This document shows positions 1 through 64,000 of a stretch of 64,000 bases of DNA, piece after piece. Position 1 is the first letter of the stretch. Each line of letters starts with the position of its first letter. The DNA is taken from positions 4,770 through 68,769 of the forward strand of contig CAJTMA010000006.1 of NCBI GenBank assembly GCA_910577205.1. Direction: 5' to 3'. The translations under genes and the position numbers were made by a program. The notes beneath the pieces were generated by a model, which was not told where the DNA came from, did no database searches, and saw only the letters and a list, made by a program, of their open reading frames with translations. The DNA comes from an uncultured Alphaproteobacteria bacterium (lineage in GTDB: Bacteria; Pseudomonadota; Alphaproteobacteria; RF32; CAG-239).

Positions 1-14
1 TATTCAGCGCCGGG

Positions 15-503
15 ATGCTGTTTATCGGCGAAGCTGCCATGGCAATGCTCCACATCAACAGTTCCCAGGCCTTTTCGGTTTTATTATCCTGCTCAATTAC
101 CATCGGTTTTTATTTATGGATTTTAAGAACCAAGTTCAAAAGCCGCTGGCTGGCCTGGCCGGGAAAAGCTTTTGCGTTGCTGATTATTCCTTTCTCCATA
201 CTGGTTATGAGCGCTTATATTCATTTGGTTTCTGCCGTTTTGCTGGCTGCAGCAATCTATGTTATATTTGCTTACACCGCCATTTTTACCAAACGCAGCG
301 GCTTGATTAAGGAAAATGTCAAAGATGCGGTGCAGTTGCGCGATTATCTCATTCGCAATGCGGAAACCATTTGTCTGGGACGCGATTTTCTTAACCAGCA
401 GGCAAACATCTTTGCGCTGGATGCCGGCGAATATTTTCAACCGGCAGACAGCATCAAAGATTATTACAAACTGGATATTATGACAGAGTTATTCCGCAAA
501 TAA
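15..503 (+). CDS. hypothetical polytopic membrane protein (frame is open upstream to the window start, so possibly 5' truncated)
   Basis: Six-frame ORF with several hydrophobic helices. There is no stop between position 3 and the ATG at 15 in this frame. No recognisable motif. Confidence 0.45.
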   Translation: MLFIGEAAMAMLHINSSQAFSVLLSCSITIGFYLWILRTKFKSRWLAWPGKAFALLIIPFSILVMSAYIHLVSAVLLAAAIYVIFAYTAIFTKRSGLIKENVKDAVQLRDYLIRNAETICLGRDFLNQQANIFALDAGEYFQPADSIKDYYKLDIMTELFRK

Positions 504-511
504 ACCCGGGG

Positions 512-1324
512 TTAGTCCAGCAGGCTTTTAGCCGGCTGGGCGTCTTCGGCCCGCGGCGTATAAAAATAAATAAAATACTGGTAAATATGTGCCAAAAAAC
601 AAGATTTAACCAGCGCGTTTAGCAGTGTCAAAGCCGCAAGCAGTGTGGAAATGAGCAATTTTCCAGCCCAGTTTTCCACGGACATTTCCTGCAAAAAAGA
701 GCTGACAGAAAGCAAAATCACCACCACCGGAAAAGATGCCAGAAACAGGCCAAAGAAAATCTTGTTTGAATTTCCTTTGGTCATATCAAAAGTCTTGGCA
801 AAAGTCAGTTCCTTATTGTCTACGGCAATTGCCGGCAATATCAGGCATAAGCGCGACAGAACGACGGCAACAGTCAAAATAACCAGCAAAAACAAAATCA
901 TATTTGTTTGGTTCAGCAATTCCCTTGCACCCCCAAAAAACAGCGATAAGATGACACCGCAAGCCACAGACAAAATGACAATCATTACCAAAATCAGGAC
1001 GTTATAAACAAAATATTTGGCTTCCCGCCATCCGAAAGAAACAGGAAAACCTGTCGGAATCGATTTCAGAACAATCTGCCGGATAAAGGCAACCGAAACG
1101 GAAACCGTCACTAAGGTGGCGACAAGCATGGAGAGATTTATTTTCCAGACCTCGCGAGTTTCACCGGCCGTGTATTGCGAGGGAAAAGACAAAGCAGTAT
1201 CAGCCGCAACGATAATTGCAATGCCGACAAGGCTCAGGCGCCAAACCTGATTTAAATGGGAAAATAGATAGAGAAAGGTACGCTTTAAACTCTCCCCGAA
1301 AGACAAATTAATTATTTCCTTCAT
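512..1324 (-). CDS. hypothetical polytopic membrane protein
   Basis: Long minus-strand ORF with many TM-like hydrophobic stretches. I moved the start to the ATG at 1324 (MKEIINLSFG...), which overlaps the stop of the upstream ORF in an ATGA-type coupling. The track's 1339 start would be a TTG. Confidence 0.5.
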   Translation of the reverse strand: MKEIINLSFGESLKRTFLYLFSHLNQVWRLSLVGIAIIVAADTALSFPSQYTAGETREVWKINLSMLVATLVTVSVSVAFIRQIVLKSIPTGFPVSFGWREAKYFVYNVLILVMIVILSVACGVILSLFFGGARELLNQTNMILFLLVILTVAVVLSRLCLILPAIAVDNKELTFAKTFDMTKGNSNKIFFGLFLASFPVVVILLSVSSFLQEMSVENWAGKLLISTLLAALTLLNALVKSCFLAHIYQYFIYFYTPRAEDAQPAKSLLD

Positions 1325-2189
1325 CGACAGATTCTCCAAACAGAAACAGCTTCTGCAAATAACAGTGATTGATAAACAGCGTTGTCAAAAGCAGCAACAG
1401 AAACTCATACAGGTATTCCGAAGAAATTCCGCCCCACAAAGTATTGCTGCCGGCATAGCCCTGTATACTTACAAACATATTAAAGAATACAAACAACGCT
1501 AAGAAAAATATCAGAAACAGGGCAACCAATATCCGCAATGTATTGCCGCGGCTGCGTGTCCAGACTTCCCGCAAGCCGGGCAAGCGGCAGTCATCCAGGG
1601 CAAAACCAAACAACGAATAGAAGCGCATCACAGCAAAGGGCACAAGAAATCCAATTGACACAACGGCAAAATAGGTTACCTCGATCACAACATCAGGATT
1701 AGGCTCGCGAATCCACAACAGATAAAAAGACAGCATCGGCGTAAAATTCAGCACCAGAAACAGGGCAAGGATTCCCATCGCCGTTAGGGTGCTGCGGTTG
1801 ATAAAGAACAGATTTTTTATCGTAAATGGCTTATCTTCAAAAGCCAAACGATACCAATTGGCGGAAAACAAAAACAACAGGAAATATTTTGCCAGCATAT
1901 ACAGCGCATAAAAGCCGTCTGTTTGGGAGCAAAAAGATGCCGCGGGAATACCGGTGGTGCAGACATAAGGATACCCAAAGACAAATGAAAGCAAACTGAT
2001 GAGCAAGGCATAAATAAGCGCGGCCATCGCAAAAGGCGCAAATTTATCGATCAAAATTCCGAACGGCAGGTAAAACAATCTAATCGCCGGAATTTTAACA
2101 GCCCCATCCGGCCGGATGGGCGGCGTGCGCAGCAAGCACAAATCTTTGTCGTTGTCAGCAGAGGCCGTTTGTTTCTTTTTCTTAGGCAT
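1308..2189 (-). CDS. hypothetical polytopic membrane protein, translationally coupled to the downstream membrane ORF
   Basis: 293-aa ORF with a basic N-terminus (MPKKKKQ) followed by at least seven hydrophobic helices. It starts 3 bp after the dnaE stop. Confidence 0.5.
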   Translation of the reverse strand: MPKKKKQTASADNDKDLCLLRTPPIRPDGAVKIPAIRLFYLPFGILIDKFAPFAMAALIYALLISLLSFVFGYPYVCTTGIPAASFCSQTDGFYALYMLAKYFLLFLFSANWYRLAFEDKPFTIKNLFFINRSTLTAMGILALFLVLNFTPMLSFYLLWIREPNPDVVIEVTYFAVVSIGFLVPFAVMRFYSLFGFALDDCRLPGLREVWTRSRGNTLRILVALFLIFFLALFVFFNMFVSIQGYAGSNTLWGGISSEYLYEFLLLLLTTLFINHCYLQKLFLFGESVDEGNN

Positions 2190-2191
2190 GA

Positions 2192-5100
2192 CTAAATTTC
2201 CTTTACAGTGGTTACGCCGGGCAGACTGCGGATGCGGCTCAAGAAATCCTGATCGGCAAAGCCAAAGCCTCCGGCCAGTTCAATGCGGACATCCCAATCC
2301 CTATTATCTGGTTTAATATATATTTTATTTCTGCCATTTCTATCTTTAGAGAGAATCGCTTTTAATCCGGGAAGTGCCGCGACATCGTTCACCTCAATCT
2401 CCAGACCGTTGGCAACTTCGGCAATCGCTTTGTCAAGCGTGTCGACATTATTAATCATACAGCGCGCGCGGCCATCCTCTTCCTGCTTGTCAATGCTCAT
2501 GCTGACCAGGACTGGCAGACCGGAGCTCAATACATTTTCAAACCTGGCCAGACCTTCAGAAAACAGCAGCCCTTCAAAATTGCTGGTAGCATCCGAAAAC
2601 TCAACAAAAGCGTATTTATTGCCGCTTTTGCTGATACGTTTCTGCACACTGTTGACGCAGCCGGCCAGCTTAGCGCGGATGGTATCGCCGACTTTGATGT
2701 TATGGAAGACTTCTACCGCCGTTTTAACCCCAAGACGCTCCATGCCGCGGGCATAGCTGTCAAGCGGGTGCGCCGACAGATAAAAACCGATGGCTTCGGC
2801 TTCAAGCTTCAATTTTTCCAGTTCCGGCCAATCCGGTTTATCCGCCAGCTTAACCGTGGTATGCAGCTCCTCTGTGCCAAACAATGAAGCCTGCGAACTG
2901 GTTTTTAATTCGCTGGCGGCAGCAATGTGCTGCATAATCGTTTCAATATTGGCAAAAATTTTGCCGCGGCTTTTATCCAGGCAATCAAATGCGCCGGCTT
3001 TGGTTAATTGTTCCATTTGGCGGCGGTTAATCTGCTTGATGTCGGTACGATGGATAAAGTCCGACAAATCTTTATACGGGCCATGGGCTTTGCGTTCGTC
3101 TTCAATTGCCTGCATATTGGCAGCACCAACGCCTTTAATTGCCCCTAAAGCATAGCGGATATTACCGTTTTCGACCGCAAAATCAGCGCCTGATTTGTTA
3201 ATATCGGGTTTCAGCACCTCGAAGCCCATTTTTTTGCATTCTTCTTTATAAATGAGCAGCTTTTCGGTGTTGGTAATATCCAAAGACATTACCGCGCACA
3301 TAAATTCGACCGGGTAATGCGCTTTCAAATAAGCGGTTTGATAAGAAATCAGCGAGTATGCCGCCGCGTGCGATTTGTTAAAGCCATAAGACGCAAACTT
3401 TTCCATTTGGTCAAAAATGGCTTCGGCAACGGATTTGTCAATGCCGTTTTTGATAGCCCCTTCGGTAAACATAATGCGCTGTTTCGGAATTTCATCGCGC
3501 TGTTTTTTACCCATAACTTTACGCAGCTTATCCGCACCGCCCATGGTATAGCCGCCAAGCGCCCGGGCGATGTTCATTACCTGCTCTTGGTAAATCATAA
3601 TACCGTAGGTTTCTTTCAAAATCGGCTCAAGCTGCGGATGAAGATAGGTAATTTCTTCTTCACCGTGTTTGCGTTTAATATAGCTTGGAATATTATCCAT
3701 CGGCCCCGGTCGATAGAGGGACACGATAGCGATTAGATCTTCAAAACGGTCGGGTTTGATTTGCTTATGAACATCTTTCATCCCCGGAGATTCAAACTGG
3801 AAAACAGCGGAAGTATCCCCGCGCTGCAGCAACTCATAGGTCGGACGGTCATCCAGATTGATATTGTCCATATCCAGTTCAACGCCATGCACTTTTTTCA
3901 CCCAGTCGCAGGCGCGTTTAATCACTGTCAGGGTTTTTAGGCCCAAAAAGTCAAACTTAATCAGCCCGGTTTCCTCAACGTATTTCATATCATACTGGGT
4001 CACAGGCATATCAGATTTAGGATCTTTATACAGAGGCACAAGCTGGTCAAGCGGGCGGTCGCCAATCACCACGCCGGCTGCATGGACACCGGATTGACGA
4101 TACAGCCCTTCCAGTTTCATGGCTATATCAAACAGCTTGTTGACCTGCGGGTCGTTTTGGCGCATTTCTTCCAGTTCCGACACTTGATCCAGAGATTCCT
4201 GCAAGGTCGGGTTTTTCCCTTGAACACCGGGGGGAATCATCTTTGAAATACGGTCAGCCTGCGCATAAGGCATTTGCAACACGCGCGCCACATCGCGAAT
4301 CACCGCTTTGGATTGCAGCTTACCATAAGTAATAATCTGCGCCACATGGTCAAAACCATATTTATTCTGCACATATTCAATGGTTTTGTAACGGTTTTCC
4401 TGACAGAAGTCGACGTCAAAGTCCGGCATATTAATACGTTCAGGATTCAGAAAACGCTCAAACAGCAAATCCAGTTTCAACGGGTCAAGGTCCGTCACTT
4501 TTAACGACCAAGCCACAATTGACCCCGCACCGGAACCACGTCCCGGTCCGACCGGTACGCCATGGCCTTTTGACCAGCGGATGAAGTCCGACACGATTAG
4601 GAAGTAGCCGGGGAAGCCCATCTTTTTAATAACGCTTAACTCATATTCCAGACGCGCATAATAACGCTTATCAATTTCAGCCTTTTCTTCCGCTGTCATC
4701 TCCGGCGTGTAGACTTGAGCCTCCATACGCTCTTTTAAGCCTTTGTAGGCCTCTTCGGTAATGAATTCATCTTGCGTTTTGCCGTCCGGACATTCAAAAA
4801 TCGGCAGCAAAGGATCAACTTTTTTTGATAAGTAATTACAGCGCAACGCAATCTGCACTGTTGAATTGACGGCCTCCGGCAAGTCACTGAACAGCTCCAG
4901 CATTTCAGCCTCGGAACGCAAGCGGTTATTAGGCGAAAACTTTTTGCGGTTGTCGTTGGCGACATATTCCCCGGCGGCAATACAAGCCAGCGCATCATGC
5001 GCTTCATACATATCGGCATCAAAGAAAAATGCTTCATTGGTCGCAACCAACGGAATATCATGCTTATAGGCCAGATTAATAAAATCTTCTTCGGTTTTGT

Positions 5101-5662
5101 GTTCGCTTTCCAGACCGATACGCGAAATTTCCATATACAGGCGGTCGGCAAAAATTTCTTTGAGCTTCAGCAGGGTTTCTTCAGCTTCGGCCTTGCGGTT
5201 TTCAAGCAGCAGCCGTCCGATTTGCCCCTCCACCCCGCCGGTGAGGACAATCAACCCTTCGTTCAGCTGTTGAAAGTCGGCAATACGAATCTGCGGTTTT
5301 TCTAAATTCGGCCCATCAAGATAAGCCATTTTCATCAGCTTCATAATATTATGATAGCCGTCATCATTCATCACTAACAAGATGATTTTGTCAGGGTCGA
5401 CAATCCGCCCTTTGGATTTCAAGACATCATCGGCATCCGGATTACGCAGATAAAACTGGCAGCCCATAATCGGTTTAATGCCTTCATCGGAAGCATATTT
5501 GGAAAAAGCTTTGCCGCCGAACATATTGGCAGTATCTGTCACGGCGATGGCGGCAATCCCTTGAGCGTGGCATTTGTGAATCAGAGCAGGCACTTGCATC
5601 GCGCCTTCCGATAAAGAATAGGCGGTATGGACACGAAGATGTACAAACTTGGGCTCTGACAT
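2192..5662 (-). CDS. dnaE: DNA polymerase III alpha subunit
   Basis: 1156-aa protein. The N-terminal PHP domain (HLRVHTAYSLSEGA) and polymerase core motifs (GSGAGS, VPVGPGRGSGAGS) are present, and the length is typical for DnaE. Confidence 0.95.
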   Translation of the reverse strand: MSEPKFVHLRVHTAYSLSEGAMQVPALIHKCHAQGIAAIAVTDTANMFGGKAFSKYASDEGIKPIMGCQFYLRNPDADDVLKSKGRIVDPDKIILLVMNDDGYHNIMKLMKMAYLDGPNLEKPQIRIADFQQLNEGLIVLTGGVEGQIGRLLLENRKAEAEETLLKLKEIFADRLYMEISRIGLESEHKTEEDFINLAYKHDIPLVATNEAFFFDADMYEAHDALACIAAGEYVANDNRKKFSPNNRLRSEAEMLELFSDLPEAVNSTVQIALRCNYLSKKVDPLLPIFECPDGKTQDEFITEEAYKGLKERMEAQVYTPEMTAEEKAEIDKRYYARLEYELSVIKKMGFPGYFLIVSDFIRWSKGHGVPVGPGRGSGAGSIVAWSLKVTDLDPLKLDLLFERFLNPERINMPDFDVDFCQENRYKTIEYVQNKYGFDHVAQIITYGKLQSKAVIRDVARVLQMPYAQADRISKMIPPGVQGKNPTLQESLDQVSELEEMRQNDPQVNKLFDIAMKLEGLYRQSGVHAAGVVIGDRPLDQLVPLYKDPKSDMPVTQYDMKYVEETGLIKFDFLGLKTLTVIKRACDWVKKVHGVELDMDNINLDDRPTYELLQRGDTSAVFQFESPGMKDVHKQIKPDRFEDLIAIVSLYRPGPMDNIPSYIKRKHGEEEITYLHPQLEPILKETYGIMIYQEQVMNIARALGGYTMGGADKLRKVMGKKQRDEIPKQRIMFTEGAIKNGIDKSVAEAIFDQMEKFASYGFNKSHAAAYSLISYQTAYLKAHYPVEFMCAVMSLDITNTEKLLIYKEECKKMGFEVLKPDINKSGADFAVENGNIRYALGAIKGVGAANMQAIEDERKAHGPYKDLSDFIHRTDIKQINRRQMEQLTKAGAFDCLDKSRGKIFANIETIMQHIAAASELKTSSQASLFGTEELHTTVKLADKPDWPELEKLKLEAEAIGFYLSAHPLDSYARGMERLGVKTAVEVFHNIKVGDTIRAKLAGCVNSVQKRISKSGNKYAFVEFSDATSNFEGLLFSEGLARFENVLSSGLPVLVSMSIDKQEEDGRARCMINNVDTLDKAIAEVANGLEIEVNDVAALPGLKAILSKDRNGRNKIYIKPDNRDWDVRIELAGGFGFADQDFLSRIRSLPGVTTVKEI

Positions 5663-5776
5663 TTTTTCCTCTTAACTGCCGCTATCATAAAAGGATTCCT
5701 CCCGCGACACAATCAAAAAATATATTTCGTGTACAAGAGCGGGAAAACTCTTGTCCGGCGAGGAATAAACGCCCCA

Positions 5777-6853
5777 TTAATCCAGTTCGGAGAGGCGTTC
5801 GGCCTGATCTTCGGTAACCAAAGCGTCAATAACTTCGCCCAGAGCATCACCGGAAACGACTTCATCCAGCTTATACAAGGTTAAGTTAATCCGGTGGTCG
5901 GTTACGCGCCCCTGCGGGTAGTTATAAGTGCGAATCCGCTCAGAGCGGTCACCGGAGCCGACCTGCAATTTACGACGTTCAGAATATTCTTTGTCAATTG
6001 TCGACTTTTGCAAATCATAAAGCTTGGCACGCAGGTGGTTCATTGCTTTTTCTTTATTTTTAAACTGCGAGCGGTCATCTTGGCACTGCACAATAACCCC
6101 GGTCGGAATATGGGTAATACGCACGGCGGATTCCGTACGGTTAACGTGCTGTCCGCCCGCACCGGATGCGCGGTATACATCAATTTTCAAATCCGCCGGA
6201 TTAATATACATATCAACTTCTTCTATCTCCGGCAAAACGGCAACTGTCGCAGCTGAGGTATGCACGCGTCCCTGAGATTCTGTCACCGGAACTCGTTGTA
6301 CTCGATGCGCACCGGACTCAAACTTCAGTTTGGCAAACACATCTTTGCCGGTAATTTTGGCTGTTGCTTGTTTGTAGCCGCCAAGGCCGTTTTCATCCAC
6401 GTCGATGGTTTCAAATTTCCAACCCTGCAAAGCAGAATAACGCTGATACATTTCAAACAATACAGTCCCGAACAAAGCAGCTTCATCACCGCCGGTGCCG
6501 GCACGAATTTCAAGAATCGCGTTCTTTTCGTCTTCGGCATCTTTGGGCAGGAGCAGAATTTTAATCTGCTTTTCCAACTCCGGCAGTTTTTCTTTCAGCT
6601 CATAATATTCTGCCTCAGCCATTTCCCGCATTTCTTTATCCAGCGAAGAATCATCCATCATCATTTTGGCGTCAGACATATTTTGTTCGGCATGATTATA
6701 TTCATGAATTGCCTCAACCACCGGCGACAATGCCGATAATTCCTTATTCATGCGCACCAAATCATCCGCGCTGATATCAGGAGAGGACAATAAAGCCGAA
6801 ATTTCATCGTGGCGGCTTACCACATTCGCCAGTTTTTCTGCAAAAGAGGCCAT
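5777..6853 (-). CDS. prfA: peptide chain release factor 1
   Basis: 358 aa. It has the GGQ motif ([19 protein letters not shown]) and the RF1-type PVT tripeptide ([13 protein letters not shown]), not the RF2 SPF. Confidence 0.93.
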
Positions 6854-8088
6854 TAATTTATTTCCTTTTCAATATTATTCAAAGCAACGTTTTTCTGCTC
6901 GCCGCTATCCAGATTTTTAACGGTAACTTCACCTTTTGCCAGCTCATCAGGGCCGACAATTACAGCAGCAAAAGCATTTGCCTTATTCGCTTTTATCATG
7001 CGTTTTTTCATATTACCGCTATAGCTTTGGTCAACGCTGAAACCTGCCTTACGCAAGCGGTATGCAATTTCCACAGCCTGAAGATTTACATCTTCGGTCA
7101 CCGGAATAACCGCTACCGGACGCGGCAGCGACACATCGGCTTCCAACAACATACTTAAGCGTTCAACGCCGCAAGCCCAGCCGATACCGGCGACTTTGCC
7201 GCCGCCCATCTGCTCAACCAGACCGTCATAACGGCCGCCGGCCAATACAGTGCCTTGCGCCCCTAATTTATCGGTTACCAGCTCAAACACTGTGTGAGAA
7301 TAATAATCCAACCCGCGAACCAAACGGTTGTTGACGCGGTATTTAATACCTAATTTATCCAGCCCGGTCAAGACCTGATTGAAGAATGATGTTGAGGCTT
7401 CATTTAAACTATCCTTATACAGCGGCGCGTTTTCAACCACTCTTTTATCACATTCTTCTTTAGAATCCAAAACCCGTAACGGATTTTTCTCCAAACGAGC
7501 TTTGCTGTCTTCAGACAATTCGTCATAATGCTCTTTTAAATAAGCAACCAATTTGGTACGGTAAGCATCGCGGCTTTCCTGATCGCCCAAAGAGTTAATC
7601 TCAACGGTAACGCTTCCGTCCAGGCCTAATTTTTCAACAAATTCGTAAGCCATGGAAATGACTTCAATATCCGCTTGCGGATTTTCAACCCCCAGAAGTT
7701 CAACACCAAACTGGGTAAACTGGCGTTGACGGCCTTTTTGCGGGCGTTCATAGCGAAACATCGGCCCGGCATAATAGAGTTTAACCGGCAGGTTCTGTTG
7801 CATTCCCTCAGAAATAAACGAACGGACAACGCCTGCCGTGCCTTCGGGGCGCAGCGTCAGGCTTTCGCCGCCGCGATCCTGAAAGCAGTACATCTCCTTG
7901 GTGACGATATCTGAGGTGTCGCCGAGATTGCGCGAGAAGACTTCCGTAAACTCAAAAATCGGGGTTTCAATTTCTTCAAAGCCATATTTCTCTACGATTT
8001 CACCACCTGTAGAAATTACTTTTTTGGCTTTGCGCTTGGCTTCGCCGTATAAATCATAAGTGCCGCGCACATTTTGAATTTTTGCCAT
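6853..8088 (-). CDS. hisS: histidine--tRNA ligase
   Basis: 411 aa. Class II aaRS motifs are present and the N-terminus matches HisRS ([17 protein letters not shown]...LRPEGTAG). Confidence 0.92.
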
Positions 8089-8089
8089 T

Positions 8090-9157
8090 TTAACTCACCT
8101 TTTCTTCAACCAGACGAACCAGCTCGTCCACGATATTTTCACTTTTAACTTTGTTAGCGGGTTTGCCGCCGATAAAAATCATATTATCACCGCCTTTGCC
8201 GCCGCAAACACCGAAATCTGCATGAGCAGATTCTCCCGGACCGTTAACAACGCAGCCCATTACAGCCAGGGTCAGAGGCTTAGTGATATGAGCCAATCTC
8301 TTTTCCAGCTCTTCAACAGTTTTTTGCACATCATACCCCCGGCGGGCGCAGGTCGGGCAAGAGATTATCCTTACGCCCCGATGTCGCAAATCAAGGGCTT
8401 TTAAGATTTCGTAGCCGGCTTTGACCTCCTCCTCCACATCTGCGGTCAACGAAACGCGCAGGGTGTCGCCAATGCCAGACATCAGCAAACTGCCGATGCC
8501 AATTGACGAACGCACAGTTCCGGCGCGCAAGCCCCCGGCTTCTGTCACGCCCAAGTGCAGCGGATAATCACTAGCCGCCGCCAATTTTTGATATGCGTTA
8601 ATCATCATCAGCGTATCAGAAGATTTTACGCTGATTTTAAACTCAAAAAAGTCATTGTCTTCAAGCATTTTAGCTTGTTCTAAGGCGCTTTCAACCATGG
8701 CGTCGGCTGTCGGTTCGCCATATTTCTCCAACAAACGCTTGTCCAACGAACCGCCATTGACACCAATGCGAATCGAGCAGCCGTTGGCCTTGGCAGCTTT
8801 CACAACTTCTTTTACCCTATCCGCACCGCCGATATTTCCGGGATTAATCCGCAGGCAGGCCGCGCCGTTATCTGCGGCCAGCAGCCCCAGGCGATAATCA
8901 AAATGAATATCAGCGACCACCGGAATACTGACAGCTTTGGTAATTTCTTTCAAAGCTTTTGCCGAAGCTTCGTCCGGGCAGGAACAGCGGGTAATATCGC
9001 AACCAACAGCCGCCTGCCGGCGAATTTGTTCGACCGTTGCTTTAACATCCGCGGTCAGGCTATTGGTCATAGACTGGACGGTTATGGGAGCATCGCCGCC
9101 GACAGCAACGTTTCCGACCATAATTTTCCGGGATTTGCGGCGCATTATTTTTTCCAT
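8090..9157 (-). CDS. ispG: 4-hydroxy-3-methylbut-2-enyl diphosphate synthase (flavodoxin)
   Basis: 355 aa. The N-terminal [28 protein letters not shown] is the typical IspG/GcpE start, and the C-terminal Cys ligands ([15 protein letters not shown]) are present. Confidence 0.92.
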
Positions 9158-9247
9158 TGGGTAGTCCTTTTATCATTTTTTCTTATTTTATAAAAATAAA
9201 AGAAAATAGCAAGTTCTCACCTGCTATTTTCTTAAATTTCAGTTTCA

Positions 9248-10261
9248 CTAATGGTTAGCTTCGAGATATTTATCAAGCGCAATGCCGATTTTCTTTTCAG
9301 AAGTAACGACCGGAACAACCTTGCCGTCAATCACAACCTCTACAGCGCCAACACGACCGACAGAGAGAATCTTGCCTTCTCCGGCAGGAACTTTATAAAC
9401 ATCTCCCGGCTGTAATACTTTGCTTATCCAAAGCTTGTCTTTATCTTTCACTTCGACCCAAGTTTCCTGATTAATTTTCAAAACGACCCGGGCATCAGCC
9501 TTTACATCTGCCGGAGCTGCAGCCGGTTCAGAAATTTCAGCAACAGGTTCGCTGGCGGCAGGCGCTTCTTCTGCCGGAGCAGCGGGAGAAGGTTCAACAA
9601 AATTGCCTTCATTGACAATCACCTGCGGCACATTTTCAACAGGCGCAGCGGTTGTGGTATCAATAATAACCATCCGTCCGTCTTCAGGTGCGGGAGCTGT
9701 TTCATCCAGCGTTGCAAAATCTTCAACCTGCAAAGGAAAACTATCTGCCGGCGCGTTGTCTACGACAAGCTCTTCCTCGGCAACCGGCTCTTCAACCGTA
9801 TTTTGGCTTTCGCTGTATGCCAGCCAGCCGGCATAGAGGGCAATAATTGCCAGCATACTGATTAACAAATACTTTTTGTTCGGCACAGTCGCTTCAGACT
9901 GCGGTTCTAAAACATAGACGTTATCCGCTTTGGCATTCGCATCTGTTTCTTCCTTGAACAGCTGGACAATGCGGGCGGAATTCAGCCCTAAAAACTCGGC
10001 ATATGACCGGATAAAACCAACACCGTACGGCGGCTCCGGAATATCCTCATAGCAACTGTTTTCAATTGCTTCCAGATAAGACGCACGAATATATAACTCT
10101 TTAGCGATATCTGCAATTTTATAGCCTTTTTTAACACGGGCATCATGCAGCATTCCGCCGACCTTGCCTTCATTGCCAGACAAATTTTCTTTAATATCCT
10201 GCACCGCTGCCGCCATTTTTTCTTCTGCGGCCTCAGCCCCTTTTGTTGTTTCCTTTTTCAC
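9248..10261 (-). CDS. rodZ: RodZ-like cytoskeleton-associated protein (XRE-type HTH with a DUF4115-like C-terminus)
   Basis: The N-terminal HTH (GYKIADIAKELYIRASYLEAIE) is followed by a TM segment, an acidic Pro/Ala-rich linker, and a beta-rich C-terminus. Its position upstream of ispG-hisS matches rodZ-ispG-hisS synteny. Confidence 0.7.
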   Translation of the reverse strand: MKKETTKGAEAAEEKMAAAVQDIKENLSGNEGKVGGMLHDARVKKGYKIADIAKELYIRASYLEAIENSCYEDIPEPPYGVGFIRSYAEFLGLNSARIVQLFKEETDANAKADNVYVLEPQSEATVPNKKYLLISMLAIIALYAGWLAYSESQNTVEEPVAEEELVVDNAPADSFPLQVEDFATLDETAPAPEDGRMVIIDTTTAAPVENVPQVIVNEGNFVEPSPAAPAEEAPAASEPVAEISEPAAAPADVKADARVVLKINQETWVEVKDKDKLWISKVLQPGDVYKVPAGEGKILSVGRVGAVEVVIDGKVVPVVTSEKKIGIALDKYLEANH

Positions 10262-10325
10262 GGTCTTGTCCCTTTAATATAATACTTTAATTCTTGCGAA
10301 TCTGCTGAGCATTGAAACATAGTTT

Positions 10326-12593
10326 TTAATAGATTTCAATACCATGGTCATAAGCATAAGCCATTAATTGCGGACGTAAAGTCCTTTTTTTAGATTTCAA
10401 TAAACTTTTCACATAATCGCTCACTTCTCCGGCATTAATGGTGCGAATCATAGATTTGACCCGCCCGAAAGATGTTCCCGTGGATGACAGGTTACGATAC
10501 CCTAAGCCAATCAGCGCCATCGCTTCAATCGGGTTGGAGGCCATCTCGCCGCACACCGAACAATAAACGCCCGCAGCATCAGCCTTGGCAACAATATCGC
10601 CCATCAGCCGCAAAAACGGCGCAGACAGAACATCGTAACGTTCTGCTAAACGCGGATTGCCGCGATCACAGGCAAAAGTAAACTGCGCTAAATCATTTGT
10701 GCCGATGGAGATAAAATCCGTTTGTTTCAGAACCTCTTCCAGCTGAAAGACAATTGACGGAACTTCCACCATTAAGCCCACGTTGACTTTAGAGGGCACG
10801 GGTGTTCCGCGGCGTTTCTCCTTATCCAGCTCAATCATCAGCGTTTCTTTGGCTTCCTCAAATTCCGACACATCCGAAATCATCGGAAACATCACATTTA
10901 ATTCCTTGCCGGCAGCGGCGCGCAGGAAAGCCCGCATTTGCTTGCGCAAAATTGCCCGGCGGTCCAGCGTAATGCGAATCGAGCGCCAGCCGATGGCCGG
11001 GTTTTCTTCTCCCATAGCGCTCCAGTAAGGCAGCAGCTTGTCCGAACCGACATCCAAACTGCGGAAGATGACTTTTTTGTTTCCGGCCTTGTCCATCAAT
11101 TCCTTGTAATAAGATATCTGGCGCTCGACATCCGGCATTACATCGGAAGCCATAAAAGGGATTTCGGTTCGATATAATCCAACGCCATCACAATTCGTGG
11201 TTTCAATATAATCCAAATCAAACGCTAGACCGACATTGATATATTGCCAGATACGCACGCCGTCCAAGGTTTTAGAGGGCAGTTTTTTCAACTCATCCAA
11301 ACGCGCCTGCAGCTTTTGCTTTTCGGCAATTTTGGTTTTAAACTTCTCCTGAATAACCAAAGACGGATTGATATAGACATAGCCGTCATTACCGTCTACC
11401 GCAACAAAATCGCCGGTTTTAATATCATTAAACAAGCCTTTTATTTTGGCAATAACCGGGATATTCAACGCCTTGGCAACGATGGCAACGTGCATTGTCG
11501 GCGTGCCGTCTTCAATAATCAAACCGCGGATTTTATGATAGTCATAATCCATCAAATCCGCAGGCCCCATGGTTTGAGCCACCACGATAATGTCATTGCT
11601 TTTGATAACTTCGCAAGCCGTACAATAATCGCCGCTCAGATAATTTTGCAAGCGGTCGGCGACATCACGTAAATCATGCAGGCGCTCTTTGAGGTATTGG
11701 TCGTTCGTCGCGGACAAACGGTTCCACATATCTTCATAAGCACGCTCGACGGCGGCTTCGGCTGTCAGCCCGGAATTAACATTATCGGCAATTTTTTTAT
11801 ACCAGCCTTTATCCTTGGCAAACATCCGGTAAGTATCCAGAATGTCAACGTGTTCGCCAATGCCGAGTTTGGTTGAGTTCAGTTTTTCATCCAAATCATC
11901 GTTCATTTGGCGGTGCGCCACCTGCAAACGCTCCAATTCTTTTTCTTTGTCCTCGGCAAAAATTTTGCTGACAGCCTGGCGGCGACGATGAATAACCGCC
12001 TGCCCTAACCCGTAGCCTTTGCTTAAGCTCAGGCCTTTTACCCGCTCCCGGGTAACCAGGCCTCGCTCCTTAATCAGCTCTTTTTTATAATTTGACATTT
12101 CATCGGATGCGACAATCTCCGCCAGCACCATGGCCACGGTTTCAAGAATTTCAATTTCTGCCCGGGAGTACTCATGAATGGCTTTGCTTTGAATAACCAA
12201 TACCCCGATAGAACGATTCCAGCGAATCAGCGGCACGCCGAGAAAACTATGGTAAGCATCCTCTCCCAGTTCAGCCTTATATGCATATTTGGGGTGTTTT
12301 GATGCCTCAGAAGCAGCCAAAGAACGCGTTGTTTTCGCAACTTCACCAATCAGCCCCTCGCCATAACGGATTGTCAGCCGGTGTTCTGCAGTTTCATTCA
12401 GACCGCAAGAGGCAAACAGCTCCAGATAGTTGTCATCTACGGCAACATAAACAGAGGCCGCGTCAGAGGAGGTCTGCTCGGCAATTACCCGGATAATTTT
12501 AGACAGTTTAACCGAAACTTCGTCCTGCCCTTCGGTAACCTGACGCAGTTGTTTAAGGATATCCATAGCCTGATTGACGGCGGGTGACTGCAT
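10326..12593 (-). CDS. ptsP: phosphoenolpyruvate-protein phosphotransferase PtsP (GAF domain plus enzyme I of the nitrogen PTS)
   Basis: 755 aa. An N-terminal GAF-like region precedes enzyme I motifs, including the PEP-utilising His region (GGRTSHAAI-like ...GTNDLAQF) and a C-terminal TIM barrel. Confidence 0.85.
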   Translation of the reverse strand: MQSPAVNQAMDILKQLRQVTEGQDEVSVKLSKIIRVIAEQTSSDAASVYVAVDDNYLELFASCGLNETAEHRLTIRYGEGLIGEVAKTTRSLAASEASKHPKYAYKAELGEDAYHSFLGVPLIRWNRSIGVLVIQSKAIHEYSRAEIEILETVAMVLAEIVASDEMSNYKKELIKERGLVTRERVKGLSLSKGYGLGQAVIHRRRQAVSKIFAEDKEKELERLQVAHRQMNDDLDEKLNSTKLGIGEHVDILDTYRMFAKDKGWYKKIADNVNSGLTAEAAVERAYEDMWNRLSATNDQYLKERLHDLRDVADRLQNYLSGDYCTACEVIKSNDIIVVAQTMGPADLMDYDYHKIRGLIIEDGTPTMHVAIVAKALNIPVIAKIKGLFNDIKTGDFVAVDGNDGYVYINPSLVIQEKFKTKIAEKQKLQARLDELKKLPSKTLDGVRIWQYINVGLAFDLDYIETTNCDGVGLYRTEIPFMASDVMPDVERQISYYKELMDKAGNKKVIFRSLDVGSDKLLPYWSAMGEENPAIGWRSIRITLDRRAILRKQMRAFLRAAAGKELNVMFPMISDVSEFEEAKETLMIELDKEKRRGTPVPSKVNVGLMVEVPSIVFQLEEVLKQTDFISIGTNDLAQFTFACDRGNPRLAERYDVLSAPFLRLMGDIVAKADAAGVYCSVCGEMASNPIEAMALIGLGYRNLSSTGTSFGRVKSMIRTINAGEVSDYVKSLLKSKKRTLRPQLMAYAYDHGIEIY

Positions 12594-12702
12594 GATTTTT
12601 CCAACTGTCTTATCAAAAAAATTAAACTTGATTTTTTATATAATATCTATATCTTTTCATCAAGAACAATCTTATTTATTAATAATTAAAATTGAGAAAA
12701 CA

Positions 12703-13065
12703 ATGGAAAACAATTACAAGAGAGGCGACCATGATTCCCGGCCTTGGGGCACATGGGAAGTTTTGGATGCCGGAAACGGTTTCTGCGTTAAGAGAATCTG
12801 CGTAACCCCGGGCAACATTTTGTCCCTGCAATCTCACAACCACCGCGCTGAACACTGGATTATTGTCAAAGGACAGGCCGTGGTTACTCTGGGCGAAGAA
12901 AAACTTGTCAAAAATGCCAATGAATCCGTTTACATTCCTGTCGGCACAAAACACCGCATTCAGAATGACACGGACAAAAACATGGAATTCATTGAAGTTC
13001 AAACCGGTGATAATCTGGATGAAAATGACATCATCCGCTATGAAGATTCATACGGCCGCGTTTAA
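12703..13065 (+). CDS. cupin-domain protein (type II mannose-6-phosphate isomerase C-terminal-like cupin)
   Basis: The cupin motifs are present (HNHRAEHWIIVKG ... YIPVGTKHRIQN). I moved the start to the ATG at 12703 (MENNYKRGDH), because the track's longer ORF overlaps the ptsP start. Confidence 0.6.
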   Translation: MENNYKRGDHDSRPWGTWEVLDAGNGFCVKRICVTPGNILSLQSHNHRAEHWIIVKGQAVVTLGEEKLVKNANESVYIPVGTKHRIQNDTDKNMEFIEVQTGDNLDENDIIRYEDSYGRV

Positions 13066-13068
13066 TAA

Positions 13069-13098
13069 AAAAACCTCCGAAACGGAGGTTTTTTTATT
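13069..13098. terminator. bidirectional rho-independent terminator
   Basis: Hairpin AAAAAAACCTCCG-aaa-CGGAGGTTTTTTT between the convergent cupin and isochorismatase genes. Confidence 0.6.
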
Positions 13099-13102
13099 GT
13101 CA

Positions 13103-13648
13103 TCAGGCGCGGCGTTCCCACAATTCGTTAAACAAATCGCTGCCTGACTGGTTCATCCATTCAAACATAACCATCTCACGGGTGACGACATCCACACCAT
13201 TACGCTGCAAACGTTGTATACCCATGATGCTCTGCATTCCGTTGCGGGAAGAACTGCTGTCTGCCACCACAAAAACATGATATCCGGCCTCGGCAAAATC
13301 TATCGCCGTCTGAAGGACGCAAAGGTGGGTTTCCAACCCGGCGATAACCAGCTGTTTTTTGCCGGAGTGTTCAACAGCCTGACGAATGCCGTCATTTTTA
13401 TAGCAGGATAAAGTGTCCTTTTCATAGTAACAATCCGCCTCACCCAGCACATGGCGCAAGTCAATCATAGTCGGGCCGAATTTATTGCGGTCCTGTTCGG
13501 CCACGAGGTATGGAATATCCATTTTTTTAGCAACATTCAGCAATGCGGCACAACCGTTAATTACCTCACGCGGGCTCTCCTGAGCGGGCGCTAAATTTTC
13601 CTGCACATCAATAATCAGCAAGATAGAATCGTCTTTATTCATCAACAT
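13103..13648 (-). CDS. isochorismatase-family cysteine hydrolase
   Basis: 181 aa. The N-terminus (LLIIDVQENL) and the catalytic Cys region (HLCVLQTAID) are present. Confidence 0.8.
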   Translation of the reverse strand: MLMNKDDSILLIIDVQENLAPAQESPREVINGCAALLNVAKKMDIPYLVAEQDRNKFGPTMIDLRHVLGEADCYYEKDTLSCYKNDGIRQAVEHSGKKQLVIAGLETHLCVLQTAIDFAEAGYHVFVVADSSSSRNGMQSIMGIQRLQRNGVDVVTREMVMFEWMNQSGSDLFNELWERRA

Positions 13649-13743
13649 TCCGGCAGACTTTCATATTAGGGTTGACTATCATTATAAAATACATAATACT
13701 TCAGGAAATTGAAATAAACCAGAAAAAAACGAGAAGAACCACC

Positions 13744-14541
13744 ATGAATTTTATTGATTTGGGTTTAAGCAGCAAAACCGTGCAGGCTATTGACGAGTTT
13801 GGCATTACCGAGCCAACAACCGTGCAGGCTGATGTCATCCCTTCCATTTTGCAAGGCAAAGATGTCTTTACGATTGCGCCGGCAGGCTGCGGCAAAACAA
13901 CTTCTTATGTTTTTCCGTTGCTGGATGTTATTTCCGGTGCTGACGGAAAACAAAAAAATATCCTGATTATTACGCCGGATTCCGAGCAGTCGGTTGTTGT
14001 TTCTGACAGAATGGCCATCTTCAACAAATATCATGAAATTAATGAAGCGACCATCAAAGACAAGGCTGAAGATATTGATAACGAAGCCAACGTCATTATC
14101 GGTTCTCCCGAGCTTTTGGTTGAACTGGTTAACGAAGAAAAACTCGACTTAGCCAAAACCAATATTTTAGTAGTGGATGATATTAATCTCATCAAAAAGA
14201 AAAAACAGCTGAACAATCTGGAAAAAATTCTGGATTTATTGCCAGCCGATAAACAAAATATTGTCTATACCAACCGCCGCTCCAAAGAAACTCAAGGCAT
14301 TTTAGATAAGATTTTGAAAGCGCCGGAAGAAATCAAAGTTGACAAGGCAAAAGAACAGGAAGCCGAACTGACGGCTAAAAATCCTGCACAGGAAACTGCC
14401 GCTCCCAAACAAAACAATCACCGTTGCAAACAGCCGGTTAAAGACAGCGAAGCTTTGGAACTGGTGAAAAAATATGACTCGTTCAACGGCAAGACGCCAT
14501 CTTTCCTGATAAATAAAGGCATCATAGTTAATATCGATTAA
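13744..14541 (+). CDS. DEAD-box-like protein with only the N-terminal RecA domain and degenerate motifs
   Basis: The Q motif (PTTVQ) and Walker A (APAGCGKT) are present. Motif II is VVDDIN in place of DEAD, and motif III is absent. No helicase C domain follows. The C-terminus is K/E-rich. I set the start at MNFIDLG (13744). Confidence 0.6.
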   Translation: MNFIDLGLSSKTVQAIDEFGITEPTTVQADVIPSILQGKDVFTIAPAGCGKTTSYVFPLLDVISGADGKQKNILIITPDSEQSVVVSDRMAIFNKYHEINEATIKDKAEDIDNEANVIIGSPELLVELVNEEKLDLAKTNILVVDDINLIKKKKQLNNLEKILDLLPADKQNIVYTNRRSKETQGILDKILKAPEEIKVDKAKEQEAELTAKNPAQETAAPKQNNHRCKQPVKDSEALELVKKYDSFNGKTPSFLINKGIIVNID

Positions 14542-14577
14542 AAAAGTCCCCTTGCTTTGGCAAGGGGACTTTTATTT
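14541..14577. terminator. bidirectional intrinsic terminator
   Basis: AAAAAGTCCCCTTGC-tttg-GCAAGGGGACTTTTATTT between the convergent DEAD-like gene and XRE copy 1. Confidence 0.6.
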
Positions 14578-14821
14578 AGGAAATATCTTCGAGTTCTATC
14601 TTGATTTTGCAGTTGTAAAACCCGGCCAGATAACTGAGCATACCCCAGTGAACATAGGCCTTGCCGCTTTCCACTTGGTCAAAGTAATGCGGCGAAACAC
14701 TGACTTTCATCGCCAATTCGTCGAGCGTCATCTTTTGCGATAGCCGCCGCTCATAAAACTGCCGCCCTAAATGGGCAAAAGTTTCCTGATTATTTTTTCT
14801 GATTTGTTTTTTGGTTAACAT
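14576..14821 (-). CDS. XRE-family helix-turn-helix transcriptional regulator (module copy 1)
   Basis: The HTH region is QKMTLDELAMKVSVSPHYFDQVESG. It is near-identical to the ORF at 48743-49000, differing by V/I and S/A. I chose the start at the second ATG (MLTKKQ), which has a GGAG RBS. The track start is 14833. Confidence 0.75.
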   Translation of the reverse strand: MLTKKQIRKNNQETFAHLGRQFYERRLSQKMTLDELAMKVSVSPHYFDQVESGKAYVHWGMLSYLAGFYNCKIKIELEDIS

Positions 14822-14926
14822 TTCCAACTCCATTTTTGTTTTTTAATAAACCCCACTTAATCTCCCCTTAAATTAAGGGGAGAAAGTCATGTTGCTCAGC
14901 AACATGACCAGAGGGGTTTTATAAGT

Positions 14927-15089
14927 TAAACAAAACCTGCCTTTAGCTTCCTAAAGGCAGGGGAGTTCGAAACTGTAACAGAACAGTCCGGGTTATTCGC
15001 GCATAGCCTTATCTCCCCGGCTCCCCTCAAAAGGAGTCGTTCTTTTCTGTTAGGAGTTTCGATACTCCACAATCCGTCTCCGGACTGCG
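14927..15089 (-). ncRNA. candidate structured small RNA or cis-regulatory leader (module copy 1)
   Basis: The promoter is TTGCAA-16 nt-TACAAT (15096-15123 on the minus strand). A long-range helix pairs CAGTCCGG with CCGGACTG, and there are several internal hairpins. It ends in the GC-rich hairpin CCTGCCTTTA...TAAAGGCAGG followed by a T-run. The second copy at 48485-48648 carries stem-preserving substitutions. Confidence 0.5.
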
Positions 15090-15252
15090 AGAATGATTGT
15101 AAGGCAAAATAGTTAATTTGCAATGAAAAAAAGCCTTACCCGGCGGGGTATTGGTCTTATTTCAGTTGCCGAGATTACTTCGTCACGCGTTTCTTGTGAG
15201 GACTGTTCTGTAAAAAAATCTCCGGCTTGCGGAGATTCTTAAAAGGGTGTCC

Positions 15253-15414
15253 CTACCAAGGAATATCTGTTCCCTGAATACATTTTCGGCTATCCTGCCG
15301 GCAGGTTTCCGTACGATTTAAATCATGCATGGCATGGCGTTTTTCATTAAATTTTCCGGCTTCGACACAAGCCGTCAACAGACATACCGCAACAAAGATT
15401 AAAACTTTTTTCAT
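15253..15414 (-). CDS. small putative lipoprotein (53 aa), absent from the ORF track
   Basis: ATG at 15414 with an AAGGAAA RBS. It encodes MKKVLIFVAVCLLTAC|VEAG..., which is a signal peptide with a lipobox Cys. A terminator-like hairpin lies downstream (AATCTCCGgcttgCGGAGATT, ~15211-15240). Confidence 0.35.
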   Translation of the reverse strand: MKKVLIFVAVCLLTACVEAGKFNEKRHAMHDLNRTETCRQDSRKCIQGTDIPW

Positions 15415-15426
15415 TTTAATTTCCTT

Positions 15427-15795
15427 TTAGAAAAAAGAACGGAGGCAGAGATAAACTACCAGAATAATCACCAACCGGGCAATCCGGCTCAGCCACGGGC
15501 TGCGTTCATAACGCGCGCCGCTCCGCCAAACGGCAAACACCATTGAGATATTATAAGCAATAAACAGACATAAGCTGGTCAGGTAGCAAACCGTATAAAC
15601 CACTATTGAGGTATCCATCTTCAACGGATTAAAATAAGCCGTAAAATACTTGTATATGCTTATCCCCCCCAAGAGCGGCGCTAACAGCGCGCCAAACATT
15701 TTTACAATCAGCAATCCGGCAAGGATGCCGAAGATGCCAAACTTCCAAAAGGTTTCTTTGAGGCCGAACTCGCCGGCTATAAGTTTTTTATACAT
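15427..15795 (-). CDS. hypothetical small membrane protein
   Basis: Three or four hydrophobic helices. I chose the start at the internal Met (MYKKLIAGEF). The upstream extension is K/R-rich and may also be translated. Confidence 0.4.
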   Translation of the reverse strand: MYKKLIAGEFGLKETFWKFGIFGILAGLLIVKMFGALLAPLLGGISIYKYFTAYFNPLKMDTSIVVYTVCYLTSLCLFIAYNISMVFAVWRSGARYERSPWLSRIARLVIILVVYLCLRSFF

Positions 15796-15878
15796 ATAAA
15801 ATTCCGCTCTTAGGTAAAGTTTTCCTAAACCGATATTGCGCTTTTTTTTGCGCTGCCGCAAGTTAATTATGCAAGTTT

Positions 15879-17261
15879 TTAGCAGTTGGCAACATTTACG
15901 GCTAAACCGCCCAATGATGTTTCCTTATACTTGTTATGCATATCGCGCCCTGTATCAAACATGGTTTTAATCACGCTGTCTAATGAAACAACGTGCTGCC
16001 CCGTGCCACGCAGTGCCAGACGCGCAGAATTTACCGCTTTTATCGCCCCCATAGCATTGCGTTCAATACAAGGGACTTGCACCAAGCCGCTCAAAGGATC
16101 GCAGGTCAGCCCCAAATTGTGTTCCATGGCGATTTCAGCAGCATTTTCTATTTGTTTGTTACTGCCGCCCATTGCCGCAACCAAACCGGCGGCAGCCATA
16201 GAACAAGCTACGCCGACTTCGCCCTGGCAGCCGACTTCTGCTCCGGAAATTGAAGCATTTGTCCGATACAGGCTGCAAATGGCGGAAGCTGTCAATAAAA
16301 AGATTTTAATTCCTTCCGCAACTGAATACGGCGAGCGCACATGGGCAAAGCGTTCATAATAGCGCATAACGGCAGGAATAATGCCGGCAGACCCCATGGT
16401 TGGCGCGGTAACGACTTGCCCGCCGCAAGCATTTTCCTCAGCAACGGCAAAACCCCACAGATTAATCCAATCAATCATATCCAGCGGGTCAAACTCATTA
16501 TGCAGGAATTTTTCCTCAAGCCGCTGATACAGCTTGCTGGCGCGGCGCTCGATATTGAGGCCGCCGGGCAGCACGCCGCGGGCTTTGATTCCGCGCTCTA
16601 ACGAGTTTTGCATAACGCGGTTAATTTTCTCAATGCCGGCACTAACCTCCTCTGCCGGACGCAACGCAGCTTCATTGGCAAAAACCAAGTCGGCAATCGA
16701 CAGGTTATGCTCCGCACACAAAGCCATCAGCTGCTGGCAGCTGTTAAAGTCATATGGCACATTGTAGGGGTCGCGCTCACAGCGGGCAGCCATTTCATCC
16801 TGACGGGCAACCGTGCCGCCGCCAACTGAAAAGTAAACTTCATTTGACAGCAGGTTTCCTTCGGCATCAAAAGCTTTGAAGCGCATTCCGTTGGAATGTT
16901 CCGGCAGAAAAATTTCTTTTTCAAAAATAACATTCTTATCCAAATCAAAGGGAATAGCGCGCTCCTGCCCGAGGTGGAGCATTTTATCTTTCTCCACGGC
17001 ATTGACATAAGGCACTTCCGGGTCAATGGCTTCGGCCTCAAGCCCCATTAACCCGTAAACAATCGCTTTAACCGTGCCATGCCCAAAGCCGGTTAAGGCC
17101 AGAGAGCCATAGAGGACAACATCTATTTTAGCAACTTTTTCAAACAAGTTTTGCTCATGCAGGCTGTCTAACCAGCGCTTGGCGGCACGCATCGGGCCAA
17201 CAGTATGCGAACTTGACGGGCCGACCCCAATCGAAAAAATCTCAAAAAAGCTGTAGTACAT
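15879..17261 (-). CDS. sdaA: L-serine dehydratase (single-chain, Fe-S dependent)
   Basis: 460 aa. The N-terminus [27 protein letters not shown] is the typical SdaA start. The alpha and beta domains are fused, and the Cys ligands are present. Confidence 0.9.
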
Positions 17262-17263
17262 TT

Positions 17264-18979
17264 CTAAAAATTATCCTCAATCCAGATGTAGTTTTTGACA
17301 CCCAGTTCATTTTGAACTTTGGCAATATATTGGGATTCTTTACCCCATTTGGTATATTTATCAATAAAAGCTTTTGCTTTTTCCGATGATTTTGACAACT
17401 GGACTTCGATTGTTTCTTGCAGCATGGCGTAAATCACATCATGGAATTTATCAAAATTAATATGCAGCTTATGTTCATCATCGAACCAGAAAGCGCCGTT
17501 ATCATGCAGGAAATTGAAATGTATCAATTCGCCAACGCGATGCGCTTCCAGAGGCTGAGCTTTCAAAAACAGCCGGTAAGCAACCCAGGTCGTATAAATC
17601 TTTTTCAGGGTTTCTTCATCAATCACCCCGGCTTTGACATATTCCGGCATAAAAGCAATCGAAACAACGTCTGCTTTTTCTTCTTCGACAGTGCTTTTAT
17701 GCAGCCCCATGGCACGTTGGTAATCATTATCCGGCCCAAGAGAGTGGCCGTTTTCATGCCCGATAACAAACAGGTGGTCAGCTTCCAAGTCAAAATATTT
17801 ATGCAATTCCGGCGCAACCAAACGTTCCAATAATTTCTGATTGCGTTCAGGATCACCACTCATGCGCACCTGACGGTGATAAGCATTACGGCGGCCGCCG
17901 CCGGTTTTTATCGCCAGCTTATCATTGTTCGGCAGGTTTTGCGCTGTGGTTATTGCGCCGCGACACTGGGCATAGTCGCCAGTCAAAGCCACCACATCAA
18001 CATCAACCATGGTCTGTTTTAATTCGCCCGCGTCAGAAACCGACTGATGATAGCTGTCAGCATAGGGCATCAATTTTGCCAGTTCAGGCATATGTTCTTT
18101 GAATTTTAAAATCAAATCCGTGCCCTGTTTATTGATAATACCGACACGAACACCCAGCATATCCTTCGGATTAACTTCAATATTATGTTTATTTAACAAA
18201 TCCATTAACTGAGGGTTATCATAGACTGTCGGGGTCAGCTCATCGTCATAACTTTCCCGTCCCAAAGTGAACTCCAGCTGGTTGTTGTTTTGTAAAACAG
18301 CCCAATGCTTGTCTGCCAGCATATCCATGTCTTCATTATTTTGCAGCAAAGCCTGAGCCTGCCAGCCGAGGTAATCCTTAAAATCCTCATCAGTGGTATA
18401 ATGCGCGGCGACTTCAATTTCGTTAGCCGCACGGGAAAACGCGTCTTTGAAGTATTCGGTGTAGTCAACGGCTTTCAAATCATTCCCATCGCGGCGCACC
18501 ATTGTACGGACGCTCAGAATTTTTTTGACAGCCTCAATTTTGCCTTCGTTAATCATTCGCTGTAAAATGTTATGAAATTCTTCCACGCCCAGGTCAGAAG
18601 GATAGAAATTGCGGCCTTTCGCCCCTTTGATTCCCTTAAAGATTTCCACGGGTTCTAAGTCAAGCCCGTTATGGCCTTCGACACCATGAAACGAAGTGAA
18701 CAATTTAAGCGCTTTAGCAGCGTGAGTATTGGTCTGAGCGGCTTCTTCCAAAGCTTTTTTCATCGGCAGGTTCATCTCATGATCCTGCTCCATGGCAACT
18801 TCATCAAAAATTTTGGCGGCAGCAACGAGGTGTTGAAGAGCCTTTTTGTTGCCTTCGGTCAAATTTTTGTAACCGGCAAAGTCTTTAGACACCAGTTCAA
18901 CCTTGCGCATTTTATTGTTAATAATGTCATCCAGTTGTTCTTCACTCAAATTCAGTTCATATCCGTTAATTTTCATCAC
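17264..18979 (-). CDS. zinc metallopeptidase (gluzincin; DPP III/M49-like)
   Basis: 571 aa. It has an HExxH motif (VIGHENGHSLG) and a downstream EEEKAD Glu-rich motif, like the second motif of M49. The family assignment is tentative. Confidence 0.65.
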   Translation of the reverse strand: MMKINGYELNLSEEQLDDIINNKMRKVELVSKDFAGYKNLTEGNKKALQHLVAAAKIFDEVAMEQDHEMNLPMKKALEEAAQTNTHAAKALKLFTSFHGVEGHNGLDLEPVEIFKGIKGAKGRNFYPSDLGVEEFHNILQRMINEGKIEAVKKILSVRTMVRRDGNDLKAVDYTEYFKDAFSRAANEIEVAAHYTTDEDFKDYLGWQAQALLQNNEDMDMLADKHWAVLQNNNQLEFTLGRESYDDELTPTVYDNPQLMDLLNKHNIEVNPKDMLGVRVGIINKQGTDLILKFKEHMPELAKLMPYADSYHQSVSDAGELKQTMVDVDVVALTGDYAQCRGAITTAQNLPNNDKLAIKTGGGRRNAYHRQVRMSGDPERNQKLLERLVAPELHKYFDLEADHLFVIGHENGHSLGPDNDYQRAMGLHKSTVEEEKADVVSIAFMPEYVKAGVIDEETLKKIYTTWVAYRLFLKAQPLEAHRVGELIHFNFLHDNGAFWFDDEHKLHINFDKFHDVIYAMLQETIEVQLSKSSEKAKAFIDKYTKWGKESQYIAKVQNELGVKNYIWIEDNF

Positions 18980-20546
18980 TCATTATCTCCACTGTTCTAA
19001 AACGATAAACTTTAATATTATCTGACCAAAAACTGGGGTTCATTCCCGCTTTAATCTTTAAATTTTTCATAAAATCGGCTTTGTCCGGCAACTCTGCCCA
19101 GACAGAGGGCAAAAATAATCCCTGGCGGTCGCCGTCGCGAATAATGACACCGTCTACACCGGGCTGTATTCGGTTCATTAAATCCGCTTCATTATGGTAA
19201 TGTATGGGTTCAAGACCGGTCAAAAGCGAAACGGAATAGCTCAGGCTGGGGAGTTCGGCTTCGCTTAACGGCTCGAAACGGTTATCTTCCATGGCAGCAC
19301 GATAAGCATTGTCGGCAATATCATGGGCTATGGCGATATGCGGCATAATCGTTCCGATACAGCCGCGCAAATCGCCATTTTTCTTCAAAGTAACAAAGGA
19401 AGCCCCTTTATTAAAAAGGTCGTCAGGGTAGTCTTTGCGCGCCGGGGAAAAATGCTTATGTTCAGCGACAGCTTCCCTTAATGTCCGGGAAACAATTTGC
19501 CGTATTTCACCTTTATAGGTTTCCGCAAAAAGGCGCAGGTTTTCTGTTTCCCTTTCCAGGGCTGAACGCTGCGTATCCTGATGCGGATTTGCTTCGCCGG
19601 AAAAACTCCATGCCCCATAACCAACAACGCGCTCTTTATCTCCGGCGGTATCCCCGGAGTTAACCAGTTCCAGCATTTCCGGGCGAAGGGATTGTTTGCC
19701 GGCAAGCAGTAATGCCGTATTTATCCCTGCTGCGCCGCATGACATATGATTTTCAATTTCCGGCTGTTTGCCGGCTACCATTTCTGCTGTTTTTGTATCC
19801 AATTCTTTGGCTGTTTCATAGTCTTCATAATGCGACAAGTCAGCCGAAACCACCAGCAGAGTATCCGGCTGGCGCAACAAAGGTTCAAGCGCGACAGACA
19901 ATTCCTGCGGAGAGGCATCACCATAAACAACGGGAATTATTTTGAATTTTTTTAATACTTTCTGCAAAAAAGGCAGCTGCACCTCCAGGCTGTGTTCATT
20001 TTTATGCGCCAGATCAAAAAACTTAAATCCGGGTTGGCTGGTCAAAGCAGCGGACAATTCCTTATTTACCTGCACTGCTCCCAGCGGCGTCACAAAATAG
20101 TCAGTTTTAGGCAAAGCCGCTCCTTTAAAGGCAACATGGTGCGACGGCCCTAATAAAATGACATTTTTTATTTTTCCGGCATATTTAGCCAGCCGCCCGT
20201 AAGCTTTCGCGGCGGTTGCTGCTGAATAGATATAGCCGGCATGAGGCACGATAAGGATACGCGGCTGATATTCTGACAGAGAACCGGCTTTAGACAGATA
20301 GTGGGCTACCTCGCTGTCAAGGCGGGTTTTGTCTTCCGAATAAAAAATCCCGGCAACCGCCGGATTACGGTATTGAGCCAATTCATCCTCCTTGGGGCGG
20401 TAATCGGTTATCAATTGCGAATTAGACGAGATATGCGCATCCAGGCTGCAATAGTTCAGCCACAGCACGGCAATTGCCGCCAACGCTATTAAAATATAGT
20501 TCGTCAGCTTTTTATAATCAATGTCGGATTTGTCTTTCATCGGCAC
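18966..20546 (-). CDS. membrane-anchored fusion protein: Memo-like (AmmeMemoRadiSam protein B) plus AMMECR1 domain
   Basis: An N-terminal TM segment (ILIALAAIAVLWL) is followed by Memo motifs (AGIFYSED, ILIVPHAGYIYSAATA, EHSLEVQLPFL, VVSADLSHY, CGAAGI). The C-terminal AMMECR1 region has GASFVTLKKNGDLRGCIGTI and GLFLPSVW. Confidence 0.8.
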   Translation of the reverse strand: MPMKDKSDIDYKKLTNYILIALAAIAVLWLNYCSLDAHISSNSQLITDYRPKEDELAQYRNPAVAGIFYSEDKTRLDSEVAHYLSKAGSLSEYQPRILIVPHAGYIYSAATAAKAYGRLAKYAGKIKNVILLGPSHHVAFKGAALPKTDYFVTPLGAVQVNKELSAALTSQPGFKFFDLAHKNEHSLEVQLPFLQKVLKKFKIIPVVYGDASPQELSVALEPLLRQPDTLLVVSADLSHYEDYETAKELDTKTAEMVAGKQPEIENHMSCGAAGINTALLLAGKQSLRPEMLELVNSGDTAGDKERVVGYGAWSFSGEANPHQDTQRSALERETENLRLFAETYKGEIRQIVSRTLREAVAEHKHFSPARKDYPDDLFNKGASFVTLKKNGDLRGCIGTIMPHIAIAHDIADNAYRAAMEDNRFEPLSEAELPSLSYSVSLLTGLEPIHYHNEADLMNRIQPGVDGVIIRDGDRQGLFLPSVWAELPDKADFMKNLKIKAGMNPSFWSDNIKVYRFRTVEIMSDEN

Positions 20547-20609
20547 AACCTCTCCCTTACCGGATTTTATTGCCAGAATAAGGGAGAGTCATTTAATTTT
20601 TTGCTAATA

Positions 20610-22718
20610 TCAGCGCTTTTGTGCGTTTTTTCTTGCGTTTAGAACGGATATTTCCCGGATATTCAACCGGGCATTTCTATTCTTATGCGTCAAGATGGCA
20701 TAAGAATAAGGGCGCAGGGCATAAGTTTCGCCAGCCTCATGTTCCCGCGGCTCTTTGGCAAACTCGCCGTCAGCCGTATCAAAAACCAGCTGCCATTTGC
20801 CGCCGCCGGGAGGTGACGGCAAGGTATAATCAACCGTGTGATAGTTGTCGCCCGATACCAAAACAAGAAAATCATCATCTTGGGGGCGGCCGTTAGAGCT
20901 GCTGCCGTTGAGCATATACGCACCGGTTTTGGCATAGCCGCAATTCCAATCCGCCGCTTCCATTTCTTTACCGTCCGGACGCAGCCAGGTGATATCTTTC
21001 GCACCATTTGCGGCGACCGGTTTACCATCAAAGAGTTTTAAATCGGTCAACACTGGGTGGCTTTTGCGAAAGGCATTCAAGCGGCAGATATTCAAAAATA
21101 ATTGCTTCTTACGCTCAGAAAGCTCATTCCAATCCAGCCAGACCGTCGTGTCATCAATACAATACGGATTATTATTGGCATCAGAATAGCCGCGCTCATC
21201 ACCGTTGCGCATCAAGGGGATGCCTTTGCTTAAAATATTAAAAGCGATATCGCTGTTGGCTCGCCGGAACAATTCTTCTTCGGTGTAAGATTTGGCATAA
21301 ATATCCGGACTGCCATCCCGTCCCTCTTCGCCATTTGGATAAGTGTTTTTCGGATATTGGTAAGCGCCCAGCAGGCTGAAACCGTCATGGCTGCGCCCTG
21401 TGCCGATAACCGCGCTTTCATTGGCGGCAGGATTGACATTTGACGACCCGGCAACCTGATTGCCAAACTGCCCAATCAGGCCGTTGCGGCTGCTAAAAAA
21501 TTCACCGACAAAGTTTTTACGGGTGTCACTCCATTCTTTAACCCCCGGCACTAAGGCTGCAAAACGACCGCTGAAATTACCGCCCATCGCGCTCCACGGC
21601 TCAACATACATTTCCATCCCCAATTTTTCGGTGGCAAAGCGCAGCTCCTGAATAAATGCGCCATTCTCCTGAAAACGCCCGAAATTATCAAGCGCATTAT
21701 CGCCGCCCAAATCCCAACGGATGCCGTCTACGCCCAGTTTATGCATTAACAGCAGATAATGGCGGAGAATTTCATGCCCGGCCTCGCTGTCTAAATTAAA
21801 ATTATTATCACAGCCCGTCGAATTCATAAATTTCCCGGGGTTATTCCCCTCCTGACGGTAATAATTGGGGCTGTCCAGCAATTTGAATGATAAAGACTGA
21901 TTTCTGTCCCCGGTTGCCGCGTGTTCGCCGGTATGGTTAAACACCGCGTCAACGGTCACTTTCAGACCGGCTTTGTGCAACTTGTTAACAACAGCGGCAA
22001 AGTCTTGCAAATTGCCATACCGGGGATCGATTGCAAAAAAGCAATACGGGTTATAGCCCCAGCTGTCCGTCCGCCCCTCAGTAACAGGGATTTGCCGGCC
22101 GCAACAGGTTGGCGCGATAGGCATAAGCTCAATATTATTAACACCGAGGCGCTCAAAATACTTCAAACTCCAGCTGTCGGCAATCCCTGATAACCTGCCG
22201 CGCTTGTCTTCCGGCAAATGGAAGTTGAGCTTAGAAAAGTTTTTAATATGGGTTTCATAAATTATGTTTTCGCCAGGCGCAAAATGCGGACGCTGCTGCA
22301 AATAAGGATATTTTTCAGAGTCAAAAATGCGGTTCAAATCAACCACAACCGATTTAGGCATAACCGGAGCACTGTCTTCGTGGTTTTCAATCAACAGACG
22401 TTCGGATGTCCAGTCGTCCATGGTTTTGGAAACTTCCAAACTATAAGGGTCGACAGCAAGTTTTGCCGGATTAAAAAACAAACCGCGCGACGGATTATAT
22501 TCTCCGTGTGCGCGGTAACCGTATTTTTGACCGGATTTGATTTCCGGCAGGGTGACTGACCAGATATTGCCTTCCCCTTTTTGCAATTGGATACGGGTTT
22601 CCTCTTTTTCATCCGGCGAAAAGAGGCACAGTTCTATCTTCTCAGCATATTCGGACTTAACACTGAATGTGGTTTGGCCGTTTTGGTAATGTGCTCCTAA
22701 GAAAGGATGATTGCCCAT
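20610..22718 (-). CDS. glgX: glycogen debranching enzyme (isoamylase-type GH13)
   Basis: 702 aa. An N-terminal CBM48-like region precedes GH13 catalytic regions (VDAVFNHTGE, GVDGIRWDLG, EPWSAMGG). Confidence 0.85.
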   Translation of the reverse strand: MGNHPFLGAHYQNGQTTFSVKSEYAEKIELCLFSPDEKEETRIQLQKGEGNIWSVTLPEIKSGQKYGYRAHGEYNPSRGLFFNPAKLAVDPYSLEVSKTMDDWTSERLLIENHEDSAPVMPKSVVVDLNRIFDSEKYPYLQQRPHFAPGENIIYETHIKNFSKLNFHLPEDKRGRLSGIADSWSLKYFERLGVNNIELMPIAPTCCGRQIPVTEGRTDSWGYNPYCFFAIDPRYGNLQDFAAVVNKLHKAGLKVTVDAVFNHTGEHAATGDRNQSLSFKLLDSPNYYRQEGNNPGKFMNSTGCDNNFNLDSEAGHEILRHYLLLMHKLGVDGIRWDLGGDNALDNFGRFQENGAFIQELRFATEKLGMEMYVEPWSAMGGNFSGRFAALVPGVKEWSDTRKNFVGEFFSSRNGLIGQFGNQVAGSSNVNPAANESAVIGTGRSHDGFSLLGAYQYPKNTYPNGEEGRDGSPDIYAKSYTEEELFRRANSDIAFNILSKGIPLMRNGDERGYSDANNNPYCIDDTTVWLDWNELSERKKQLFLNICRLNAFRKSHPVLTDLKLFDGKPVAANGAKDITWLRPDGKEMEAADWNCGYAKTGAYMLNGSSSNGRPQDDDFLVLVSGDNYHTVDYTLPSPPGGGKWQLVFDTADGEFAKEPREHEAGETYALRPYSYAILTHKNRNARLNIREISVLNARKNAQKR

Positions 22719-22797
22719 GCCCGTCTCCTCAAAAAAATTTCAGACTTTAAGATATCCTAAGCCTGATTTGTTAAAAATTCAAGCTTTTCTGTCCAGC

Positions 22798-23466
22798 TTA
22801 AAGAGAATTCAAAACGCGGTAAAATTCTTCAAAACTATTAAAGTAAACAATTTTTGTATCCGGTTCGCCCTCATCTCCCCAGATGGAACGCCCTATCCTT
22901 ATCGGCAGGGCATTGGCCGCCTGAGCAGAATCGCTGTCCATCGGGCTGTCACCAATCATCCAGACTTTCTGCGGCGTTATCTCTTCCGGTTTAAGCAACC
23001 CCTTCAAAGTGTGATATATCTGGTCGGGAAACGGTTTGTCGCGGACAGCCTCATGACCGCAAACCACACGGAAAAACAAGGATGGGTCAAAAAGCAGCGG
23101 CAATTCGATATTCATCAGGCGGCGATCTTTATTGCTCATCACCATCATCGGAATTCCTCGCTTATTAAAAAACTCCAGCACTTTGTGAACTCCGGGGAAT
23201 GTGCTGATTTTCCCACGGACAACGCTGCTGTAGATTTCGACATAGCGTTCATAGGCCTCTGCCGCATTTTCCTCCCCGAAAATCCGGGGGAAATTATCCA
23301 TAAACGAAAGGTTGGGATCACGCTTGTCCCGCACTTGTGTCCAGTCCGGCAAGCCGTATTCGGCTAAAACCCGATTAACCGCCAACACCAGCGTATTACG
23401 GCTTTCGGCCAGCGTATTATCCCAATCAAATATCACATATTGCAATTCAGAAACATTCAGCCGCAT
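22798..23466 (-). CDS. HAD-superfamily hydrolase (phosphoglycolate phosphatase-like)
   Basis: HAD motif I is FDWDNTL. Motif III/IV is MIGDSPMDSDSA. Confidence 0.75.
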   Translation of the reverse strand: MRLNVSELQYVIFDWDNTLAESRNTLVLAVNRVLAEYGLPDWTQVRDKRDPNLSFMDNFPRIFGEENAAEAYERYVEIYSSVVRGKISTFPGVHKVLEFFNKRGIPMMVMSNKDRRLMNIELPLLFDPSLFFRVVCGHEAVRDKPFPDQIYHTLKGLLKPEEITPQKVWMIGDSPMDSDSAQAANALPIRIGRSIWGDEGEPDTKIVYFNSFEEFYRVLNSL

Positions 23467-23519
23467 TTACCCTCACTTTTCGTTGTCAGATAAAAAACCC
23501 TGCCGAAGCAGGGTTTTTA

Positions 23520-24398
23520 TTATTTATTCTCTAGCAAAGCCGTATTCAATGACGGTTTCTTATGTGTCAGAATACTAATCACCTTAACCAGTTCATTTTT
23601 CAGCTCCTGACGAGTGACAACAATGTCAACCATACCGTGCTCACGCAGATATTCGGCACGCTGGAAGCCTTCCGGCAGCTTTTCGCGGATGGTTTGTTCA
23701 ATCACGCGTGCTCCGGCAAAACCGATAATGCAGCCTTTTTCGGCAATATGAACGTCACCCAACATTGCAAAAGAAGCAGAAACACCGCCGGTGGTCGGGT
23801 CAGTCAGGACGGAAATATACGGGATGCCTTTTTCCTTAACCTGATTAATCGCTGCCGTGGTACGCGCCATCTGCATCAAAGACAAAATGCCTTCCTGCAT
23901 ACGAGCGCCGCCTGAGGAAGCGACAATAATCAGCGGATAATTATTGCGGGCAGAAACTTCAGCCGCTTTGACAATCCCTTCGCCGACAGCCATTCCCATA
24001 GAGCCGCCCATGAACGAAAAGTCCATTGCTGCCACAACGCAGGGAATTCCGCCGATGTCGCCCTGCGCAACACGGATGGCATCATTGCTGGAGGTTGCTT
24101 TGCGATATGACTTTATGCGGTCGGTATATCTTTTGGTATCCTTAAACTTCAGCGGATCTTCCTTAGTGCGCGGCAGCGCAATCTCATTAAATTCCCCGTC
24201 AAAAAGCATTTTGAGGCGTTTGTCGACATATAAGCGCAGGTGATGCCCGCAAGAGGTGCAGACATATAGGCTTTTTTTCATTTCTTTAGAAAAGAGCATT
24301 TGTCCACAAATCGGACATTTAACCCACAAATTGTCGGCAATCTCTTTCGGAGTGACTTTTTTAATTTTCGGACGGACGAAGTCAGTTAACCAATTCAT
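23520..24398 (-). CDS. accD: acetyl-CoA carboxylase carboxyltransferase subunit beta
   Basis: The N-terminal zinc ribbon (CPICGQMLF...CTSCGHH) and the carboxyltransferase domain are present. Confidence 0.93.
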   Translation of the reverse strand: MNWLTDFVRPKIKKVTPKEIADNLWVKCPICGQMLFSKEMKKSLYVCTSCGHHLRLYVDKRLKMLFDGEFNEIALPRTKEDPLKFKDTKRYTDRIKSYRKATSSNDAIRVAQGDIGGIPCVVAAMDFSFMGGSMGMAVGEGIVKAAEVSARNNYPLIIVASSGGARMQEGILSLMQMARTTAAINQVKEKGIPYISVLTDPTTGGVSASFAMLGDVHIAEKGCIIGFAGARVIEQTIREKLPEGFQRAEYLREHGMVDIVVTRQELKNELVKVISILTHKKPSLNTALLENK

Positions 24399-24414
24399 CG
24401 TTATACCATTTCAG

Positions 24415-24825
24415 TTAGTTAGCGTCAGGCGTTTCGCTGTCTTTCTTCTTGCGGGAAAAAGCAGCTTTCAGCCTTTCTTTCAAAGAGGGTTTGGGAGCAG
24501 CGGCATGAACAGCTTTAATCGTTTCCAAATTGGTTTGCAACCCGGAAACCTGCTCAGCCAGCTTGCGCTGTTCCTTGTTCAGTTTTTTGTTTTGTTTTTT
24601 CTGCAGGCGCAGAGCTTTGCGAACCGGGGCATAAGACAGCCACATCCACAACAGGCCGAGCAGGAAGCCCAGCAAGATAAAGAAGACGATGGCGACGCTT
24701 TGCGAAACCGTAATTTCAAAGTAAAAGGGCCACAAGTTAAAAGTTGCCAAGTCATTATTCACAAATGCAAATATGAGAATAATGATTAAAATCGGCAAGC
24801 CTATCAACATTTTAATGAAACCCAT
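24415..24825 (-). CDS. lapA: LapA-like (DUF1049) inner-membrane protein
   Basis: 136 aa with two TM helices and a coiled-coil tail. It lies immediately downstream of ihfB, as is common for lapA/yciS. Confidence 0.55.
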   Translation of the reverse strand: MGFIKMLIGLPILIIILIFAFVNNDLATFNLWPFYFEITVSQSVAIVFFILLGFLLGLLWMWLSYAPVRKALRLQKKQNKKLNKEQRKLAEQVSGLQTNLETIKAVHAAAPKPSLKERLKAAFSRKKKDSETPDAN

Positions 24826-24856
24826 GTTTCACCCCTTTCTCTCAAAAATAACGAAA

Positions 24857-25141
24857 TTATTTTTTCGGATTCAGCAGTTCGTGTAATTGTTTTCCGGTTT
24901 TAAAATGAGGAATATTGCGTTCTTCAACCTGAACCTGTTCGCCGGTACGGGGATTTTTAGCTACCCGCGGTGTGCGTTTGCGAATCGAGAAAGCGCCAAA
25001 GCCGCGAAACTCCACCCGTTCGCCGGCAGCCAGAGAGCTGATGATTTTATCAAAAACAACAGCCACAATACGCTCGACGTCTTTCAACATCAGGTGGGGA
25101 TTTTTATTGGCAATTCTTTCAATTAATTCAGATCTAGTCAC
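24857..25141 (-). CDS. ihfB: integration host factor subunit beta
   Basis: 94 aa. [11 protein letters not shown]...[39 protein letters not shown] is the HU/IHF fold signature, and the length matches IHF-beta. Confidence 0.92.
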
Positions 25142-25273
25142 GATAATACCTCTTGTTTTTTATATCATTGTTATCCCGGATAAGTTATCCGTTTTTGTTT
25201 TATAAATCAATATCGCAATTTGGCGAAAAGCAAAAATTTTATTAATAAGTTATCCCACATTATTATTTTTGCA

Positions 25274-26407
25274 TTATGAAGCCAGATGCTCAACTCCGAC
25301 CGGCGTTTTGTCATTGCCGAGCTGAATATCTTCAATCCGGCCGATGCGGCGGGAAATCTTGCCGGAAGAAACCTTTATTTCGCCGATGTCGCGTGCCGCC
25401 ATATCAAAATGTTTTCCAAGATTTTCAATACGGTCATCCAGACGAGTAATATCCTCAACCAAGCTGCCGACTTCTTTTTGAATAACACCGGCCATTTCAC
25501 GCATCCGCGCGTCTTTCAAAACGGCACGAACCGTATTGAGCGTTGCCATCAGCGTGGTGGGCGAAACAATCCAGACCTTAGAGCGGTAGGAAGTTTCCAC
25601 CACGTCGGTAAAGTTAGAGTGAAGTTCGGCGTAGATGGCTTCCGATGGTAAAAACATAAGTGCAGATTCTGCCGTTTCACCGGCGATAATATATTTTTCC
25701 GAAATATCTTTAATATGCTTTAACACAGACGCCTTGAAAAAGCGTTCAGCTTCAAGCTTCTCGCGGTCGGTCTGCGCATTGCGTAAGGCCTGGTAACTCT
25801 CCAACGGAAATTTGGAATCAATGACAATCATTCCCGGAGGATTCGGCAGGTTCAACACACAGTCTGCACGCTTCTGATTCCCCAAAACCACCTGAAAGGC
25901 ATAAGCAGAGGGCGGCAAAGCCGAGGTTACCAAATCGTTGAGCTGGATTTCGCCGAACGCGCCGCGCGCCTGTTTGTTAGACAAGACTTCCTGCAAAGAA
26001 ACAACCTGCTCGGACAAACTGGAAATCTTTTGCTGGGCAACATCAATCTTGGCCAGACGTTCACGCAAGTCGTGCAGGGTTTCGGTTGTTTTGGCCGTTG
26101 ACTGCTGCAATCCTTCGCCGACGCTTTTAGTCACAGCCAACAGCTTTTCATCCATAATTTTCAAGACAGAAAGCTTTTGCTCGTTTATCGCATCGGCTAT
26201 CCGGCTTTGCGAGTTCTGGTTATTTTCAGACAGCTGGGATAACCGGCCGGCAAGCTCCGCCTGTCCGCGGAACAATGTATCTGCCAAAGAATTAAGCTGG
26301 CGGCTGTTGTTCCGGCGCAGCAGGATAATCATATTTCCCAGCAGCAACACGGAAACGATGATGCCAAACAGCATTTCCAAAGGCAGATAGTAAGTTCCGA
26401 TTGTCAT
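25274..26407 (-). CDS. rmuC: DNA recombination protein RmuC
   Basis: An N-terminal TM segment is followed by a long coiled coil and the RmuC C-terminal nuclease-like domain. Confidence 0.85.
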   Translation of the reverse strand: MTIGTYYLPLEMLFGIIVSVLLLGNMIILLRRNNSRQLNSLADTLFRGQAELAGRLSQLSENNQNSQSRIADAINEQKLSVLKIMDEKLLAVTKSVGEGLQQSTAKTTETLHDLRERLAKIDVAQQKISSLSEQVVSLQEVLSNKQARGAFGEIQLNDLVTSALPPSAYAFQVVLGNQKRADCVLNLPNPPGMIVIDSKFPLESYQALRNAQTDREKLEAERFFKASVLKHIKDISEKYIIAGETAESALMFLPSEAIYAELHSNFTDVVETSYRSKVWIVSPTTLMATLNTVRAVLKDARMREMAGVIQKEVGSLVEDITRLDDRIENLGKHFDMAARDIGEIKVSSGKISRRIGRIEDIQLGNDKTPVGVEHLAS

Positions 26408-26416
26408 CTCTGCTCC

Positions 26417-27388
26417 TTAGTTTTCCGGCAAATTGCGTCCCATTGCCAAGAACTTGGATGTCCGCTGTTTTTTCAGATCATCACCGCTTAACGGCAGCAA
26501 GTCTTTCAGATGTTTGAGGATACAATCGCCGACTTTTTCAATCGTCGCCTGCGCATCGCGGTGCGCTCCGCCAACCGGTTCTTTAATAATTTCATCAATC
26601 ACGCCAAACTTACGCAAATCCTGCGCAGTCAACCGTAAGGCTTCGGTAGCTTCCTGCACTTTGTCGGCTGAGCGCCAGAGAATCGAAGCGCAGCCTTCCG
26701 GCGAGATGACGGAATAAATTGAGTGTTCCAGCATAAGGATGCGATTGGCCGTTGCAATGGCTATCGCTCCGCCTGAACCGCCCATACCGATAACCACGGA
26801 GATAATCGGCACATGAATCTGCAGGCATTTTTCAATTGAAGAAGCAATTGCTTCGGCTTGTCCGCGGGCTTCAGCGTCAATCCCCGGGAAAGCGCCGTCA
26901 GTATCAACAAAAGCAATAACCGGCATATTAAATTTATCAGCCATATCCATCAGGCGCTGAGCTTTGCGGTAGCCCTCCGGTTTAGCCATACCGAAATTAT
27001 GCTTCATGCGGGTTTCCAAATCCGACCCTTTTTCCTGGCCGATAACCACAACAGAAATATTTTTGAAGCGGCCGATACCGCCAATCATCGCTTCGTCATC
27101 ACCAAACAGGCGGTCACCGCACAGCGGTGTAAAATCTTCAATCAGCGCGTGAACATAATCCAAGCAGTGCGGGCGCTGCGGATGGCGGGAGACCTGAAGT
27201 TTCTGCCACGGTGTCAGACTGGCATATGTCTGCTTTACCTGTTTTTCCAATTTTTGTTCCAAACGAGCCACCTCTTGGGCTATGTCTACATCTTCATCTT
27301 TTGCCAATAATTTAAGCCCTTCTATTTTAGCTTCAATCTCGACAATATTTTTTTCAAAATCCAACACTAAAGTATTGTTGTTACTCAT
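26417..27388 (-). CDS. accA: acetyl-CoA carboxylase carboxyltransferase subunit alpha
   Basis: 323 aa. The N-terminus (LDFEKNIVEIEAKIEGL) and the CT domain are typical of AccA. Confidence 0.93.
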   Translation of the reverse strand: MSNNNTLVLDFEKNIVEIEAKIEGLKLLAKDEDVDIAQEVARLEQKLEKQVKQTYASLTPWQKLQVSRHPQRPHCLDYVHALIEDFTPLCGDRLFGDDEAMIGGIGRFKNISVVVIGQEKGSDLETRMKHNFGMAKPEGYRKAQRLMDMADKFNMPVIAFVDTDGAFPGIDAEARGQAEAIASSIEKCLQIHVPIISVVIGMGGSGGAIAIATANRILMLEHSIYSVISPEGCASILWRSADKVQEATEALRLTAQDLRKFGVIDEIIKEPVGGAHRDAQATIEKVGDCILKHLKDLLPLSGDDLKKQRTSKFLAMGRNLPEN

Positions 27389-27586
27389 GGGTTTTCTCTT
27401 TTAAATTTTAGTCCTGACGGTTTATTATCACAATTAATTCAAAATTTCGACTATTATTTTTATCTATTGTTGATTTTTACCCGGAATATCCCACGAATAC
27501 AGGCTCAACGAAGATTTTAATTGAAATCTCGGGGCAATGGAATAGTATATAGATGGTTTTGGATAAACCGGAAGGAGTTTTCATCA

Positions 27587-28858
27587 GTGTTGGCATTCGC
27601 ATTTTTTGCTTCGGTATTCACATCATTCATGTGGCTGATATACATGATTTTGTATTTGCGCGACAAAGTGGGCAGCGCCGGCTTTAATACGCTGGGATTG
27701 CTTGATATAGCTCTTTATGTTGCCCTGTTAATCCTGCCGATTTGCGTTCTGTGGATGATTTTCGGATATGTTTACCAATACCTGACCTTTCAAAAACAAA
27801 ATCACAATATGCATTCGCTGTTTCAGCAGATGAAAAAGAATCAGGATTATACGGATTTGGTTGCGCGCGTGTTGCTGGAAATGGAGCAAGAACTGAAAGA
27901 CGGCTTTATTCTGAATAAATTTGAACTATTTATTGCCGATATGAATGAGCTGCTGGCCGAAACCATTCAGCGCGGCGCATTGGCCTCTCCCGACCAGATA
28001 GACCGTTTGTGGGCAAAAGTACGCAATGGCGGCAAGTGGGCTTTCGGAAAAGTCATCATCGAGGTTAACGCCAATCAAAACAGCTTTGGTAACCGTCTGG
28101 TCGGCAAAGCGGCGACGGACAGTGTCTTAGCCGGGACGGTTTTAGAGTTTTGCGCCCGCTATCAAAATCTGCTGACGATTTTAGAAAAACACGACAAAGA
28201 GCGAATCTTTTTAGCGGTTATCGAAACCGGCGTTTATGGTAAAGTATACTCAATCTTAGCACCGCTGGCCGGACAAATCCGCAACAGCCGCAACACATTG
28301 CAAGAGAAATCTCCCCTGCGGGCAGAAATGGCCGTCATTGAGGAAGACACGCCGGTTGCATCTCCGCGCTCTCCGGTAATTGACAGGCCGGCTTATTCCC
28401 AGGAAGAAGAACAGCGCAAGTCATTTATTGAAGTTTTTAATCCATTCAAGCGCCGGCAGGCTGATACTGCTCAGGAAGAGCTGAGTTCTCCCGAAGAGAA
28501 AGACCCGTTTTCCGCCGCTTTGGAAAGAAGTTTTGGCACATCAGATGATGAGCCGCCCGCACCACGGCTTTCTCCGCAATTAGCTGTTGATGACGAAATG
28601 CCTGCACCCGTATTGCCCAAGGCCGGAAATGACGATGATGATATGGGCTTCACACACACTCAGCGGGCATTGCACAACCTGAAAAAAGAATGGGAAGAGA
28701 TTAAGGAAATCAGAACCGAAACAGCCGTTTCGCTGTTTGAACGGAAAGAGCCGACCATCAGCGCCCGAAAAGCCCCTGCGGCAGAAAAAGAAGCTAAAGA
28801 CAAGGATTATGCTTATCCTTTCGGCAATTGGACTGACACAGAAAATTATGACAAATAA
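27587..28858 (+). CDS. hypothetical membrane protein with an acidic, Pro-rich C-terminus
   Basis: I chose the GTG start at 27587, which has an AAGGAG RBS 9 nt upstream. There are two N-terminal TM helices. Its stop overlaps the start of the downstream solute-binding-protein gene. Confidence 0.5.
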   Translation: MLAFAFFASVFTSFMWLIYMILYLRDKVGSAGFNTLGLLDIALYVALLILPICVLWMIFGYVYQYLTFQKQNHNMHSLFQQMKKNQDYTDLVARVLLEMEQELKDGFILNKFELFIADMNELLAETIQRGALASPDQIDRLWAKVRNGGKWAFGKVIIEVNANQNSFGNRLVGKAATDSVLAGTVLEFCARYQNLLTILEKHDKERIFLAVIETGVYGKVYSILAPLAGQIRNSRNTLQEKSPLRAEMAVIEEDTPVASPRSPVIDRPAYSQEEEQRKSFIEVFNPFKRRQADTAQEELSSPEEKDPFSAALERSFGTSDDEPPAPRLSPQLAVDDEMPAPVLPKAGNDDDDMGFTHTQRALHNLKKEWEEIKEIRTETAVSLFERKEPTISARKAPAAEKEAKDKDYAYPFGNWTDTENYDK

Positions 28859-30668
28859 ATTCGCCGCTGCCTTTTGCTTGTCTGCCTTACTGATGCTGCC
28901 ATCATTGGCCACAGCCAAAATCAGCAAGCAAATCCCGCTGTATGACCAAAGTAAATATGCCGTTGGATTTTCTCATTTTGACTATGTTAATCCGCAAGCG
29001 CCGAAAGGCGGGCGAATCGTATTGCCGGAATATGGCGGCTTTGATAATTTTAACCCTTTTATTTTTAAGGGCATTGCCACAGCACAAGTTGCCAATCTGA
29101 GCCTTGACAGTCTGGGGATTGTGCCCGCAGATGACCCTTATACGGTTTATCCGTTACTGGCTAAGGCTTTCGATATGCCCGCCGATAAATCTTACATTGG
29201 CTTTATTCTGGATGAACACGCCAAGTTTCATGACGGCTCTCCGGTAACGGCTGATGATGTTATTTTCAGCTATAACGCCCTGATGGAAAAAGGCCAGCCG
29301 CTGTATAAAGTTTATTATGCAGATGTGGATCGTGTCGAGAAAGTAAACAGTCGCGAAGTGCGCTTTTACTTCAAAAAAGGAACGCATAACCGGGAGTTGC
29401 CGCTGATTTTGTCACAGATGAAAATTTACTCGGCGAAAGACTGGGAAGGGCGAGATTTCAGCAAGCCGGAGCTGCGCATTCCGCTGGGGAGCGGCCCATA
29501 TAAACTGGAAAAATTTGAACCCGGACGCTTTCTTATCTTTAAGCGCGATAAAAATTACTGGGCAAAAGACCTGCCCAGCCGCAAAGGTTTTTTTAACTTT
29601 GACGAAGTTCGCTTTGATTATTATCAAGATACGACCGTTACGCTGCAAGCCTTGTTTGCAGGGAGCATTGATGTCAGAGAAGAATATATCGCCAAAATCT
29701 GGGTAACCGGATATGATAACCATTTGGTAAACAGCGGCAAAATTATTAAAGAAAATATGGCTCATAATAATGCCGCAACACTGCAAATGTTTGCTTTTAA
29801 TCTGCGCAAACCAAAGTTTCAGGATCGCCGGGTGCGGCAGGCGATTGCCCTGGCTTTCAACTTTGACTGGGCAAATGACAAGTTATTTTATAACCAGTAT
29901 CAGCGGATTTACAGTTATTTTACCAATACCGGAATGGAAGCCGGCGGGCTGCCTCAAGGCAAAGAGCTTTCTATCCTCAAAAAATATCGGCATCAGCTGC
30001 CTGAAGAAATTTTTACCACTGTTCCAGCCAATCCGCGGCATGGCGATTTTAAAGAAACGCGTCGGCATTTGAAAGAAGCCGTAAAGCTTTTGCAACAAGC
30101 CGGATATGATTTTGTCGACAGCAAGATGACAAACTTAGCCACAGGCGAGCCTTTGGAATTTGAAGTATTGAGCAATTCGGCAAACGGAAACACCTTTACC
30201 CGCGTCATGTTGCCGTTTATTGCCAATCTGGCAAAAATCGGTATTAAACTGACTTTCCGCAACTTGGAGATAAACGTTTTTAAAAACCGGCTGGATAATT
30301 TTGATTTTGATATGGCGATTGTATCATTCGGAGTCAGCCGGCTGCCGGGAAATGAACAAGCAGAAATGTGGGGCAGTGCCGCTGCGGATATTAAAGGCAG
30401 CTATAACATGATTGGTATAAAAAATCCGGTTGCCGATGATTTGATTAAAGGATTAATTTCCGCACAGAATAAAAATGATTATGAAGCATATGTCCGGGCA
30501 CTTGACCGGGTGTTGCTGACTGAAAGTTATATGATACCGCAATGGTTCTCCCCTTATCAGCGGGTGGCTTATCATAATAAATTCGGGCATCCGCAGACTT
30601 CGGTCAAAGCAGGATTTCAACCAATGACATGGTGGGACGCCTCCCCAAGCACAAAGGATAAAAAATGA
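28848..30668 (+). CDS. ABC transporter substrate-binding protein, family 5 (peptide/YejA-like)
   Basis: The signal peptide is [23 protein letters not shown], with the start chosen at 28848. It is a ~600-aa cluster-C SBP whose length and motifs are typical of the OppA/YejA family. Confidence 0.8.
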
Positions 30669-31744
30669 GAAATTATATCATTAAACGGCTGCTTTTGATT
30701 CCTTTTACTTTGCTGGGGATTTTAACCGTTAACTTTCTGATTATTCAAATGGCGCCGGGCGGGCCGATAGAGCATACGCTGGCCAAATATCGCGGCTTTA
30801 ATGTGGATTCCAAGTCACAATTTTCCTCCACCGCTGCAGTTAACATGAGCCAGTCGGCGGCAAAGTATCAAGGCGCGCAGGGTGTTCCCGAAGACTTGAT
30901 AAAAGAATTGGAAAAACAATTCGGATTTGACAAGCCGGTTCATGAACGCTTTTTTAAAATGGTTAAAGATTATGCCGCGTTTAATTTCGGAAAAAGTTAC
31001 TATCAGGATAAATCTGTCGGGCAATTGATTGCCGAGCGGATGCCGGTTTCCGTTTCTCTGGGATTATGGTCGACTTTAATCATTTACCTGATTGCCATTC
31101 CGTTAGGAATAAAAAAAGCCGTGCGTGACGGAACATCTTTTGATATCTGGACATCTTTTGCCGTGATTATCGGCGCAGCCATTCCTGTTTTTTTATTTGC
31201 TGTTTTTCTGATTGTTTTTTTAGCCGGCGGCACATATCTGCACTGGTTTCCGTTACGCGGGCTGACCTCAGACAACTGGGATGAATTATCATGGTTCGGC
31301 AAAGTAATTGATTATTTTTGGCATATTACTTTGCCGGTAACCGCAATGGTTATCGGCGGATTTGCCAGTCTGACTATGCTGACAAAAAATTCATTTCTGG
31401 ATGAAATCAACAAACCATATGTTTTGACAGCGCGCGCCAAAGGACTGACAGAGAACCAAGTTCTTTACAAACACGTCTTTCGGAATGCCATGCTGATTGT
31501 GGTTGCCGGTTTCCCTACTCTGTTAATCAAGATGCTGTTTACGGGATCGCTGCTGATTGAAGTGATTTTCTCGCTCAACGGCTTAGGGCTGCTGGGATAC
31601 GAAGCCATTATGACGCGTGATTATCCGGTCATTTTCGGCACATTATACATCTTTGCCCTGCTTGGGCTGTTGCTGAAACTGTTGAGTGATATCACTTATT
31701 CGCTGGTTGACCCGAGAATTAACTTCTCTTCCGTAAATGCCTGA
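30665..31744 (+). CDS. ABC transporter permease (OppB/YejB-like)
   Basis: Six TM helices and the EAA-like loop are present. It overlaps the SBP stop in an ATGA arrangement. No second permease or ATPase follows. Confidence 0.85.
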
Positions 31745-31755
31745 CTTCTTGGCCG

Positions 31756-32997
31756 TCAGGCGGCCCCCCGAAACTGCGCTTCCGGACTAAAGCATAATCG
31801 GGTGATTTCACCGTGCAGTTCATTTAGCAGAGGATCGTTCAATTCTTCTAACAGGCTGTTTATCTGAAGATTGCTCTGGCAGGATACTCCCTCGCATTCC
31901 TCCCAATAGCGCGCGTTGCTATCCTGGTAAAACGCGTTTTGCAGAGCCCCCTCAAGTTTGTTTACCAGCTTCAACAGACGGGATTCCGCCGTCTGTTGTT
32001 GCGCATATTCGACACAGAGTTCATAAATCTGCTGATTTAACGGCGCAGGCAGGATATGGCGAATAGCGGTCACGGCTTCCGCTTCATTTTTCTTTTTTAG
32101 CAGTTTCCGGCCGCAGACAGCTTCCGGCAAATCATGCGTCAAAGCCAAGCGCAGCAAACGCCCATAATCCCCCGGATTTTGCAAGTAAGGCGACAAGCAA
32201 AGCAACAGGTAGCAAAGCTTAACAATATGATCGGCGGCAGTTTCTTTGCTGCCATCGGCCAGTCGGTTATCCCGCTTAACCAAAGCCAGTTTTTCAACAA
32301 CATCCATGAAATCAGCCAAAGCGGCATTGAGCGGCAACTGGGCGTCGTTTAACTGAGATGCTTTTTCATCGGTTCGCACGCCACTTTTAATCATAGCCAT
32401 GCGGCACAGATTTAAACATTGCGCTTCCATATGACTCAACAACGGTTCGTTTAATTTTTCAAGCCACTGCTTTTCCGGGGTATCGCCGCTCATTACACAG
32501 CGATAATACCAATCCCCGCCTTTGCCTTCGCTCCAATAAAGGACATCGCCCAAACGGCAAGCCTGATAGTTCGCGTCAAGCTTATCCAGCACATAGACAA
32601 TTTGAGCCTCGCGGCTGCTTTTATTTTCATATTCCATAAACAAGTTATAAATCTTCTCTCCCGCAGCTTGGGGAAGGATGTCGCGGCAACGCTCGATGGC
32701 CGCCAATTCTTTTTGTTTTTTCTGTTCCTGTAAAGCGGTATTTGTCCGTTGGGCGCAAAGCGGAATATCCCCGCATTCGGCTTCAGCTAAGTCATGAACT
32801 AAAGCCAGCTCAAACATTTTGGTGGTATCAACTTTAGTTTGCAGGTAAGGCGCGGCCGCAAATGCCAGATAAGCCACTTTCAAGATATGTGACGAATCGC
32901 TTTCATAACTGCCGTCAGAGAGTTTGACATCGCGCTTGACCTGCCCCAGCTTCTCGACAATTTTATGAAATTCGATTATTTTTTTGATGTCTGACAT
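31756..32997 (-). CDS. tandem HD-domain phosphohydrolase
   Basis: Two HD modules are present (HDLAEAECGDIP, HDLPEAVCGRK). I chose the start at MSDIKKIIEFHK (32997). The track's longer ORF overlaps serS by 125 bp. Confidence 0.7.
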   Translation of the reverse strand: MSDIKKIIEFHKIVEKLGQVKRDVKLSDGSYESDSSHILKVAYLAFAAAPYLQTKVDTTKMFELALVHDLAEAECGDIPLCAQRTNTALQEQKKQKELAAIERCRDILPQAAGEKIYNLFMEYENKSSREAQIVYVLDKLDANYQACRLGDVLYWSEGKGGDWYYRCVMSGDTPEKQWLEKLNEPLLSHMEAQCLNLCRMAMIKSGVRTDEKASQLNDAQLPLNAALADFMDVVEKLALVKRDNRLADGSKETAADHIVKLCYLLLCLSPYLQNPGDYGRLLRLALTHDLPEAVCGRKLLKKKNEAEAVTAIRHILPAPLNQQIYELCVEYAQQQTAESRLLKLVNKLEGALQNAFYQDSNARYWEECEGVSCQSNLQINSLLEELNDPLLNELHGEITRLCFSPEAQFRGAA

Positions 32998-33043
32998 TTG
33001 TTTTCTCCTACAAAAAAACCGCCCACAAGGAGCGGTTTGACAT

Positions 33044-34324
33044 TTACGCATTCTTACCAATTTTGGTTTTGCCGCCAAGGTAAGGACGCAGCTTAACCGG
33101 AATATTAACCGTTCCGTCAGCATTCTGGTGGTTTTCAATAAACGGTACCAGCGCCCGCGGAGTGGCAATACCGGTATTGTTCAGCGTATGAACATATTTT
33201 ACTTTGCCATCAGCATTGTCGCGGTAACGCAGATTGGTGCGACGCGCCTGCCAATCAGTAATATTAGAGCAGGAATGGGTTTCGCGATAGCAGTTTTGTG
33301 ACGGAACCCAAGCTTCCAAATCATATTGGCGGTACTTCGGCGCCCCCATATCCCCGGTGCAAATATCCAGCACCTGATATGGCAATTCCAAATCCTGCAG
33401 CACTTCTTCAGAAATAGCCAACAGCTTTTTATGCCATTTGTCACTTTCGTTGACATCATTTTTGCAGATGACAAACTGCTCGGTTTTCATAAACTGGTGG
33501 ACGCGAACCAAGCCGCGGGTATCTTTACCGGCAGCTCCGGCTTCGCGGCGGAAACAGGGTGAAAATCCGGCATAAAGAATCGGCAATTCGTTTTCGTTCA
33601 AAATTTCATCAGCACGCAACGAGTTCAGAATCAACTCGGCTGTGCCCGACAGATACAAATCATCTGCCGGCATATAATAAATTTCATCACGAGAAAACGG
33701 CAAATAACCCTGGCCATACAGCGGGCGCTCTTTGGAAATTGAGGGCACGGTCACCACGGTAAACCCATGGGCGCGCAATTTATCCAACACCATCATATGA
33801 ATTGCCAGCTCCAATTGAGCCAAATCATTTTTAATGGCATAAGTGCGAGAACCGCAGACTTTTGCAATGCGTTCCATCTCGCTCCAGTCATTAAGCTCCA
33901 TCAGTTCAATATGGTCGCGGGGCGTAAAGTCAAATTTGGTCGGTTCGCCCACTTTGCGCAGAACAACGTTGGCGCATTCATCCGGGCCGACCGGGCAATC
34001 CGGGCTGGGATAGTTTGGCATACGCAGCATCAATTCATCAAACTGTGCCTGAATTTTGCCGAGTTCTTCCTGTTCTTTTTTCAACTCTTCGCCTAATTCT
34101 TTACTTTTGGCAATGATTGCCGGGCGTTCCTCAGCCGAGGCAGATTTAATCGAATTACTCAGGCGGTTCTTTTCTTCAGCCAGAGCCTGGGAAGAGGTTT
34201 TAAGCTTGTTCATATCCAAGTAGGTTGATATTAAATTATCGACACTTTCCGAAGAGAAACCTTTTTTAGCAAGGCATTGTTTAACTTGATCCTGATTATC
34301 GATAATATGTTTAATATCCAACAT
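33044..34324 (-). CDS. serS: serine--tRNA ligase
   Basis: 426 aa with an N-terminal coiled-coil arm and a class II catalytic core. Confidence 0.93.
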   Translation of the reverse strand: MLDIKHIIDNQDQVKQCLAKKGFSSESVDNLISTYLDMNKLKTSSQALAEEKNRLSNSIKSASAEERPAIIAKSKELGEELKKEQEELGKIQAQFDELMLRMPNYPSPDCPVGPDECANVVLRKVGEPTKFDFTPRDHIELMELNDWSEMERIAKVCGSRTYAIKNDLAQLELAIHMMVLDKLRAHGFTVVTVPSISKERPLYGQGYLPFSRDEIYYMPADDLYLSGTAELILNSLRADEILNENELPILYAGFSPCFRREAGAAGKDTRGLVRVHQFMKTEQFVICKNDVNESDKWHKKLLAISEEVLQDLELPYQVLDICTGDMGAPKYRQYDLEAWVPSQNCYRETHSCSNITDWQARRTNLRYRDNADGKVKYVHTLNNTGIATPRALVPFIENHQNADGTVNIPVKLRPYLGGKTKIGKNA

Positions 34325-34654
34325 TCGTCTTTGTCCTATTTATCTTTATTTTATATGTTTTAACTTTTATGAAGAATAGCAATTTTTATGATAAATACAA
34401 GACCAAACAGACTCTAAAGCACAAAAAACCTCTTTTTCCACTATTCCCAATAGTGCCGACAACCAAGAATCGGCTATGTCATTACCTTAGATAAACTGGT
34501 CGATATTATGGATAATAATGTTTGTTTTAAACCGTTCAGCCCGGTATTAGAATCCGGGCTGAATATTGTTTGGAAAAAACATCAGGTCTTTTCGCCGGCG
34601 GCCAAACTCTTCTTAAATGCCGTTCGGGAAAAATTTGAAAGCTTTTCCTAAGCG

Positions 34655-35056
34655 TTATTTTTCACTGACAGTTCCGGTTTCCTCAAAAACCAGTTCTTTT
34701 CCGGCACTGCCGATAATAGTCAATTTTTTACCGTCTAATTTATAAGTGGTTACAGTCGGCAAAAATTGCAGATAATCCTGCTCGGCTTTCATTAATTCTT
34801 CCGGACCGGCCATCATAGTTGACCCTGCCGGTTCAAGGGTAAGCTTGTCGGCGTTCAACATATAAGAACCAAAGTAATTATTAATAGCGGCTACGCCGAA
34901 AAAGCGATTTTCCTTAGCATCAAAGCCTATGGTAATTTCGGCATTGTCCGGAGCATTTTGAAGTTTGTATTCCTTTCCGACAAAACTATCAGCCGTTTGT
35001 GCCGTGCAGGAAACCAGCATTATCACACCCAAAAGTGAATTTATCCATTTAAACAT
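34655..35056 (-). CDS. hypothetical lipoprotein
   Basis: Start at MFKWINSLLGVIMLVSC with an AAGGAG RBS. It has a lipobox and a beta-rich body. Confidence 0.5.
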   Translation of the reverse strand: MFKWINSLLGVIMLVSCTAQTADSFVGKEYKLQNAPDNAEITIGFDAKENRFFGVAAINNYFGSYMLNADKLTLEPAGSTMMAGPEELMKAEQDYLQFLPTVTTYKLDGKKLTIIGSAGKELVFEETGTVSEK

Positions 35057-35134
35057 AAAGCATCTCCTTATATTAGGGTTATCAGATACTTTTAACATAT
35101 ACTTATCTTTGCAAAATACCAGATATTTTATTAC

Positions 35135-35524
35135 TTAATTAACGGCTTTGAAGCGGATATAATCCCCGCGGAAATTTCTGATGACCAATTCATCGCCGTC
35201 AGATGACAGCATTTTTTCACCATAAAGAAAATCAAAGTACGCTTTTTCAGGGTTAAGCAAACGTGCCGGGCGATTTAAGCGCGTGGCATTGATTGTATCA
35301 AAATAAATAGTCGGATGACCGTTCCGCTCCCCCAGATGATAATCTCCATAATATTCATTAATGTATGTTCCCCAATATTGGCCGCTGCCAGAGTCAAAAT
35401 TCAACGTTACGGGAATACGGTGCGCCCCGTTTGCCATCCGATAAGACTCATGCAAAACAGGTGCTTTTCCAACGCAGGCACAAACCAATAAACAAAGAAC
35501 CGCCACAAGCCAAAATTTGCGCAT
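35135..35524 (-). CDS. hypothetical lipoprotein or secreted protein
   Basis: Start at MRKFWLVAVLCLLVCAC with an AAAGGAAAA RBS. It has a signal peptide and a lipobox. Confidence 0.5.
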   Translation of the reverse strand: MRKFWLVAVLCLLVCACVGKAPVLHESYRMANGAHRIPVTLNFDSGSGQYWGTYINEYYGDYHLGERNGHPTIYFDTINATRLNRPARLLNPEKAYFDFLYGEKMLSSDGDELVIRNFRGDYIRFKAVN

Positions 35525-35797
35525 ATGTTTTCCTTTGTTCCAAACCTCTTTATATTTTACAAGAAAATTTTCAAATAACCAAGCAGAAAAAACACCCGAT
35601 AAGCTATCGGGTGTCACAGAGATTAATTGTTTAGCAAGTTATCAAATGCATGATAATACTGCCGCAGAAGAATTCAGGCTTTCCCGGCAAAATGAATATA
35701 ATCGTAAAAAAGGGCAATTAAAGAGTGATATAATTGCTAGAATTAAAGGAATTTAGAAACAAGAGAAAAATAATTAACATTTTCAGCAAAATTATGC

Positions 35798-35826
35798 TTG
35801 ATTTTTTTGCAAAGGGCGTGTATGTT
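35798..35826 (+). promoter_or_regulatory. candidate sigma70 promoter for the tRNA-Thr gene
   Basis: TTGATT-17 nt-TATGTT, ending 12 nt before the tRNA 5' end. Confidence 0.35.
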
Positions 35827-35838
35827 TCCTTCGTTGTC

Positions 35839-35913
35839 GCCGCTGTAGCTCAGTGGTAGAGCACGTCATTGGTAATGACGGGGTCGCAAGTCCGATTCTT
35901 GCCAGCGGCACCA
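35839..35913 (+). tRNA. tRNA-Thr (anticodon GGU), CCA encoded
   Basis: Manual fold. The acceptor stem GCCGCTG pairs with CAGCGGC. The D stem is GCTC/GAGC. The anticodon stem CGTCA/TGACG carries the loop TTGGTAA, giving anticodon GGT. The T stem is GCAAG/CTTGC. The T loop TCCGATT is slightly unusual. Confidence 0.8.
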
Positions 35914-35916
35914 TTA

Positions 35917-35945
35917 AAAAAGCCTCCTTTAGGGAGGCTTTTTTA
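35917..35945. terminator. intrinsic terminator after the tRNA
   Basis: AAAAAAGCCTCCC-ttta-GGGAGGCTTTTTTAA. Confidence 0.6.
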
Positions 35946-35949
35946 ATGG

Positions 35950-36100
35950 TTATCGTGGGACGGGCGGAATTGCGAAGCAAGTCTGACGAAGCCGGTTGGC
36001 GGCCATCAATCGGCGAAGGACGAGGAGCTAAAGCGACGAGGTCTTGAGCGGCAGCGAAAGATGCGCTCTACCGAAAGCCCCCGCACCTTCAAAGCCAGCG
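35950..36100. repeat. solitary degenerate unit of the 80-bp repeat family (left boundary of the AT-rich islet)
   Basis: Positions 35974-36002 (GAAGCAAGTCTGACGAAGCCGGTTGGCGG) are identical to 39968-39996 in the last unit of the tandem array. The downstream CCGCACCTTCAA motif is also shared with 40052-40063. Confidence 0.6.
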
Positions 36101-36116
36101 TCACCATTTTTAGAAA

Positions 36117-36230
36117 TGCACCTTTTGAGGTGTTTTTTTTGTTATGTAAACCAAGCCTTTCAACAGTCCGATTAATGAGTTTTTGAAATAAGCACTTTTG
36201 TAAGATTATCGGTTCTTTTCGTAGCAATGA
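36117..36230. repeat. ~110-bp direct repeat, copy A (terminator-like hairpin plus conserved tail)
   Basis: CACCTTTTGAGGTG followed by T8, then ...CAGTCCGATTAATGAG.... The diverged copy B lies at 36955-37070. Confidence 0.5.
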
Positions 36231-36832
36231 ATTACGTCATAAAAAAACGGCATCGTAACATTTAAAACAATATCAGGGTTTTGATAGAAATCCCGTAAGT
36301 AAGATTGTAATTCAACTTGAATCACATTCGGCTGATTGAAAGTTTTTTGATAACGCCCTGTAAAACCAACTTTTCCTGTATAATCAGGGTGATTGACCAC
36401 CGTTTTTAATTTATATTGTTTTGCAATTTGCAAAATATGATTTAAATAAGGATAATTCTTATCATCAAAATCAGCTATACCTAAACAGATATCATAATCA
36501 ATTTCTTGATTAAAACCATGAATATCTAAAAAGTAATGGTCTTGTAAATTGTGTTCTGCAACATAATCAGAGATGAGAAATTTGTAAGGGGTAAATTTTG
36601 TTCGCACTAAAGTTGATATTTTGTTTACAGCCCCAAGATGCTTAACAAGCGCACCAGTATATAGATCTGCGCATTTTTCTTTTTTATTACAAAAACTCCG
36701 TGTTGCGTGCGGCGCAGAAAGGATTAATGAAGAAGAATAATCTATAAACTCAAAAACATCTTCTCTTTCTTCTTGTCCATGAGAACGATTTAAGATGAAA
36801 CATTCGTTATATTTTTTTAGAGTATCAATCAT
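36206..36832 (-). CDS. hypothetical protein, possibly a zinc amidase of the PghP / N-formylglutamate-amidohydrolase-like fold
   Basis: 208 aa from AT-rich DNA. The motifs SAPHATRS and FLDIHGF resemble the His-containing zinc-site motifs of phage-type poly-gamma-glutamate hydrolases. This comes from memory and is not verified. The gene is flanked by ~110-bp direct repeats. Confidence 0.5.
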   Translation of the reverse strand: MIDTLKKYNECFILNRSHGQEEREDVFEFIDYSSSLILSAPHATRSFCNKKEKCADLYTGALVKHLGAVNKISTLVRTKFTPYKFLISDYVAEHNLQDHYFLDIHGFNQEIDYDICLGIADFDDKNYPYLNHILQIAKQYKLKTVVNHPDYTGKVGFTGRYQKTFNQPNVIQVELQSYLRDFYQNPDIVLNVTMPFFYDVIHCYEKNR

Positions 36833-36954
36833 AATATTAAGTATAGATATTTAATCGTTAAAAATCAGTGTCAAATAACTTAATTTTTACTCAACTCCTT
36901 AAACCTCTCGGTCTCATCAGTCCGATAATCGCACTGTATCGCGCACCATTTGTT

Positions 36955-37070
36955 AAAATACACCTTTTAAGGTGCTTTTTTGTTATGAAAACCAAGGTTT
37001 ACAGTCAGTCCGATTTGAGAGATTTTTAAATAGCATTTTTTAATAATCTATCGGACTTTTGCCAGAAAGA
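36955..37070. repeat. ~110-bp direct repeat, copy B
   Basis: CACCTTTTAAGGTG followed by CT6, then ...CAGTCAGTCCGATTTGAGAG.... It is about 70% identical to copy A. Confidence 0.5.
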
Positions 37071-37199
37071 TAGCAGGCACAAGTGTTTACTCTTCTTAAT
37101 CCGTCTTCAATAAATTTTAATTGTTTGATTTTACCATATATAAAATTTAATAGTAAGATTACCTTATGTACATTCTGATAGCTTTTTTTTGCACCTATC

Positions 37200-38051
37200 T
37201 TGCATTCATTATCTTGTATTATTGATGCACATTTTTCAAACAGTATTTTTAATAAAACAACATCTCTTATTTTTTACGCTACCATAACAAATATAATTAT
37301 TATTCCTTTTTTATTTTTGTTTGGAACTCCGACACTCCCTTCGTGGTCTTCATTAACGGTCATTTTCATCGTTGGGGCGATAGATGTATTTTATCAAATT
37401 CCGTATTATATTGCTTTGCGTAAGGTTGACACATCAATCACGGTTGCATTGTTTTCTCTTGGAAAAGTATCTGTTCCGATTTTAGCATATTTCATTGTTG
37501 GTGAAAAATTGAGTATAATGCAATATGTTGGGTTTGGCATTATTCTTTTATCAAGCTTTTTATTAAACTTTAATCGAAAACAGTTAAAATTAAATATTGC
37601 CTTTTTTCTTATGCTAATAGTGTCATTAGCTTTATCACTAGCTTCGGTATTGGAAAAATATTCTCTTAAAGAAATTGATTTTGTAACACTTATCTTCTGG
37701 ATGGTTTTATTTTCAACATCAATATCTTTTTCTTTCCTTTTTATTAAAAATATAAGGCAGGACATTATAGATACATTTCCGAAATATAAAAAAGCCATTT
37801 CACTGTTTTTAAGTAATGAGGTATTGAGTCAGGGAGGCTCATTGGCAATGATTATCGCTCTTTCTCAACTTCCTGTTTTAACTATAAAATCAATAAATTC
37901 ATCTCAAAGTATATTTACTTTATTGTTTGGTTTTGTTCTCTATAAAATTTTTGGAGATAGGTTTAAAGAAAATTTAACTCGAGATAAAGTTATAAAAAAA
38001 CTAATTTCTTTTATTTTTATTATGATAGGAATATATTTGGTTTTAAGTTAA
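37200..38051 (+). CDS. DMT/EamA-like 10-TM transporter
   Basis: 283 aa and very AT-rich. It has ten hydrophobic helices in a 5+5 arrangement typical of drug/metabolite transporters. Confidence 0.55.
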   Translation: MHSLSCIIDAHFSNSIFNKTTSLIFYATITNIIIIPFLFLFGTPTLPSWSSLTVIFIVGAIDVFYQIPYYIALRKVDTSITVALFSLGKVSVPILAYFIVGEKLSIMQYVGFGIILLSSFLLNFNRKQLKLNIAFFLMLIVSLALSLASVLEKYSLKEIDFVTLIFWMVLFSTSISFSFLFIKNIRQDIIDTFPKYKKAISLFLSNEVLSQGGSLAMIIALSQLPVLTIKSINSSQSIFTLLFGFVLYKIFGDRFKENLTRDKVIKKLISFIFIMIGIYLVLS

Positions 38052-38197
38052 CGTCAGTTTTATATTCCTGCTCAGGATTTTAAGTCTAATAATTGCTCAG
38101 CATAAATTTTTCCAGAAACTATACCTGCAGAAGCTTTGTGTTATTTTCAATTTTAGTCATAAAAAAGACTTGCTTTGAAAAAAGCAAGTCTTTTTTA

Positions 38198-38848
38198 TTA
38201 TATGCGGCTTTCAGTCCATAGTGGTGTTAAAGTTTCTTTATACTGAGTATAATCAGTATATAACTTTTCATATTTGACAATCAGGTGCTTTTTAGCCATC
38301 CGCCACTCCGGATGTTCTTTAGCATTGATAACATGGTAGCTGTTGTCAGACAAAATAAAATGGAAAAGGTAAAACTCTTCACCATAAATACGGCCTGTAT
38401 ATCTTCCATTAATTTTGCCGTTGCTTTTTGACATACCAGCACCGACACCGCCACCAATACCGAGAACACCTCCGCCACCTCCGATTGATGATAAGTCACC
38501 GTTCAAAGAACCGTGCTCTTGAGTATCGGCTTCTTTTTCCCAGGAACAGGCAATAATTTTCAGCTTTTTGCTAACATTATTCTTTTTTATAAATTCCTGA
38601 AGTTTGTCAGTTTCTGCTTGTCGTGTTGCCCGTTGTTTTTCCACCTCAATCAGGTAAACAGAATCAACAGACAATCTGATAGATTTTTGTACCGTTTGTT
38701 CACAATTCGCAAGATATTCTTCTATTTTCTTTTGTTCCGCTTGCAGTGTGGAGATTTGAGAATCAGAGATAAAGTTTTCTGCTTGATATTTTTGAAGCTG
38801 ATCTCTGGAGGCTTCCCCATATAAAAGCAATAGCTTCCCACACAACAA
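38198..38848 (-). CDS. hypothetical protein with a coiled-coil N-terminus and a glycine-zipper motif. It may be the 3' part of a frameshifted gene.
   Basis: The GGGGGVLGIGGGVGAGMS tract resembles a glycine zipper of the SlyB/17-kDa-antigen type. There is no signal peptide of its own. The first 127 bp overlap the upstream ORF in another frame. Confidence 0.4.
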   Translation of the reverse strand: MLCGKLLLLYGEASRDQLQKYQAENFISDSQISTLQAEQKKIEEYLANCEQTVQKSIRLSVDSVYLIEVEKQRATRQAETDKLQEFIKKNNVSKKLKIIACSWEKEADTQEHGSLNGDLSSIGGGGGVLGIGGGVGAGMSKSNGKINGRYTGRIYGEEFYLFHFILSDNSYHVINAKEHPEWRMAKKHLIVKYEKLYTDYTQYKETLTPLWTESRI

Positions 38849-39252
38849 CTTCCGATAAACATGATGGAAGCAATCAGCATACCCGAATTACTGCTTTCTT
38901 CATAAACTTGCCCTCTAAAATCAACTTTGTCCCGCGGTATAGATTTTAGAAATAAAAATATAGAAAAAACAATAGGTATGACCATCCAATGTTTGATATC
39001 ATCATATGAGCTACTCATTTTTTGCTTTTCGGCGGTTAATTCATTTTTCCGATTGGAAATCGTTTGAGTAATCGCCGATAACTTTTTTCTTTGCTCGTGA
39101 TAACCGTGCTTGCTTATTTCTTTATCGTAAAATTGCTTTTCGATAACCCGTTTATCGATGTTAGATAAATATCCTGTAGCGTTTTGCGCATACAACAAAC
39201 AAAATATCGGCATAAGTGCCGACAAAACTGCAATAATAATTTTCTTTTTCAT
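38722..39252 (-). CDS. hypothetical secreted or membrane protein (signal peptide plus two TM helices)
   Basis: MKKKIIIAVLSALMPIFCLLYAQN is a signal peptide. Hydrophobic segments follow (WMVIPIVFSIFLFL, MLIASIMFIGSCCVGSYCFY) and the tail is basic. Confidence 0.45.
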   Translation of the reverse strand: MKKKIIIAVLSALMPIFCLLYAQNATGYLSNIDKRVIEKQFYDKEISKHGYHEQRKKLSAITQTISNRKNELTAEKQKMSSSYDDIKHWMVIPIVFSIFLFLKSIPRDKVDFRGQVYEESSNSGMLIASIMFIGSCCVGSYCFYMGKPPEISFKNIKQKTLSLILKSPHCKRNKRK

Positions 39253-39423
39253 AATGTTTTATTTTAATTGTTAATATTTTTTAAAACAAAAAACATTTTT
39301 GAAACCAAGATTGATTACTCAATAATTGACTACAATAATGCTTTTTAATGAGTAAAGAATATCACATCCCCCTATTTTTGCAAGCACAAAAATTGACAAA
39401 AAAGGAGAGATAAGGAGTTTTGC

Positions 39424-40026
39424 GGCGGAGGGAGAGGCGCTTTATGGCGAGGGGTGAGCCGAGTTGCAAAGCAAGTTTGGCAAGCCGGTTGGCGGCGGTC
39501 ATCGGCGAAGCGAGAGGCGTTTTGAGGCGGAGGTTGAGCCGAGTTGCAAAGCAAGTTTGGCAAGCCTGCCGGTGGCGGTCATCGGCGGAGGGAGAGGCGC
39601 TTTGAGGCGGAGGTTGAGCCGCGTTGCGAAGCAAGTCCGACAAGCTGGTTGGCGGCAGTCATCGGCGGAGGGAGAGGCGTTTTATGGCGTGGGGTGAGCC
39701 GCGTTGCGAAGCTAGTCCGGCAAGCCGGTTGGCGGAGGTCATCGGTAGAGGATGTGCCGCAAAGCGCCACAGGTTGGGCTGAGTTGCGAAGCTAGTCCGG
39801 CAAGCCGGTTGGCGGAGGTCATCGGTAGAGGATGTGCCGCAAAGCGCCACAGGTTGAGCTGAGTTGCGAAGCAAGTCCGGCAAGCCGGTTGGCGGCGGTC
39901 ATCGGCGGAGGATGAGGAGCTTTGTGACGTGGGTTGAGCCGTGTTGTGAAGCAAGTCTGACGAAGCCGGTTGGCGGAGGTCATCGGCGGAGGATGAGGCG
40001 CTTTGTGGTGTGAGTTGAGCCATTAA
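39424..40026. repeat. tandem array of about 7.5 copies of an 80-bp repeat, not a CRISPR array
   Basis: Full units start at 39456, 39536, 39616, 39696, 39776, 39856 and 39936. A representative unit is GAGCCGAGTTGCAAAGCAAGTTTGGCAAGCCGGTTGGCGGCGGTCATCGGCGGAGGGAGAGGCGCTTTGAGGCGGAGGTT. Copies are about 85-97% identical and there are no unique spacers. Each unit contains the small palindromes TTGCaaaGCAA and GCCGgttggCGGC. Confidence 0.85.
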
Positions 40027-40032
40027 CAAAAG

Positions 40033-40063
40033 GTGCGGACGCTATCGCTATCCGCACCTTCAA
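40033..40063 (-). terminator. hairpin downstream of the autotransporter stop, a weak terminator
   Basis: AAGGTGCGGA-cgctatcgcta-TCCGCACCTT has a 10-bp stem. On the minus strand the hairpin is followed only by the short T-containing tract TTGTT. Confidence 0.35.
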
Positions 40064-40089
40064 TATCTGCCCTTTTCAGTCTAAACGCA

Positions 40090-43000
40090 CTACCAGTTAT
40101 AACTTGTACCCAAGCCTAAGGATGATGCCCGGTAATGACTGCCGAAGGTATGGTTGGCCCAGCCGTATGCTGAGAAGTAATCAGAGAAACCATAGCGGCC
40201 GCCTACTTCTAAACGTCCCAATGTTTGATTTTTCAGCACGTCCATTTTTCGCAAGCCAGTCACTTTTACCTCATCGCCATCATTAAATGTTTGAACCAAA
40301 ATTGGTTTGACATAAACATTGCCGTAGCCGTCATCGACTTCAAATGTCTTGGTCAATCTGGTACCAAATTCTGCTTCCATTTGTCTTAATGGGGTATACT
40401 GAGCTGTTTTGCCAGCGCTATCACTTGCATTATCATACTTGACCTGTGTATAAAAGAGGCCGACTTCCGGTGTGAAATAGAGCGATTTGTTCAGCGCATA
40501 ATCATAACCAAACGCGACACTACCACCAAACTCTGTTCCGTCAGTATTTGAGGTTATACCGTCTTTCGTTTTGATATCAACCTGCTGTATCCCGCCAAAC
40601 AAAGTCGCAAAAGCCCACCAATTTCTTTGATCGTAACGGTAATACAATCCGGCCAAATAGCTATCGATGTCAATTTCCGATTCTGTTACTGAGTAATAAT
40701 AACGGCCATAGCCATTCATGTCATAATTACCCTTACGATAAGAGAAGAACAATCCCAGTTTGTTATACAAGTCGTGTTGCAGCGTACCGCCGGCTTCCAA
40801 GCCCCAAACGTCAGATTCAACACCGACAGTTTCTTTATTCGTTGAAGAATAATAAACAGCGTTCGCCCACAGCGTATCAAACGGTTTACCATCCCAATAA
40901 AAATCATAGAAACCGCAAGACGGGCAATAAAGTCTGTTTCCCTGAACCTGACGGTCAATATTGCCAATCATTCCTCTGGTCTGCTCCAGTGCGGCTACAG
41001 GTAAAGCCTGATAAGCAATGACTTCAGGCACAACCTTACGCCCACGGCTAAATACCGGAGAAGAGATATTCGGAATATTGGGCACATCCGGGATATTCGG
41101 AACATCCGGAACGCCGGGAAGATCCGGCTGGGCATTCTTATCAGGATTGTCACTGTCGTTCATAACCAAATCCCATTGATTGGCATTATTTCCAAGGGAA
41201 GCGTATTTGACATCATACAAATAAGGGCTTCTGTAAACGCGCGAAACCACAAATGATCCCTCGTTACCGGTCGTATCATTTTCTGACTGTGCAAACAAGA
41301 TACTTCCCTTGCCGCGAATATCCGTGTCGGAAGAAGCATGAACAATCACTTTAGTCACACCTTCAACATTACCGGCGATATGCAACTCGTCCGCCGTCAT
41401 ATTATCCGGGTCAACATTAATATGCAGAAAACTGTCTGTCGCCGAATATCCTTTGAGGTTGACAATATCCCGATAATTGTTGGCCAAGCTAAAGACCGCA
41501 TTGTTCAATGTCAAAGTGGTTGCAGCGTCATCACGGTTGACAGAGCCATCCGTGTTCAACGCGGCAGCAAACGCACCTTTGCTATCCCAATTGCGGGCGC
41601 TTTGATCTTCGTGCTGATAGTCGCCGAAAACAAGAGATGTTCCGCTGACGGTTACACTTTCGGCATTGATAATATCGTTGTTCATTGCAATATATTGGGA
41701 AGTTGTTCCCTTAACGGCATCAACGACATCGTCTCCCGTAAAGTTGTATATTCCATTTCTCAAGTTATCATTAATAACCCAGCTGCCGCCGCCGGAAGTA
41801 TCAAAAGTAAATTCAGAAGTTGTATTTCCGAGCACAGCATTATAAATTTTGCCATAACTGCCGTTTTCCGTATAGTTGCCGGACATGAAATATGTATCAG
41901 CTCCGGAAGCGAATGTCATATTGCCAAGCGTATATACCGCGCCGCCCGATTTGGCATGATTGTTAAGGAAATTGCCGCTGATTTTGCCAAATACAGCTCC
42001 GGTATTGCCATAGATAGCGCCACCGTATTCGACAGCCGAGTTCCCGATAAAATCACCGCTGATAGTCCCAATGGTTTTATTCAAATCATTATAAATAGCG
42101 CCGCCGCGTTTTTCCGCTGAATTGGCGATGAAATCTCCGGAGATGTTTTTGATTTCCTTAGCGTTTTTGATAGCGCCGCCATGCCCCAATGTGGCATTGC
42201 CGATGAAGTTTCCGTTAATTTCATTAATGGTTCCCATACCGCCATTGTTAATAGCACCGCCGCCATAATCACTGACATTGCTGTTTGCCTTGTTAGCAAT
42301 AAAATCACCGGTAATTTTGTTAATTGTTCCTTCGTTTTCTATTGCCCCTGCTTTAATCCCTGCTGTATTGCCAATGAAATCTCCGGTAATATCGCCGATT
42401 TGCCCGTAATGGTAATTGTAAACAGCACCACCGATTGCAGCGGCCGAATTAGCGATAAAATTGCCGGTAATATCTTCAATAACCCGACTAGTGCTATTAT
42501 AAATAGCGCCGCCGGAGCCGTTTGTACCATCAACATGATTGCCGACGAAATCACCGGTTAGATTGCCCATCGTGCTGTTATTGCTAATAGCACCGCCGTT
42601 AGTTATTGCGGCATTGGCAATAAAGTTGCCGGTAACATCTCCGGTTGTTCCCTCATTGTAAATCGCACCGCCTGAGCCGCCTCCCGGAGCCTGCCCTGCT
42701 ATATTGCCAATAAAGTCACCGTTAATATTGCCAATTTGCGCGTTTTTATAGTTATAAATAGCGCCGCCGTTTCCTTTTTGGTCGCTTCGCGCCAGCCCTG
42801 TATAGTTGCCAACAAAGTCACTGTTTATTTCACCTATTGTTCCGGAGTTGTAAATAGCGCCGGCACCACTTGGAGCATAGTTGTGTACGAAACTCCCCTT
42901 AATACTGTCAATTGTTCCGCTGTTATTGATACCGCCGCCTTTTGAAGCACTTCTTTCGATATTTACAAAATCGGCATCAACATCACCGGTTAAACCTGTT

Positions 43001-43446
43001 TGAGCAGATGTGTATTTTGTGCGACCGGGAATATCCGTATATGTATATTTGAAATACTGCGTGTCACCATTAGGAAGTTGGAGTTTAACGACATCATCCC
43101 CTTCGGCAGAAACTTTTTCCCATGAAATATTTTCCGCCGATGAAAATTTATCCTGAAGCATGACTATTTTATAATATTTATTGCTTAAGTTACCCTTATC
43201 GTCTGCTTCCTGAATAATAAAATCATAATCGCTGTCAGAACCTTCCTGATATGTAAAGGCACTGGACGGGAGTGTCGTTAAGTCAAACAAAGCGTTCGGG
43301 GTTTCCGTCAATGCTCCGGCAGGCGCAACACCGTTTGCTTCTGCGCTTGATTTATTTAATGTTGGTTCTAAAGACCATGCTGAAGACGACACGCCCCCTA
43401 AAGCGGCGGCCATTAACATTATTGTCCAAGTAGTTTGTTTAGTCAT
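40090..43446 (-). CDS. autotransporter outer-membrane protein with a Pmp-like GGAI/FxxN repeat passenger
   Basis: The signal peptide is MTKQTTWTIMLMAAALGGVSSSAWS. There are more than 20 degenerate repeats of the form G(D/N)FIGN...GGAIYN. A C-terminal beta-barrel region of about 280 aa ends in ...GTSYNW, an aromatic terminus. Confidence 0.85.
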   Translation of the reverse strand: MTKQTTWTIMLMAAALGGVSSSAWSLEPTLNKSSAEANGVAPAGALTETPNALFDLTTLPSSAFTYQEGSDSDYDFIIQEADDKGNLSNKYYKIVMLQDKFSSAENISWEKVSAEGDDVVKLQLPNGDTQYFKYTYTDIPGRTKYTSAQTGLTGDVDADFVNIERSASKGGGINNSGTIDSIKGSFVHNYAPSGAGAIYNSGTIGEINSDFVGNYTGLARSDQKGNGGAIYNYKNAQIGNINGDFIGNIAGQAPGGGSGGAIYNEGTTGDVTGNFIANAAITNGGAISNNSTMGNLTGDFVGNHVDGTNGSGGAIYNSTSRVIEDITGNFIANSAAAIGGAVYNYHYGQIGDITGDFIGNTAGIKAGAIENEGTINKITGDFIANKANSNVSDYGGGAINNGGMGTINEINGNFIGNATLGHGGAIKNAKEIKNISGDFIANSAEKRGGAIYNDLNKTIGTISGDFIGNSAVEYGGAIYGNTGAVFGKISGNFLNNHAKSGGAVYTLGNMTFASGADTYFMSGNYTENGSYGKIYNAVLGNTTSEFTFDTSGGGSWVINDNLRNGIYNFTGDDVVDAVKGTTSQYIAMNNDIINAESVTVSGTSLVFGDYQHEDQSARNWDSKGAFAAALNTDGSVNRDDAATTLTLNNAVFSLANNYRDIVNLKGYSATDSFLHINVDPDNMTADELHIAGNVEGVTKVIVHASSDTDIRGKGSILFAQSENDTTGNEGSFVVSRVYRSPYLYDVKYASLGNNANQWDLVMNDSDNPDKNAQPDLPGVPDVPNIPDVPNIPNISSPVFSRGRKVVPEVIAYQALPVAALEQTRGMIGNIDRQVQGNRLYCPSCGFYDFYWDGKPFDTLWANAVYYSSTNKETVGVESDVWGLEAGGTLQHDLYNKLGLFFSYRKGNYDMNGYGRYYYSVTESEIDIDSYLAGLYYRYDQRNWWAFATLFGGIQQVDIKTKDGITSNTDGTEFGGSVAFGYDYALNKSLYFTPEVGLFYTQVKYDNASDSAGKTAQYTPLRQMEAEFGTRLTKTFEVDDGYGNVYVKPILVQTFNDGDEVKVTGLRKMDVLKNQTLGRLEVGGRYGFSDYFSAYGWANHTFGSHYRASSLGLGTSYNW

Positions 43447-43610
43447 TTTCTTGCCAAAAAATTAGTATATGTATCTTAAAATACATTAAATGTATAATGA
43501 ACGGGTTAAAAAATTACTAAAACACTTATGAGAGGGATTTTAATCAATGTTCCAAGCTTTGAATAAAACAAAAACACCGCAATTCAAATGAACTGCGGTG
43601 TTTTTGTTAG

Positions 43611-44234
43611 TTATGCAAACTCATTGTAAAGAAAATACATAGCCGCATACTCTTTTGTTTGTTCTTTGCCCTTTTCAGAAATTTGGGTACGGATATCTGC
43701 CAAGGCCATTAACGCAGAAATCCTTTTACCTTTCAAATCCGGCAAAGTTTCTCCAAAAGTTTTGGTCTGAAGTTTTTGCCACCAGGGTTGTTTTTGATCC
43801 TCGACGTTAAACTCCACAACAAAGCGGCGGCTGTATGAAACTTCCTCCTCTCCATTCGAGGTACGATACAGCTCAACATCATAGTTTCCGTCAGGAACAC
43901 TTGTGAATTCCAAACACCCTTTGGGAATAAGGTAAATCTCGCCGGAGAATGGAATGTACACGCCATCAAAATCAGACGTACTGCATTGGTTCAGGCAGCA
44001 TAGTACCATAATGGTATGTTCCCTGAAGAAACCATAGTCATAGCCAAGCTTCTTGCAGGCCGAATAATATTTTTCGGACACCCGGGCACAAACTAACTCG
44101 GTTTGCGCAACGCTGAACGGGGTGAATGAGAACGCAGCCGATACCATATCCTTTACTTCTTCGGCGCCAAACTTCTGGGATGCTTTCAAGATGCTGTCAT
44201 CACATGACATCTTCGCAATAATTATTGTATTCAT
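43611..44234 (-). CDS. hypothetical protein
   Basis: 207-aa ORF in an AT-rich patch. It has several Cys and no recognisable motif. Confidence 0.4.
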   Translation of the reverse strand: MNTIIIAKMSCDDSILKASQKFGAEEVKDMVSAAFSFTPFSVAQTELVCARVSEKYYSACKKLGYDYGFFREHTIMVLCCLNQCSTSDFDGVYIPFSGEIYLIPKGCLEFTSVPDGNYDVELYRTSNGEEEVSYSRRFVVEFNVEDQKQPWWQKLQTKTFGETLPDLKGKRISALMALADIRTQISEKGKEQTKEYAAMYFLYNEFA

Positions 44235-44444
44235 ACTTTTGTGAAATAATTAAATTAAAAATATCAAATCGGAAATCTTATAGACAATTTCGAAAACTTT
44301 GTCAATATACTTTTTAAGGGAAACAAATTTTAATAAAACTATTGAAATGCATAAGAAAACATTATATGTTATTGCTAATTATTTATTATTTTGTTTTCGT
44401 TTCTGTTCAGGAAACTATGTTAAATCTTAAAAATATGTATTATT

Positions 44445-44678
44445 ATGGACACAAAAAAAGTTTTAGTTCTTGAATGCGTTGCTGCCAAACTTCAAATCAG
44501 CCCTCAAGAACTTGCTCAATGGCTTGAGAATCGCAAACAGGCTCAACAGCTCGCAGCGAAAGCATCGTTTGAGGATAAACTTCAAGGATTTGTTATCTTG
44601 ACAGAAGCTGTTACAGACCTTGCTGAAGATATCAAAAAGAAAGCGGCCTCCGACGCGCAATCATGGAGCGGACATTAA
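44445..44678 (+). CDS. hypothetical small helical protein
   Basis: 77 aa. It is followed by a clean intrinsic terminator. Confidence 0.4.
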   Translation: MDTKKVLVLECVAAKLQISPQELAQWLENRKQAQQLAAKASFEDKLQGFVILTEAVTDLAEDIKKKAASDAQSWSGH

Positions 44679-44692
44679 GCTGCTTCCCCATT

Positions 44693-44725
44693 CAAAAAAA
44701 CTCCCTATATCAGGGAGTTTTTTGG
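44693..44725 (+). terminator. intrinsic terminator
   Basis: AAAAAAACTCCCT-atatc-AGGGAGTTTTTTGG. Confidence 0.5.
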
Positions 44726-44803
44726 TTTAAACATAACTCAGCTTTGTGCCCGGACGAAGCGCGAACAGTCAATCCTTTTGCGCCAGCCAGGGAGATGTTT
44801 ATT

Positions 44804-45685
44804 TTACAATGCTTCAAGCATCTTTTTATAATAGTTTAAAACGGTTCGAATCTTGGGAATATCTTTAATCGTCCGGTGGGTAATCAAATAGATTGTTGCT
44901 TCGGCACTGCATGGGATATTATCCAAACACACCATTCCATGGCCGCCGCGGACAAAGTTCAGCGGCATGATGGCAATTCCTGACCCGCTGATAGCCAAGT
45001 CATTAACGACAAACGTACTGTTTGAAAAACAGATGCCTTTCTCGGCTTTTTGCTGCAATTTTTTAGCTTCCGGCGTTTGCCACCAGCCCTCATTTTTGAC
45101 AAGAAGCCGATGATTTTTTAACAAATCGTTCAAATCCTGCGGGTAAGAATGTTTAGCCAAATATTCTGAAGATGCAAAAAAGCCGAATTTTACTTTCCGG
45201 CTGTATACAACCACCAAATCTTCCCCTTTGGGAACAGTATAGCTCATGCAGATATCATAAGCCATTTTGTGCATATCCGGCGCTTTATCAAAAGTATCAA
45301 TAAATAAAGACAAATCAGGAGATTGCTCCAACAGTTCTTCTAGGCAGACATACATATTGCTGCGCGCGTCGCGCTCATATGCAATACGCACCTCCCCTTT
45401 AACATTGGTTTCAGAAGGAACAATGGCATAGGCTTGCTGCAAATGTTGTTTAAGGACATCGGCAATTGCAACCACCTTTTCGCCTTTCGGTGTCAGGGTA
45501 CAGCCCTTTTCATCCGAAGCGACGAGCTTAACGCCCAATTCACTTTCCAGATTGTTAACATACTTATTTAACGTATCAATTGAGGTATTCAAAAATTTGG
45601 CAGCATTCCGTTTGCCGGAACTCTTTTTAATCGCATGGAGCATCATAATACCCTCCATGTTCATTAAATCTTTTTTACTAAACAT
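44804..45685 (-). CDS. LysR-family transcriptional regulator
   Basis: The N-terminal HTH (AAKFLNTSIDTLNKYVNNLESELGVKLV) is followed by a LysR substrate-binding domain. Confidence 0.85.
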   Translation of the reverse strand: MFSKKDLMNMEGIMMLHAIKKSSGKRNAAKFLNTSIDTLNKYVNNLESELGVKLVASDEKGCTLTPKGEKVVAIADVLKQHLQQAYAIVPSETNVKGEVRIAYERDARSNMYVCLEELLEQSPDLSLFIDTFDKAPDMHKMAYDICMSYTVPKGEDLVVVYSRKVKFGFFASSEYLAKHSYPQDLNDLLKNHRLLVKNEGWWQTPEAKKLQQKAEKGICFSNSTFVVNDLAISGSGIAIMPLNFVRGGHGMVCLDNIPCSAEATIYLITHRTIKDIPKIRTVLNYYKKMLEAL

Positions 45686-45828
45686 TATGATAGTCCTTAA
45701 ATGTTAGCATAGTAGGCTAAAGTTAATGATAATGGCGGTATACACTACAATACTTTTAATTGCAAGTCTTTTTATTATATAAAAGTTAATATTTGCACAT
45801 ATTAATTGTACTTGCAATATCTGCAAAT

Positions 45829-45999
45829 TTATGCGTCTTCCTGAGATTCTTTTTTTAATTGCTCTCTGGCGGCCTGCTGTTGTTTGCGTTTTTGCAAATT
45901 CTTTTGCAGCGCTTTGGCCTCACGCTCAAAACGTTCTTTGCTGCGCGGCCCGTGCGCCGTGTTCTTTTTTTCTTTTTTTTCGGTCATCGTCTTATCCAT
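45829..45999 (-). CDS. small Lys/Arg-rich protein (56 aa), absent from the ORF track
   Basis: ATG at 45999. The protein is MDKTMTEKKEKKNTAHGPRSKERFEREAKALQKNLQKRKQQQAAREQLKKESQEDA. The listed + strand ORF 45831-46037 is its antisense. Confidence 0.35.
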   Translation of the reverse strand: MDKTMTEKKEKKNTAHGPRSKERFEREAKALQKNLQKRKQQQAAREQLKKESQEDA

Positions 46000-46121
46000 T
46001 ATGTTATTATAAGCTTATCTTAGAGCGGAGAAGTTAACAAATCATAACCTTAAAACCGTTTCGTCACTTTTAACTATCTTTTTAAGCCCAAATCTGTTAA
46101 ACTTCTTTTAGATACTTATGC

Positions 46122-46979
46122 TTGGAAGTTAAAAACATGACTGACAACGACGAGAAAAATAAAGAGAAAAAAGCTAAAAAACAAAAAAAGCAAACCAAGA
46201 AAGGCAAAGCATTAGCCCTGATTGCCGGCGGTAAGGCACTGCAAGTTGCCGGAAAAGCAATGAAAGCGACGGCTAAAGCCATGCAGCAGGCCGCCAAAGT
46301 CATGTTGAGAACGGCCAAAGCAATGGCAAGAACCGCAATTAAGATGGTTCAAGCTGCGGCGAGCACCGGGCCGGCTGCGGTTGTTTTAGTTCCTGCCGCC
46401 AGCGTAGCCGCCGCAGGTTTACTTGCAGGGTCTGCAGCATTAGGCGCGACAGGTATGGCTTTATCCGTCACCGCCAAAGTAACAGACAAAGTTGGCAGCC
46501 TGATGCAGAAAAGCGGTCAAAAAATGCAGGAAAAAGGCAATAAGATTCTTGCAAAGATTAAAGAACAAGGCATTGAGCAAACTCAGGAAGCTTCCAAAGA
46601 ACAAGAGAGCCAGACAATCCAGAATATTATGGAAAATGTGATGGAGCAGCAAACTAAGGGGCAAATGACGACTCAAGACAAAGACCAAATTGCCGCATTA
46701 TCGGGCAGACCAGCTCCCAACGGGAGAACAGCCTCCCCATCCCAAGCCAATAACAACCAGCCGGAACAAACCCCGCTTCAGCCAAGCGCGGCGGCAGAGA
46801 ATGCTCCGGCCTCACCACAGGCGGCCAGCGAAAAACAGGTTACCCCTAAGAAAAACAAGACCGGGCGCAAGATTTATGAACTTAGCGGCAGAAGAAGCTC
46901 TCGCAGGAAGACACCGGTTAAGCAAACAACCCTGAATCCGAATATGCTGACAGCAAACAGAGGCAGAAGCGCCAGCTAG
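46122..46979 (+). CDS. hypothetical low-complexity protein with AKAM-type amphipathic repeats, a hydrophobic core, and a Q/P-rich basic tail
   Basis: A K-rich N-terminus is followed by the repeats AGKAMKATAKAMQQAAKVMLRTAKAMARTAIKM. A hydrophobic stretch follows (AAVVLVPAASVAAAGLLAGSAALGATGMALSV). The tail is Q/P/S-rich. Confidence 0.5.
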   Translation: MEVKNMTDNDEKNKEKKAKKQKKQTKKGKALALIAGGKALQVAGKAMKATAKAMQQAAKVMLRTAKAMARTAIKMVQAAASTGPAAVVLVPAASVAAAGLLAGSAALGATGMALSVTAKVTDKVGSLMQKSGQKMQEKGNKILAKIKEQGIEQTQEASKEQESQTIQNIMENVMEQQTKGQMTTQDKDQIAALSGRPAPNGRTASPSQANNNQPEQTPLQPSAAAENAPASPQAASEKQVTPKKNKTGRKIYELSGRRSSRRKTPVKQTTLNPNMLTANRGRSAS

Positions 46980-47111
46980 CCGCTTTAAGTGTCACTCCCT
47001 CTAAAAAAATATTGAAGTCATTTTTTTTTAACTTATCCGTTTTAGAATAACGGTATAATCAATTATGCCCGTCAACAGGAAGAAACAGGCTAGAAGAAAA
47101 GGATAAGTTTC

Positions 47112-48404
47112 ATGGATAAAATTAAAATCATCGGCGGCAACCGTTTGGAAGGCAAAATTTACATCAGCGGCGCAAAAAATGCCGCTTTGCCGTTAATTTG
47201 TGCCAGTTTATTAACCGACGAAACTATTACGCTGACGAATATGCCGGCATTATCCGATATTCGTTCAATGAATGCTTTGCTGGAACAAATGGGCACACAA
47301 ATTGACAGTTTTGATGATTTCTTAGACGGGCATGAAACCAAAACCTATTCCTATCGCACGCCCAAATTTACCAGTTTAATTGCGCCCTATGATTATGTCC
47401 GCAAAATGCGGGCATCCTATTATGTTTTAGGACCGGTATTGGCCAGAGAAGGCCATGCAGAGCTTTCCCTGCCGGGCGGTTGCGCCATCGGTGCGCGGCC
47501 GATGGATATCCACCTGACCTCTCTGGAGCAGATGGGAGCAAAAATCGAAATCAAAAACGGTTATGTTCACGCCGATATTAACGGCAAGCTGAAAGGCGCG
47601 CACATCACTTTTCATACGGCTTCTGTCGGCGCAACCTGCAATATTTTGATGGCCGCAACTTTGGCTGAGGGCGAAACTATTATTGAAAACGCCGCCAAAG
47701 AACCGGAAATCGCCGATTTGATTGATTTATTGATTGCCATGGGAGCGCAAATTGAAGGCAAGAACACGTCCAAACTGGTTATCCAAGGCGTGGACAAGCT
47801 TCATGGCGCAAGACATAAAGTAATCGCAGACCGTATTGAAGCCGGGTCTTATGCCATTGCCGCGGCAATTACCAACGGACGGATTGAACTGGTTAACGCG
47901 CAGGCTTCCACTTTGCGCACACCGCTGGAAATCCTGAAAGCGATGGGCGTTTCTGTTGAAGAAGGCGATAACAGCCTGACAATTGACGCAACCAACCGAA
48001 AATTAACCGGGCAAGATATTATGACCGATTATTACCCCGGATTTCCGACTGATTTGCAAGCGCAGTTTATGGCTCTTATGACTGTTTCGGAAGGCGCGTC
48101 GCTGGTGACGGAAAATATTTGGGAAAACCGCTTTATGCACGTTCCGGAATTAATGCGCATGGGGGCTAACATTAATGTACACGGCCACGCTTCGGCTATT
48201 GTTCGCGGCGTTAAGCAACTTTCCGGCGCGCCAGTCATGGCAACGGATTTACGAGCCTCATTCGCTTTAATTCTGGCCGGACTGGTTGCAGAGGGCGAAA
48301 CGATTGTTAACCGCGTTTATCATCTGGATCGTGGCTATGAAAAGCTGGATGAAAAACTGAAAGCTGTCGGTGCTAATGTTGAGCGGATTAAAGAAGCTGA
48401 ATAA
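47112..48404 (+). CDS. murA: UDP-N-acetylglucosamine 1-carboxyvinyltransferase
   Basis: 430 aa. The N-terminus MDKIKIIGGNRLEGKIYISGAKNAALPLICASLLT is the typical MurA start. The active-site Cys loop is present (PGGCAIGARPMD). Confidence 0.95.
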   Translation: MDKIKIIGGNRLEGKIYISGAKNAALPLICASLLTDETITLTNMPALSDIRSMNALLEQMGTQIDSFDDFLDGHETKTYSYRTPKFTSLIAPYDYVRKMRASYYVLGPVLAREGHAELSLPGGCAIGARPMDIHLTSLEQMGAKIEIKNGYVHADINGKLKGAHITFHTASVGATCNILMAATLAEGETIIENAAKEPEIADLIDLLIAMGAQIEGKNTSKLVIQGVDKLHGARHKVIADRIEAGSYAIAAAITNGRIELVNAQASTLRTPLEILKAMGVSVEEGDNSLTIDATNRKLTGQDIMTDYYPGFPTDLQAQFMALMTVSEGASLVTENIWENRFMHVPELMRMGANINVHGHASAIVRGVKQLSGAPVMATDLRASFALILAGLVAEGETIVNRVYHLDRGYEKLDEKLKAVGANVERIKEAE

Positions 48405-48416
48405 TATAAGCTAATC

Positions 48417-48450
48417 AAAAGCCCCTTGCCCAAGCAAGGGGCTTTTTTTC
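48417..48450 (+). terminator. murA intrinsic terminator
   Basis: AAAAGCCCCTTGC-ccaa-GCAAGGGGC followed by T7. Confidence 0.7.
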
Positions 48451-48478
48451 ATTGCAAATTAACTTTTTTCCCTTACAA
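48451..48478 (+). promoter_or_regulatory. near-consensus sigma70 promoter of the structured RNA (module copy 2)
   Basis: TTGCAA (48451-48456), a 16-nt spacer, then TACAAT (48473-48478). The same arrangement is found in copy 1. Confidence 0.6.
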
Positions 48479-48484
48479 TCATTC

Positions 48485-48648
48485 TCGCAGTCCGGAGACG
48501 GGTTGTGGGGTATGCAAACTCCTACAAGAAAAGAACGACTCCTTTTGAGGGGAGCCGGGGATATAAGGCTATGCGCGAATAACCCGGACTGTTCTTGTAC
48601 AGTTTGCAACTCCCCTGCCTTTAGACTTCTAAAGGCAGGTTTTGTTTT
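48485..48648 (+). ncRNA. candidate structured small RNA or cis-regulatory leader (module copy 2)
   Basis: It begins about 7 nt after the -10 element. The helix CAGTCCGG (~48486) pairs with CCGGACTG (~48586). Hairpins include GGGGTatgcaaACTCC and ACTGTtcttgtACAGT. The terminator is CCTGCCTTTAgacttcTAAAGGCAGG followed by TTTTGTTTT (48614-48648). The ORF-like reading 48452-48703 is not conserved at the protein level between the two copies. Confidence 0.5.
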
Positions 48649-48667
48649 AACTTATAAAACCCCTCTG

Positions 48668-48714
48668 GTCATGTTGCTAAGCAACATGACTTTCTCCCCT
48701 TAATTTAAGGGGAG
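48668..48714 (+). promoter_or_regulatory. two perfect palindromes between the RNA terminator and the XRE gene; candidate operators or mRNA hairpins
   Basis: GTCATGTTGC-taag-GCAACATGAC (48668-48690) and CTCCCCTTA-att-TAAGGGGAG (48694-48714). Both are conserved in copy 1 at 14886-14908 and 14862-14882, with only the loops differing. Confidence 0.5.
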
Positions 48715-48754
48715 ATTAAGTGGGGTTTATCTAAAAACAAAAATGGAGTTGGAA

Positions 48755-49000
48755 ATGTTAACCAAAAAACAAATCAGAAAAAATAATCAGGAAACTTTTG
48801 CCCATTTAGGGCGGCAGTTTTATGAGCGGCGGTTATCACAAAAGATGACGCTTGACGAATTGGCAATGAAAGTCAGTGTTTCGCCGCATTATTTCGATCA
48901 AGTAGAAAGCGGCAAGGCATATATCCACTGGGGAATGCTCAGTTATCTGGCTGGGTTTTACAACTGCAAAATCAAAATAGAACTGGAGGATATTGCTTAA
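48755..49000 (+). CDS. XRE-family helix-turn-helix transcriptional regulator (module copy 2)
   Basis: 81 aa from the second ATG, which has a GGAG RBS. It is near-identical to copy 1, and the HTH is MTLDELAMKVSVSPHYFDQVESG. Confidence 0.75.
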   Translation: MLTKKQIRKNNQETFAHLGRQFYERRLSQKMTLDELAMKVSVSPHYFDQVESGKAYIHWGMLSYLAGFYNCKIKIELEDIA

Positions 49001-49002
49001 AT

Positions 49003-49037
49003 AAAAAGCCCCTTGCCAAAAGCAAGGGGCTTTTTTT
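49003..49037. terminator. bidirectional intrinsic terminator
   Basis: AAAAAGCCCCTTGC-caaaa-GCAAGGGGC followed by T7. It lies between the XRE gene and the convergent ORF at 49036-49506. Confidence 0.65.
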
Positions 49038-49506
49038 AATCAGCTTTGCCTCGAAACAAAATATCCGGGTGCGTATCCATCCATTGGCAGAAATCATACC
49101 GACTGAAAGATGCTCCCGCCGTTTCATGGATACGGCGGTTTTGATTATAAGACTGCTCCAAATGTTCCAGCGTTTCGTATTCCGTTTCGCTGTAAACACG
49201 ATTCAGCTCCTGATAAATAGCCAAACGTTCTTCCGCATTAAATTGGGCAATAAATTTCTCGGCATGAGCTATTTGCTGCTCGAAACGACTGTTAAACTCG
49301 CGGGTTAAGTTATCAAGTTTATAATTTTGCGCAGCACAGTAGCGCGGATAGGCTTCAGTTTGCTGGCGGCGGAAAAGCAAAAAAGCCGTTACGTTATCAA
49401 ATTCTGACTTATCATAGGCGGTTTCTCCCTGTGGCGCTTGTTGCACGGCCAGACTGACCGCCCACCCCACAATTAAAACCAGAACAATTTGCAGATATTT
49501 TTTCAT
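49036..49506 (-). CDS. hypothetical secreted protein
   Basis: The signal peptide is MKKYLQIVLVLIVGWAVSLAVQQA. The body is helical. Confidence 0.5.
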   Translation of the reverse strand: MKKYLQIVLVLIVGWAVSLAVQQAPQGETAYDKSEFDNVTAFLLFRRQQTEAYPRYCAAQNYKLDNLTREFNSRFEQQIAHAEKFIAQFNAEERLAIYQELNRVYSETEYETLEHLEQSYNQNRRIHETAGASFSRYDFCQWMDTHPDILFRGKAD

Positions 49507-49557
49507 TTATTTCCATAAAAAAGACCCCGGATGGATACCCGGGGTATAGGTTAATAA

Positions 49558-50118
49558 TTACAGAAGACGGTTTTCGGCCAGATATTTCCAGAGCGCGCAA
49601 GCGTGCATAGACTGAATAATTTCATTATGAGCCAGAAGCTGTTTAATTTCTTCCAGAGTCAAGAGGTGGACTGTCAGGCATTCGCCGCCGTCAAGATGCT
49701 GTTTGTCATCAAGCAATTCCACATCCTCGGCAATGAAGTTATATGTCCAGTTCGCGTTGGTGCTGGGATTGGTGGACATTTTCATGTTCATCCGCCATTT
49801 GCCATTACCATAGCCGGTTTCTTCCAGAAGTTCGCGCTGGGCGGCAACCATCGGGGATGCATCTTCCGGGTCAACACAACCGCCGCAAAATTCATAGTTT
49901 GTCGTTTGCGATCCGTGGCGATATTGGCGAATCATCACAAATTTTTTGTCTTTGGTGATTGCCAGCGTATTCACCCAGTCCGGATACTCCAGAACATAAT
50001 ATTTGGGCACGACAACGCCGTTGGGCAATTCGACTTTTTCCTCGCGGACAGTCAGCCACGGCTCATTAAACAGATACTTGCTGGCTAAAACTTTAGCCTT
50101 GTCATCACAATTTTCCAT
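49558..50118 (-). CDS. NUDIX hydrolase (ADP-ribose pyrophosphatase-like)
   Basis: The Nudix box is GGCVDPEDASPMVAAQRELLEETGY. Confidence 0.8.
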   Translation of the reverse strand: MENCDDKAKVLASKYLFNEPWLTVREEKVELPNGVVVPKYYVLEYPDWVNTLAITKDKKFVMIRQYRHGSQTTNYEFCGGCVDPEDASPMVAAQRELLEETGYGNGKWRMNMKMSTNPSTNANWTYNFIAEDVELLDDKQHLDGGECLTVHLLTLEEIKQLLAHNEIIQSMHACALWKYLAENRLL

Positions 50119-50190
50119 AAGTTTACTTTTTAAATTAATAATAAAAAAACTACTGCCGTTGTAACATATTTTCCGGCAGAAGTAAACCGG

Positions 50191-50913
50191 CTATTTAATT
50201 ACCCGGGCAACCGTCAAGGTATCAACCGAAGCCGCGCCGGCCTTTAAAATGGCTAAAGCGCATTCCCGGAGGGTAGAGCCGGTTGTCATGACATCATCAA
50301 TCAGCAATACCCTTTTGCCGCACAACTTTTCCGGATGTTTGACACGAAAAGCTCCTTGAACATTTTTAATCCGTTCATGACCGGAAAATTCGACTTGAGG
50401 CTTGGTTTTACGGTGGCGAACGACGCTGTCTAAATCCACCGGAATATTGCAAAGCTTGTTTAATTCTTTTGCCAGAAGTGCTGATTGGTTATAACGGCGT
50501 TTTATCATGCGGGTATAATGCAGGGGAATCGGAATGATGACATCTGTTCCGGCGGCGAAAATATCTTTGCCGCCCAGTAAGAGCCAACGCGCCAGAAAAG
50601 GCGCATTCTCCGTCCGGTCATGAAACTTGAAGTTCAAAATCAACGGTTTGGAATATTCATCATAACAGACCGCCGCACGGTTCATGCGAAACGGCGATTT
50701 GCTATCAGCGGCACAATGTCCGCAAAGCATATCTTTTTTATGGCCGTGTTCGGGAAGCGGCAGACCGCAACGTTGGCAATACGGACGGGTAATAAAATTA
50801 ATTTGATTGAAACATTCCGGGCATAGTCCATTGGTGTCGCCAAGGATTTTACCGCATTTCAAACAGCGCGGCGGCAGAAAAATGTCGATTATTTTTTGGA
50901 AAAGCGGGTGCAT
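50191..50913 (-). CDS. comF: ComF-family phosphoribosyltransferase-domain protein
   Basis: The N-terminal double zinc ribbon (CLKCGKIL...CPEC; CQRCG...CGHC) is followed by a C-terminal PRTase motif (VLLIDDVMTTGST). Confidence 0.8.
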   Translation of the reverse strand: MHPLFQKIIDIFLPPRCLKCGKILGDTNGLCPECFNQINFITRPYCQRCGLPLPEHGHKKDMLCGHCAADSKSPFRMNRAAVCYDEYSKPLILNFKFHDRTENAPFLARWLLLGGKDIFAAGTDVIIPIPLHYTRMIKRRYNQSALLAKELNKLCNIPVDLDSVVRHRKTKPQVEFSGHERIKNVQGAFRVKHPEKLCGKRVLLIDDVMTTGSTLRECALAILKAGAASVDTLTVARVIK

Positions 50914-51045
50914 TAATTACTTCTTACTTAGCTAACAATAACAAAAAAACTTTGCCGGGATTGCGTCGTCAAACCGTTGGTTTTCCTCGCAATGACAATA
51001 AAAAAATGTCATTACGAGGCGCATCGCGACGAAGTAATCTCAGCC

Positions 51046-51336
51046 TTATCGGCAAATATCATCATAAATATCCTTCCAACCGGGATTAAACGAATTTATC
51101 AAATTAATCTTCCTTTCCCGATTTCCATTTTTCAATTGTTTTTCTCGGGAAATGGCATTTTCAATCTGTTCATAGATTTCATAATATACTAATTTAACTA
51201 AATGATAACGAGATGAAAACCCCGGTATCAATTTATGCTTATGTTCATATATCCGCCGTATTAAATTGTTAGTTACCCCAATATACAATGTTGTATTTAC
51301 TTTATTTGTCAGGATATAAACGTAATATTGTTCCAT
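51046..51336 (-). CDS. small GIY-YIG nuclease-family protein
   Basis: 96 aa. The GIY-YIG core is YYVYILTNKVNTTLYIGVTNNLIRRIYEH, followed by the conserved Arg/Glu/Asn positions (REKQLKNGNRE). Confidence 0.75.
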   Translation of the reverse strand: MEQYYVYILTNKVNTTLYIGVTNNLIRRIYEHKHKLIPGFSSRYHLVKLVYYEIYEQIENAISREKQLKNGNRERKINLINSFNPGWKDIYDDICR

Positions 51337-51338
51337 TT

Positions 51339-52214
51339 TTATTTGGGACTGAGTTTCAACAATTCGTGATGGATGGCGTTGATGTTGTCGACAACGGTCA
51401 TGCCGGAAGCTGACATTGCCTCGATTTTATCCTGCACCGTAATATGCCCGTTGGTAACAATATCTCCGGCATAGCCCATTTTGTGTCCAAAAGGCACGGC
51501 ATTGCCTGCCACAAAACCGATTACCGGCTTTTTGTGCGGCAAATTTTTATAAAACTCGGCGCAGCTCTCTTCAAAAGTGCCGCCCATTTGCCCAATCATC
51601 ACAATTGCATCTGTTTTATCATCCTCATGAAACAGTCCGAGCAAGTCCTTGAATCCCGTGCCGACAAGCATATCATCCCCAAGGCCGATAACAGTCGATT
51701 GCCCTAAACCGGCGCGGTTAATTTCCAAAACGGCTTCATAAGTCAATGTCGAAGAACGCGAGATGACACCGATACGCCCGGGAACATGGATGTTTTCAGG
51801 AAAAATTCCCAATCTGGCTTCTCCCGGGGTGATAATGCCCGGTGTATTCGGGCCGATCATCCGGGTGGCTGAGCCTTTCAGCATGGCTTTGATTTCAAGC
51901 ATATCTTTAATCGGCACGCCATCGGCAATACAAACCGTGGTTTGCAGCCCGCTTTCCACCGCCTCACGCACCGCAGATTTTACAAAACGCGCCGGCACAA
52001 ACATAACCGAAGCGTTAGCGCCCGTTTCTTTGACGGCAGCCTTCACCGTGTCAAACACCGGCACATCCAAATGTTCTGTTCCGCCTTTACCGGGCGTTAC
52101 ACCCGCGACAACCTTAGTGCCATAATCCATAGAGCGTTTGACATGGAAAGATGCCTGAGTTCCGGTTATGCCTTGAATCAAAACTTTTGTATCTTTATTT
52201 ACCAAAATAGACAT
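51339..52214 (-). CDS. sucD: succinate--CoA ligase subunit alpha
   Basis: 291 aa. The N-terminus MSILVNKDTKVLIQGITGTQASFH is the typical SucD start. The phosphohistidine loop is MGHAGA-like (KMGYAGD). Confidence 0.9.
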   Translation of the reverse strand: MSILVNKDTKVLIQGITGTQASFHVKRSMDYGTKVVAGVTPGKGGTEHLDVPVFDTVKAAVKETGANASVMFVPARFVKSAVREAVESGLQTTVCIADGVPIKDMLEIKAMLKGSATRMIGPNTPGIITPGEARLGIFPENIHVPGRIGVISRSSTLTYEAVLEINRAGLGQSTVIGLGDDMLVGTGFKDLLGLFHEDDKTDAIVMIGQMGGTFEESCAEFYKNLPHKKPVIGFVAGNAVPFGHKMGYAGDIVTNGHITVQDKIEAMSASGMTVVDNINAIHHELLKLSPK

Positions 52215-53416
52215 TAGTCGGCAGCCTCCATCGCGGCCAGAAGTTTGTCAACCGAATCTTCCATACTGTCGGCAATAATCAACGGCAGTTTGGAATGGAG
52301 CAAAATATCCTTGGCTTCATCTTTATTTGTACCTTCAAAACGCACAACCAACGGCACATTCAATCCCACCTCGGAAGCGGCGGCAACAATCCCTTCCGCC
52401 AATAAGTTACAGCGCAAGAAACCGCCCAGAACATTAATCAAAATTCCTTCTACGCGGGGATTGGTCATAATAATCTTAATGCCGGCGGCAATTTTATCTT
52501 TATCGACACCGCCTTTAACGTTTAAGAAGCAAGCTGTTCCCTCGCCTTTCTCCCGGATTAAGTCCATCGCAGCCAAAGCAATGCCGTCACCGTTAACAAT
52601 ACAGCCGATAGAGCCGTCAAATGAACTATATTGAAAGCCGTTTTTATTGGCTTTCAGCTCACGTTCTTCCGTTTCGTATTCATCCTGCAAAGGAAGAAAA
52701 TCTTTATGACGGTACAAGGCATTGTCATCAATCGACAATTTGGCATCCAGCGCAATAATGTTTCCTTTGGTATCAACCCCGGCCGGGTTAATTTCCAGCA
52801 TAGTTGCATCACAGTCCACAAAAACCTTATGCAGCCCGTTAATAAAAGTTTCCAAGCCCGTCAAGCTTTTGGGGCTAAGTTTCAAAAAGGTCATTACCTG
52901 ATGGATTTGTTCCGGTGTCGCGCCAGCGGCTAAATCTAATTGCAACCGCAGAATTTTTTCCGGAGCTTCTATGGCAAGGGTTGAAATTTCCTGCTCTTTA
53001 ATATCGGCAATCAGCAGCATAACTGCCGCATTCATACGGTCAATAACCAAGCCGGCATAAAATATCTTCCGAACCTTGGTAAAGGCTTCAACGTAGATAC
53101 GGCTTACCAGCTTGCCTTTCGGGCCGGTTTGCGGGGTGACCAATGTGCTCCCCAGCATTTGCGCCGCTTCGCGCATGATATCCCGGCGGTATTTAACCTG
53201 CCGGATGCCGCTTTTGCGCCCTGCTGATTTTTCAATAAATTTACCATGATTGCGCGCACCGGACTGAATTTGGGCTTTGAGCACCCATGGCCCGCGAAAA
53301 GATACGGCCCGCGCCGCATTTTTGGCCTCCAGAGGCGTATAGGCTATCCGGCCTTTGGGAATATTGATTCCGTATTGGCTGATAATCCGTTTGGCCTGGT
53401 ACTCATGAATATTCAT
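52214..53416 (-). CDS. sucC: succinate--CoA ligase subunit beta
   Basis: 400 aa. The N-terminus MNIHEYQAKRIISQYGI and the ATP-grasp region are present. The segment around residues 45-80 is more diverged than usual. Confidence 0.85.
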   Translation of the reverse strand: MNIHEYQAKRIISQYGINIPKGRIAYTPLEAKNAARAVSFRGPWVLKAQIQSGARNHGKFIEKSAGRKSGIRQVKYRRDIMREAAQMLGSTLVTPQTGPKGKLVSRIYVEAFTKVRKIFYAGLVIDRMNAAVMLLIADIKEQEISTLAIEAPEKILRLQLDLAAGATPEQIHQVMTFLKLSPKSLTGLETFINGLHKVFVDCDATMLEINPAGVDTKGNIIALDAKLSIDDNALYRHKDFLPLQDEYETEERELKANKNGFQYSSFDGSIGCIVNGDGIALAAMDLIREKGEGTACFLNVKGGVDKDKIAAGIKIIMTNPRVEGILINVLGGFLRCNLLAEGIVAAASEVGLNVPLVVRFEGTNKDEAKDILLHSKLPLIIADSMEDSVDKLLAAMEAAD

Positions 53417-53817
53417 TAATCACCCTGTTCGGCATAAAATTTTATCTTATTAACCATGGACATTAAACCGTTGCGGCGGCTTGGGCTTAAATTTTCCTGT
53501 AATCCGAGTTTAGCAAAAATATCTTCAATGGCAATGTTTTTAATTTCCGATGGGGATTTGTCATTATATACGGCCAGAACGACGGCGACTAATCCCCGGA
53601 CAATAATGGCGTCGCTGTCGCCGCGAAAATGTATCCGTCCATCTTTATATTCGGGCACAAGCCAAACCTGCGACTGACAGCCGGGGACTTTCCAATCCGC
53701 GGTTTTAAACTTGTCGTCCAGCCCTTCCAGGCTGCTGCCCAAATCAATGATATACCCGTAACGGTCTTCCCAACTGTCACAAAAAGAAAAATTATCAATC
53801 AGTTCTTCAATATCCAT
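53416..53817 (-). CDS. sufE: cysteine desulfuration protein SufE
   Basis: 133 aa. The conserved Cys region is VPGCQSQVWLV. Confidence 0.85.
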   Translation of the reverse strand: MDIEELIDNFSFCDSWEDRYGYIIDLGSSLEGLDDKFKTADWKVPGCQSQVWLVPEYKDGRIHFRGDSDAIIVRGLVAVVLAVYNDKSPSEIKNIAIEDIFAKLGLQENLSPSRRNGLMSMVNKIKFYAEQGD

Positions 53818-53828
53818 AAGGCTTATCC

Positions 53829-54254
53829 TTAAAATAATTCCATCATCGCGCGGGCATCTTCGCTCAGGCGTTCCATCGACCAGGCCGGCTCCCAGACAAT
53901 TTTGACCGTGACGATGCCTGTCCCCTCAACCAGCGCGACAGCATCCGCCGCCTGCTGCGGCAAAATCCCGGCAACAGGGCAGCCCGGCGCAGTCAAGGTC
54001 ATATCAATATCAATATTGCCGTTATCGGCAATGCGGATGTCATACACCAGCCCCATATCCCAGATGTTTATCATTATTTCCGGATCACAGACGGTTTTTA
54101 AAGCTTCAATCACATCCTCTCGCGAAGCTGTCTTTTCATCTGACGGCTTGGATTGTCCGGCTGTCGCCATATATTCTTTCTTCTCTGCCGTTGACAGTGT
54201 CATAGCGTTTAACAAATCGGCTTCGTGGGGATTATCGTGATTTTCATCTGTCAT
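53829..54254 (-). CDS. DUF59 (MIP18/SufT-like) Fe-S assembly protein
   Basis: The conserved region is ...VCDPEIMINIWDMGLVYDI...TLTAPGCP.... Confidence 0.75.
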   Translation of the reverse strand: MTDENHDNPHEADLLNAMTLSTAEKKEYMATAGQSKPSDEKTASREDVIEALKTVCDPEIMINIWDMGLVYDIRIADNGNIDIDMTLTAPGCPVAGILPQQAADAVALVEGTGIVTVKIVWEPAWSMERLSEDARAMMELF

Positions 54255-54264
54255 TGTTACTTCC

Positions 54265-55155
54265 TTAATGCGTGTGGCCGGTTAAAAATATCAGGCCGAC
54301 AATAGATATCAGCAGCAGAAGAATAAACTGCGGTTTGATTTTAACGTAATCCTGCCGATGATTAAAGCGGTTGAACAATAATATCCACACCGGGTAAGCA
54401 TGGACAATAGCGGCAACATAAGCCGGATTGGGCGTGAGATACATTGCATAGGTTTTCAAAACCCCGTGGATTATGGCAAACAGCATAAAAAACCACGCAA
54501 AATGAAGATTTTTCCGGTCAAATACTTCAAGCAGCTTATGCCCGCGGCGCAGGTGAACCGCCAGATTGACGCTGCCCGCCACCAAAGAGGTGATAAACGT
54601 ATAGTAATAAATGGCGGAAACCAGATTTTCTGCCCCTAAATGGGTGGTTTCCTTATTCGTGACATCAATAAAGATTTCGCAAAACATTCCGAGAGCCAGA
54701 AAGCTCAAGGCCTTACGACTGGCTTTGGCCTGCAGAATAAAAATCAGGGCTACAGTTGTGCCCAGCAGGCAAGCCAAGACTAATCCTAAATGCAGCGGGC
54801 TGTTAACAAATACGGCGATTTCTGCCGGATGGAGCAGAATCCAGAAAACAAAAATAAACGCGATGCTTAACGGGTGAATCAAGCTGGTAACTTGCGCGCC
54901 AAAGGTTTTAGCGCCGTTCAAAATACGGTTATCTCCCAGAGAAATAACCAATCCCTGCGCAATACAAAGCCCGTAAAAGCTCCAATTATGTATCGGCGAA
55001 AAGATAAAAACAAACGGCAGTAAGACCGCGGCCGTTCCCAACCCGCGGTATACCATTAATAAAGAGCCTTTTATCTTAATAAACTGGTTCACATAAACAT
55101 AAGCCGAAGTCAGCAGGCTTACGCCGATTGCCAATAACCACCAGTAATTCTGCAT
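54265..55155 (-). CDS. DMT/EamA-like 10-TM membrane protein embedded in the suf cluster
   Basis: 296 aa with ten hydrophobic helices. Confidence 0.55.
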   Translation of the reverse strand: MQNYWWLLAIGVSLLTSAYVYVNQFIKIKGSLLMVYRGLGTAAVLLPFVFIFSPIHNWSFYGLCIAQGLVISLGDNRILNGAKTFGAQVTSLIHPLSIAFIFVFWILLHPAEIAVFVNSPLHLGLVLACLLGTTVALIFILQAKASRKALSFLALGMFCEIFIDVTNKETTHLGAENLVSAIYYYTFITSLVAGSVNLAVHLRRGHKLLEVFDRKNLHFAWFFMLFAIIHGVLKTYAMYLTPNPAYVAAIVHAYPVWILLFNRFNHRQDYVKIKPQFILLLLISIVGLIFLTGHTH

Positions 55156-55210
55156 GCGTTTTTCCTTTACATCTCATGCAGTTATAAGCTTTTACAAACA
55201 GTTGTCAAGT

Positions 55211-56434
55211 TTAGAGGAGCATTTTTTGAGCCTTGCGGATAGCCGGAAGCAAGGCATCAATGTCTTCCTTAGTTGTATACAGCCCGAAAGAAGCCCGGGC
55301 AACGCTTTCGTAGCCCATCCGGTGCACCAGAGGCTCAGCACAGTGATGGCCGACACGGACGGCAATCCCTTCTTTATCCAGCACAAAAGCCAAATCCTGC
55401 GGGTGGATGCCATCAACCACAAATGAGAACACGCCGCCTTTTTCCTTAGCTGTTCCAACCAGTGTCAAACCGGGTACATTTTCCCATTGTTGCCGCGCAT
55501 AAGCTGTCAGGTCATCTTCATGCTGTTTGATATTATCCATACCGAGGTGCTTCATATAGCGCAAAGCCTCGCCTAAGCCTATTGCTTGCACGCAAGCAGG
55601 CGTGCCGGCTTCAAATCTTGCCGGCGGCGGCATAAAGGTTGTCTGGTCATAAGTCACAACATCAACCATATCGCCTCCGGTTTGGTACGGCGGCATCGAA
55701 TCGAGCAGGTCAAACTTGCCGTAAAGGATGCCTATTCCGGTCGGGCCATAAGTTTTATGCCCGGAGAAAGCCAGAAAATCACAATCCAAATCCTGAACAT
55801 CAACCGGCTGGTGGACAATATACTGGCAGGCATCGACCAAGAACAGAGTGCCATTTCGATGGGCGGCTGCGGCCATCTGCTTAACCGGAAAAACCGTTCC
55901 CAAAACATTTGACATTCCGGTAACCGCAACCAATTTGGTGCGCGGTGTCAATGCTTTCAAAAATTCTTCTTCAAGATAGCTGCCGTCATCCGCTATCGGG
56001 AATATCTTCAACGAAAAACCGATTTCATCACGCAGCATTTGCCACGGCACAAGGTTGGCATGGTGTTCGGCTTGAGAAATCAAAACTTCATCCCCGGGTT
56101 TTAAAAATTTACGCCCCCAGGTCGCGGCCACCAGATTGATGGATTCCGTCGCATTCCGGGTAAAAATAATTTCATCGGCAGAATTTGCGTTAATAAAATC
56201 GCGGACAATTTCCCGCGCTTCTTCATAAGCTGCAGTTATCTCCTCCGACAGGCGGTATATGCCGCGATGGACATTGGCATAACTCCGGCAGTAAATATCA
56301 TTCAGGCGATTGATAACGGCATAAGGTTTTTGCGCTGAGGCTGCCGAATCCAAAAAGATATTCGGTTTGCCATTGATTTTCTCTGACAAGACCGGAAAAT
56401 CTTTGCGTATTTCATAAACATCATACATTTTCAA
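55211..56434 (-). CDS. sufS: cysteine desulfurase SufS
   Basis: 407 aa. It is a class V aminotransferase with the PLP Lys in FSGHKTYGPTGIGILYG and the active Cys in RVGHHCAEP. Confidence 0.9.
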   Translation of the reverse strand: MKMYDVYEIRKDFPVLSEKINGKPNIFLDSAASAQKPYAVINRLNDIYCRSYANVHRGIYRLSEEITAAYEEAREIVRDFINANSADEIIFTRNATESINLVAATWGRKFLKPGDEVLISQAEHHANLVPWQMLRDEIGFSLKIFPIADDGSYLEEEFLKALTPRTKLVAVTGMSNVLGTVFPVKQMAAAAHRNGTLFLVDACQYIVHQPVDVQDLDCDFLAFSGHKTYGPTGIGILYGKFDLLDSMPPYQTGGDMVDVVTYDQTTFMPPPARFEAGTPACVQAIGLGEALRYMKHLGMDNIKQHEDDLTAYARQQWENVPGLTLVGTAKEKGGVFSFVVDGIHPQDLAFVLDKEGIAVRVGHHCAEPLVHRMGYESVARASFGLYTTKEDIDALLPAIRKAQKMLL

Positions 56435-56506
56435 ACGCTTTCATTTTGTTGCGGATTTTTATTTATATATAAGGCCGCTCTCTGCCGCTTCAACTTAATA
56501 TTTTTG

Positions 56507-57721
56507 CTACTTTAGTTTTTTTAACCATTCGCGGACGGATTCAGAAGGTATACGGCTGAAAACATCCTCCAGATAAGCGTCAATCAGCAGTTGGCGGGCT
56601 TCATCAAGCCCAATGCCGCGCGCCTGCATATAAAACAGCTGCTCTTCATCCAACTCGCCGCTGGCTGCGCCGTGCGAACACTTCACATCATCGGCAAAAA
56701 TTTCAAGCTCCGGCTTAACGTCTATTTCCGCCGTGTCGCTTAACAGCAAAGCCTTATGCAGCTGTGTCCCTTCGGTTTTTCCGGCGCCGGGCGCAATATG
56801 TATTTTCCCCTGAAAAACGCCTTTAGCATCACCGCCGACAACACCTTTGACGACTTGTGACGAATGCGTTTCCGGCACTAAGTGTTCAATATCGGTGGTG
56901 GTGTCAATCGTTGCCCAGCCGTTCATCAGATAAGCCGCGTCAACCTGCGCACAAGCATCCGTTCCGCACAGTTTAATCTTGGTTTCGTTGCGGGCAATAT
57001 TCGCCCCTTTTTGCAGGCAGAAACTTCTATACTGCGAGCAGGTCTGTTGTTCCACCGCGTGAAAAGCAATATGGTTGGCTTTAAATGCCTCATTCTGATA
57101 TTTATAATGATTGACTTTGGCATTTTCCGCGACAAAGATTTCGTTTACCTGGTTTAACAGATAGCGGGATTTTACTTCGCCCTCATAATGGTAATATTCT
57201 ATCAAATCAATTTCGCTGCCTGCTCCGGCAACGATTATGTTACGGATATTTTCCAGCAAATTATGCCCGTCTGCCCGGGTAAAATATATGACAGCCAAGG
57301 GCTTATCCAATATAACGCCCGGCGCAATTTCCAGCAGGAAGCCCTGCTCCAGACAGCTGCTGTTCAAAGCGGCAAAAGGATAATGTTCAATGTCGGCCAG
57401 TTTGTTCAGATATTCCTCTGCGGCGGACAGCGGTTTCAGTGTTATGCCGGCCGGCAAACTGCCGTCATCGGCAAACAATTTGCCATTAACAAAACTAAGC
57501 TCATAAACCGGAAACGGAAATTCAACTTTACCCGGGGCTGTTATCCCCTGAAAAATTTCATAATCATCGGTATTAAACTCCCGGAGTTTGGTATATTTCC
57601 AAGCTTCCGTCCGCGGCGTTGGCAGACCCTGGCGGATAAAAGCCTCACGCCCTGCCTTGCGTATGGTTTCCAGCCATGGTGACGCCGTTTCCAAAGATAT
57701 GTCTTGCAATAAAGCGCCCAT
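56507..57721 (-). CDS. sufD: Fe-S cluster assembly protein SufD
   Basis: 404 aa. The beta-helix core shows SufB/SufD family similarity. Confidence 0.85.
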   Translation of the reverse strand: MGALLQDISLETASPWLETIRKAGREAFIRQGLPTPRTEAWKYTKLREFNTDDYEIFQGITAPGKVEFPFPVYELSFVNGKLFADDGSLPAGITLKPLSAAEEYLNKLADIEHYPFAALNSSCLEQGFLLEIAPGVILDKPLAVIYFTRADGHNLLENIRNIIVAGAGSEIDLIEYYHYEGEVKSRYLLNQVNEIFVAENAKVNHYKYQNEAFKANHIAFHAVEQQTCSQYRSFCLQKGANIARNETKIKLCGTDACAQVDAAYLMNGWATIDTTTDIEHLVPETHSSQVVKGVVGGDAKGVFQGKIHIAPGAGKTEGTQLHKALLLSDTAEIDVKPELEIFADDVKCSHGAASGELDEEQLFYMQARGIGLDEARQLLIDAYLEDVFSRIPSESVREWLKKLK

Positions 57722-58479
57722 TATCTTTCTTTCACAAATTCGGCATAGCCTTTTTCTTCCAGCTCCAGCGCCAAATCTTTGTTGCCGGATTTGACAATAT
57801 GCCCGTCAGAAAAAACGTGTACAAAATCAGGCACAATATAATTCAGCAGGCGTTGATAGTGGGTAATAACCAACATGGAACGATGTTCGTCCCGCAAGGC
57901 ATTAACCCCTTCAGCCACAACTTTCAAAGCATCAATATCCAAACCGGAATCGGCTTCGTCCAAAATAGCAAAAGACGGCTTTAGAATTGCCATTTGCAGT
58001 GTTTCAAGGCGTTTTTTCTCACCACCGGAAAAGCCGACATTAACAAACCGCTTGAGCATATCATTGTCTATTCCCAATTTGCGGCCTTCCTCACGCAGAA
58101 GCTTAATAAATTGGACATTGTCCAATTCAGGCAGATGCTGATGGGCGCGAACCGCGTTGACAGCGTGTTTTAAAAATGTTGATGTCGGCACACCGGGAAT
58201 TTCTACCGGATACTGCATTATCAGGAAAACACCTTCGCGCGCCCGTTCTTCGGTAGACATTGCCAGCAGGTCTTTGCCTTTGAAACGCACAGAACCGCTC
58301 GTTACCTCATAACCGGGCTTACCGCTTAAGACATAGGAAAGCGTAGACTTTCCGGCGCCGTTCGGCCCCATAATCGCGTGAACTTCTCCCTCATTAATCG
58401 TGAGGTTAAAGTTTTTGATAATTTCCCTGTCGCCGACACGGGCATACAGTTCTTCGATTTCCAATAGCGGTGTTTTCAT
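57721..58479 (-). CDS. sufC: Fe-S cluster assembly ATPase SufC
   Basis: Walker A is GPNGAGKST, the ABC signature is FSGGEKKR, and Walker B is ILDEADSGLD. Confidence 0.93.
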   Translation of the reverse strand: MKTPLLEIEELYARVGDREIIKNFNLTINEGEVHAIMGPNGAGKSTLSYVLSGKPGYEVTSGSVRFKGKDLLAMSTEERAREGVFLIMQYPVEIPGVPTSTFLKHAVNAVRAHQHLPELDNVQFIKLLREEGRKLGIDNDMLKRFVNVGFSGGEKKRLETLQMAILKPSFAILDEADSGLDIDALKVVAEGVNALRDEHRSMLVITHYQRLLNYIVPDFVHVFSDGHIVKSGNKDLALELEEKGYAEFVKER

Positions 58480-58489
58480 TCATTTATCC

Positions 58490-58648
58490 TTATTCGGCGG
58501 CGAGGGCTGCCTTCAACTGTGAGAGCAGGCTCTCGACTTCCCCTTCACGGATGGTTTTTACCTGATGTTCCCTTTCCAGAATTTCAGCGGCAACAGCAGA
58601 CATTCTGGTTAAAACTTCTAACATTTCTTGTTGATTGTTCTTAGACAT
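58490..58648 (-). CDS. small helical protein (52 aa) between sufB and sufC, absent from the ORF track
   Basis: ATG at 58648 with an AAGGAAG RBS about 10 nt upstream. The protein is MSKNNQQEMLEVLTRMSAVAAEILEREHQVKTIREGEVESLLSQLKAALAAE. Confidence 0.35.
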   Translation of the reverse strand: MSKNNQQEMLEVLTRMSAVAAEILEREHQVKTIREGEVESLLSQLKAALAAE

Positions 58649-58650
58649 TT

Positions 58651-60102
58651 CTATCCTACACTTCCTTCTAAGCTGATGTTGATTAATTTCGCTGCCTCAA
58701 TGGCAAATTCCATTGGCAGGTGTTGCATAACTTCCTTACAGAAGCCATTGACAATCAGACTGACGGCTTCTTCTTCGCCAATTCCTCTTTGGAGGCAGTA
58801 AAAAAGTTGCTCGTCGCTGATTTTTGAGGTGGTCGCCTCATGCTCGATGACCGCCGATTTGTTGCGGTTTTCGATATAAGGCACAGTATGTGACCCGCAG
58901 TTGCGACCGATTAACAGGCTGTCACACTGCGAATAATTGCGAGCGCCGGAGGCTTTGGGAGCCACACGCACCAGCCCGCGATAAGTCTGATTAGAAAAGC
59001 CGGCAGAGATACCTTTGGAAATGATTTTTGAAGTGGTATTTTTACCGATATGAATCATTTTTGTTCCGGTATCAGCCTGCTGGCGATTGTTGGTGATTGC
59101 CACAGAATAAAATTCGCCAACCGAATTATCCCCCTGCAGCACGCAAGACGGATATTTCCACGTTACGGCAGAACCGGTTTCAACTTGCGTCCAGGAAATT
59201 TTGGAATTTATGCCGCGGCAGGCCGCCCGTTTGGTCACAAAGTTATAAACGCCGCCTTTGCCGTCTTTGTCGCCGGGATACCAGTTTTGCACGGTGGAAT
59301 ATTTCACTTCGGCATTATTCAGCACCACGATTTCCACAATAGCGGCGTGAAGCTGGTTTTCGTCACGCTGCGGCGCGGTACAGCCTTCTAAATAAGAAAC
59401 ATAGCTGTCATCTTCGGCAATAATCAAGGTGCGCTCAAACTGCCCGGTATTTTTGGCATTAATGCGGAAATAGGTCGACAATTCCATCGGGCAGCGCACG
59501 CCTTTGGGAATAAACACAAAAGAACCGTCCGTAAATACCGCAGAGTTCAGGCAGGCAAAAAAGTTATCGGTATAAGGCACAACCGACCCCAGATATTGTT
59601 TCACCAAATCAGGATGTTCACGGACAGCCTCCGAGATAGAACAGAAAATAACGCCTTTTTCCGCCAGCTTGTCACGGTAAGTGGTGGCAACAGACACGCT
59701 GTCAAAAACTGCATCGACAGCCACGACACCGGCCAAAGCTTCTTGCTCTTTAAGAGGAATCCCTAATTTTTCATATGTTTTTAAAAGTTCCGAATCGACC
59801 TCGTCCAGACTCTTTGGTGCGACTTTTTGTTTGGGCGCGGAGTAATAATACAGACTTTGGTAATCTACTGTGTCATAAGCCAGTTTCGCCCAAGACGGCT
59901 CTTTCATCGTCTGCCAAAACTCAAAAGCTTTCAGACGCCAGTCCAGCAGCCATTCCGGTTCATTTTTTTTGCGGGAAATAAGGCGGATAATATCTTCGTT
60001 TAAGCCCATAGGAACGGTTTCGGAATCAATGTCCGTCACAAAGCCATATTTGTATTTATCACCGCTTTCATCGATGATTTGGGGCTGGTCTTTCATATCC
60101 AT
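58651..60102 (-). CDS. sufB: Fe-S cluster assembly scaffold SufB
   Basis: 483 aa. The N-terminus and the beta-helix C-terminus are typical of SufB. Confidence 0.92.
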
Positions 60103-60286
60103 CCTGACTTTATAATTTGTTTATCTTAACTGTTTAGTTATAGGGACAAACGGTTAAAATCGTGTAAATTTTATAAATTCAGCCCTAAATTAAGGATATT
60201 TGCGGCAAAAAGCAACCTATATTTAATAAATATTTAGCTTTTGATTTTAGAATAACTGCATTCTTTAACTTAGAGGCGGATAAAAA

Positions 60287-61315
60287 ATGGTATATTTAAG
60301 CATATTCTGCGCAGCACTGGCGCTTTATGCCTTGTTTTTGAACCGGAGAATTACGGTTCTGAAGAAGAATCTGAAAGAACTCATCCAAGAGAATGAGCGG
60401 CAGACAACCGAAAACAGCCCGACTTTGAGCGATATTTATTTCAAAGTCGACCGCGATATGGTGATTACTTATGCCAATGACGCCACCTTTAAAATTACAG
60501 GTTTCACGCAGGACGAGCTGCTAAACAAATCATTGTTCGGAACATTAATGGAAGACAGCGATGCCAACCAGAAAACCATGTTTTCAGCCTTAAACAAAGT
60601 CGGCAAAAGACAGGCAACCATTAATAATGATTTGATTTTGCTTCATAAAGACGGCAAAAAATATCTGATGCGATGCCGTTTTCGCCCTTTGTTGGATGAG
60701 GTTTTGGTCTGCGAGGGTATGAGCCTGATGTGCAAAGACTACAGCCAGCCGGAAGTTTTGCAGGAAAAACTGAAAATCTATCAGAACCGCGATATTCTGC
60801 TTACGGCTGATATTCTTAATGAAGACGGCTTTCTGGAACGCCTGGAGCACGATTTCAAACGGGCAAAGCGCTATAATCACGATTTTTCGCTGGTTGTGGC
60901 CGAACTGAGCGATATTTATGATTTCATCAATAAAGGAATCGACTTTGAAACCGGTGACAAAATGCTGAAAAGCGTTGCGGATTTATGCTTGCAGGAAGCA
61001 GGCGGCACACACTGGGTCGGGCGCTTTGATAAAACGAAATTCGGCATTGCCCTGTGCAACACCCCGCGGGAACAGGCCGTAGAAATCAGCCAAAGACTGC
61101 AAGAGAAAATTATCCAATGCATCCGCAGCTTGGGCGTTGACGAATATAATGCCGAGATGTTTGTCATCTCATACACCAACCGCAAAGACTATAATGACAC
61201 AGCAGATTTTATGCTGGCCCGGGTACGGCGGCACATCCAAGCAGCCCTGCGCACACGCAAATACGGCATAATTTCGTCAGATATTCAACGAATTAAGCCG
61301 GCTGGCGGACGCTAA
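60287..61315 (+). CDS. membrane-anchored PAS/GGDEF-domain protein with a degenerate GGDEF site
   Basis: An N-terminal TM segment is followed by a PAS-like region and a GGDEF fold in which the signature is replaced by VGRFDKTKFGIAL. Confidence 0.65.
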   Translation: MVYLSIFCAALALYALFLNRRITVLKKNLKELIQENERQTTENSPTLSDIYFKVDRDMVITYANDATFKITGFTQDELLNKSLFGTLMEDSDANQKTMFSALNKVGKRQATINNDLILLHKDGKKYLMRCRFRPLLDEVLVCEGMSLMCKDYSQPEVLQEKLKIYQNRDILLTADILNEDGFLERLEHDFKRAKRYNHDFSLVVAELSDIYDFINKGIDFETGDKMLKSVADLCLQEAGGTHWVGRFDKTKFGIALCNTPREQAVEISQRLQEKIIQCIRSLGVDEYNAEMFVISYTNRKDYNDTADFMLARVRRHIQAALRTRKYGIISSDIQRIKPAGGR

Positions 61316-61373
61316 TAAAATATTAAATTATTGCAGCTAGACTAAGGGCAGTGTTCACTAATAAGGTTCTAAC

Positions 61374-62315
61374 GTGGTTAAAACCCGCAAAATATTATGG
61401 GCCTTGTCCGCCATTATCTGGCTGACAACTGGCTGCTCTTTCAACTCCGGGCAGGTGCAACTGCTTAACTGGAGTTGGTTTGGCACGCCGGATGTAATTA
61501 CCGTTCAGCGCGGGGACACGCTTTACAGCATCTCAAAACGTTATAATGTGCCGTTGCGCGATTTGATTGAAGCCAACAATCTGACACCGCCTTATACGCT
61601 GGTTATCGGAAGACAGCTGCGCCTGCCCACCGCCAAATTTCATACGGTTTGCAAAGGCGACACCTTATACAATATCTCCAAGCGCTATAATGTCGACGTC
61701 ACCACATTAAGCAAACTCAATAATTTGCAAGCGCCATATACTTTGTCCATCGGGCAGCGGCTGGCCATTCCGGGCAGCGTCGGCGGAAGCAGTGACAGCT
61801 ATACTCCCGAACCGGTCAAAACCACACAGAAAAGCAGCAGCTTCAGTTTCTGGAAGCCAGCACCGAAAAAAACAACCTCTTCGTCTTCAACCGTTAAGAA
61901 GACAACAACAGCCAAGCCTGCCAGCCCCAGCAAATATCGCAAAAACAAATTTGCATGGCCGCTCAAAGGCACGATTGTTTCCAAATACGGCACTATCGGC
62001 AAAGGCCGCAATAATGACGGCATCAACATCAAAGCAACTCTCGGTGCGGCGGTTAAAGCGGCGGACTCCGGACGGGTCGCTTATGCCGGAAACGAGCTGA
62101 AAGGTTTCGGAAACCTCATTCTCATCAAGCATGATGACGGCTGGATTACCGCCTATGCCCACAATGACCGCCTGTTTGTCAAAAAAGGCCAGCGCGTGCG
62201 CAAAGGGGAGAAGATAGCCGCAGCAGGCTCAACCGGCAGCGTTAACTCACCGCAGCTCCACTTTGAAATCCGCTCCGGCAAAAAGGCGCTTAATCCGCTC
62301 AATTATTTGCCCTAA
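61374..62315 (+). CDS. LysM-LysM-M23 peptidase lipoprotein (NlpD-like)
   Basis: GTG start. The lipobox is LTTGCSF. There are two LysM repeats (TVQRGDTLYSISKRYNV; TVCKGDTLYNISKRYNV) and a C-terminal M23 domain (HFEIRSGKKALNPLNY). Confidence 0.85.
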   Translation: MVKTRKILWALSAIIWLTTGCSFNSGQVQLLNWSWFGTPDVITVQRGDTLYSISKRYNVPLRDLIEANNLTPPYTLVIGRQLRLPTAKFHTVCKGDTLYNISKRYNVDVTTLSKLNNLQAPYTLSIGQRLAIPGSVGGSSDSYTPEPVKTTQKSSSFSFWKPAPKKTTSSSSTVKKTTTAKPASPSKYRKNKFAWPLKGTIVSKYGTIGKGRNNDGINIKATLGAAVKAADSGRVAYAGNELKGFGNLILIKHDDGWITAYAHNDRLFVKKGQRVRKGEKIAAAGSTGSVNSPQLHFEIRSGKKALNPLNYLP

Positions 62316-62433
62316 CTGCCGGACGAATGATTGCGGCTATAGTGCTTTTTATCTAAAAAATTGTTAGATTTGTGTATTTTTCCTGTTGTTATGCGGCAAT
62401 ATTGGTGTATATTCGTTGCAGTTAATAATTTAA

Positions 62434-62814
62434 ATGGAGAAAAAAATGTTTATCAGTGAAGCAATGGCGCAAGCCGCCGATGCCGTGACTACTTCAGCCC
62501 AGGGATCATTATCCGGGACATTAATCCAACTGGGGCTTATCTTCGTTATTTTCTACGTTATTCTCATCCGCCCGCAACAGAAACGGATGAAAGAACATGA
62601 CCAGTTGTTGTCGTCAATCAAAAAAGGCGACCGGATTATCACCGGCGGCGGCATTTACGGCAAAGTGGTCAAGGCTGACGAAAGCCCGGAACTGGTCGTT
62701 GAAATTGCCGAAGGCGTCAACATCACTGTAAACCGCATGACCGTCCGCGATGTGGTTAATCCGCAGCCTAAAGCTCCGGCTAATGCCAACAAAAAATCCA
62801 AATCAAAAAAATAA
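62434..62814 (+). CDS. yajC: preprotein translocase subunit YajC
   Basis: 126 aa. There is a single TM segment and the motif RPQQKRMKEHDQLLSSIKKGDRIITGGGIYGKVV. Confidence 0.9.
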   Translation: MEKKMFISEAMAQAADAVTTSAQGSLSGTLIQLGLIFVIFYVILIRPQQKRMKEHDQLLSSIKKGDRIITGGGIYGKVVKADESPELVVEIAEGVNITVNRMTVRDVVNPQPKAPANANKKSKSKK

Positions 62815-62828
62815 TCAAGGGACAGCAT

Positions 62829-64000
62829 ATGTATAAATTATCTCGTTCACGGATTATGATAATCCTGGCTATTTGTTTATTGGGTATCTTTTTTGCTATT
62901 CCCAATATGCTGAGCGACACATCAAAACTGCCGAAATGGTGGCAGCCGGTTAATCTGGGGTTAGACTTGCAGGGCGGTTCAAATCTGCTGTTGGAAGTTA
63001 AAATGGACGATGTTCTGAAGGAAAGAATGTCAACGATTGAAGATTCCGTCCGTCAGGTTTTGCGCGAAGACAAAATCCGCTATCAAAACCTGAAAGCCGG
63101 CGAGGATTCCGTTAAAGTCAAAATCGAAAATGCCAATTCCCGCGCTAAAGCGGTCAGCAAATTCAACAAAGTTGACGACGGCTTGGTTATCTCTGAAGAA
63201 GATGACGGAACAGTTGTCATCTCTTACAGCGATACGGCTCTTAACCAGTTAAAGGCTAAGGTGGTTGACCAGTCTATTGAGATTGTTCGTCGCCGTATTG
63301 ACGAACTGGGCACTAAAGAGCCGGTCATTCAGCGCCAAGGCAGCGATCGAATCGTTGTACAGCTGCCGGGGCTGCAAAATCCGGAATATGTCAAAACCCT
63401 GCTCGGCAAGACAGCCAAAATGGCTTTCCATTTGGTTGACAGTCGTTCTACGGCTGCAGATGCGCGCCGCGGCAAGCTGAGCACGACTTCCCGCTTGATT
63501 AACAGTACCGACGGCGAAACGCTGGTTATCAGCCGCAAGCCGGTTGTCGGCGGCGAAAACCTGATTGACGCCCAACCGTCTTTCCAAGAAGGAGATCCGG
63601 TTGTCAGCTTCAAATTTAACGGTTTAGGCGGCAAAAAATTTGGTGAAGCCACCAAAAACAATATCGGCGAACGCTTGGCAATTGTCCTTGACAACGAAGT
63701 TATTTCCGCTCCGGTTATCCAAAGCGCCATTTTAGGCGGCAGCGGCGTTATCAGCGGTAACTTTACGGTTAAGTCAGCCAGCGATTTGGCTTTACTCCTG
63801 CGTTCAGGCGCTCTGCCCGCTCCACTGGAAGTTCTGGAAGAAAGAACCGTCGGCGCAGGTTTGGGAGCTGATTCCATCCGCGAAGGCGTTTACGCTTCCA
63901 TTATCGGTTTAATTGCCGTTGTCGTATTCATGATTGCAGCTTACGGCCTGTTTGGCGTATTCACCACGATTACGGTCTTTATCAACCTGTTCCTGATGCT
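62829..64000 (+). CDS. secD: protein translocase subunit SecD (3' end beyond the window)
   Basis: ATG at 62829 (MYKLSRSRIMIILAICLLGIFFAIPNML...LGLDLQGGSNLLLEV). The ORF is open to the window end, which is why it is absent from the ORF track. Confidence 0.85.
   Translation, partial: MYKLSRSRIMIILAICLLGIFFAIPNMLSDTSKLPKWWQPVNLGLDLQGGSNLLLEVKMDDVLKERMSTIEDSVRQVLREDKIRYQNLKAGEDSVKVKIENANSRAKAVSKFNKVDDGLVISEEDDGTVVISYSDTALNQLKAKVVDQSIEIVRRRIDELGTKEPVIQRQGSDRIVVQLPGLQNPEYVKTLLGKTAKMAFHLVDSRSTAADARRGKLSTTSRLINSTDGETLVISRKPVVGGENLIDAQPSFQEGDPVVSFKFNGLGGKKFGEATKNNIGERLAIVLDNEVISAPVIQSAILGGSGVISGNFTVKSASDLALLLRSGALPAPLEVLEERTVGAGLGADSIREGVYASIIGLIAVVVFMIAAYGLFGVFTTITVFINLFLM

Follow-up and report, generated by a model that had tools for sequence, protein, structure and literature searches.

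The stretch of DNA analyzed here (the ‘window’: 64,000 nucleotides from an uncultured Alphaproteobacteria bacterium) contains, twice and in inverted orientation, a unit of ~600 bp in which a structured RNA is followed by a small helix-turn-helix (HTH) gene. Is the RNA a free small RNA (sRNA) lying next to its regulator, or is it a terminator-containing leader that controls the regulator gene? The original prediction offered both alternatives; both fit the data, and probably both are true, as in the Brt/Trp modules of Bartonella. The ~160-nt RNA is a real, previously uncatalogued structured RNA gene, and we regard it as fairly probable that each copy of the unit forms a self-contained two-gene RNA–regulator operon with attenuated read-through to the XRE gene, of a kind described so far only in Bartonella.

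The inverted duplication that had been predicted is present. The copies occupy positions 14540–15135 (minus strand) and 48440–49036 (plus strand) and are ~90% identical; one pair of arms (14540–14935/48641–49036) spans 396 nt at 92% identity, the other (14913–15135/48440–48662) 223 nt at 89%, and mean column identity between the aligned copies is 93%. Each copy has the same order of parts: a sigma-70-like promoter, a 161-nt RNA with an intrinsic terminator, a structured leader, and a gene for an 81-aa XRE-type HTH protein. The promoter of copy 1 (15096–15123, minus strand) comprises a −35 hexamer, TTGCAA, a 16-nt spacer and a −10 hexamer, TACAAT; that of copy 2 (48452–48479, plus strand) is likewise TTGCAA-16-TACAAT. 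The predicted promoter is thus present in both copies, but its description as ‘near-consensus’ was generous, because only 9/12 consensus positions match in the consensus scan. Both hexamers and their spacing are kept upstream of homologous RNAs, and class-B relatives carry TTGCCA-17-TAATAT ahead of every unit of their arrays. Transcription would start ~7 nt past the −10 hexamer, at ~15088 in copy 1. Inspection of the alignments revealed no convincing conserved palindromic operator around the promoter, and none for the HTH protein was recognized close by.

The RNA extends from 15088 to 14928 on the minus strand in copy 1 (covariance model R1: 178.8 bits, E=5e-53) and from 48487 to 48647 on the plus strand in copy 2 (176.5 bits), a length of 161 nt where ~165 nt had been predicted. 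It would end at a terminator whose hairpin and U-tract occupy 14961–14936 and 14935–14928, respectively, in copy 1; the hairpin of copy 2 lies at 48614–48639. In both copies, the terminator scan finds 11 bp of stem, 6 of them GC pairs, and directly after it TTTTGTTT, a GC-rich hairpin before a U-tract, as is characteristic of intrinsic (Rho-independent) terminators; the strong terminator first proposed is thus present, as the 11-bp stem plus UUUUGUUU. The stem covaries at 10 of its 11 pairs in the family alignment.

Both copies fold stably (−71.8 kcal/mol, z=−6.1, for copy 1; −67 kcal/mol, z=−4.7, for copy 2). The RNA begins with a 5′ hairpin, P1, that has a GAGA loop (15069–15088 in copy 1), and continues into a long helix, P2a/P2b/P2c. 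This helix closes a three-way junction, of which hairpin P3 and arm P4–P5 are the other branches; the terminator hairpin forms the 3′ end. This differs in part from the secondary structure first drawn, in which CAGTCCGG paired at long range with CCGGACTG. The two strands are complementary in the window, yet across the family they are paired no more often than in shuffles (63.9% versus 63.1%), and three of the eight pairs (columns 4–144, 5–143 and 7–141) are non-standard in 57–74 of 90 distinct sequences. The 5′ strand belongs instead to a local 8-bp hairpin that is 98% paired and in which 6/8 pairs covary. The two window copies differ at 15 positions, and comparison of their folds shows that pairing is kept throughout: eight of the differences form four compensatory pairs, two produce G-U wobbles, four fall in the loop of the terminator, and the remaining one is at an unpaired position. 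The differences had been ascribed to hairpin loops, which is correct for ggaagc/gacttc but not for atcgaa/atgcaa and tctgtt/tcttgt; these are the two strands of P2b and P2c, and account for the four compensatory base-pair changes.

The same pattern holds in the family at large. More than 120 loci were found, all of them, among the matches listed, in uncultured gut Alphaproteobacteria; the scans were pattern-based, and locus counts are lower bounds. The sequences were aligned with a covariance model seeded from members of equal length, MAFFT alone having misaligned the second of two variable helices. On 94 distinct sequences, 94.8% of paired cells can pair, versus 77% in shuffles and 34–47% in slid controls, and 37 of the 52 pairs change on both sides; 0/500 shuffles reached the observed values. 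Selection on RNA structure, suggested earlier from the two window copies, is therefore strongly supported by covariation among homologs. Conservation at ≥97%, by comparison, is found in 19/57 unpaired columns versus 7/104 paired ones. The near-invariant unpaired nucleotides are AUAAG, CGAAUAA and ACUG, and with the covarying stems around them they make up a core of the sort that aptamers have. G-U pairs are tolerated on one strand only. Two helix segments, var1 and var2, are hypervariable, with at least 10 and ~20 alleles, respectively; their combination is distinct in each copy of an array, and differs between strains at one locus. Alleles seem to have been shuffled from copy to copy, and on some contigs the two halves do not match, through recombination or as short-read chimeras.

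Could the conserved product be a small protein instead, encoded by the 65-aa frame at 14926–15123 or by the short frames, such as ‘(M/V)LIKRKLLPTGG...’, that recur across array spacers? We give this next to no credence. Among 78 distinct members, stop-free sequences number only 4 and 14 in two frames and none in the third, so that no frame stays open across the family; substitutions in the helices are compensatory rather than synonymous; Pfam has no match; and the start codon of the window frame would be a TTG inside the −35 hexamer. The view that this ORF-like frame is unlikely to be a real protein thus stands.

The RNA is also absent from current catalogs, in agreement with the initial impression that it belongs to no known family. 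Searched against Rfam 15 at the gathering threshold, the whole window yields a tRNA-Thr only; in E-value mode, positions 14400–15300 yield only sub-threshold, mostly terminator-like matches, and the terminator region of the HTH gene only generic ones of this kind. Eight divergent loci yield RNase P RNA and a tRNA, and nothing else. The core sequence does not occur in the 200 of 408 supplementary files searched of the microbiome RNA catalog of Fremin & Bhatt 2021, and we found no earlier description of the RNA in the literature.

Downstream of each RNA lies the predicted XRE-type gene, followed by its own terminator. In copy 1, the gene occupies 14576–14821 (minus strand, stop codon included) and the terminator, AAAAGTCCCCTTGCCAAAGCAAGGGGACTTTTTT, 14538–14573 on the same strand; in copy 2, they occupy 48755–49000 and 49005–49036 (plus strand). 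The two proteins are 98% identical. The terminator of copy 2 is nearly identical to that of murA (48417–48446), and this copy is in consequence flanked on both sides by a direct repeat of a terminator hairpin. A length of 81–85 aa had been given for the protein; the true start is probably M5, which gives 81 aa, rather than that of the 85-aa ORF from 14833, to judge from the alignment of homologs: all 14 of the closest homolog clusters (P0001–P0014) align from the methionine of MLTKKQ, and a start four residues earlier is called only in the two window copies and in P0001. Pfam HTH_31 matches at E=1.3e-5 (25.8 bits, under the gathering cut-off of 27), and the AlphaFold model (pLDDT 87) has four helices. 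The best Foldseek matches (C.BclI, C.AhdI, HipB, ClgR, pSK41 Cop and 434 Cro) are all XRE-type, at probability 1.00 and E-values of only ~1e-2, and a PDB profile search finds XRE regulators at E=0.004–0.03. The protein is accordingly modeled as an XRE/Cro fold. A C-terminal motif, FYxxK(I/L)KIE(L/F), and a long, basic N-terminal helix are characteristic of the family. PADLOC, NCBIfam, Pfam and the fold search give HTH matches only, and for a defense or toxin–antitoxin assignment there are only weak, generic ones.

Between terminator and gene lies the leader (14832–14927, minus strand, in copy 1; 48648–48754, plus strand, in copy 2), which in both copies contains a U-tract/A-tract helix and an insert with two palindromes. 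Both copies have the Shine–Dalgarno (SD) sequence GGAGTT, which in copy 1 directly follows the leader (14826–14831, minus strand). The U-tract of the copy 1 terminator, 14935–14928, pairs with the A-tract AAAAAACAAAAA at 14844–14833. U-rich and A-rich tracts are complementary almost by default, and this helix is found in the folds of all 37 leader types, across loop inserts of ~4 to ~130 nt, which argues for a role at the RNA level rather than as a DNA operator. In copy 1, the insert is closed by a stem, AAACCCC (14919–14913) with GGGGTTT (14854–14848), that encloses both palindromes: GTCATGTTGC-TGA-GCAACATGAC at 14908–14886 and CTCCCCTTAA-TT-TAAGGGGAG at 14882–14862. These perfect palindromes exist in the window, as first described, but they are not a conserved part of the module and were given too much weight. 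Both are missing from L001, L003, L004 and L005. As operators or essential parts they can be rejected as a family feature; this loop holds several kinds of lineage-specific hairpin insert, of which they are one.

The HTH gene has no separate promoter-like site: the consensus scan finds none in the leader of either window copy, and the shortest leaders leave only ~30–45 nt between the start of the U-tract and the ATG. Its SD sequence is invariant in all 37 leader types and atypical for the genome: GGAG serves as SD in only 6 of the 50 long ORFs of the window, in none of them followed by TT. GGAGUU is complementary to AACUCC, the 3′ strand of P2a, and the minimum free energy fold of the L001 read-through transcript pairs the two, although the majority of folds predicted for read-through transcripts leave the SD accessible at least in part. 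Both the SD/AACUCC and the U-tract/A-tract sequences are invariant, and their pairing is hence beyond the reach of covariation.

RNA and protein gene are found together in both directions, as the original prediction implied. Of the 111 copies for which enough sequence is available downstream, a single-query tblastn places the XRE gene 80–201 nt past the RNA core in 64; among the 26 loci inspected, the copies missed are members of tandem arrays or lie upstream of small HTH genes that have diverged but are of the same type. A small gene of this HTH type follows in all 37 leader types, and after every RNA copy or array inspected that extends far enough downstream. Conversely, the RNA lies immediately upstream in 17/17 protein-anchored loci, even where the HTH protein is only 25–30% identical and has no Pfam match. 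Genomes can hold several modules—two in MAG CAYTQF01, and at least five paralogs in one NCBI MAG. In tandem arrays, up to five RNA units, ~255–260 nt apart, each with a promoter-like site and a terminator of its own, precede a single HTH gene, and such self-contained units support a stand-alone RNA gene.

Multiplicity of this kind raises the question whether the unit acts at the DNA level, as a mobile or recombinogenic module (a MITE-like element, an integration site, or the borders of an invertible segment that spans the 33 kb between the copies), with an RNA structure that merely mirrors DNA palindromes. The two inverted copies 33 kb apart, the presence of several copies per genome, the direct repeat that brackets copy 2, and the apparent reshuffling of var1/var2 alleles, with mismatched halves on some contigs, would all suit such an element. 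We consider it very improbable nonetheless. One-sided tolerance of G-U pairs is strand-specific RNA logic; promoter and terminator are kept in the correct orientation; and neither the 5′ hairpin nor the three-way junction nor the asymmetric, invariant loops amount to palindromic DNA. The order murA–RNA–HTH is stable in the window, L002 and L126, and no transposase or integrase is associated with the modules. An origin in phages or plasmids was considered and rejected: no viral contigs matched, and blastn and tblastn found no plasmid match.

How, then, might the module work? In the operon reading that we favor, the sigma-70 promoter would drive synthesis of the highly structured, 161-nt RNA, and most transcripts would stop at the terminator, yielding a small RNA that stands alone and is abundant; the remainder, a minority, would read through and carry the mRNA of the 81-aa XRE/Cro-type protein, which has no promoter of its own. 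If the terminator halts most transcripts, and read-through alone carries the HTH mRNA, then the terminator would therefore be an attenuator, one that may keep the regulator low and make its synthesis dependent on RNA-gene transcription. In the read-through transcript, the terminator U-tract is predicted to pair with the A-tract just before the GGAGUU SD, and pairing of the SD with the P2a strand AACUCC would be a possible second, translational layer of control. The efficiency of termination, the level of read-through expression, binding of the protein to DNA and action of the RNA in trans are all presumed here from architecture and precedent.

The conserved core bears on a different reading, that of a pure cis-acting riboswitch or attenuator, in which the junction binds a metabolite or an ion and modulates termination or access to the SD, the free RNA being a by-product. 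Conservation concentrated in unpaired junction and loop nucleotides, amid covarying stems, is the typical signature of riboswitches; its extremity here resembles an aptamer, and fits a purely cis-acting riboswitch equally well. The core is near-invariant while the HTH protein diverges to ~25% identity, a contrast to be expected of an RNA that binds something universal; the RNA always lies directly upstream of the same type of gene, with the terminator as a possible expression platform; and the alternative SD/AACUCC pairing exists. The authors of the Brt study proposed the same kind of reading for their own system (PMC5387305). Against it, inspection of the alignments revealed no convincing anti-terminator: no segment of the invariant core tracks the terminator stems, which vary and covary only internally, and the only alternative pairings found involve GGAG/CUCC repeats and the SD. 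Further, a lone HTH gene can follow an array of as many as five complete units, all with individual promoter-like sites and terminators; the upstream ones are in no position to regulate it in cis, and so must have a role of their own. We judge a purely cis-acting device unlikely on balance.

That the RNA core is far more conserved than the protein suggests a conserved molecular partner of the RNA. AUAAG, CGAAUAA and ACUG may bind such a partner in the cell, be it a small molecule or a protein. A bolder proposal, which we advance only tentatively, is that they form a new ligand- or protein-binding domain that acts both in trans and in cis, with the hypervariable helices serving as identity tags. 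Were this so, the RNA might, for example, sense a gut-relevant metabolite in the manner of a riboswitch, or might partner with core cellular machinery; it would play a trans role as an abundant, multicopy RNA and a cis role in gating a dedicated family of XRE regulators, and the variable helices would keep paralogous copies functionally or physically distinct.

Might the partner be the HTH protein itself? The RNA could serve it as a decoy, sponge or scaffold (cf. CsrB/CsrA), or the two could form a toxin–antitoxin pair akin to type III, the terminator setting their ratio. The layout—promoter, RNA, terminator, small protein—is that of type III toxin–antitoxin loci such as ToxIN; linkage is obligate in both directions; RNA copies outnumber the single protein gene in arrays; the protein has its own C-terminal motif and its long, basic N-terminal helix; and proteins of the XRE fold can bind RNA, the ribosome-associated EDF1/MBF1 being among the matches of fold and sequence. 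However, an ordinary Cro/C1 fold has no resemblance to endoribonucleases of the ToxN type, the almost invariant RNA core set against change in ~70% of protein residues is the opposite of what a co-evolving interface predicts, and the modules occupy housekeeping surroundings rather than defense or mobile islands, with no match to viral contigs. A partnership of this kind is, in our estimation, quite improbable.

Whatever its partner, the RNA constitutes a new, well-supported structured class, represented at more than 120 loci and covarying to the degree known from established riboswitches and ribozymes, in a group of uncultured and poorly understood Alphaproteobacteria of the human gut. Current annotation misses it wholly, leaving empty gaps of ~300 nt beside a protein that is often called ‘hypothetical’.

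Several known systems resemble the module in part. Sibling sRNAs encoded near regulators—AbcR1/2 beside a LysR-type regulator in Rhizobiales, Qrr, and RsmX arrays—are tandem paralogous genes, each with its own promoter and terminator, that are linked to the gene for a transcription factor. They are simple hairpins with conserved, single-stranded seeds, and their regulator has a promoter of its own; here the fold is a complex junction, and the regulator, downstream, would be co-transcribed. Type III toxin–antitoxin systems (ToxIN-like) share the order of promoter, structured or repeated RNA, intrinsic terminator and protein gene, with the terminator setting the RNA:protein ratio, but have a ToxN-family endoribonuclease in place of a Cro/C1-type HTH protein (by PADLOC, NCBIfam, Pfam and fold search), processed repeats of 36 nt in place of ~160-nt units with individual promoters, and a context of defense or mobile DNA that is not seen here. 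Terminating riboswitches, including tandem ones, are alike in their multi-stem junction, invariant unpaired nucleotides, covarying stems and a terminator before the regulated gene, and they too can have several units in series. They differ in that here each unit has its own promoter-like site, no anti-terminator pairing was found in the alignments, and the controlled gene encodes a transcription factor rather than a metabolic or transport protein.

The closest known system, on architecture only, is Brt/Trp of Bartonella (Tu et al. 2016, PMC5387305; reviewed in PMC8070961). Both occur in Alphaproteobacteria, in multiple copies; in both, an RNA gene of ~160–200 nt directly precedes a small XRE-family HTH gene for which no separate promoter can be discerned, the RNA has a 3′ stem-loop just before the start codon of the regulator, and RNA and regulator are duplicated as one unit. 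The roles of sRNA and of terminator-containing leader have both been demonstrated experimentally for Brt/Trp: Northern blots and RNA-seq show Brt RNAs to be abundant, trp is barely transcribed, deletion of the Brt1 3′ stem-loop de-represses trp1, and Trp1 and Trp3 bind badA promoter DNA (PMC5387305; PMC8070961). The analogy leads one to expect an abundant RNA and a poorly expressed regulator here as well. Homology was considered and rejected: with filters off, covariance model R1 scores at most 9.9 bits on nine Bartonella loci (L142–L150) and 8.1 bits on pBGR3, and blastn and tblastn of RNA and protein against plasmids, pBGR3 included, give no match. Brt secondary structure (Brt alignment A8) is unlike that described above, with neither a hairpin-plus-U-tract terminator nor a U-tract/A-tract helix, and Brt lies 10–18 nt from the start codon. 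An apparently common GGAGU/AACUCC closing helix is coincidental, because this helix covaries in Brt. Trp proteins are longer (108–152 aa) and have only the generic HTH in common with ours (27% identity over 64 aa). The region in which Brt loci are clustered is plastic and was acquired horizontally, whereas the modules here have housekeeping genes around them, and tandem RNA-only arrays before a single HTH gene, found here, are unreported for Brt. The Brt/Trp precedent lowers the novelty of the architecture, then, but not that of the RNA family. An operon of structured RNA, terminator and promoter-less XRE regulator, previously thought specific to Bartonella, has an independent counterpart, with an unrelated RNA, in a different alphaproteobacterial lineage, and this points to a more general regulatory design.

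Two copies of a ~600-bp module are present in the window as an inverted repeat, copy 1 on the minus strand (14540-15135) and copy 2 on the plus strand (48440-49036). The duplication, seen in the original prediction, is borne out by two pairs of repeat arms, 14540-14935/48641-49036 (396 nt, 92%) and 14913-15135/48440-48662 (223 nt, 89%), and by direct alignment, in which mean column identity is 93% and likeness ends at the module borders. The components predicted are all present in each copy: a promoter-like site (TTGCAA-16-TACAAT, matching 9/12 consensus positions); an intrinsic terminator of the RNA, comprising a GC-rich hairpin of 11 bp and then UUUUGUUU; two palindromes; and the ORF of a small XRE-type helix-turn-helix (HTH) protein, with a terminator of its own. 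The 161-nt RNA segment folds far better than shuffled sequence in both copies (-71.8 kcal/mol, z=-6.1, and -67 kcal/mol, z=-4.7). At the gathering threshold, Rfam 15 matched only an unrelated tRNA-Thr in the window, and in E-value mode it returned sub-threshold matches only, mostly terminator-like; the expectation that the RNA belongs to no known family survived this search.

Copy 2 is flanked by two near-identical terminator hairpins, AAAGCCCCTTGCC(C/A)AAGCAAGGGGCTTTTTTT, at 48417-48446 and 49005-49036, one after murA and the other after the HTH gene, forming a direct repeat that could record the route by which copy 2 was inserted or duplicated. Convergent with copy 1 is an ORF of 289 aa, 13672-14541 (+), whose product has the N-terminal DEAD-box domain alone (Pfam DEAD, E=1.9e-20), lacks the helicase C-terminal domain, and is possibly a truncated or atypical DEAD-box protein. 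Elsewhere, in an intergenic region at 39423-40021 (+), a G-rich unit of 80 nt is repeated in tandem 7.5 times (82% matches); TTGACA...GGAGAGATAAGGAGTTTTG lies ahead of the array, and a hairpin lies after it at ~40031-40060. The array contains no long ORF, its 80-nt period is not divisible by 3, and it folds no better than shuffled sequence (z=-0.5). A related single unit occurs at 35954-36002, adjoining tRNA-Thr (35839-35913).

The RNA is convincingly real. An RNA-only pattern drawn from its conserved core matches at least 120 metagenome loci, nearly all of them human-gut, and no viral contigs; in all five genome-collection homologues, RNA and promoter are conserved upstream of the HTH gene. 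Within the window, a covariance model built from 14 diverse members detects the two copies (179 and 177 bits) and no other genuine match; it finds 124 RNA copies in 70 loci. Covariation, computed on 94 distinct sequences with 500 shuffles as control, supports the structure: standard pairs occupy 94.8% of cells, versus 77% after column shuffling and 34-47% when partners are slid; both sides change in 37 of the 52 pairs; and the observed covariation values were reached by 0/500 shuffles. The fold opens with P1, a 5'-terminal hairpin of 8 bp with a G-A-R-R loop, followed by a long helix, P2, divided into P2a (GGAGU/ACUCC, invariant in sequence), P2b and P2c. From a three-way junction extend P3, a sequence-invariant hairpin (CUCCU/GGGAG), and P4, an arm whose loop contains a small covarying hairpin, P5. 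The terminator hairpin covaries at 10 of its 11 pairs. The long-range helix originally proposed, CAGUCCGG/CCGGACUG, fails: it is 63.9% paired versus 63.1% in shuffles, and at 3 of its 8 pairs, 57-74 of the 90 distinct sequences have a non-standard combination of bases. Conservation is mainly at unpaired nucleotides (19/57 unpaired columns reach 97% conservation or more, versus 7/104 paired), and the invariant unpaired blocks are AUAAG, CGAAUAA and ACUG. Because no reading frame remains open throughout the family, the overlapping ORF-like frame is not a gene, as had been surmised, and a small protein as the product is essentially excluded.

The window copies of the RNA differ at 15 positions. 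Eight of these make up four double compensatory changes (UCGAAACU/AGUUUCGA to UGCAAACU/AGUUUGCA, and UAACAGAA/UUCUGUUA to UACAAGAA/UUCUUGUA), two change an A-U pair to a G-U pair, four are in the terminator loop, and one is at a variable unpaired position. Compared by sequence, these two copies already show selection on RNA structure, as predicted, but the compensatory groups that had been read as hairpin loops are opposite strands of one long helix. Across the family, two segments of this helix are hypervariable. The first, var1 (four base pairs of P2b), has at least 10 alleles and is perfectly complementary in 110/127 copies; the second, var2 (P2c), has ~20 alleles, and almost every copy pairs it over ~8 bp. 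At one orthologous locus, AACAG/CUGUU or AGUAG/CUACU occurs in RNAs identical elsewhere, and all four combinations of var1 and var2 are seen. Tandem arrays have a distinct combination in every parsed copy, except the array at homologous locus L006, where mismatched halves are of the kind typical of chimeras. Mismatched halves are known alleles taken from different copies. Because the core separating the paired strands does not vary, one gene-conversion tract or assembly chimera would exchange both strands together; we consider either to be the simplest explanation of the shuffling. Such unpaired halves occur in 17/127 copies (L006, L034, L019, L042 and others); the contigs either arose as chimeras of paralogues or strains during short-read assembly, or represent real recombinants whose breakpoints fall within the invariant core.

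A variant RNA, at loci L113, L046, L007, L059, L091, L125, L008 and L094 (e.g. L113:5463-5760), has its 3' arm (GUGAACUCCC) swapped for a ~110-nt insert with its own hairpin (AAAAACAACCGGAGCAACGGTTGTTTTT), after which the terminator resumes. It has lost the ACUCC partner of P2a, and scores only ~66-98 bits. At L095:7-194, a metagenome contig ends in Nextera adapter (CTGTCTCTTATACACATCT...) right after the 3' arm, which is an assembly artefact in the public record.

Single-query tblastn locates the XRE gene 80-201 nt past the RNA core in 64/111 copies for which sufficient sequence is available downstream. Copies missed by this search belong to tandem arrays or precede a diverged small HTH gene (26 such loci inspected; all 37 leader types), the proteins having the common architecture …E.G…W..Y..L..FY..K.KIEL. 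Arrays comprise up to five RNA units at ~255-260 nt spacing, every unit having a promoter-like site (TTGCCA-17-TAATAT) and a terminator to itself; one HTH gene then follows. Few proteins belong to the HTH family: out of 5.8 billion, a first search retrieved 14 clusters, and a family profile search ~100. All named members come from uncultured gut alphaproteobacterial MAGs (e.g. Ca. Scatocola faecipullorum and 'Azospirillum sp. 51_20'). The AlphaFold model (pLDDT 87) comprises a long N-terminal helix, the HTH, a fourth helix and a conserved, strand-like motif at the C-terminus. Foldseek and profile searches match it to Cro/C1-XRE proteins only (C.BclI, C.AhdI, HipB, ClgR, pSK41 Cop, 434 Cro and EDF1), the Pfam HTH_31 match is slightly under cut-off, and NCBIfam and PADLOC give no specific assignment. 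The RNA is directly upstream in 17/17 protein-anchored loci (110-171 bits), including those of the most diverged HTH members (25-30% identity, no Pfam match), and its core therefore evolves far slower than its protein partner. Gene order would suit an RNA-protein complex; near-invariant RNA beside fast-evolving protein does not, and we regard a complex as quite improbable.

The neighbours of the module—murA, gltX, secDF, sucCD, tkt, an rpoH-like gene and RNase P RNA—are housekeeping genes, not mobile or defence genes. At class-B loci, those with the TTGCCA-17-TAATAT site, gltX often comes after the HTH gene. On one gut alphaproteobacterial contig, a four-copy array of the new RNA lies a few kb downstream of the RNase P RNA gene (L098:219-628, 270 bits).

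In 37/37 leader types, the U-tract of the terminator (UUUUGUUUU) can pair with an A-tract (AAAACAAAA) situated 1-3 nt ahead of an invariant Shine-Dalgarno (SD) sequence, GGAGUU. The intervening loop varies from ~4 nt to ~130 nt and forms self-contained hairpins; persistence of the pairing across so variable and structured a loop argues for an RNA-level role rather than a DNA operator. The two palindromes, although present in the window as predicted, are not a conserved component but a lineage-specific insert closed by AAACCCC/GGGGUUU. As a reading of the module as a whole, we consider a DNA element essentially excluded. A GGAG SD precedes only 6 of 50 long window ORFs, with UU next in none, and by this count GGAGUU is unusual for the genome. 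Its exact complement, AACUCC, forms the 3' strand of P2a. For the read-through transcript of homologous locus L001, the predicted MFE structure pairs the SD with AACUCC, and most other folds leave it partly free; SD sequestration is a plausible candidate for a second layer of control. Between terminator and HTH start, no promoter-like site was found in the window copies, and the shortest leaders span merely ~30-45 nt from U-tract start to ATG.

We think it probable that the module is a promoter-RNA-terminator-HTH operon. The structured RNA would be its principal, free-standing product, the terminator would keep read-through expression of the DNA-binding XRE regulator low, and the invariant junction and loop nucleotides would bind some conserved partner. 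The main rival, a purely cis-acting riboswitch, would account for the conservation pattern. We found no anti-terminator, however, and a riboswitch leaves unexplained the arrays in which self-contained units consist of RNA genes only; we consider it unlikely. The new RNA is widespread in a human-gut lineage, yet unannotated, and the function proposed here is one that we infer.

The operon has the same architecture as the Brt/Trp system of Bartonella. Brt is a highly expressed RNA of 194-203 nt, present in nine to thirty-four copies per genome, each 10-18 nt upstream of a promoter-less, barely transcribed XRE gene; removing the 3' stem-loop of Brt1 relieves the repression of trp1, and Trp1/Trp3 bind at the badA promoter (PMC5387305; PMC8070961). 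Its authors proposed a dual role, as trans-acting sRNA and cis attenuator, and termed the system genus-specific (PMC5387305; PMC8070961). We compared genuine Brt loci from B. henselae, B. tribocorum, B. krasnovii and the B. grahamii plasmid pBGR3. On the plasmid, ~0.5 kb upstream of its Brt-Trp module, a match to sRNA-Xcc1 (RF02221) occurs at 25880-25967 (-), its 49.5 bits just below the gathering score of 53. The covariance model of the new RNA scores at most 9.9 bits on the Brt loci, and BLAST of the new RNA and its protein against plasmids, pBGR3 among them, yields no match. Brt folds differently and lacks a U-tract terminator, and Trp and the window protein have only a generic HTH in common. 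Membership of the Brt family is therefore rejected: architecture agrees, but the sequence, fold and protein tests show no homology, and the window element is an analogue. A literature search found no earlier description of the RNA; the RNA family is new, and the module is a variant of the Brt/Trp type.

What the first reader, a model, noticed from the sequence alone, without database searches (positions are those of the whole stretch)
18966..20546. Membrane-anchored Memo-AMMECR1 fusion without a radical-SAM partner
Memo-like protein (AmmeMemoRadiSam protein B) and AMMECR1 protein (protein A) normally occur as separate genes, often next to a radical-SAM enzyme. Here both domains are fused in one 526-aa polypeptide behind an N-terminal TM anchor. 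The neighbours are a metallopeptidase and glgX, and there is no radical-SAM gene in the window. The fusion supports a direct functional coupling of the two domains and places the system at the membrane.
Basis: partly seen in the sequence, partly recalled or inferred. Interest (0 to 1): 0.55.

Follow-up and report, generated by a model that had tools for sequence, protein, structure and literature searches.

The report
Membrane-anchored Memo–AMMECR1 fusion, gut Alphaproteobacteria
This is a real, conserved gene for a membrane-anchored protein joining a Memo domain to an AMMECR1 domain; the join itself is common and already annotated, but this gut-bacterial branch has gained an anchor, lacks the usual radical-SAM neighbour and is always paired with a zinc hydrolase and a phosphatase.

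Summary
A single minus-strand ORF (18966-20540; true start is the ATG, 524 aa) encodes an N-terminal transmembrane helix, a Memo domain (TIGR04336, 250 bits) and an AMMECR1 domain (TIGR04335, 185 bits). It is not a frameshift artefact: the identical protein occurs on 31 contigs, and more than 100 homologue clusters share the architecture.

The Memo-AMMECR1 fusion is not unusual. 146 of the 150 best 50%-identity representatives are at least 428 aa, the length of fusions, and NCBI and JGI already name them. A triple fusion with the radical-SAM enzyme also exists.

Three features are specific to this monophyletic clade of gut and rumen Alphaproteobacteria (Ca. Scatocola-like):
- A conserved uncleaved N-terminal anchor with an LNY…SSN motif.
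- No TIGR04337 radical-SAM gene nearby: 0 of 13 distinct contexts, against 59 of 70 loci elsewhere (p = 5e-9).
- A conserved cassette of HAD phosphatase, fusion and M49/DPP III-like zinc hydrolase. The hydrolase start overlaps the fusion stop by 11 nt.

glgX is a recent insertion, not a partner.

Three things remain open: whether a radical-SAM gene exists elsewhere in the genome, which side of the membrane the domains face, and the substrate. I rate this a new variant of a known kind, of modest interest.

The parts
18966..20540 (-). CDS of the TM-Memo-AMMECR1 fusion protein (524 aa, ATG start; stop TAA at 18966-18968)
   Evidence: ORF. Start from RBS spacing and homologue N-termini. The exact protein is on 31 contigs. 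Domains.
20549..20558 (-). Shine-Dalgarno-like AAGGGAGAGG, 8 nt upstream of the ATG at 20540
   Evidence: Read directly from the sequence.
20451..20507 (-). N-terminal transmembrane helix (residues ~12-30, LTNYILIALAAIAVLWLNY); an uncleaved anchor
   Evidence: Conserved hydrophobic segment in 113/113 full-length homologues scored. AF2 helix 9-38. No AxA or lipobox motif after it.
20421..20459 (-). Conserved juxtamembrane motif LNY(C)…H.SSN (N29 and N40 invariant)
   Evidence: Invariant columns in alignments A1 and A2; coordinates.
19611..20363 (-). Memo domain (AmmeMemoRadiSam protein B family) with invariant H100, H134, D234, H237 and C268
   Evidence: Pfam and NCBIfam. phmmer alignment to MEMO1 maps H100/H134/D234/H237 to His49/His81/Asp189/His192. 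His49/His81/Cys244 are Cu ligands in 7L5C (PMC9477392). Invariance.
19563..19598 (-). Short flexible inter-domain linker (residues ~315-326)
   Evidence: AF2 pLDDT <50 at 317-324. Least conserved segment, 21-37% identity against 54-65% for the domains. The reading frame is continuous here in all homologues.
18990..19490 (-). AMMECR1 domain (AmmeMemoRadiSam protein A family) with LRGCIG (391-396), D419xRF and R472-Q473…L477-P478
   Evidence: Pfam and NCBIfam. Invariant residues. Foldseek match to 1vaj, TM 0.79. Coordinates.
17264..18976 (-). M49/DPP III-like zinc hydrolase (570 aa). Its ATG overlaps the fusion's stop by 11 nt (ATGAAAATTAA). Zn motifs HENGH (17744-17758) and EEEKAD (17669-17686).
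   Evidence: PDB 6eom_A E 1.4e-33 and 5zum_A E 2e-12. Overlap read. The same 11-nt overlap is seen in relatives (same arrangement). Motifs conserved in 113-114 of 114 homologues, with no TM segment. No Pfam or NCBIfam hit.
22798..23466 (-). HAD-IA family hydrolase (222 aa, DWDNT motif), a conserved upstream member of the cassette
   Evidence: Pfam HAD_2 E 1e-26. Gph-like but below equivalog cutoffs. Directly upstream of the fusion in relatives that lack glgX.
20610..22718 (-). glgX-like debranching enzyme. It is a lineage-specific insertion between HAD and the fusion, and not part of the conserved cassette.
   Evidence: Present in P0005 contexts (73% identity). Absent in P0027, P0076, P0109 and the L013-L021 contexts.
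23493..23518 (.). Bidirectional terminator-like hairpin (AAAAACCCTGCCGAAGCAGGGTTTTT) between accD and HAD; probable upstream boundary of the transcription unit
   Evidence: Pattern scan, 11-bp stem.

Best explanation
The gene encodes one polypeptide with three parts: an uncleaved N-terminal membrane anchor, a Memo domain and an AMMECR1 domain. A flexible linker of about 12 residues joins the two domains. Both domains belong to the AmmeMemoRadiSam 'B' and 'A' families and keep every signature residue. In Memo these are the His/His/Asp/His/Cys metal site. In AMMECR1 they are the LRGCIG cysteine and the conserved Arg/Asp residues. Both domains are therefore presumably active.

The B-A fusion is a common, already annotated architecture that normally sits beside a PflA-like radical-SAM enzyme (TIGR04337). 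This protein belongs to a monophyletic sub-family confined to uncultured gut and rumen Alphaproteobacteria (Ca. Scatocola-like Rhodospirillales). That sub-family differs in three linked ways:
- It gained the anchor plus a conserved juxtamembrane LNY…SSN motif.
- The radical-SAM gene is no longer next to it.
- It sits in a conserved cassette of HAD phosphatase, fusion and M49/DPP III-like zinc hydrolase, with the hydrolase translationally coupled through an 11-nt overlap.

Inferred mechanism (not shown): the anchor holds the tandem catalytic domains at the cytoplasmic membrane, more likely on the periplasmic face. There the metal-dependent Memo domain and the AMMECR1 domain act one after the other on the same membrane- or envelope-associated small molecule, possibly an isoprenoid or lipid-linked compound. 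They do so without the radical-SAM step, as in eukaryotes, which have Memo and AMMECR1 but no such enzyme. The soluble HAD and M49-like enzymes would then handle cytoplasmic steps of the same pathway.
For: **Shown**
- Domains and cutoffs.
- Fold: pLDDT 90, with TM 0.80 to MEMO1 and 0.79 to PH0010.
- Invariant catalytic and metal residues across 119 sequences, mapped to MEMO1 His49/His81/Asp189/His192, which are known Cu/Fe ligands (PMC9477392; PDB titles).
- The anchor is conserved in all full-length homologues scored.
- The fusion is widespread across bacteria and archaea and already named.
- Neighbours outside the clade are genuine TIGR04337 enzymes, scoring 350-645 bits against a cutoff of 220. 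They lie within 0.9 kb of the Memo gene in 59 of 70 loci.
- The clade has none in the window, 24 loci and 13 distinct contexts; Fisher p = 4.7e-9.
- In the sister lineage the radical-SAM gene, when present, is still adjacent.
- The clade is monophyletic and nested among radical-SAM-linked fusions.
- HAD and M49-like neighbours occur only in the clade and persist while the outer flanks differ.
- The 11-nt overlap is seen in the window and in relatives.
- M49 motifs are intact in 113-114 of 114 homologues.

**Evidence for the periplasmic face**
- K+R count is 2.67 on the N-flank against 1.35 on the C-flank. N exceeds C in 72% of homologues and is lower in 8%.
- No signal-peptidase or lipobox motif follows the helix.
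- About 8% of other fusion representatives carry Sec-type signal peptides or lipoboxes. Archaeal versions pair lipobox or TM fusions with Tat-signal radical-SAM enzymes. So extracytoplasmic Memo-AMMECR1 proteins recur.
- One exported fusion lies in an MlaD/PqiC-type lipid-transport operon.
Against: - Absence of the radical-SAM gene is shown only for about 10-64 kb around the gene, not for whole genomes.
- Three of four sister-group loci also lack an adjacent radical-SAM gene, although Gastranaerophilales as a group do possess the enzyme. Unlinked or variable arrangements are therefore possible.
- The topology call rests on a modest charge bias, and both flanks of the helix carry Lys/Arg.
- Translational coupling to a signal-less, soluble M49-like protein would fit a cytoplasm-facing enzyme that forms a complex with it.
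- The clade is phylogenetically narrow: only two representatives at 50% identity. Part of the conserved gene order could be inherited synteny and not a functional link.
- No substrate, activity or expression data exist. The lipid/isoprenoid idea rests on my recollection of the abstract of Burroughs et al. 2019 (J Biol Chem 294:10211), which I could not read, and on one context.
- The low pTM (0.55) gives no support for a fixed composite active site.
Confidence: 0.65

Rival explanations
1. This is a canonical three-component AmmeMemoRadiSam system. The radical-SAM enzyme is still encoded in these genomes, just not next to the fusion, and it works with the fusion in trans.
For: - The fusion scores far above the TIGR04336 and TIGR04335 cutoffs, and those models were built on radical-SAM-linked systems.
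- 11 of 70 loci outside the clade also lack an adjacent radical-SAM gene. These include a Gastranaerophilales locus (L053), although other Gastranaerophilales have the enzyme.
- Only 10-64 kb of roughly 2-Mb genomes was examined.
Against: - Where the enzyme exists it is almost always within 0.9 kb of the Memo gene (59/70).
- It is absent from all 13 distinct clade contexts (p = 4.7e-9).
- If the domains face the periplasm, as the charge bias suggests, a cytoplasmic radical-SAM enzyme could not reach them after export.
- Eukaryotes show that Memo and AMMECR1 can persist without this enzyme (established knowledge).
Confidence: 0.25
2. The anchor tethers the catalytic domains on the cytoplasmic face (N-out, C-in). 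There they form a membrane-bound complex with the co-translated M49-like hydrolase, and perhaps the HAD phosphatase.
For: - The 11-nt overlap with a soluble, signal-less M49-like protein is conserved. Such coupling often marks stoichiometric partners.
- The short N-tail (about 11 residues) carries conserved acidic residues (DIDY), which can favour N-tail translocation.
- Most family members are cytoplasmic, with no signal.
- Lys/Arg also occur just after the helix.
Against: - The N-flank has twice as many Lys/Arg as the C-flank, usually directly before the helix.
- Exported versions of the same fusion recur in other lineages, so the domains can work outside the cytoplasm.
Confidence: 0.35
3. 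The HAD-fusion-M49 arrangement is inherited synteny in a narrow clade with no functional meaning. The fusion acts alone.
For: - The clade collapses to two 50%-identity representatives.
- Serine dehydratase, the DEAD-box gene and other housekeeping genes are often syntenic too.
- glgX could insert between HAD and the fusion without apparent harm.
- The M49-like gene shows a different divergence pattern from the fusion: 87% against 55% identity to L013/L014.
Against: - The outer flanks differ between clade members (L011: DNA pol III; L009: SerRS/ABC), while HAD-fusion-M49 persists.
- The 11-nt overlap is retained at 49-59% fusion identity.
- M49-like and HAD homologues are found beside the fusion only in this clade.
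Confidence: 0.3
4. An assembly or frameshift artefact joined two separate genes.
For: None found. Split Memo and AMMECR1 genes do exist in other lineages (20 of 70 loci).
Against: - The identical 524-aa protein is on 31 contigs from NCBI, ENA and Logan assemblies.
- 119 homologue clusters have the same continuous ORF.
- The linker is in frame and aligned in all of them.
- AF2 models one chain with a defined linker.
Confidence: 0.01

Closest known systems
Cytoplasmic AmmeMemoRadiSam B/A fusion proteins with an adjacent TIGR04337 radical-SAM enzyme (e.g. Burkholderiales L057, Gastranaerophilales L095-L097)
   Same: - Same two domains in the same order, with a short linker.
- Same invariant residues.
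- 35-42% identity over residues ~58-519.
- Same NCBIfam models.
   Different: - They have no N-terminal anchor or juxtamembrane motif.
- The radical-SAM gene lies within 0.9 kb.
- They have no M49-like or HAD neighbour.
Eukaryotic MEMO1 and AMMECR1 (separate proteins, no dedicated radical-SAM partner)
   Same: - Same folds: TM 0.80 to MEMO1 structures, with the metal ligands His49/His81/Asp189/His192 conserved.
- They apparently function without the radical-SAM enzyme (absence in eukaryotes is from general knowledge).
   Different: - They are separate, soluble cytosolic proteins.
- Identity is only about 23%.
- The window protein scores much better against the prokaryotic TIGR04336 model (250 bits) than against the MEMO1-type NF001987 model (168 bits, below its cutoff of 295).
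Archaeal export-type systems: lipobox or TM Memo-AMMECR1 fusion plus Tat-signal radical-SAM enzyme (L080 Altiarchaeota, L081 Euryarchaeota SM23-78, L083 Woesearchaeota)
   Same: The fusion has an N-terminal membrane or export signal, so the system is associated with the membrane or the extracytoplasmic space.
   Different: - They keep the adjacent radical-SAM enzyme, which itself has a twin-arginine signal (TIGR04337, 352-358 bits).
- They are a different, independently derived lineage.
- They have no M49 or HAD partners.
Radical SAM-Memo-AMMECR1 triple fusion (L065, Rhodospirillaceae MAG, 913 aa)
   Same: An alphaproteobacterial fusion of system components.
   Different: It contains the radical-SAM domain and has no anchor.
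DPP III (M49) enzymes with a pentapeptide HExxH motif: Caldithrix abyssi (6EOM, PMC5805324) and Corallococcus (5ZUM, PMC9820243). This comparison is for the partner gene.
   Same: Full-length similarity (E 1.4e-33 and 2e-12), a pentapeptide HExxH plus an EExxA(D/E) second motif, and a size of about 560 aa.
   Different: - The partner is not detected by Pfam or NCBIfam models.
- Its motif is HENGH or HENAH.
- It is genomically coupled to a Memo-AMMECR1 protein.
- No activity data exist.

Membership tests
Memo / AmmeMemoRadiSam system protein B (PF01875, TIGR04336) | Profile score above the curated cutoff over the full domain | tested here: met
   PF01875: 169.9 bits (cutoff 27), profile positions 2-267 of 269. 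TIGR04336: 250.3 bits (cutoff 26), positions 1-269 of 270.
Memo / AmmeMemoRadiSam system protein B (PF01875, TIGR04336) | Conserved metal-site residues (MEMO1 His49, His81, Asp189, His192, Cys244) | tested here: met
   H100, H134, D234, H237 and C268 are invariant in 119 sequences. Four are mapped by phmmer alignment to 3bcz/7kq8. C268↔Cys244 is inferred from the SCG motif position and the Foldseek superposition, not read residue by residue.
AMMECR1 / AmmeMemoRadiSam system protein A (PF01871, TIGR04335) | Profile score above the curated cutoff, plus the LRGCIG signature | tested here: met
   PF01871: 153.4 bits (cutoff 25). TIGR04335: 184.7 bits (cutoff 99). In LRGCIG (391-396), L391, G393 and C394 are invariant and R392, I395 and G396 are conserved in at least 90% of sequences.
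Three-component AmmeMemoRadiSam system | A TIGR04337 radical-SAM enzyme encoded with (normally adjacent to) proteins A and B | tested here: not met
   No hit at E<1e-3 in the 64-kb window or in 24 clade loci. By contrast, 59 of 70 non-clade loci have one within 0.9 kb.
Three-component AmmeMemoRadiSam system | A TIGR04337 radical-SAM enzyme present anywhere in the same genome | not testable with these tools
   Whole genomes of the clade cannot be scanned. A search seeded with the sister-group enzyme was saturated by Gastranaerophilales hits.
Peptidase family M49 (DPP III), for the overlapping partner gene 17264-18976 | Significant full-length similarity to characterised DPP III enzymes, plus both zinc-binding motifs | tested here: met
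   6eom_A E 1.4e-33 (two stretches covering residues 38-544) and 5zum_A E 2e-12. HENGH at 407-411 and EEEKAD at 431-436, conserved in 113-114 of 114 homologues.
Peptidase family M49 (DPP III), for the overlapping partner gene 17264-18976 | Match to the curated family profile | tested here: not met
   No M49 family appears among Pfam-A matches even at E ≤ 10, and there are no NCBIfam matches. I file it as 'M49-like', not as a member.
Peptidase family M49 (DPP III), for the overlapping partner gene 17264-18976 | Dipeptidyl-peptidase activity | not testable with these tools
   This needs an enzyme assay.
Signal-anchored (type II) or exported protein | N-terminal hydrophobic helix with no cleavage site, and more positive charge on the N-terminal flank | tested here: inconclusive
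   The helix is conserved and no AxA or lipobox motif follows it. K+R is 2.67 (N-flank) against 1.35 (C-flank), with N greater than C in 72%. No dedicated topology predictor was available.

The most novel reading that the evidence does not exclude
Gut Alphaproteobacteria carry a radical-SAM-independent, periplasm-facing Memo-AMMECR1 enzyme. Together with a dedicated DPP III-like zinc hydrolase and a HAD phosphatase, it forms a previously undescribed pathway that modifies an envelope lipid, isoprenoid or other membrane-bound metabolite. If so, this would be a compact bacterial model for how Memo and AMMECR1 work together without a radical-SAM enzyme, as they do in eukaryotes. The biochemical function of both proteins is still unknown there, despite links to disease.
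Probability: 0.2. Interest if true: 0.6.

Novelty: new variant of a known kind. Interest (0 to 1): 0.35.

Why it matters
Memo (MEMO1) and AMMECR1 are conserved from archaea to humans and are linked to cancer cell motility and to an X-linked syndrome. Neither has an established biochemical reaction.

Their prokaryotic association with each other and with a radical-SAM enzyme is the main clue to function, and it is already known. This locus adds a natural variant in which three things hold:
- The radical-SAM gene is no longer linked to the pair.
- The pair is tied to the membrane.
- Two new enzymes, a DPP III-like hydrolase and a HAD phosphatase, are consistently co-encoded.

If the radical-SAM gene is truly absent from these genomes, the clade shows that the Memo-AMMECR1 pair can work alone in bacteria, as in eukaryotes. 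The new partners and the membrane location would then narrow the search for a substrate.

The organisms are abundant in gut metagenomes: the P0027 protein is on more than 1000 contigs. Metatranscriptomic and heterologous-expression tests are therefore feasible.

On present evidence this is an incremental refinement of a known system, not a surprise.

Tried and rejected
- **Frameshift or assembly artefact:** rejected.
- **GTG start, 526 aa:** rejected in favour of the ATG at 20540.
- **glgX as a functional neighbour:** rejected, because it is a lineage-specific insertion.
- **Lipoprotein or cleavable signal peptide for the N-terminus:** LNYC is not a lipobox and no AxA site follows the helix. 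I read it as an uncleaved anchor, but I had no dedicated predictor.
- **The UPF0004+Radical_SAM gene 4 kb downstream in L009/L010 as the missing partner:** rejected. It is a MiaB/RimO-type methylthiotransferase fragment, not a PflA-like TIGR04337 enzyme, and it gives no phmmer hit.
- **Looking for an unlinked alphaproteobacterial radical-SAM enzyme:** I seeded the word-index search with the sister-group enzyme (L046). The top 120 hits were all Gastranaerophilales-type at 65% identity or more, so the result was uninformative.
- **Literature:**
  - 'AmmeMemoRadiSam' returns only passing mentions.
  - The key prior analysis, Burroughs et al. 2019 (J Biol Chem 294:10211, PMC6664185), is not held. 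I therefore could not check whether TM-anchored or M49-linked variants were already described there. My statement of its conclusions comes from memory of the abstract.
- **Foldseek against afdb50:** unavailable.
- **Fixed composite active site between the two domains:** not supported. pTM is 0.55, the linker is disordered, and no coordinates were available to inspect.
- **Pfam or NCBIfam assignment of the 570-aa partner:** none. Its family came only from PDB sequence matches.

Full report
**1. What is in the sequence**

A minus-strand ORF runs from 20546 to 18966. Three observations place the true start two codons downstream, at the ATG at 20540 (524 aa, MKDKSD…). First, the Shine-Dalgarno-like AAGGGAGAGG (20549-20558) lies 8 nt before the ATG but only 2 nt before the GTG. 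Second, every homologue begins at the equivalent Met. Third, the exact 524-aa sequence is on record on 31 contigs from NCBI, ENA and Logan assemblies.

Pfam finds Memo at residues 62-312 (E 8e-50) and AMMECR1 at 353-519 (E 5e-45). NCBIfam finds AmmeMemoRadiSam protein B (TIGR04336, 250 bits, cutoff 26) and protein A (TIGR04335, 185 bits, cutoff 99).

An AlphaFold2 model built on 119 homologues has mean pLDDT 90. It shows a long N-terminal helix (residues 9-38), a Memo domain, a disordered linker (317-324) and an AMMECR1 domain. Its pTM is 0.55, so the relative orientation of the domains is not fixed. Foldseek matches human MEMO1 (7kq8, 3bcz; TM 0.80) and Pyrococcus PH0010 (1vaj; TM 0.79).

**2. 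Not an artefact, and both domains look active**

The word-index search returned 120 clusters at 51-97% identity. All carry both Pfam domains, and 118 are full-length (511-541 aa). In alignments of 34 and of 119 sequences the reading frame is continuous through the linker.

The invariant residues include H100, H134, D234, H237 and C268 in the Memo domain. A phmmer alignment to MEMO1 maps the first four to His49, His81, Asp189 and His192. His49, His81 and Cys244 coordinate Cu(I) in PDB 7L5C (PMC9477392).

In the AMMECR1 domain the LRGCIG motif (L391, G393 and C394 invariant), D419-x-R421-F422 and R472-Q473…L477-P478 are conserved. The linker is the least conserved part, at 21-37% identity against 54-65% for the domains.

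**3. The fusion itself is common and already annotated**

A scan of one genome per GTDB species found at least 599 related loci. I analysed the best 80. Ten belong to the window's clade.

Of the other 70 loci, 50 encode Memo and AMMECR1 as a single ORF of about 445-500 aa and 20 encode them as adjacent separate genes. This sample is biased toward fusions, because the query was itself a fusion. The 70 loci span:
- Beta- and Gammaproteobacteria
- Myxococcota
- Planctomycetota
- Cyanobacteria/Gastranaerophilales
- Puniceicoccales
- Bdellovibrionota
- several archaeal phyla

The exhaustive search of 1.84 billion 50%-identity representatives gave 2729 proteins at E ≤ 1e-30. Of the best 150, 146 are at least 428 aa, the length of fusions.

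NCBI names such proteins 'AmmeMemoRadiSam system protein B', and JGI names them 'protein B/protein A' or 'PH0010 family'. One Rhodospirillaceae MAG (L065) even encodes radical SAM + Memo + AMMECR1 as a single 913-aa ORF, scoring 627, 240 and 177 bits on the three TIGR models.

The Memo-AMMECR1-radical-SAM association was described by Burroughs et al. 2019, as cited in PMC7159879. I could not obtain that paper.

**4. What is specific to this clade**

(a) *Anchor.* All 113 full-length homologues that could be scored have a hydrophobic helix (mean Kyte-Doolittle 2.46 over 17 residues) preceded by a tail of about 11 residues. The helix is followed by a conserved LNY(C)…H.SSN motif in which N29 and N40 are invariant. 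Nothing after the helix resembles a signal-peptidase site or a lipobox, so I read it as an uncleaved anchor.

(b) *No linked radical-SAM gene.* I confirmed by NCBIfam that the CxxxCxxC neighbours in other lineages are TIGR04337 enzymes (350-645 bits against a cutoff of 220). I then used three of them as phmmer queries against all six-frame segments.
- Outside the clade, 59 of 70 loci have a strong hit within 0.9 kb of the Memo gene.
- In the 64-kb window and in all 24 clade loci (13 distinct contexts with useful flanks), there is no hit even at E<1e-3.
- Fisher's exact test gives p = 4.7e-9.

In Gastranaerophilales, part of the sister group, the radical-SAM gene is divergently adjacent to a 447-450-aa fusion whenever it is present.

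(c) *New conserved neighbours.* In every clade context with enough flank, the fusion is followed by a 569-572-aa gene. The start of that gene overlaps the fusion's stop by 11 nt. In the window the overlap reads ATGAAAATTAA, with the ATG at 18976.

This protein has no Pfam or NCBIfam match and is annotated only as 'hypothetical protein'. It does match two DPP III enzymes that have the atypical pentapeptide zinc motif:
- Caldithrix abyssi 6EOM, E 1.4e-33
- Corallococcus 5ZUM, E 2e-12

(PMC5805324 and PMC9820243.)

HENGH or HENAH is present in 113 of the 114 full-length homologues and HEIIH in one. EExKAD is present in 113. None has a hydrophobic segment.

A HAD-IA hydrolase (Gph-like, below the equivalog cutoffs) lies directly upstream in most clade members. 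L-serine dehydratase often follows downstream. The outer flanks differ between members.

glgX lies between HAD and the fusion only in the window and in its relatives at 73% identity. It is absent from more distant clade members, so it is an insertion and not a partner.

A strong bidirectional hairpin at 23493-23518 separates accD from HAD. This is consistent with a transcription unit that begins at HAD.

(d) *Phylogeny.* In a neighbour-joining tree of the shared 460-residue region, the 11 anchored sequences are monophyletic and nested among radical-SAM-linked bacterial fusions. The tree has no bootstrap values, so it is only indicative. The sister group consists of a Puniceicoccales locus, an uncultured lineage and two cyanobacterial (Melainabacteria-type) loci. 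Three of those four also lack an adjacent radical-SAM gene.

The organisms are uncultured gut and rumen Alphaproteobacteria. Their sources include Ca. Scatocola (Rhodospirillales), 'Azospirillaceae' MAGs, rumen MAGs and Hadza gut MAGs.

**5. Which side of the membrane?**

The positive-inside rule favours N-in/C-out, which would put the catalytic domains in the periplasm. K+R averages 2.67 in the N-flank and 1.35 in the first 15 residues after the helix. The N-flank count exceeds the C-flank count in 72% of homologues and is lower in 8%.

Independent support comes from other lineages, which show that this fusion can be exported:
- About 14 of 148 representatives carry N-terminal hydrophobic or export signals. 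These include apparently cleavable Sec signals (P0530, P0538, P0548), a lipobox (P0534) and anchors (P0517, P0518).
- Three archaeal loci pair a lipobox or TM fusion with a radical-SAM enzyme that begins with a twin-arginine motif, (S/T)RREFIKKAA followed by a hydrophobic stretch.
- One exported fusion lies after MlaD and PqiC-like lipid-transport genes.

Against this reading, the M49-like and HAD partners have no signal peptides, and tight translational coupling would suit a cytoplasmic complex. I put the periplasmic orientation at roughly 60%.

**6. Mechanism**

*Shown:*
- The protein is anchored and has two catalytically intact domains joined by a flexible linker.
- It is genomically uncoupled from the radical-SAM enzyme.
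- It is coupled to a zinc hydrolase and a phosphatase.

*Inferred:*
- The two domains act one after the other on one membrane- or envelope-associated small molecule.
- The Memo domain uses its His/His/Asp/His/Cys metal site.
- The radical-SAM step has been dispensed with, as in eukaryotes.
- The soluble HAD and M49-like enzymes handle cytoplasmic steps of the same pathway.

A lipid or isoprenoid substrate is a guess. It is consistent with the membrane location, with the MlaD context and with my recollection that Burroughs et al. 2019 linked Memo contexts to nucleotide-base and isoprenoid modification. I could not verify that recollection.

**7. Comparison with known systems, and verdict**

By every sequence criterion, the protein is a member of the Memo/protein B and AMMECR1/protein A families. 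It fails the system-level criterion of an adjacent radical-SAM enzyme. Presence of that enzyme elsewhere in the genome could not be tested.

I therefore classify it as a new variant of a known kind: an anchored, radical-SAM-unlinked, M49/HAD-associated sub-family of the AmmeMemoRadiSam B/A fusion.

Interest is modest (0.35). A specialist would not be surprised by the fusion. The clade-specific rewiring is a useful, testable lead to the unknown biochemistry of Memo and AMMECR1. It is not, on present evidence, a discovery in its own right.

Noticed in passing
L080:8755-9888 and 9839-11365; L081:1048-2244 and 2360-3847; L083:1522-2742 and 3614-5014: In three archaeal MAGs (Altiarchaeota, Euryarchaeota SM23-78, Woesearchaeota) the TIGR04337 radical-SAM enzyme starts with a twin-arginine (Tat) type signal, (S/T)RREFIKKAA followed by a hydrophobic stretch. 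The adjacent Memo-AMMECR1 fusion starts with a lipobox-like signal (…LVGC, …ITSC) or a TM helix. An apparently exported radical-SAM enzyme is unusual and may deserve its own study.
   Followed up: partly
L065:8606-11347: A single 913-aa ORF in a Rhodospirillaceae MAG fuses the radical-SAM enzyme, Memo and AMMECR1 (TIGR04337 627 bits, TIGR04336 240 bits, TIGR04335 177 bits).
   Followed up: yes
P0500, P0530, P0531, P0534, P0538, P0548, P0517, P0518; L099:2873-4411; L098:878-2374: About 8% of 50%-identity fusion representatives carry Sec-type signal peptides, lipoboxes or anchors. P0530 lies directly after MlaD, a PqiC-like ABC_trans_aux protein and a 242-aa lipoprotein, with no radical-SAM gene in the 5.9-kb contig. 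P0548 is overlapped downstream by a multi-TM, spermidine-synthase-like protein. The N-terminus of the ORF upstream of the anchored fusion in L088 looks similar, but I did not align the two.
   Followed up: partly
P0471 (1186 aa): A Memo-AMMECR1 module (residues 710-1171) is fused behind a large multi-TM N-terminal domain whose soluble region I guessed to be repeat-rich; no domain search was run. This is another membrane-embedded variant.
   Followed up: no
window 17264-18976 versus L013:7384-9096 and L014:11562-13274: The M49-like protein is 87% identical to its L013/L014 orthologues. The fusion next to it is only 55-56% identical, HAD 54-57% and serine dehydratase 75-77%. Against L015 the M49-like protein is 65% and the fusion 59%. 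The uneven divergence suggests recombination or transfer of the M49-like gene, or much stronger constraint on it.
   Followed up: partly
window 17264-18976: The M49-like family has 2710 homologues at E ≤ 1e-5, with a very uniform length of 570-571 aa among the best hits. It has no Pfam or NCBIfam model and is annotated only as 'hypothetical protein'. It is a candidate for a new family model.
   Followed up: partly
window 20610-22718: The glgX-like gene scores 417 bits on TIGR02100, well below the 641-bit equivalog cutoff. It is inserted into the HAD-fusion cassette only in the window's near relatives. It may be a divergent debranching enzyme acquired recently.
   Followed up: partly
window 34000-44300: A low-GC stretch (0.31-0.42) surrounds a tRNA gene (35839-35910, +). 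It carries a META-domain protein, several ORFs with no Pfam match, an EamA transporter and a 1118-aa autotransporter (40090-43446, -). It could be a genomic island.
   Followed up: partly
L018 (JAISVX010000002.1): This contig is labelled 'Lactobacillaceae bacterium' MAG, but it carries the alphaproteobacterial HAD-fusion-M49-serine dehydratase cassette (51-72% identity to the window). It is probably mis-binned or mislabelled.
   Followed up: no
window 15427-15795 and relatives (e.g. L001:14750-15118): A conserved 122-aa membrane protein with no family match, followed by an ORF of about 51 aa, lies after serine dehydratase in the window and in many clade members. Its function is unknown.
   Followed up: no

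Follow-up and report, generated by a model that had tools for sequence, protein, structure and literature searches.

Directly behind the tRNA-Thr(GGU) gene of this alphaproteobacterium (35839-35913, plus strand; ARAGORN, Rfam tRNA 70.9 bits) the sequence becomes AT-rich, and members of one family of 80-nt repeats lie on both sides of the AT-rich part. This raises the question whether a single island was acquired here with the repeats as its borders, as a sequence-only reading of positions 35946-40070 had proposed, or whether the region was put together in another way. The window, i.e. the whole stretch of 64 kb, was therefore compared to the corresponding loci of related genomes. Altogether, the AT-rich stretch is most probably foreign DNA, made up of small recombinase-less cassettes that were stacked stepwise at the 3' end of the tRNA gene, which is an already known way of building genomic islands.

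Base composition and extent of the variable region

The drop in GC content after the tRNA gene, which the sequence-only reading had estimated by eye, was confirmed by windowed calculation: positions 36110-39422 comprise 31.4% GC, the minimum when the 64 kb are scanned in 3.3-kb windows (mean 45.0%, sd 3.1), compared to 45.1% for the window as a whole. For the entire interval 35946-40070 the value goes down only to 37.3%, because both repeat blocks are GC-rich (54.6% for the mini-element A1, 62.9% for the tandem array). Codon usage, checked via GC3, showed the same deviation, the FGase-like and EamA genes having 22.5% and 20.8%, respectively, compared to 49.9% for SerRS and 48.7% for MurA. In every host examined the cassette genes were AT-rich, with 27-33% GC vs 35-45% for the host loci.

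The tRNA-META-SerRS neighbourhood is kept in many relatives. None of the islet genes is present at the corresponding place in L006, the nearest species representative (SerRS 96% identical), and they are also missing from L014, L016 and L017. A comparison of the L006 ORFs with the window by tblastn showed that the difference does not end at 40070, as the proposed islet did, but extends over about 11 kb up to murA (47112-48404), where the conserved gene order resumes. The remainder without counterpart in L006 (40090-47111; ORFs, Pfam, tblastn) carries an autotransporter gene (40090-43446, minus strand), a LysR regulator gene (44804-45685, minus strand), a 207-aa ORF and a 285-aa low-complexity protein. 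The interval thus probably makes up the third nearest to the tRNA of a variable region that spans about 11 kb from tRNA-Thr(GGU) to murA.

Several properties expected for a tRNA-linked island were found: deviant composition, variable presence in close relatives, and a tRNA gene immediately 5' together with a sequence on the distal side that directly repeats the 3' end of this gene. No site-specific recombinase gene related to those compared was found in the window. The absence of the genes from L006, their AT-richness in all hosts and the tRNA-end copies that delimit the pieces support the view that this region consists of non-autonomous DNA which is horizontally mobile and occupies a tRNA integration hotspot, and to this extent the earlier proposal holds.

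Cassettes and their junctions behind tRNA-Thr

The tRNA gene ends in …GCAAGTCCGATTCTTGCCAGCGGCACCA, and this 3' end is the likely attachment site of the hotspot. Two cassettes were recognised behind it, B with the FGase-like gene and C with the EamA gene. Each comprises an L-module of about 115 nt, one cargo gene and an R-end of about 30 nt, and both are bounded by R-ends that mimic the tRNA 3' end (…GCGCACCA). Accordingly, att-like junctions are located inside the islet, at 36097-36109 and 36919-36948. A consensus of about 42 nt for the R-end occurred 29 times in 25 sequences when up to two mismatches were allowed, some of these copies being incomplete; the complete ones terminate in …CACCA followed by a terminator.

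The L-module of cassette B (36102-36216, plus strand; nhmmer E=1.3e-27, terminator scan) contains the core CACCA|TTTTT, a terminator hairpin at 36118-36133, GTTATGTAAACCAAG, and AGTCCGATT … ATCGG. Its cargo gene (36206-36832, minus strand) encodes a 208-aa amidohydrolase-like protein. The putative zinc amidase suggested before finds its counterpart in a match to the N-formylglutamate amidohydrolase family, which is however weak and under the Pfam family cut-off (PF05013, E=0.0026). The protein has 183 homologues at E<=0.001 in varied contexts, with identities of 58-100% among the 120 of them that were listed. The cassette is closed by the R-end AGTCCGATAATCGCACTGTATCGCGCACCA (36919-36948, plus strand; sequence comparison).

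Cassette C begins with a second L-module (36944-37059, plus strand; nhmmer E=6.5e-29) with its terminator at 36961-36974 (terminator scan), and carries the EamA gene (37166-38051, plus strand) in the opposite orientation to the FGase-like gene. The Pfam EamA domain (E=1.6e-15) agrees with the DMT transporter named in the sequence-only reading. Since the frame is broken in a T8 tract (37183-37190), the listed ORF begins at 37200, while homologues typically comprise 294 aa; by inspection T7 would restore the frame, and the conspecific strain L123 has T6. The R-end of cassette C (AGTCTAATAATTGCTCAGCATAAATT…, 38083-38113, plus strand; sequence comparison) is variant or degenerate. It is the last R-end of the window, and the GCGCACCA core is missing from it, which counts against the cassette model; a similar variant (…GCACAGCATATAAATT) is located at the FGase/Fic junction of L123.

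Next to cassette C lies an orphan gene (38198-39252, minus strand), the product of which is a membrane protein that has both a signal peptide and a glycine zipper. What had been described as overlapping membrane and glycine-zipper ORFs turned out to be this one gene, split because one nucleotide is deleted from a G run at about 38818 (G4 in the window vs G5 in L123); an intact 351-aa ORF is present in L123-L125. The N-terminal 176-aa ORF had no homologue beyond its own species at E<=1e-5. Between the converging EamA and 351-aa genes, a hairpin flanked by A/T runs on both sides (38161-38196, no strand assigned) can be read from the sequence and looks like a bidirectional terminator.

More than 20 species of related gut alphaproteobacteria show the same architecture behind tRNA-Thr. 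Of 29 tRNA-Thr loci, 23 bear one or more of these marks, and four of the six others have less than 1 kb of downstream sequence. An L-module directly follows the tRNA gene at seven loci, namely L006, L016, L022, L023, L034, L035 and L040, and L-modules are found again further downstream, after R-ends. The cassette units comprise 0.8-2.5 kb with one or two genes, and their rank differs between hosts: the EamA cassette with its L-module and R-end is first in L120 and L121, second in L118 and third in the window, and a 213-aa cassette, identical in both hosts, takes the second place in L023 and the first in L034. The system of L-module and R-end also occurs behind a tRNA-Leu (L087). Cargo at other loci includes Fic, C5 DNA methylases, EcoRI restriction-modification, SPFH and a serine hydrolase, which is typical accessory or defence content.

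Differences were also observed within the species. In L123, the flanks of which are 98.6% identical, a large-serine-recombinase (LSR)/EcoRI island is present where A1 would be expected, and the breakpoint lies at CACCA|TTTTTAG. Both cassettes (FGase and EamA) are kept in the strain together with the 351-aa gene and the array start, while the left solo repeat is missing. It furthermore has an extra Fic segment of 813 nt between the two cassettes; this difference is a replacement with breakpoints beside AGTCCGAT motifs rather than a precise insertion at CACCA. Most of the arrangement is common to five assemblies of the species, which agree between the FGase cassette and the array. Together with the frameshifts in two of the three cargo genes, this fits a largely fixed, decaying array. 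An excised circle or an empty site was seen for no cassette among the loci compared; this, the form of the Fic difference and the signs of decay count against the cassette model.

The 80-nt repeat and its mini-element

The solitary repeat copy to the left of the AT-rich DNA is a genuine family member (nhmmer, 35970-36046, E=5.6e-17), as the sequence-only reading had stated. It is part of a mini-element of 196 nt, A1 (35914-36109, plus strand), which comprises in order an intrinsic terminator (about 35916-35945), the solo 80-nt unit, a tail and GCCAGCGtCACCA (36097-36109), which duplicates the 3' end of the tRNA gene (35901-35913). To the right, TRF determined the array described before, with 7.5 units, a period of 80 nt and 82% matches (39423-40021, plus strand). 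It shows a GC content of 63% and a GC skew of +0.34 to +0.38, and the A-type core shows homology to its unit in the 5' half. Seven full units are present in three assemblies (the window, L119 and L122) and six in two (L001 and L002). An interpretation as CRISPR array was rejected, as the units are arranged head to tail, without spacers and with 82% matches between them.

For a dispersed intergenic repeat of the REP/MITE type, many copies throughout the genome would be expected. Within the 64 kb, the part of this genome that was covered, the repeat occurs at these two sites only, and 185,579 species-representative genomes gave no match to it. In metagenomes, only two true relatives were found, both at tRNA-Thr. 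Equivalents of A1 with 183-226 nt follow tRNA-Thr in eight relatives (L014, L017, L020, L028, L041, L051, L068 and L098), bounded by tRNA-end repeats of 16-18 nt that are perfect in the relatives. Similarly built elements lie behind tRNA-Thr, Leu, Trp and Arg genes in relatives, between duplicated tRNA 3' ends. The 80-nt unit belongs to a structured mini-element of about 200 nt, which is separate from the cassettes and does not mark the borders of an island. The array is probably a second copy of this mini-element, the 80-nt core of which was amplified to 7.5 units.

It is conceivable, though on balance doubtful, that the repeat family is functional itself, the A-type element being a structured RNA or a single-strand DNA site co-oriented with the tRNA. 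Equally tentative is the accompanying idea that the array is a multi-copy version of it, for example an RNA or protein-binding platform, with a flanking position that is incidental to the island; both would be compatible with the cassette explanation. Six Thr-type elements yield one consensus structure with 44 pairs, in which 96% of the cells are paired compared to 35-45% with slid partners. Five pairs show compensatory changes, which was reached by 11 of 500 shuffles, and invariant G-U pairs favour the tRNA-sense strand. By inspection, the Leu- and Trp-linked versions have a common core and hairpins with compensatory changes, and a promoter-like site (39299-39326) is located upstream of the array. 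However, the structure is derived from six sequences in which most pairs never vary, the array units themselves show no compensatory change, and promoter-like matches are not enriched in the region (17 vs 12.4 ± 3.8 expected). The A-type element matched no Rfam family: in the window the tRNA was the sole match to Rfam 15, including ribozymes, group II intron domains and tmRNA, and the elements of L074, L087, L041 and L047 gave matches at chance level only at E<=10. Finally, the array is unique to the species, which fits a neutral satellite expansion.

That one island was acquired at the tRNA, with the solo unit and the last array unit as direct-repeat borders, or that it landed inside an older array, is very unlikely. 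The similarity on which this proposal was based is real. The solo unit is nearest to the last array unit; both contain an extra G and similar tails ending in CCGCACCTTCAA, and the DNA between them is low in GC. The 29-nt core is fully identical, with no match from shuffles of the window, although its second position had to be corrected from 39968-39996 to 39948-39976 (the first being 35974-36002). Likewise CCGCACCTTCAA recurs, at 36081-36092 instead of the reported 36084-36095 and at 40052-40063; alone it is weak, as at least two matches appear in 7 of 100 shuffles, yet it stands in register with the aligned tails. The second copy is included in a tail hairpin, AAGGTGCGGA…TCCGCACCTT (40030-40060, minus strand, read from the sequence), which is followed by TTTTGTT on the minus strand and therefore resembles an intrinsic terminator that would serve the autotransporter gene. 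Outside the 29-nt core, however, the solo and the last unit have diverged (61-86% over 49 nt). Since L123 has the cassettes and the array start without the left solo repeat, the repeats are not island borders. The internal att-like junctions, the independent movement of the EamA cassette between species with its changing rank, the extent of the variable region over about 11 kb, and a solo unit within an A-type element at tRNA-Thr with no island between repeats (L098) point in the same direction. An insertion into a pre-existing array likewise found no support, as no other tandem array of the unit was detected in the 185,579 species genomes or the JGI metagenome collection.

Recombinases, proposed build-up of the region and known systems

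In agreement with the sequence-only reading, which had seen no integrase, the 64 kb contain no homologue of the tyrosine integrases of L031 and L086 or of the serine recombinase found in relatives. At seven related loci (L036, L075, L057, L056, L051, L078 and L029), a 511-aa LSR (Resolvase, Recombinase and Zn_ribbon_recom domains) adjoins the tRNA-Thr 3' end, in one of them (L051) at the A-type copy of this end. Relics of the LSR are present in L123 (a truncated serine recombinase), L063 and L039. The 3' end of the LSR gene is collinear with the L-module, with 33 invariant columns and the same order and spacing of motifs, the homology being one short alignment with 68% mean column identity; for example, AAAAGTCCGATTATT encodes KSPII of the serine recombinase. 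This suggests that the cassettes are recombinase-less derivatives, which may have been moved in trans. The LSR presumably is the enzyme acting on the cassette junctions, and the cassettes may still excise. Since L031 and L086 carry their tyrosine integrases at the same tRNA-Thr, the assignment to the LSR is not exclusive.

Based on these observations, the region would have been assembled through repeated site-specific integration at the tRNA 3' end, with the junction …GCACCA|T. An LSR element would integrate at the tRNA end, its LSR gene reading towards the tRNA and ending at the junction. Deletion derivatives would retain just both ends and one or two cargo genes, and may have moved or simply have been left behind. 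Newcomers would integrate at the tRNA end or at downstream copies of it, thereby pushing older pieces away. The order from the tRNA is A1, the FGase-like and EamA cassettes, the frameshifted orphan gene and the probably amplified mini-element. That the region is instead ancestral, consisting of AT-rich old residents with differences caused by lineage-specific loss and ordinary rearrangement rather than site-specific mobility, is hardly credible: the arrangement common to five assemblies, the autotransporter homologues near SerRS in the distant relatives L074, L077, L081 and L084 and the decaying cargo genes would fit, but the breakpoints between strains and species lie at conserved CACCA junctions, the same cassette occurs at varying ranks and the L-module/R-end system also at tRNA-Leu, GC3 is about 21-23% vs about 50% in core genes, and recombinase genes occupy exactly the same site in many relatives.

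The closest known analogues of a stacked cassette region are the Dehalococcoides ssrA islands, CIME accretion and tycheposons. The ssrA islands are arranged in tandem downstream of a single-copy tRNA-like gene and bounded by repeats of its 3' end, with a gene for a serine recombinase of about 540 aa by attL on the reverse strand, the 3' end of which overlaps the attachment site (PMC3146451). The islands are low in GC, and those without the integration module were interpreted as cis-mobilizable elements (McMurdie et al. 2011, PMC3146451). Tandem low-GC units, tRNA-end repeats and, in relatives, a recombinase gene with its 3' end at the junction are shared by the present locus. In contrast, tRNA-Thr(GGU), occasionally tRNA-Leu, takes the place of ssrA as the target, the units with their 0.8-2.5 kb and one or two genes are much smaller, and the junctions consist of a diverged tRNA-end mimic and a recombinase-gene relic of about 115 nt instead of an exact 20-bp repeat. 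A six-gene integration module was not seen here.

By definition, CIMEs have lost the integration and transfer genes, keep attL and attR and accrete in tandem with incoming elements at the 3' end of a target gene; they were defined for tyrosine-recombinase ICE/IME lineages of Firmicutes (streptococcal), with cis-mobilisation shown experimentally (PMC5704250). Cassettes B and C resemble them in having attL- and attR-type sites (L-module and R-end) and no recombinase gene, whereas the candidate enzyme here is an LSR, the host is an uncultured gut alphaproteobacterium and any mobilisation of the cassettes is putative. The tycheposon islands of Prochlorococcus are tRNA-proximal variable islands in which successive integrations at one tRNA push older elements inwards, with scattered partial tRNA copies, degenerate remnants and a minority of elements with LSRs (bioRxiv 10.1101/2020.12.28.424599). 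The present locus shares the tRNA-proximal variable region, the older pieces presumably pushed away and the tRNA-end copies. Tycheposons, however, are mostly tyrosine-recombinase elements with replication genes (bioRxiv 10.1101/2020.12.28.424599), and in the consulted passages of the paper neither a conserved junction module of about 160 nt nor rows of single-gene cassettes were found, unlike here.

Rows of mostly single-gene recombinase-less cassettes, a recurring site-like module and a rank that varies by host are also reminiscent of integron arrays. Here, however, there are no IntI, attI and Pc, the row is anchored at a tRNA 3' end, its junctions are other than attC sites, and the cassettes carry their own terminators and occur in both orientations. 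An integron cassette array was rejected based on the missing integrase, the terminator-containing L-module/R-end junctions and the FGase-like gene lying opposite to EamA.

Possibly, although this is a tentative proposal, the 80-nt repeat belongs to an undescribed class of structured elements of about 150-230 nt, located directly behind tRNA genes in a clade of gut Alphaproteobacteria. They might serve as small RNA genes or as single-strand DNA sites and possibly provide a spare attachment site, the array then being their amplified form. Each such element sits between the tRNA's own terminator and a duplicate of the last 16-18 nt of that tRNA. The inspected Thr, Leu and Trp elements comprise a copy of the T-stem 5' half, an insert of 85-100 nt, which folds with compensatory changes, and the T-stem 3' half through CCA. 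If this is true, the A-type element would be a 'landing pad', at which recombinase-driven cassettes integrate while the tRNA and its terminator stay intact.

Junction modules and cassettes behind tRNA-Thr

Behind tRNA-Thr(GGU) (35839-35913), the segment 36110-39422 comprises a GC content of 31.4%, which is the lowest among all 3.3-kb windows of the 64 kb (mean 45.0%, sd 3.1). The two clear cargo genes, encoding an FGase-like (N-formylglutamate amidohydrolase-like) protein and an EamA/DMT transporter, showed a GC3 of 21-23% compared to approximately 50% in SerRS and MurA, and the GC content of the cassette genes was 27-33% in every host. The AT-rich islet described in the sequence-only reading was therefore confirmed. 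In the gene calls of that reading, EamA and the autotransporter were confirmed by Pfam, while the proposed amidase corresponds to a sub-threshold FGase match only. The two overlapping ORFs turned out to be a single 351-aa membrane-protein gene, which is split by a G4 run (~38816-38819) in the window and intact with G5 in the conspecific strain L123. The same split was called in the related sequences L001 and L002.

A repeated module after tRNA-Thr was first recognised by comparison with the related species L023, and the window comprises the same parts. A copy of the tRNA 3' end, GCCAGCGtCACCA, is located at 36097-36109. It is followed by an L-module, a junction module of approximately 115 nt (terminator hairpin GCACC…GGTG, GTTATGTAAACCAAG, AGTCCGATT, about 35 nt, ATCGG), and by the FGase-like gene. 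An R-end of 30 nt, AGTCCGATAATCGCACTGTATCGCGCACCA, which mimics the tRNA 3' end, lies at 36919-36948, followed by a second L-module (36944-37059), the EamA gene and a variant R-end at 38083. The R-end consensus, TCATA…TTAGTCCGATAATTGCACAGTATCGCGCACCA/T (slash marking the junction), occurred 29 times with at most 2 mismatches across 25 sequences, and each complete copy is followed by a terminator. At least one such mark was found downstream in 23 of the 29 tRNA-Thr loci; four of the remaining six comprise less than 1 kb of downstream sequence.

The EamA cassette (L-module, gene and R-end, approximately 1.1 kb) holds the first position after the tRNA in the related loci L120/L121 (70% amino acid identity), the second in L118 (91%) and the third in the window. 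An identical 213-aa membrane-protein cassette occupies the second place in L023 but the first in L034. In L086 the FGase-like gene occupies this hotspot too, behind a 5.1-kb island that encodes a tyrosine integrase and has perfect 18-nt copies of the tRNA end as its borders. In L087 it is found in a region in which tRNA-Leu(UAA) is followed by the same L-module/R-end system, and in L088 it stands without modules in its neighbourhood. The cargo at other loci includes Fic, C5 DNA methylases, EcoRI restriction-modification, an SPFH protein and a serine hydrolase. In the relative L087, six small ORFs stand consecutively in a row (912-3131), five of which comprise PP-binding (acyl-carrier-protein) domains.

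Within the species, the hotspot can be compared with that of L123, which shows 98.6% identity to the window across SerRS and the tRNA and therefore belongs to the same species. Directly after the tRNA, this strain carries a 3.8-kb island that holds a large serine recombinase truncated at its N-terminal end together with an EcoRI restriction-modification pair and a 142-aa ORF, and that terminates in a canonical R-end. The identity to the window restarts only at 36098 (CACCA/TTTTTAG), the start of the FGase cassette. Therefore A1 (35914-36109), the mini-element of approximately 200 nt containing a solo 80-nt unit, is absent from L123. An 813-nt Fic segment between the FGase and EamA cassettes of L123 is missing in the window, and from 37058 to the first array unit both sequences are 98.8% identical. 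The sequence-only reading had regarded this solo unit and the last unit of the 80-nt array as likely direct-repeat borders of the islet. Since L123 keeps both cassettes without A1, the left repeat copy is not a border but one more exchangeable piece.

Near the start of the EamA gene, the T tract at 37183-37190 comprises T8 in the window and T6 in L123, and by inspection T7 would restore the 294-aa frame of the EamA homologues; the difference may reflect slip-strand variation or a homopolymer sequencing error. For the orphan ORF beside the array, the homologue search yielded only a noisy assembly of the same locus.

Recombinases at the tRNA site

A 511-aa large serine recombinase with Resolvase, Recombinase and Zn_ribbon_recom domains is encoded on the opposite strand to tRNA-Thr, and its last codon adjoins the tRNA 3' end in the related loci L036, L075, L057, L056, L051, L078 and L029; in L051 it follows an A-type copy of the tRNA end, i.e. 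that of a mini-element like A1. Relics of serine recombinases were observed at the site in L123, L063 and L039. Read in the sense of the tRNA, the 3' end of the recombinase gene is collinear with the canonical L-module, with the same motifs at the same spacing: the AGTCCGAT motifs are recombinase coding sequence, and AAAAGTCCGATTATT encodes KSPII. Because of this collinearity the L-module is read as a remnant of recombinase elements. It could represent either their retained attL arm or a relic of the gene's 3' end, and the cassettes would then be recombinase-less derivatives of such elements. When three tyrosine integrases and one serine recombinase served as tblastn queries, the 64-kb window gave no recombinase, in agreement with the sequence-only reading, which had seen no integrase.

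tRNA-Thr is also a target of tyrosine integrases (L031, L086). The 7.2-kb island of L031 (342-7594) is delimited by tRNA-Thr on one side and by a perfect 18-nt copy of the tRNA 3' end on the other. It comprises a 579-aa tyrosine integrase and, by inspection only, a small resolvase-like ORF, has TGTACC repeats close to either end, and is a different element family on the same tRNA. In the island of L086, a compact tyrosine recombinase of 202 aa (9409-10017), whose Phage_integrase domain is complete, adjoins the distal repeat of the tRNA end, and a 355-aa integrase is present at the tRNA-proximal end.

The mini-element and the 80-nt array

At least eight other organisms carry an element of the A1 class, 183-226 nt in length, immediately behind tRNA-Thr, in every case with 16-18-nt repeats of the tRNA end as its boundaries. 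Similarly built elements follow tRNA-Trp (L074:1818-1994), tRNA-Arg (L080:8467-8695) and tRNA-Leu (L087:10337-10495), and in each case the boundary is a perfect 16-nt repeat of the 3' end of the tRNA concerned. The Leu and Trp versions comprise a common conserved core, GACTACnAGCGAAAG…AGACGGnAGTAT…CGGTCAGC…GCTGATRAGCG. In the inspected Thr, Leu and Trp elements, an intrinsic terminator is followed by a copy of the T-stem 5' half with the start of the T-loop (GCAAGTCCG for Thr), a purine-rich insert of 85-100 nt and the T-stem 3' half through CCA. Six Thr-type elements fit one consensus fold of 44 pairs, in which 96% of the cells are paired compared to 35-45% with slid partners. Compensatory changes occur in five pairs, and invariant G-U pairs favour the tRNA-sense strand. 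Drawn from six sequences, this is no more than suggestive of a conserved structure.

With permissive Rfam thresholds, the window, the array and the A-type elements of four relatives yielded tRNAs only. The possibility that the A-type element arose by deletion from the L031 integrase island was rejected, as the island ends are unrelated and carry the TGTACC repeats. A hammerhead ribozyme and a group II intron domain V, to which the Leu/Trp core and the 80-nt unit were compared by eye, were rejected as well, since essential core nucleotides are absent and there was no Rfam match. A relative of the A-type core with no tRNA nearby lies in L047 (8378-8842) between two 116-nt direct repeats of 90% identity, with a short motif, TCATCCCCGGGC, recurring in its surroundings.

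The 5' half of the A-type core is the counterpart of the 80-nt unit. Both members of the repeat family noted from the sequence were recovered: the tandem array at 39423-40021 (period 80, 7.5 copies, 82% matches) and the solo copy at 35970-36046 (nhmmer E=5.6e-17), which is nearest to the last unit of the array. The 29-nt core is indeed shared exactly, at 35974-36002 and 39948-39976, the second position having been misplaced by 20 nt; likewise, the 12-mer trailing motif recurs at 36081-36092 and 40052-40063, with the first position corrected by 3 nt. The array comprises seven full units in three assemblies and six in two, and the hairpin at its tail also has a terminator-like form with respect to the autotransporter gene on the - strand. 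The near-identical units 4 and 5 (39703-39862) carry GTGCCGCAAAGCGCCAC, and the other units approximately its reverse complement, GAGGCGCTTTGTGGCGG; a quasi-palindromic hairpin segment thus appears to have been flipped. A similar flip separates the solo units of the related loci L098 and L116.

No compensatory changes indicating RNA structure were found among the array units, and a CRISPR identity was dismissed since there are no spacers. An exact-pattern scan for the repeat core gave no match in 185,579 species genomes, and a scan of JGI metagenomes gave 29: two true solo copies and 27 unrelated contigs, mostly of 65-70% GC, which were judged to be chance matches. A second array was found neither in these genomes nor among the 29 matches. 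The array is regarded as the product of local amplification, in which part of an older A-type copy, displaced from the tRNA, was multiplied.

Extent of the variable region and comparison with known systems

Compared to L006, the closest species representative, the conserved gene order ends at the tRNA and restarts at murA (47112-48404; 87% amino acid identity), with a different 4.3 kb in between; the related loci L016 and L017 carry at least 9 kb of unrelated genes there. Thus, the autotransporter, the LysR regulator and the neighbouring ORFs belong to the same variable region, which extends to murA (47112) rather than to 40070 as first proposed. The Logan contigs with the same SerRS all end inside the tRNA and are therefore uninformative on empty sites.

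An inverted duplicate of approximately 600 nt (14540-15135 and 48440-49036, about 90% identical, 33 kb apart) flanks the whole hotspot. In each copy, an 85-aa helix-turn-helix gene is preceded by about 300 nt of non-coding DNA, and terminator hairpins that are nearly identical stand on both sides. In L020, L056 and L086, murA is located between a META gene and tRNA-Thr in opposite relative orientation compared to the window (35839-48404), which implies that the murA segment was inverted or transposed around the hotspot. The inverted duplicate was discarded as the cause of the murA/tRNA inversion, since its geometry does not fit.

Altogether, the interpretation given in the sequence-only reading is partly supported: the islet is foreign, tRNA-targeted and non-autonomous DNA, but the borders, the extent and the status as a single island were wrong. 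It is a stack of a known island-building type. The closest analogue to the cassette row are the ssrA-specific genomic islands of Dehalococcoides, which are arranged in tandem and bounded by repeats of the ssrA 3' end. There, a serine recombinase of about 540 aa adjoins attL on the reverse strand, overlapping the site, and islands without the integration module are read as CIMEs (PMC3146451). The CIME/accretion concept follows the same logic as the pile-up at tRNA-Thr (PMC5704250), as do the tycheposon islands, whose stacked elements have partial tRNAs between them (bioRxiv 10.1101/2020.12.28.424599). The likeness to integrons is functional only, as their defining features are absent here. Only the tRNA-linked structured mini-element and the amplified array may be new; if functional, the mini-element would represent a novel type of small element associated with tRNA 3' ends.

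The SerRS beside the locus showed 96% protein identity to the MAG Candidatus Scatocola faecipullorum and 79-91% to dozens of uncultured gut alphaproteobacterial MAGs (chicken, human, deer, rumen), and several metagenome assemblies contain identical or near-identical copies of the locus. The conserved junction sequences offer an easy way to search metagenomes for this gene pool, and they permit a candidate tRNA-targeting large serine recombinase to be tested directly along with its minimal sites. The locus shows accessory-gene exchange in uncultured gut Alphaproteobacteria close to Candidatus Scatocola, with one tRNA gene as a shared docking point for one-gene cassettes and for islands with a recombinase, whose cargo covers restriction-modification, Fic and membrane functions.
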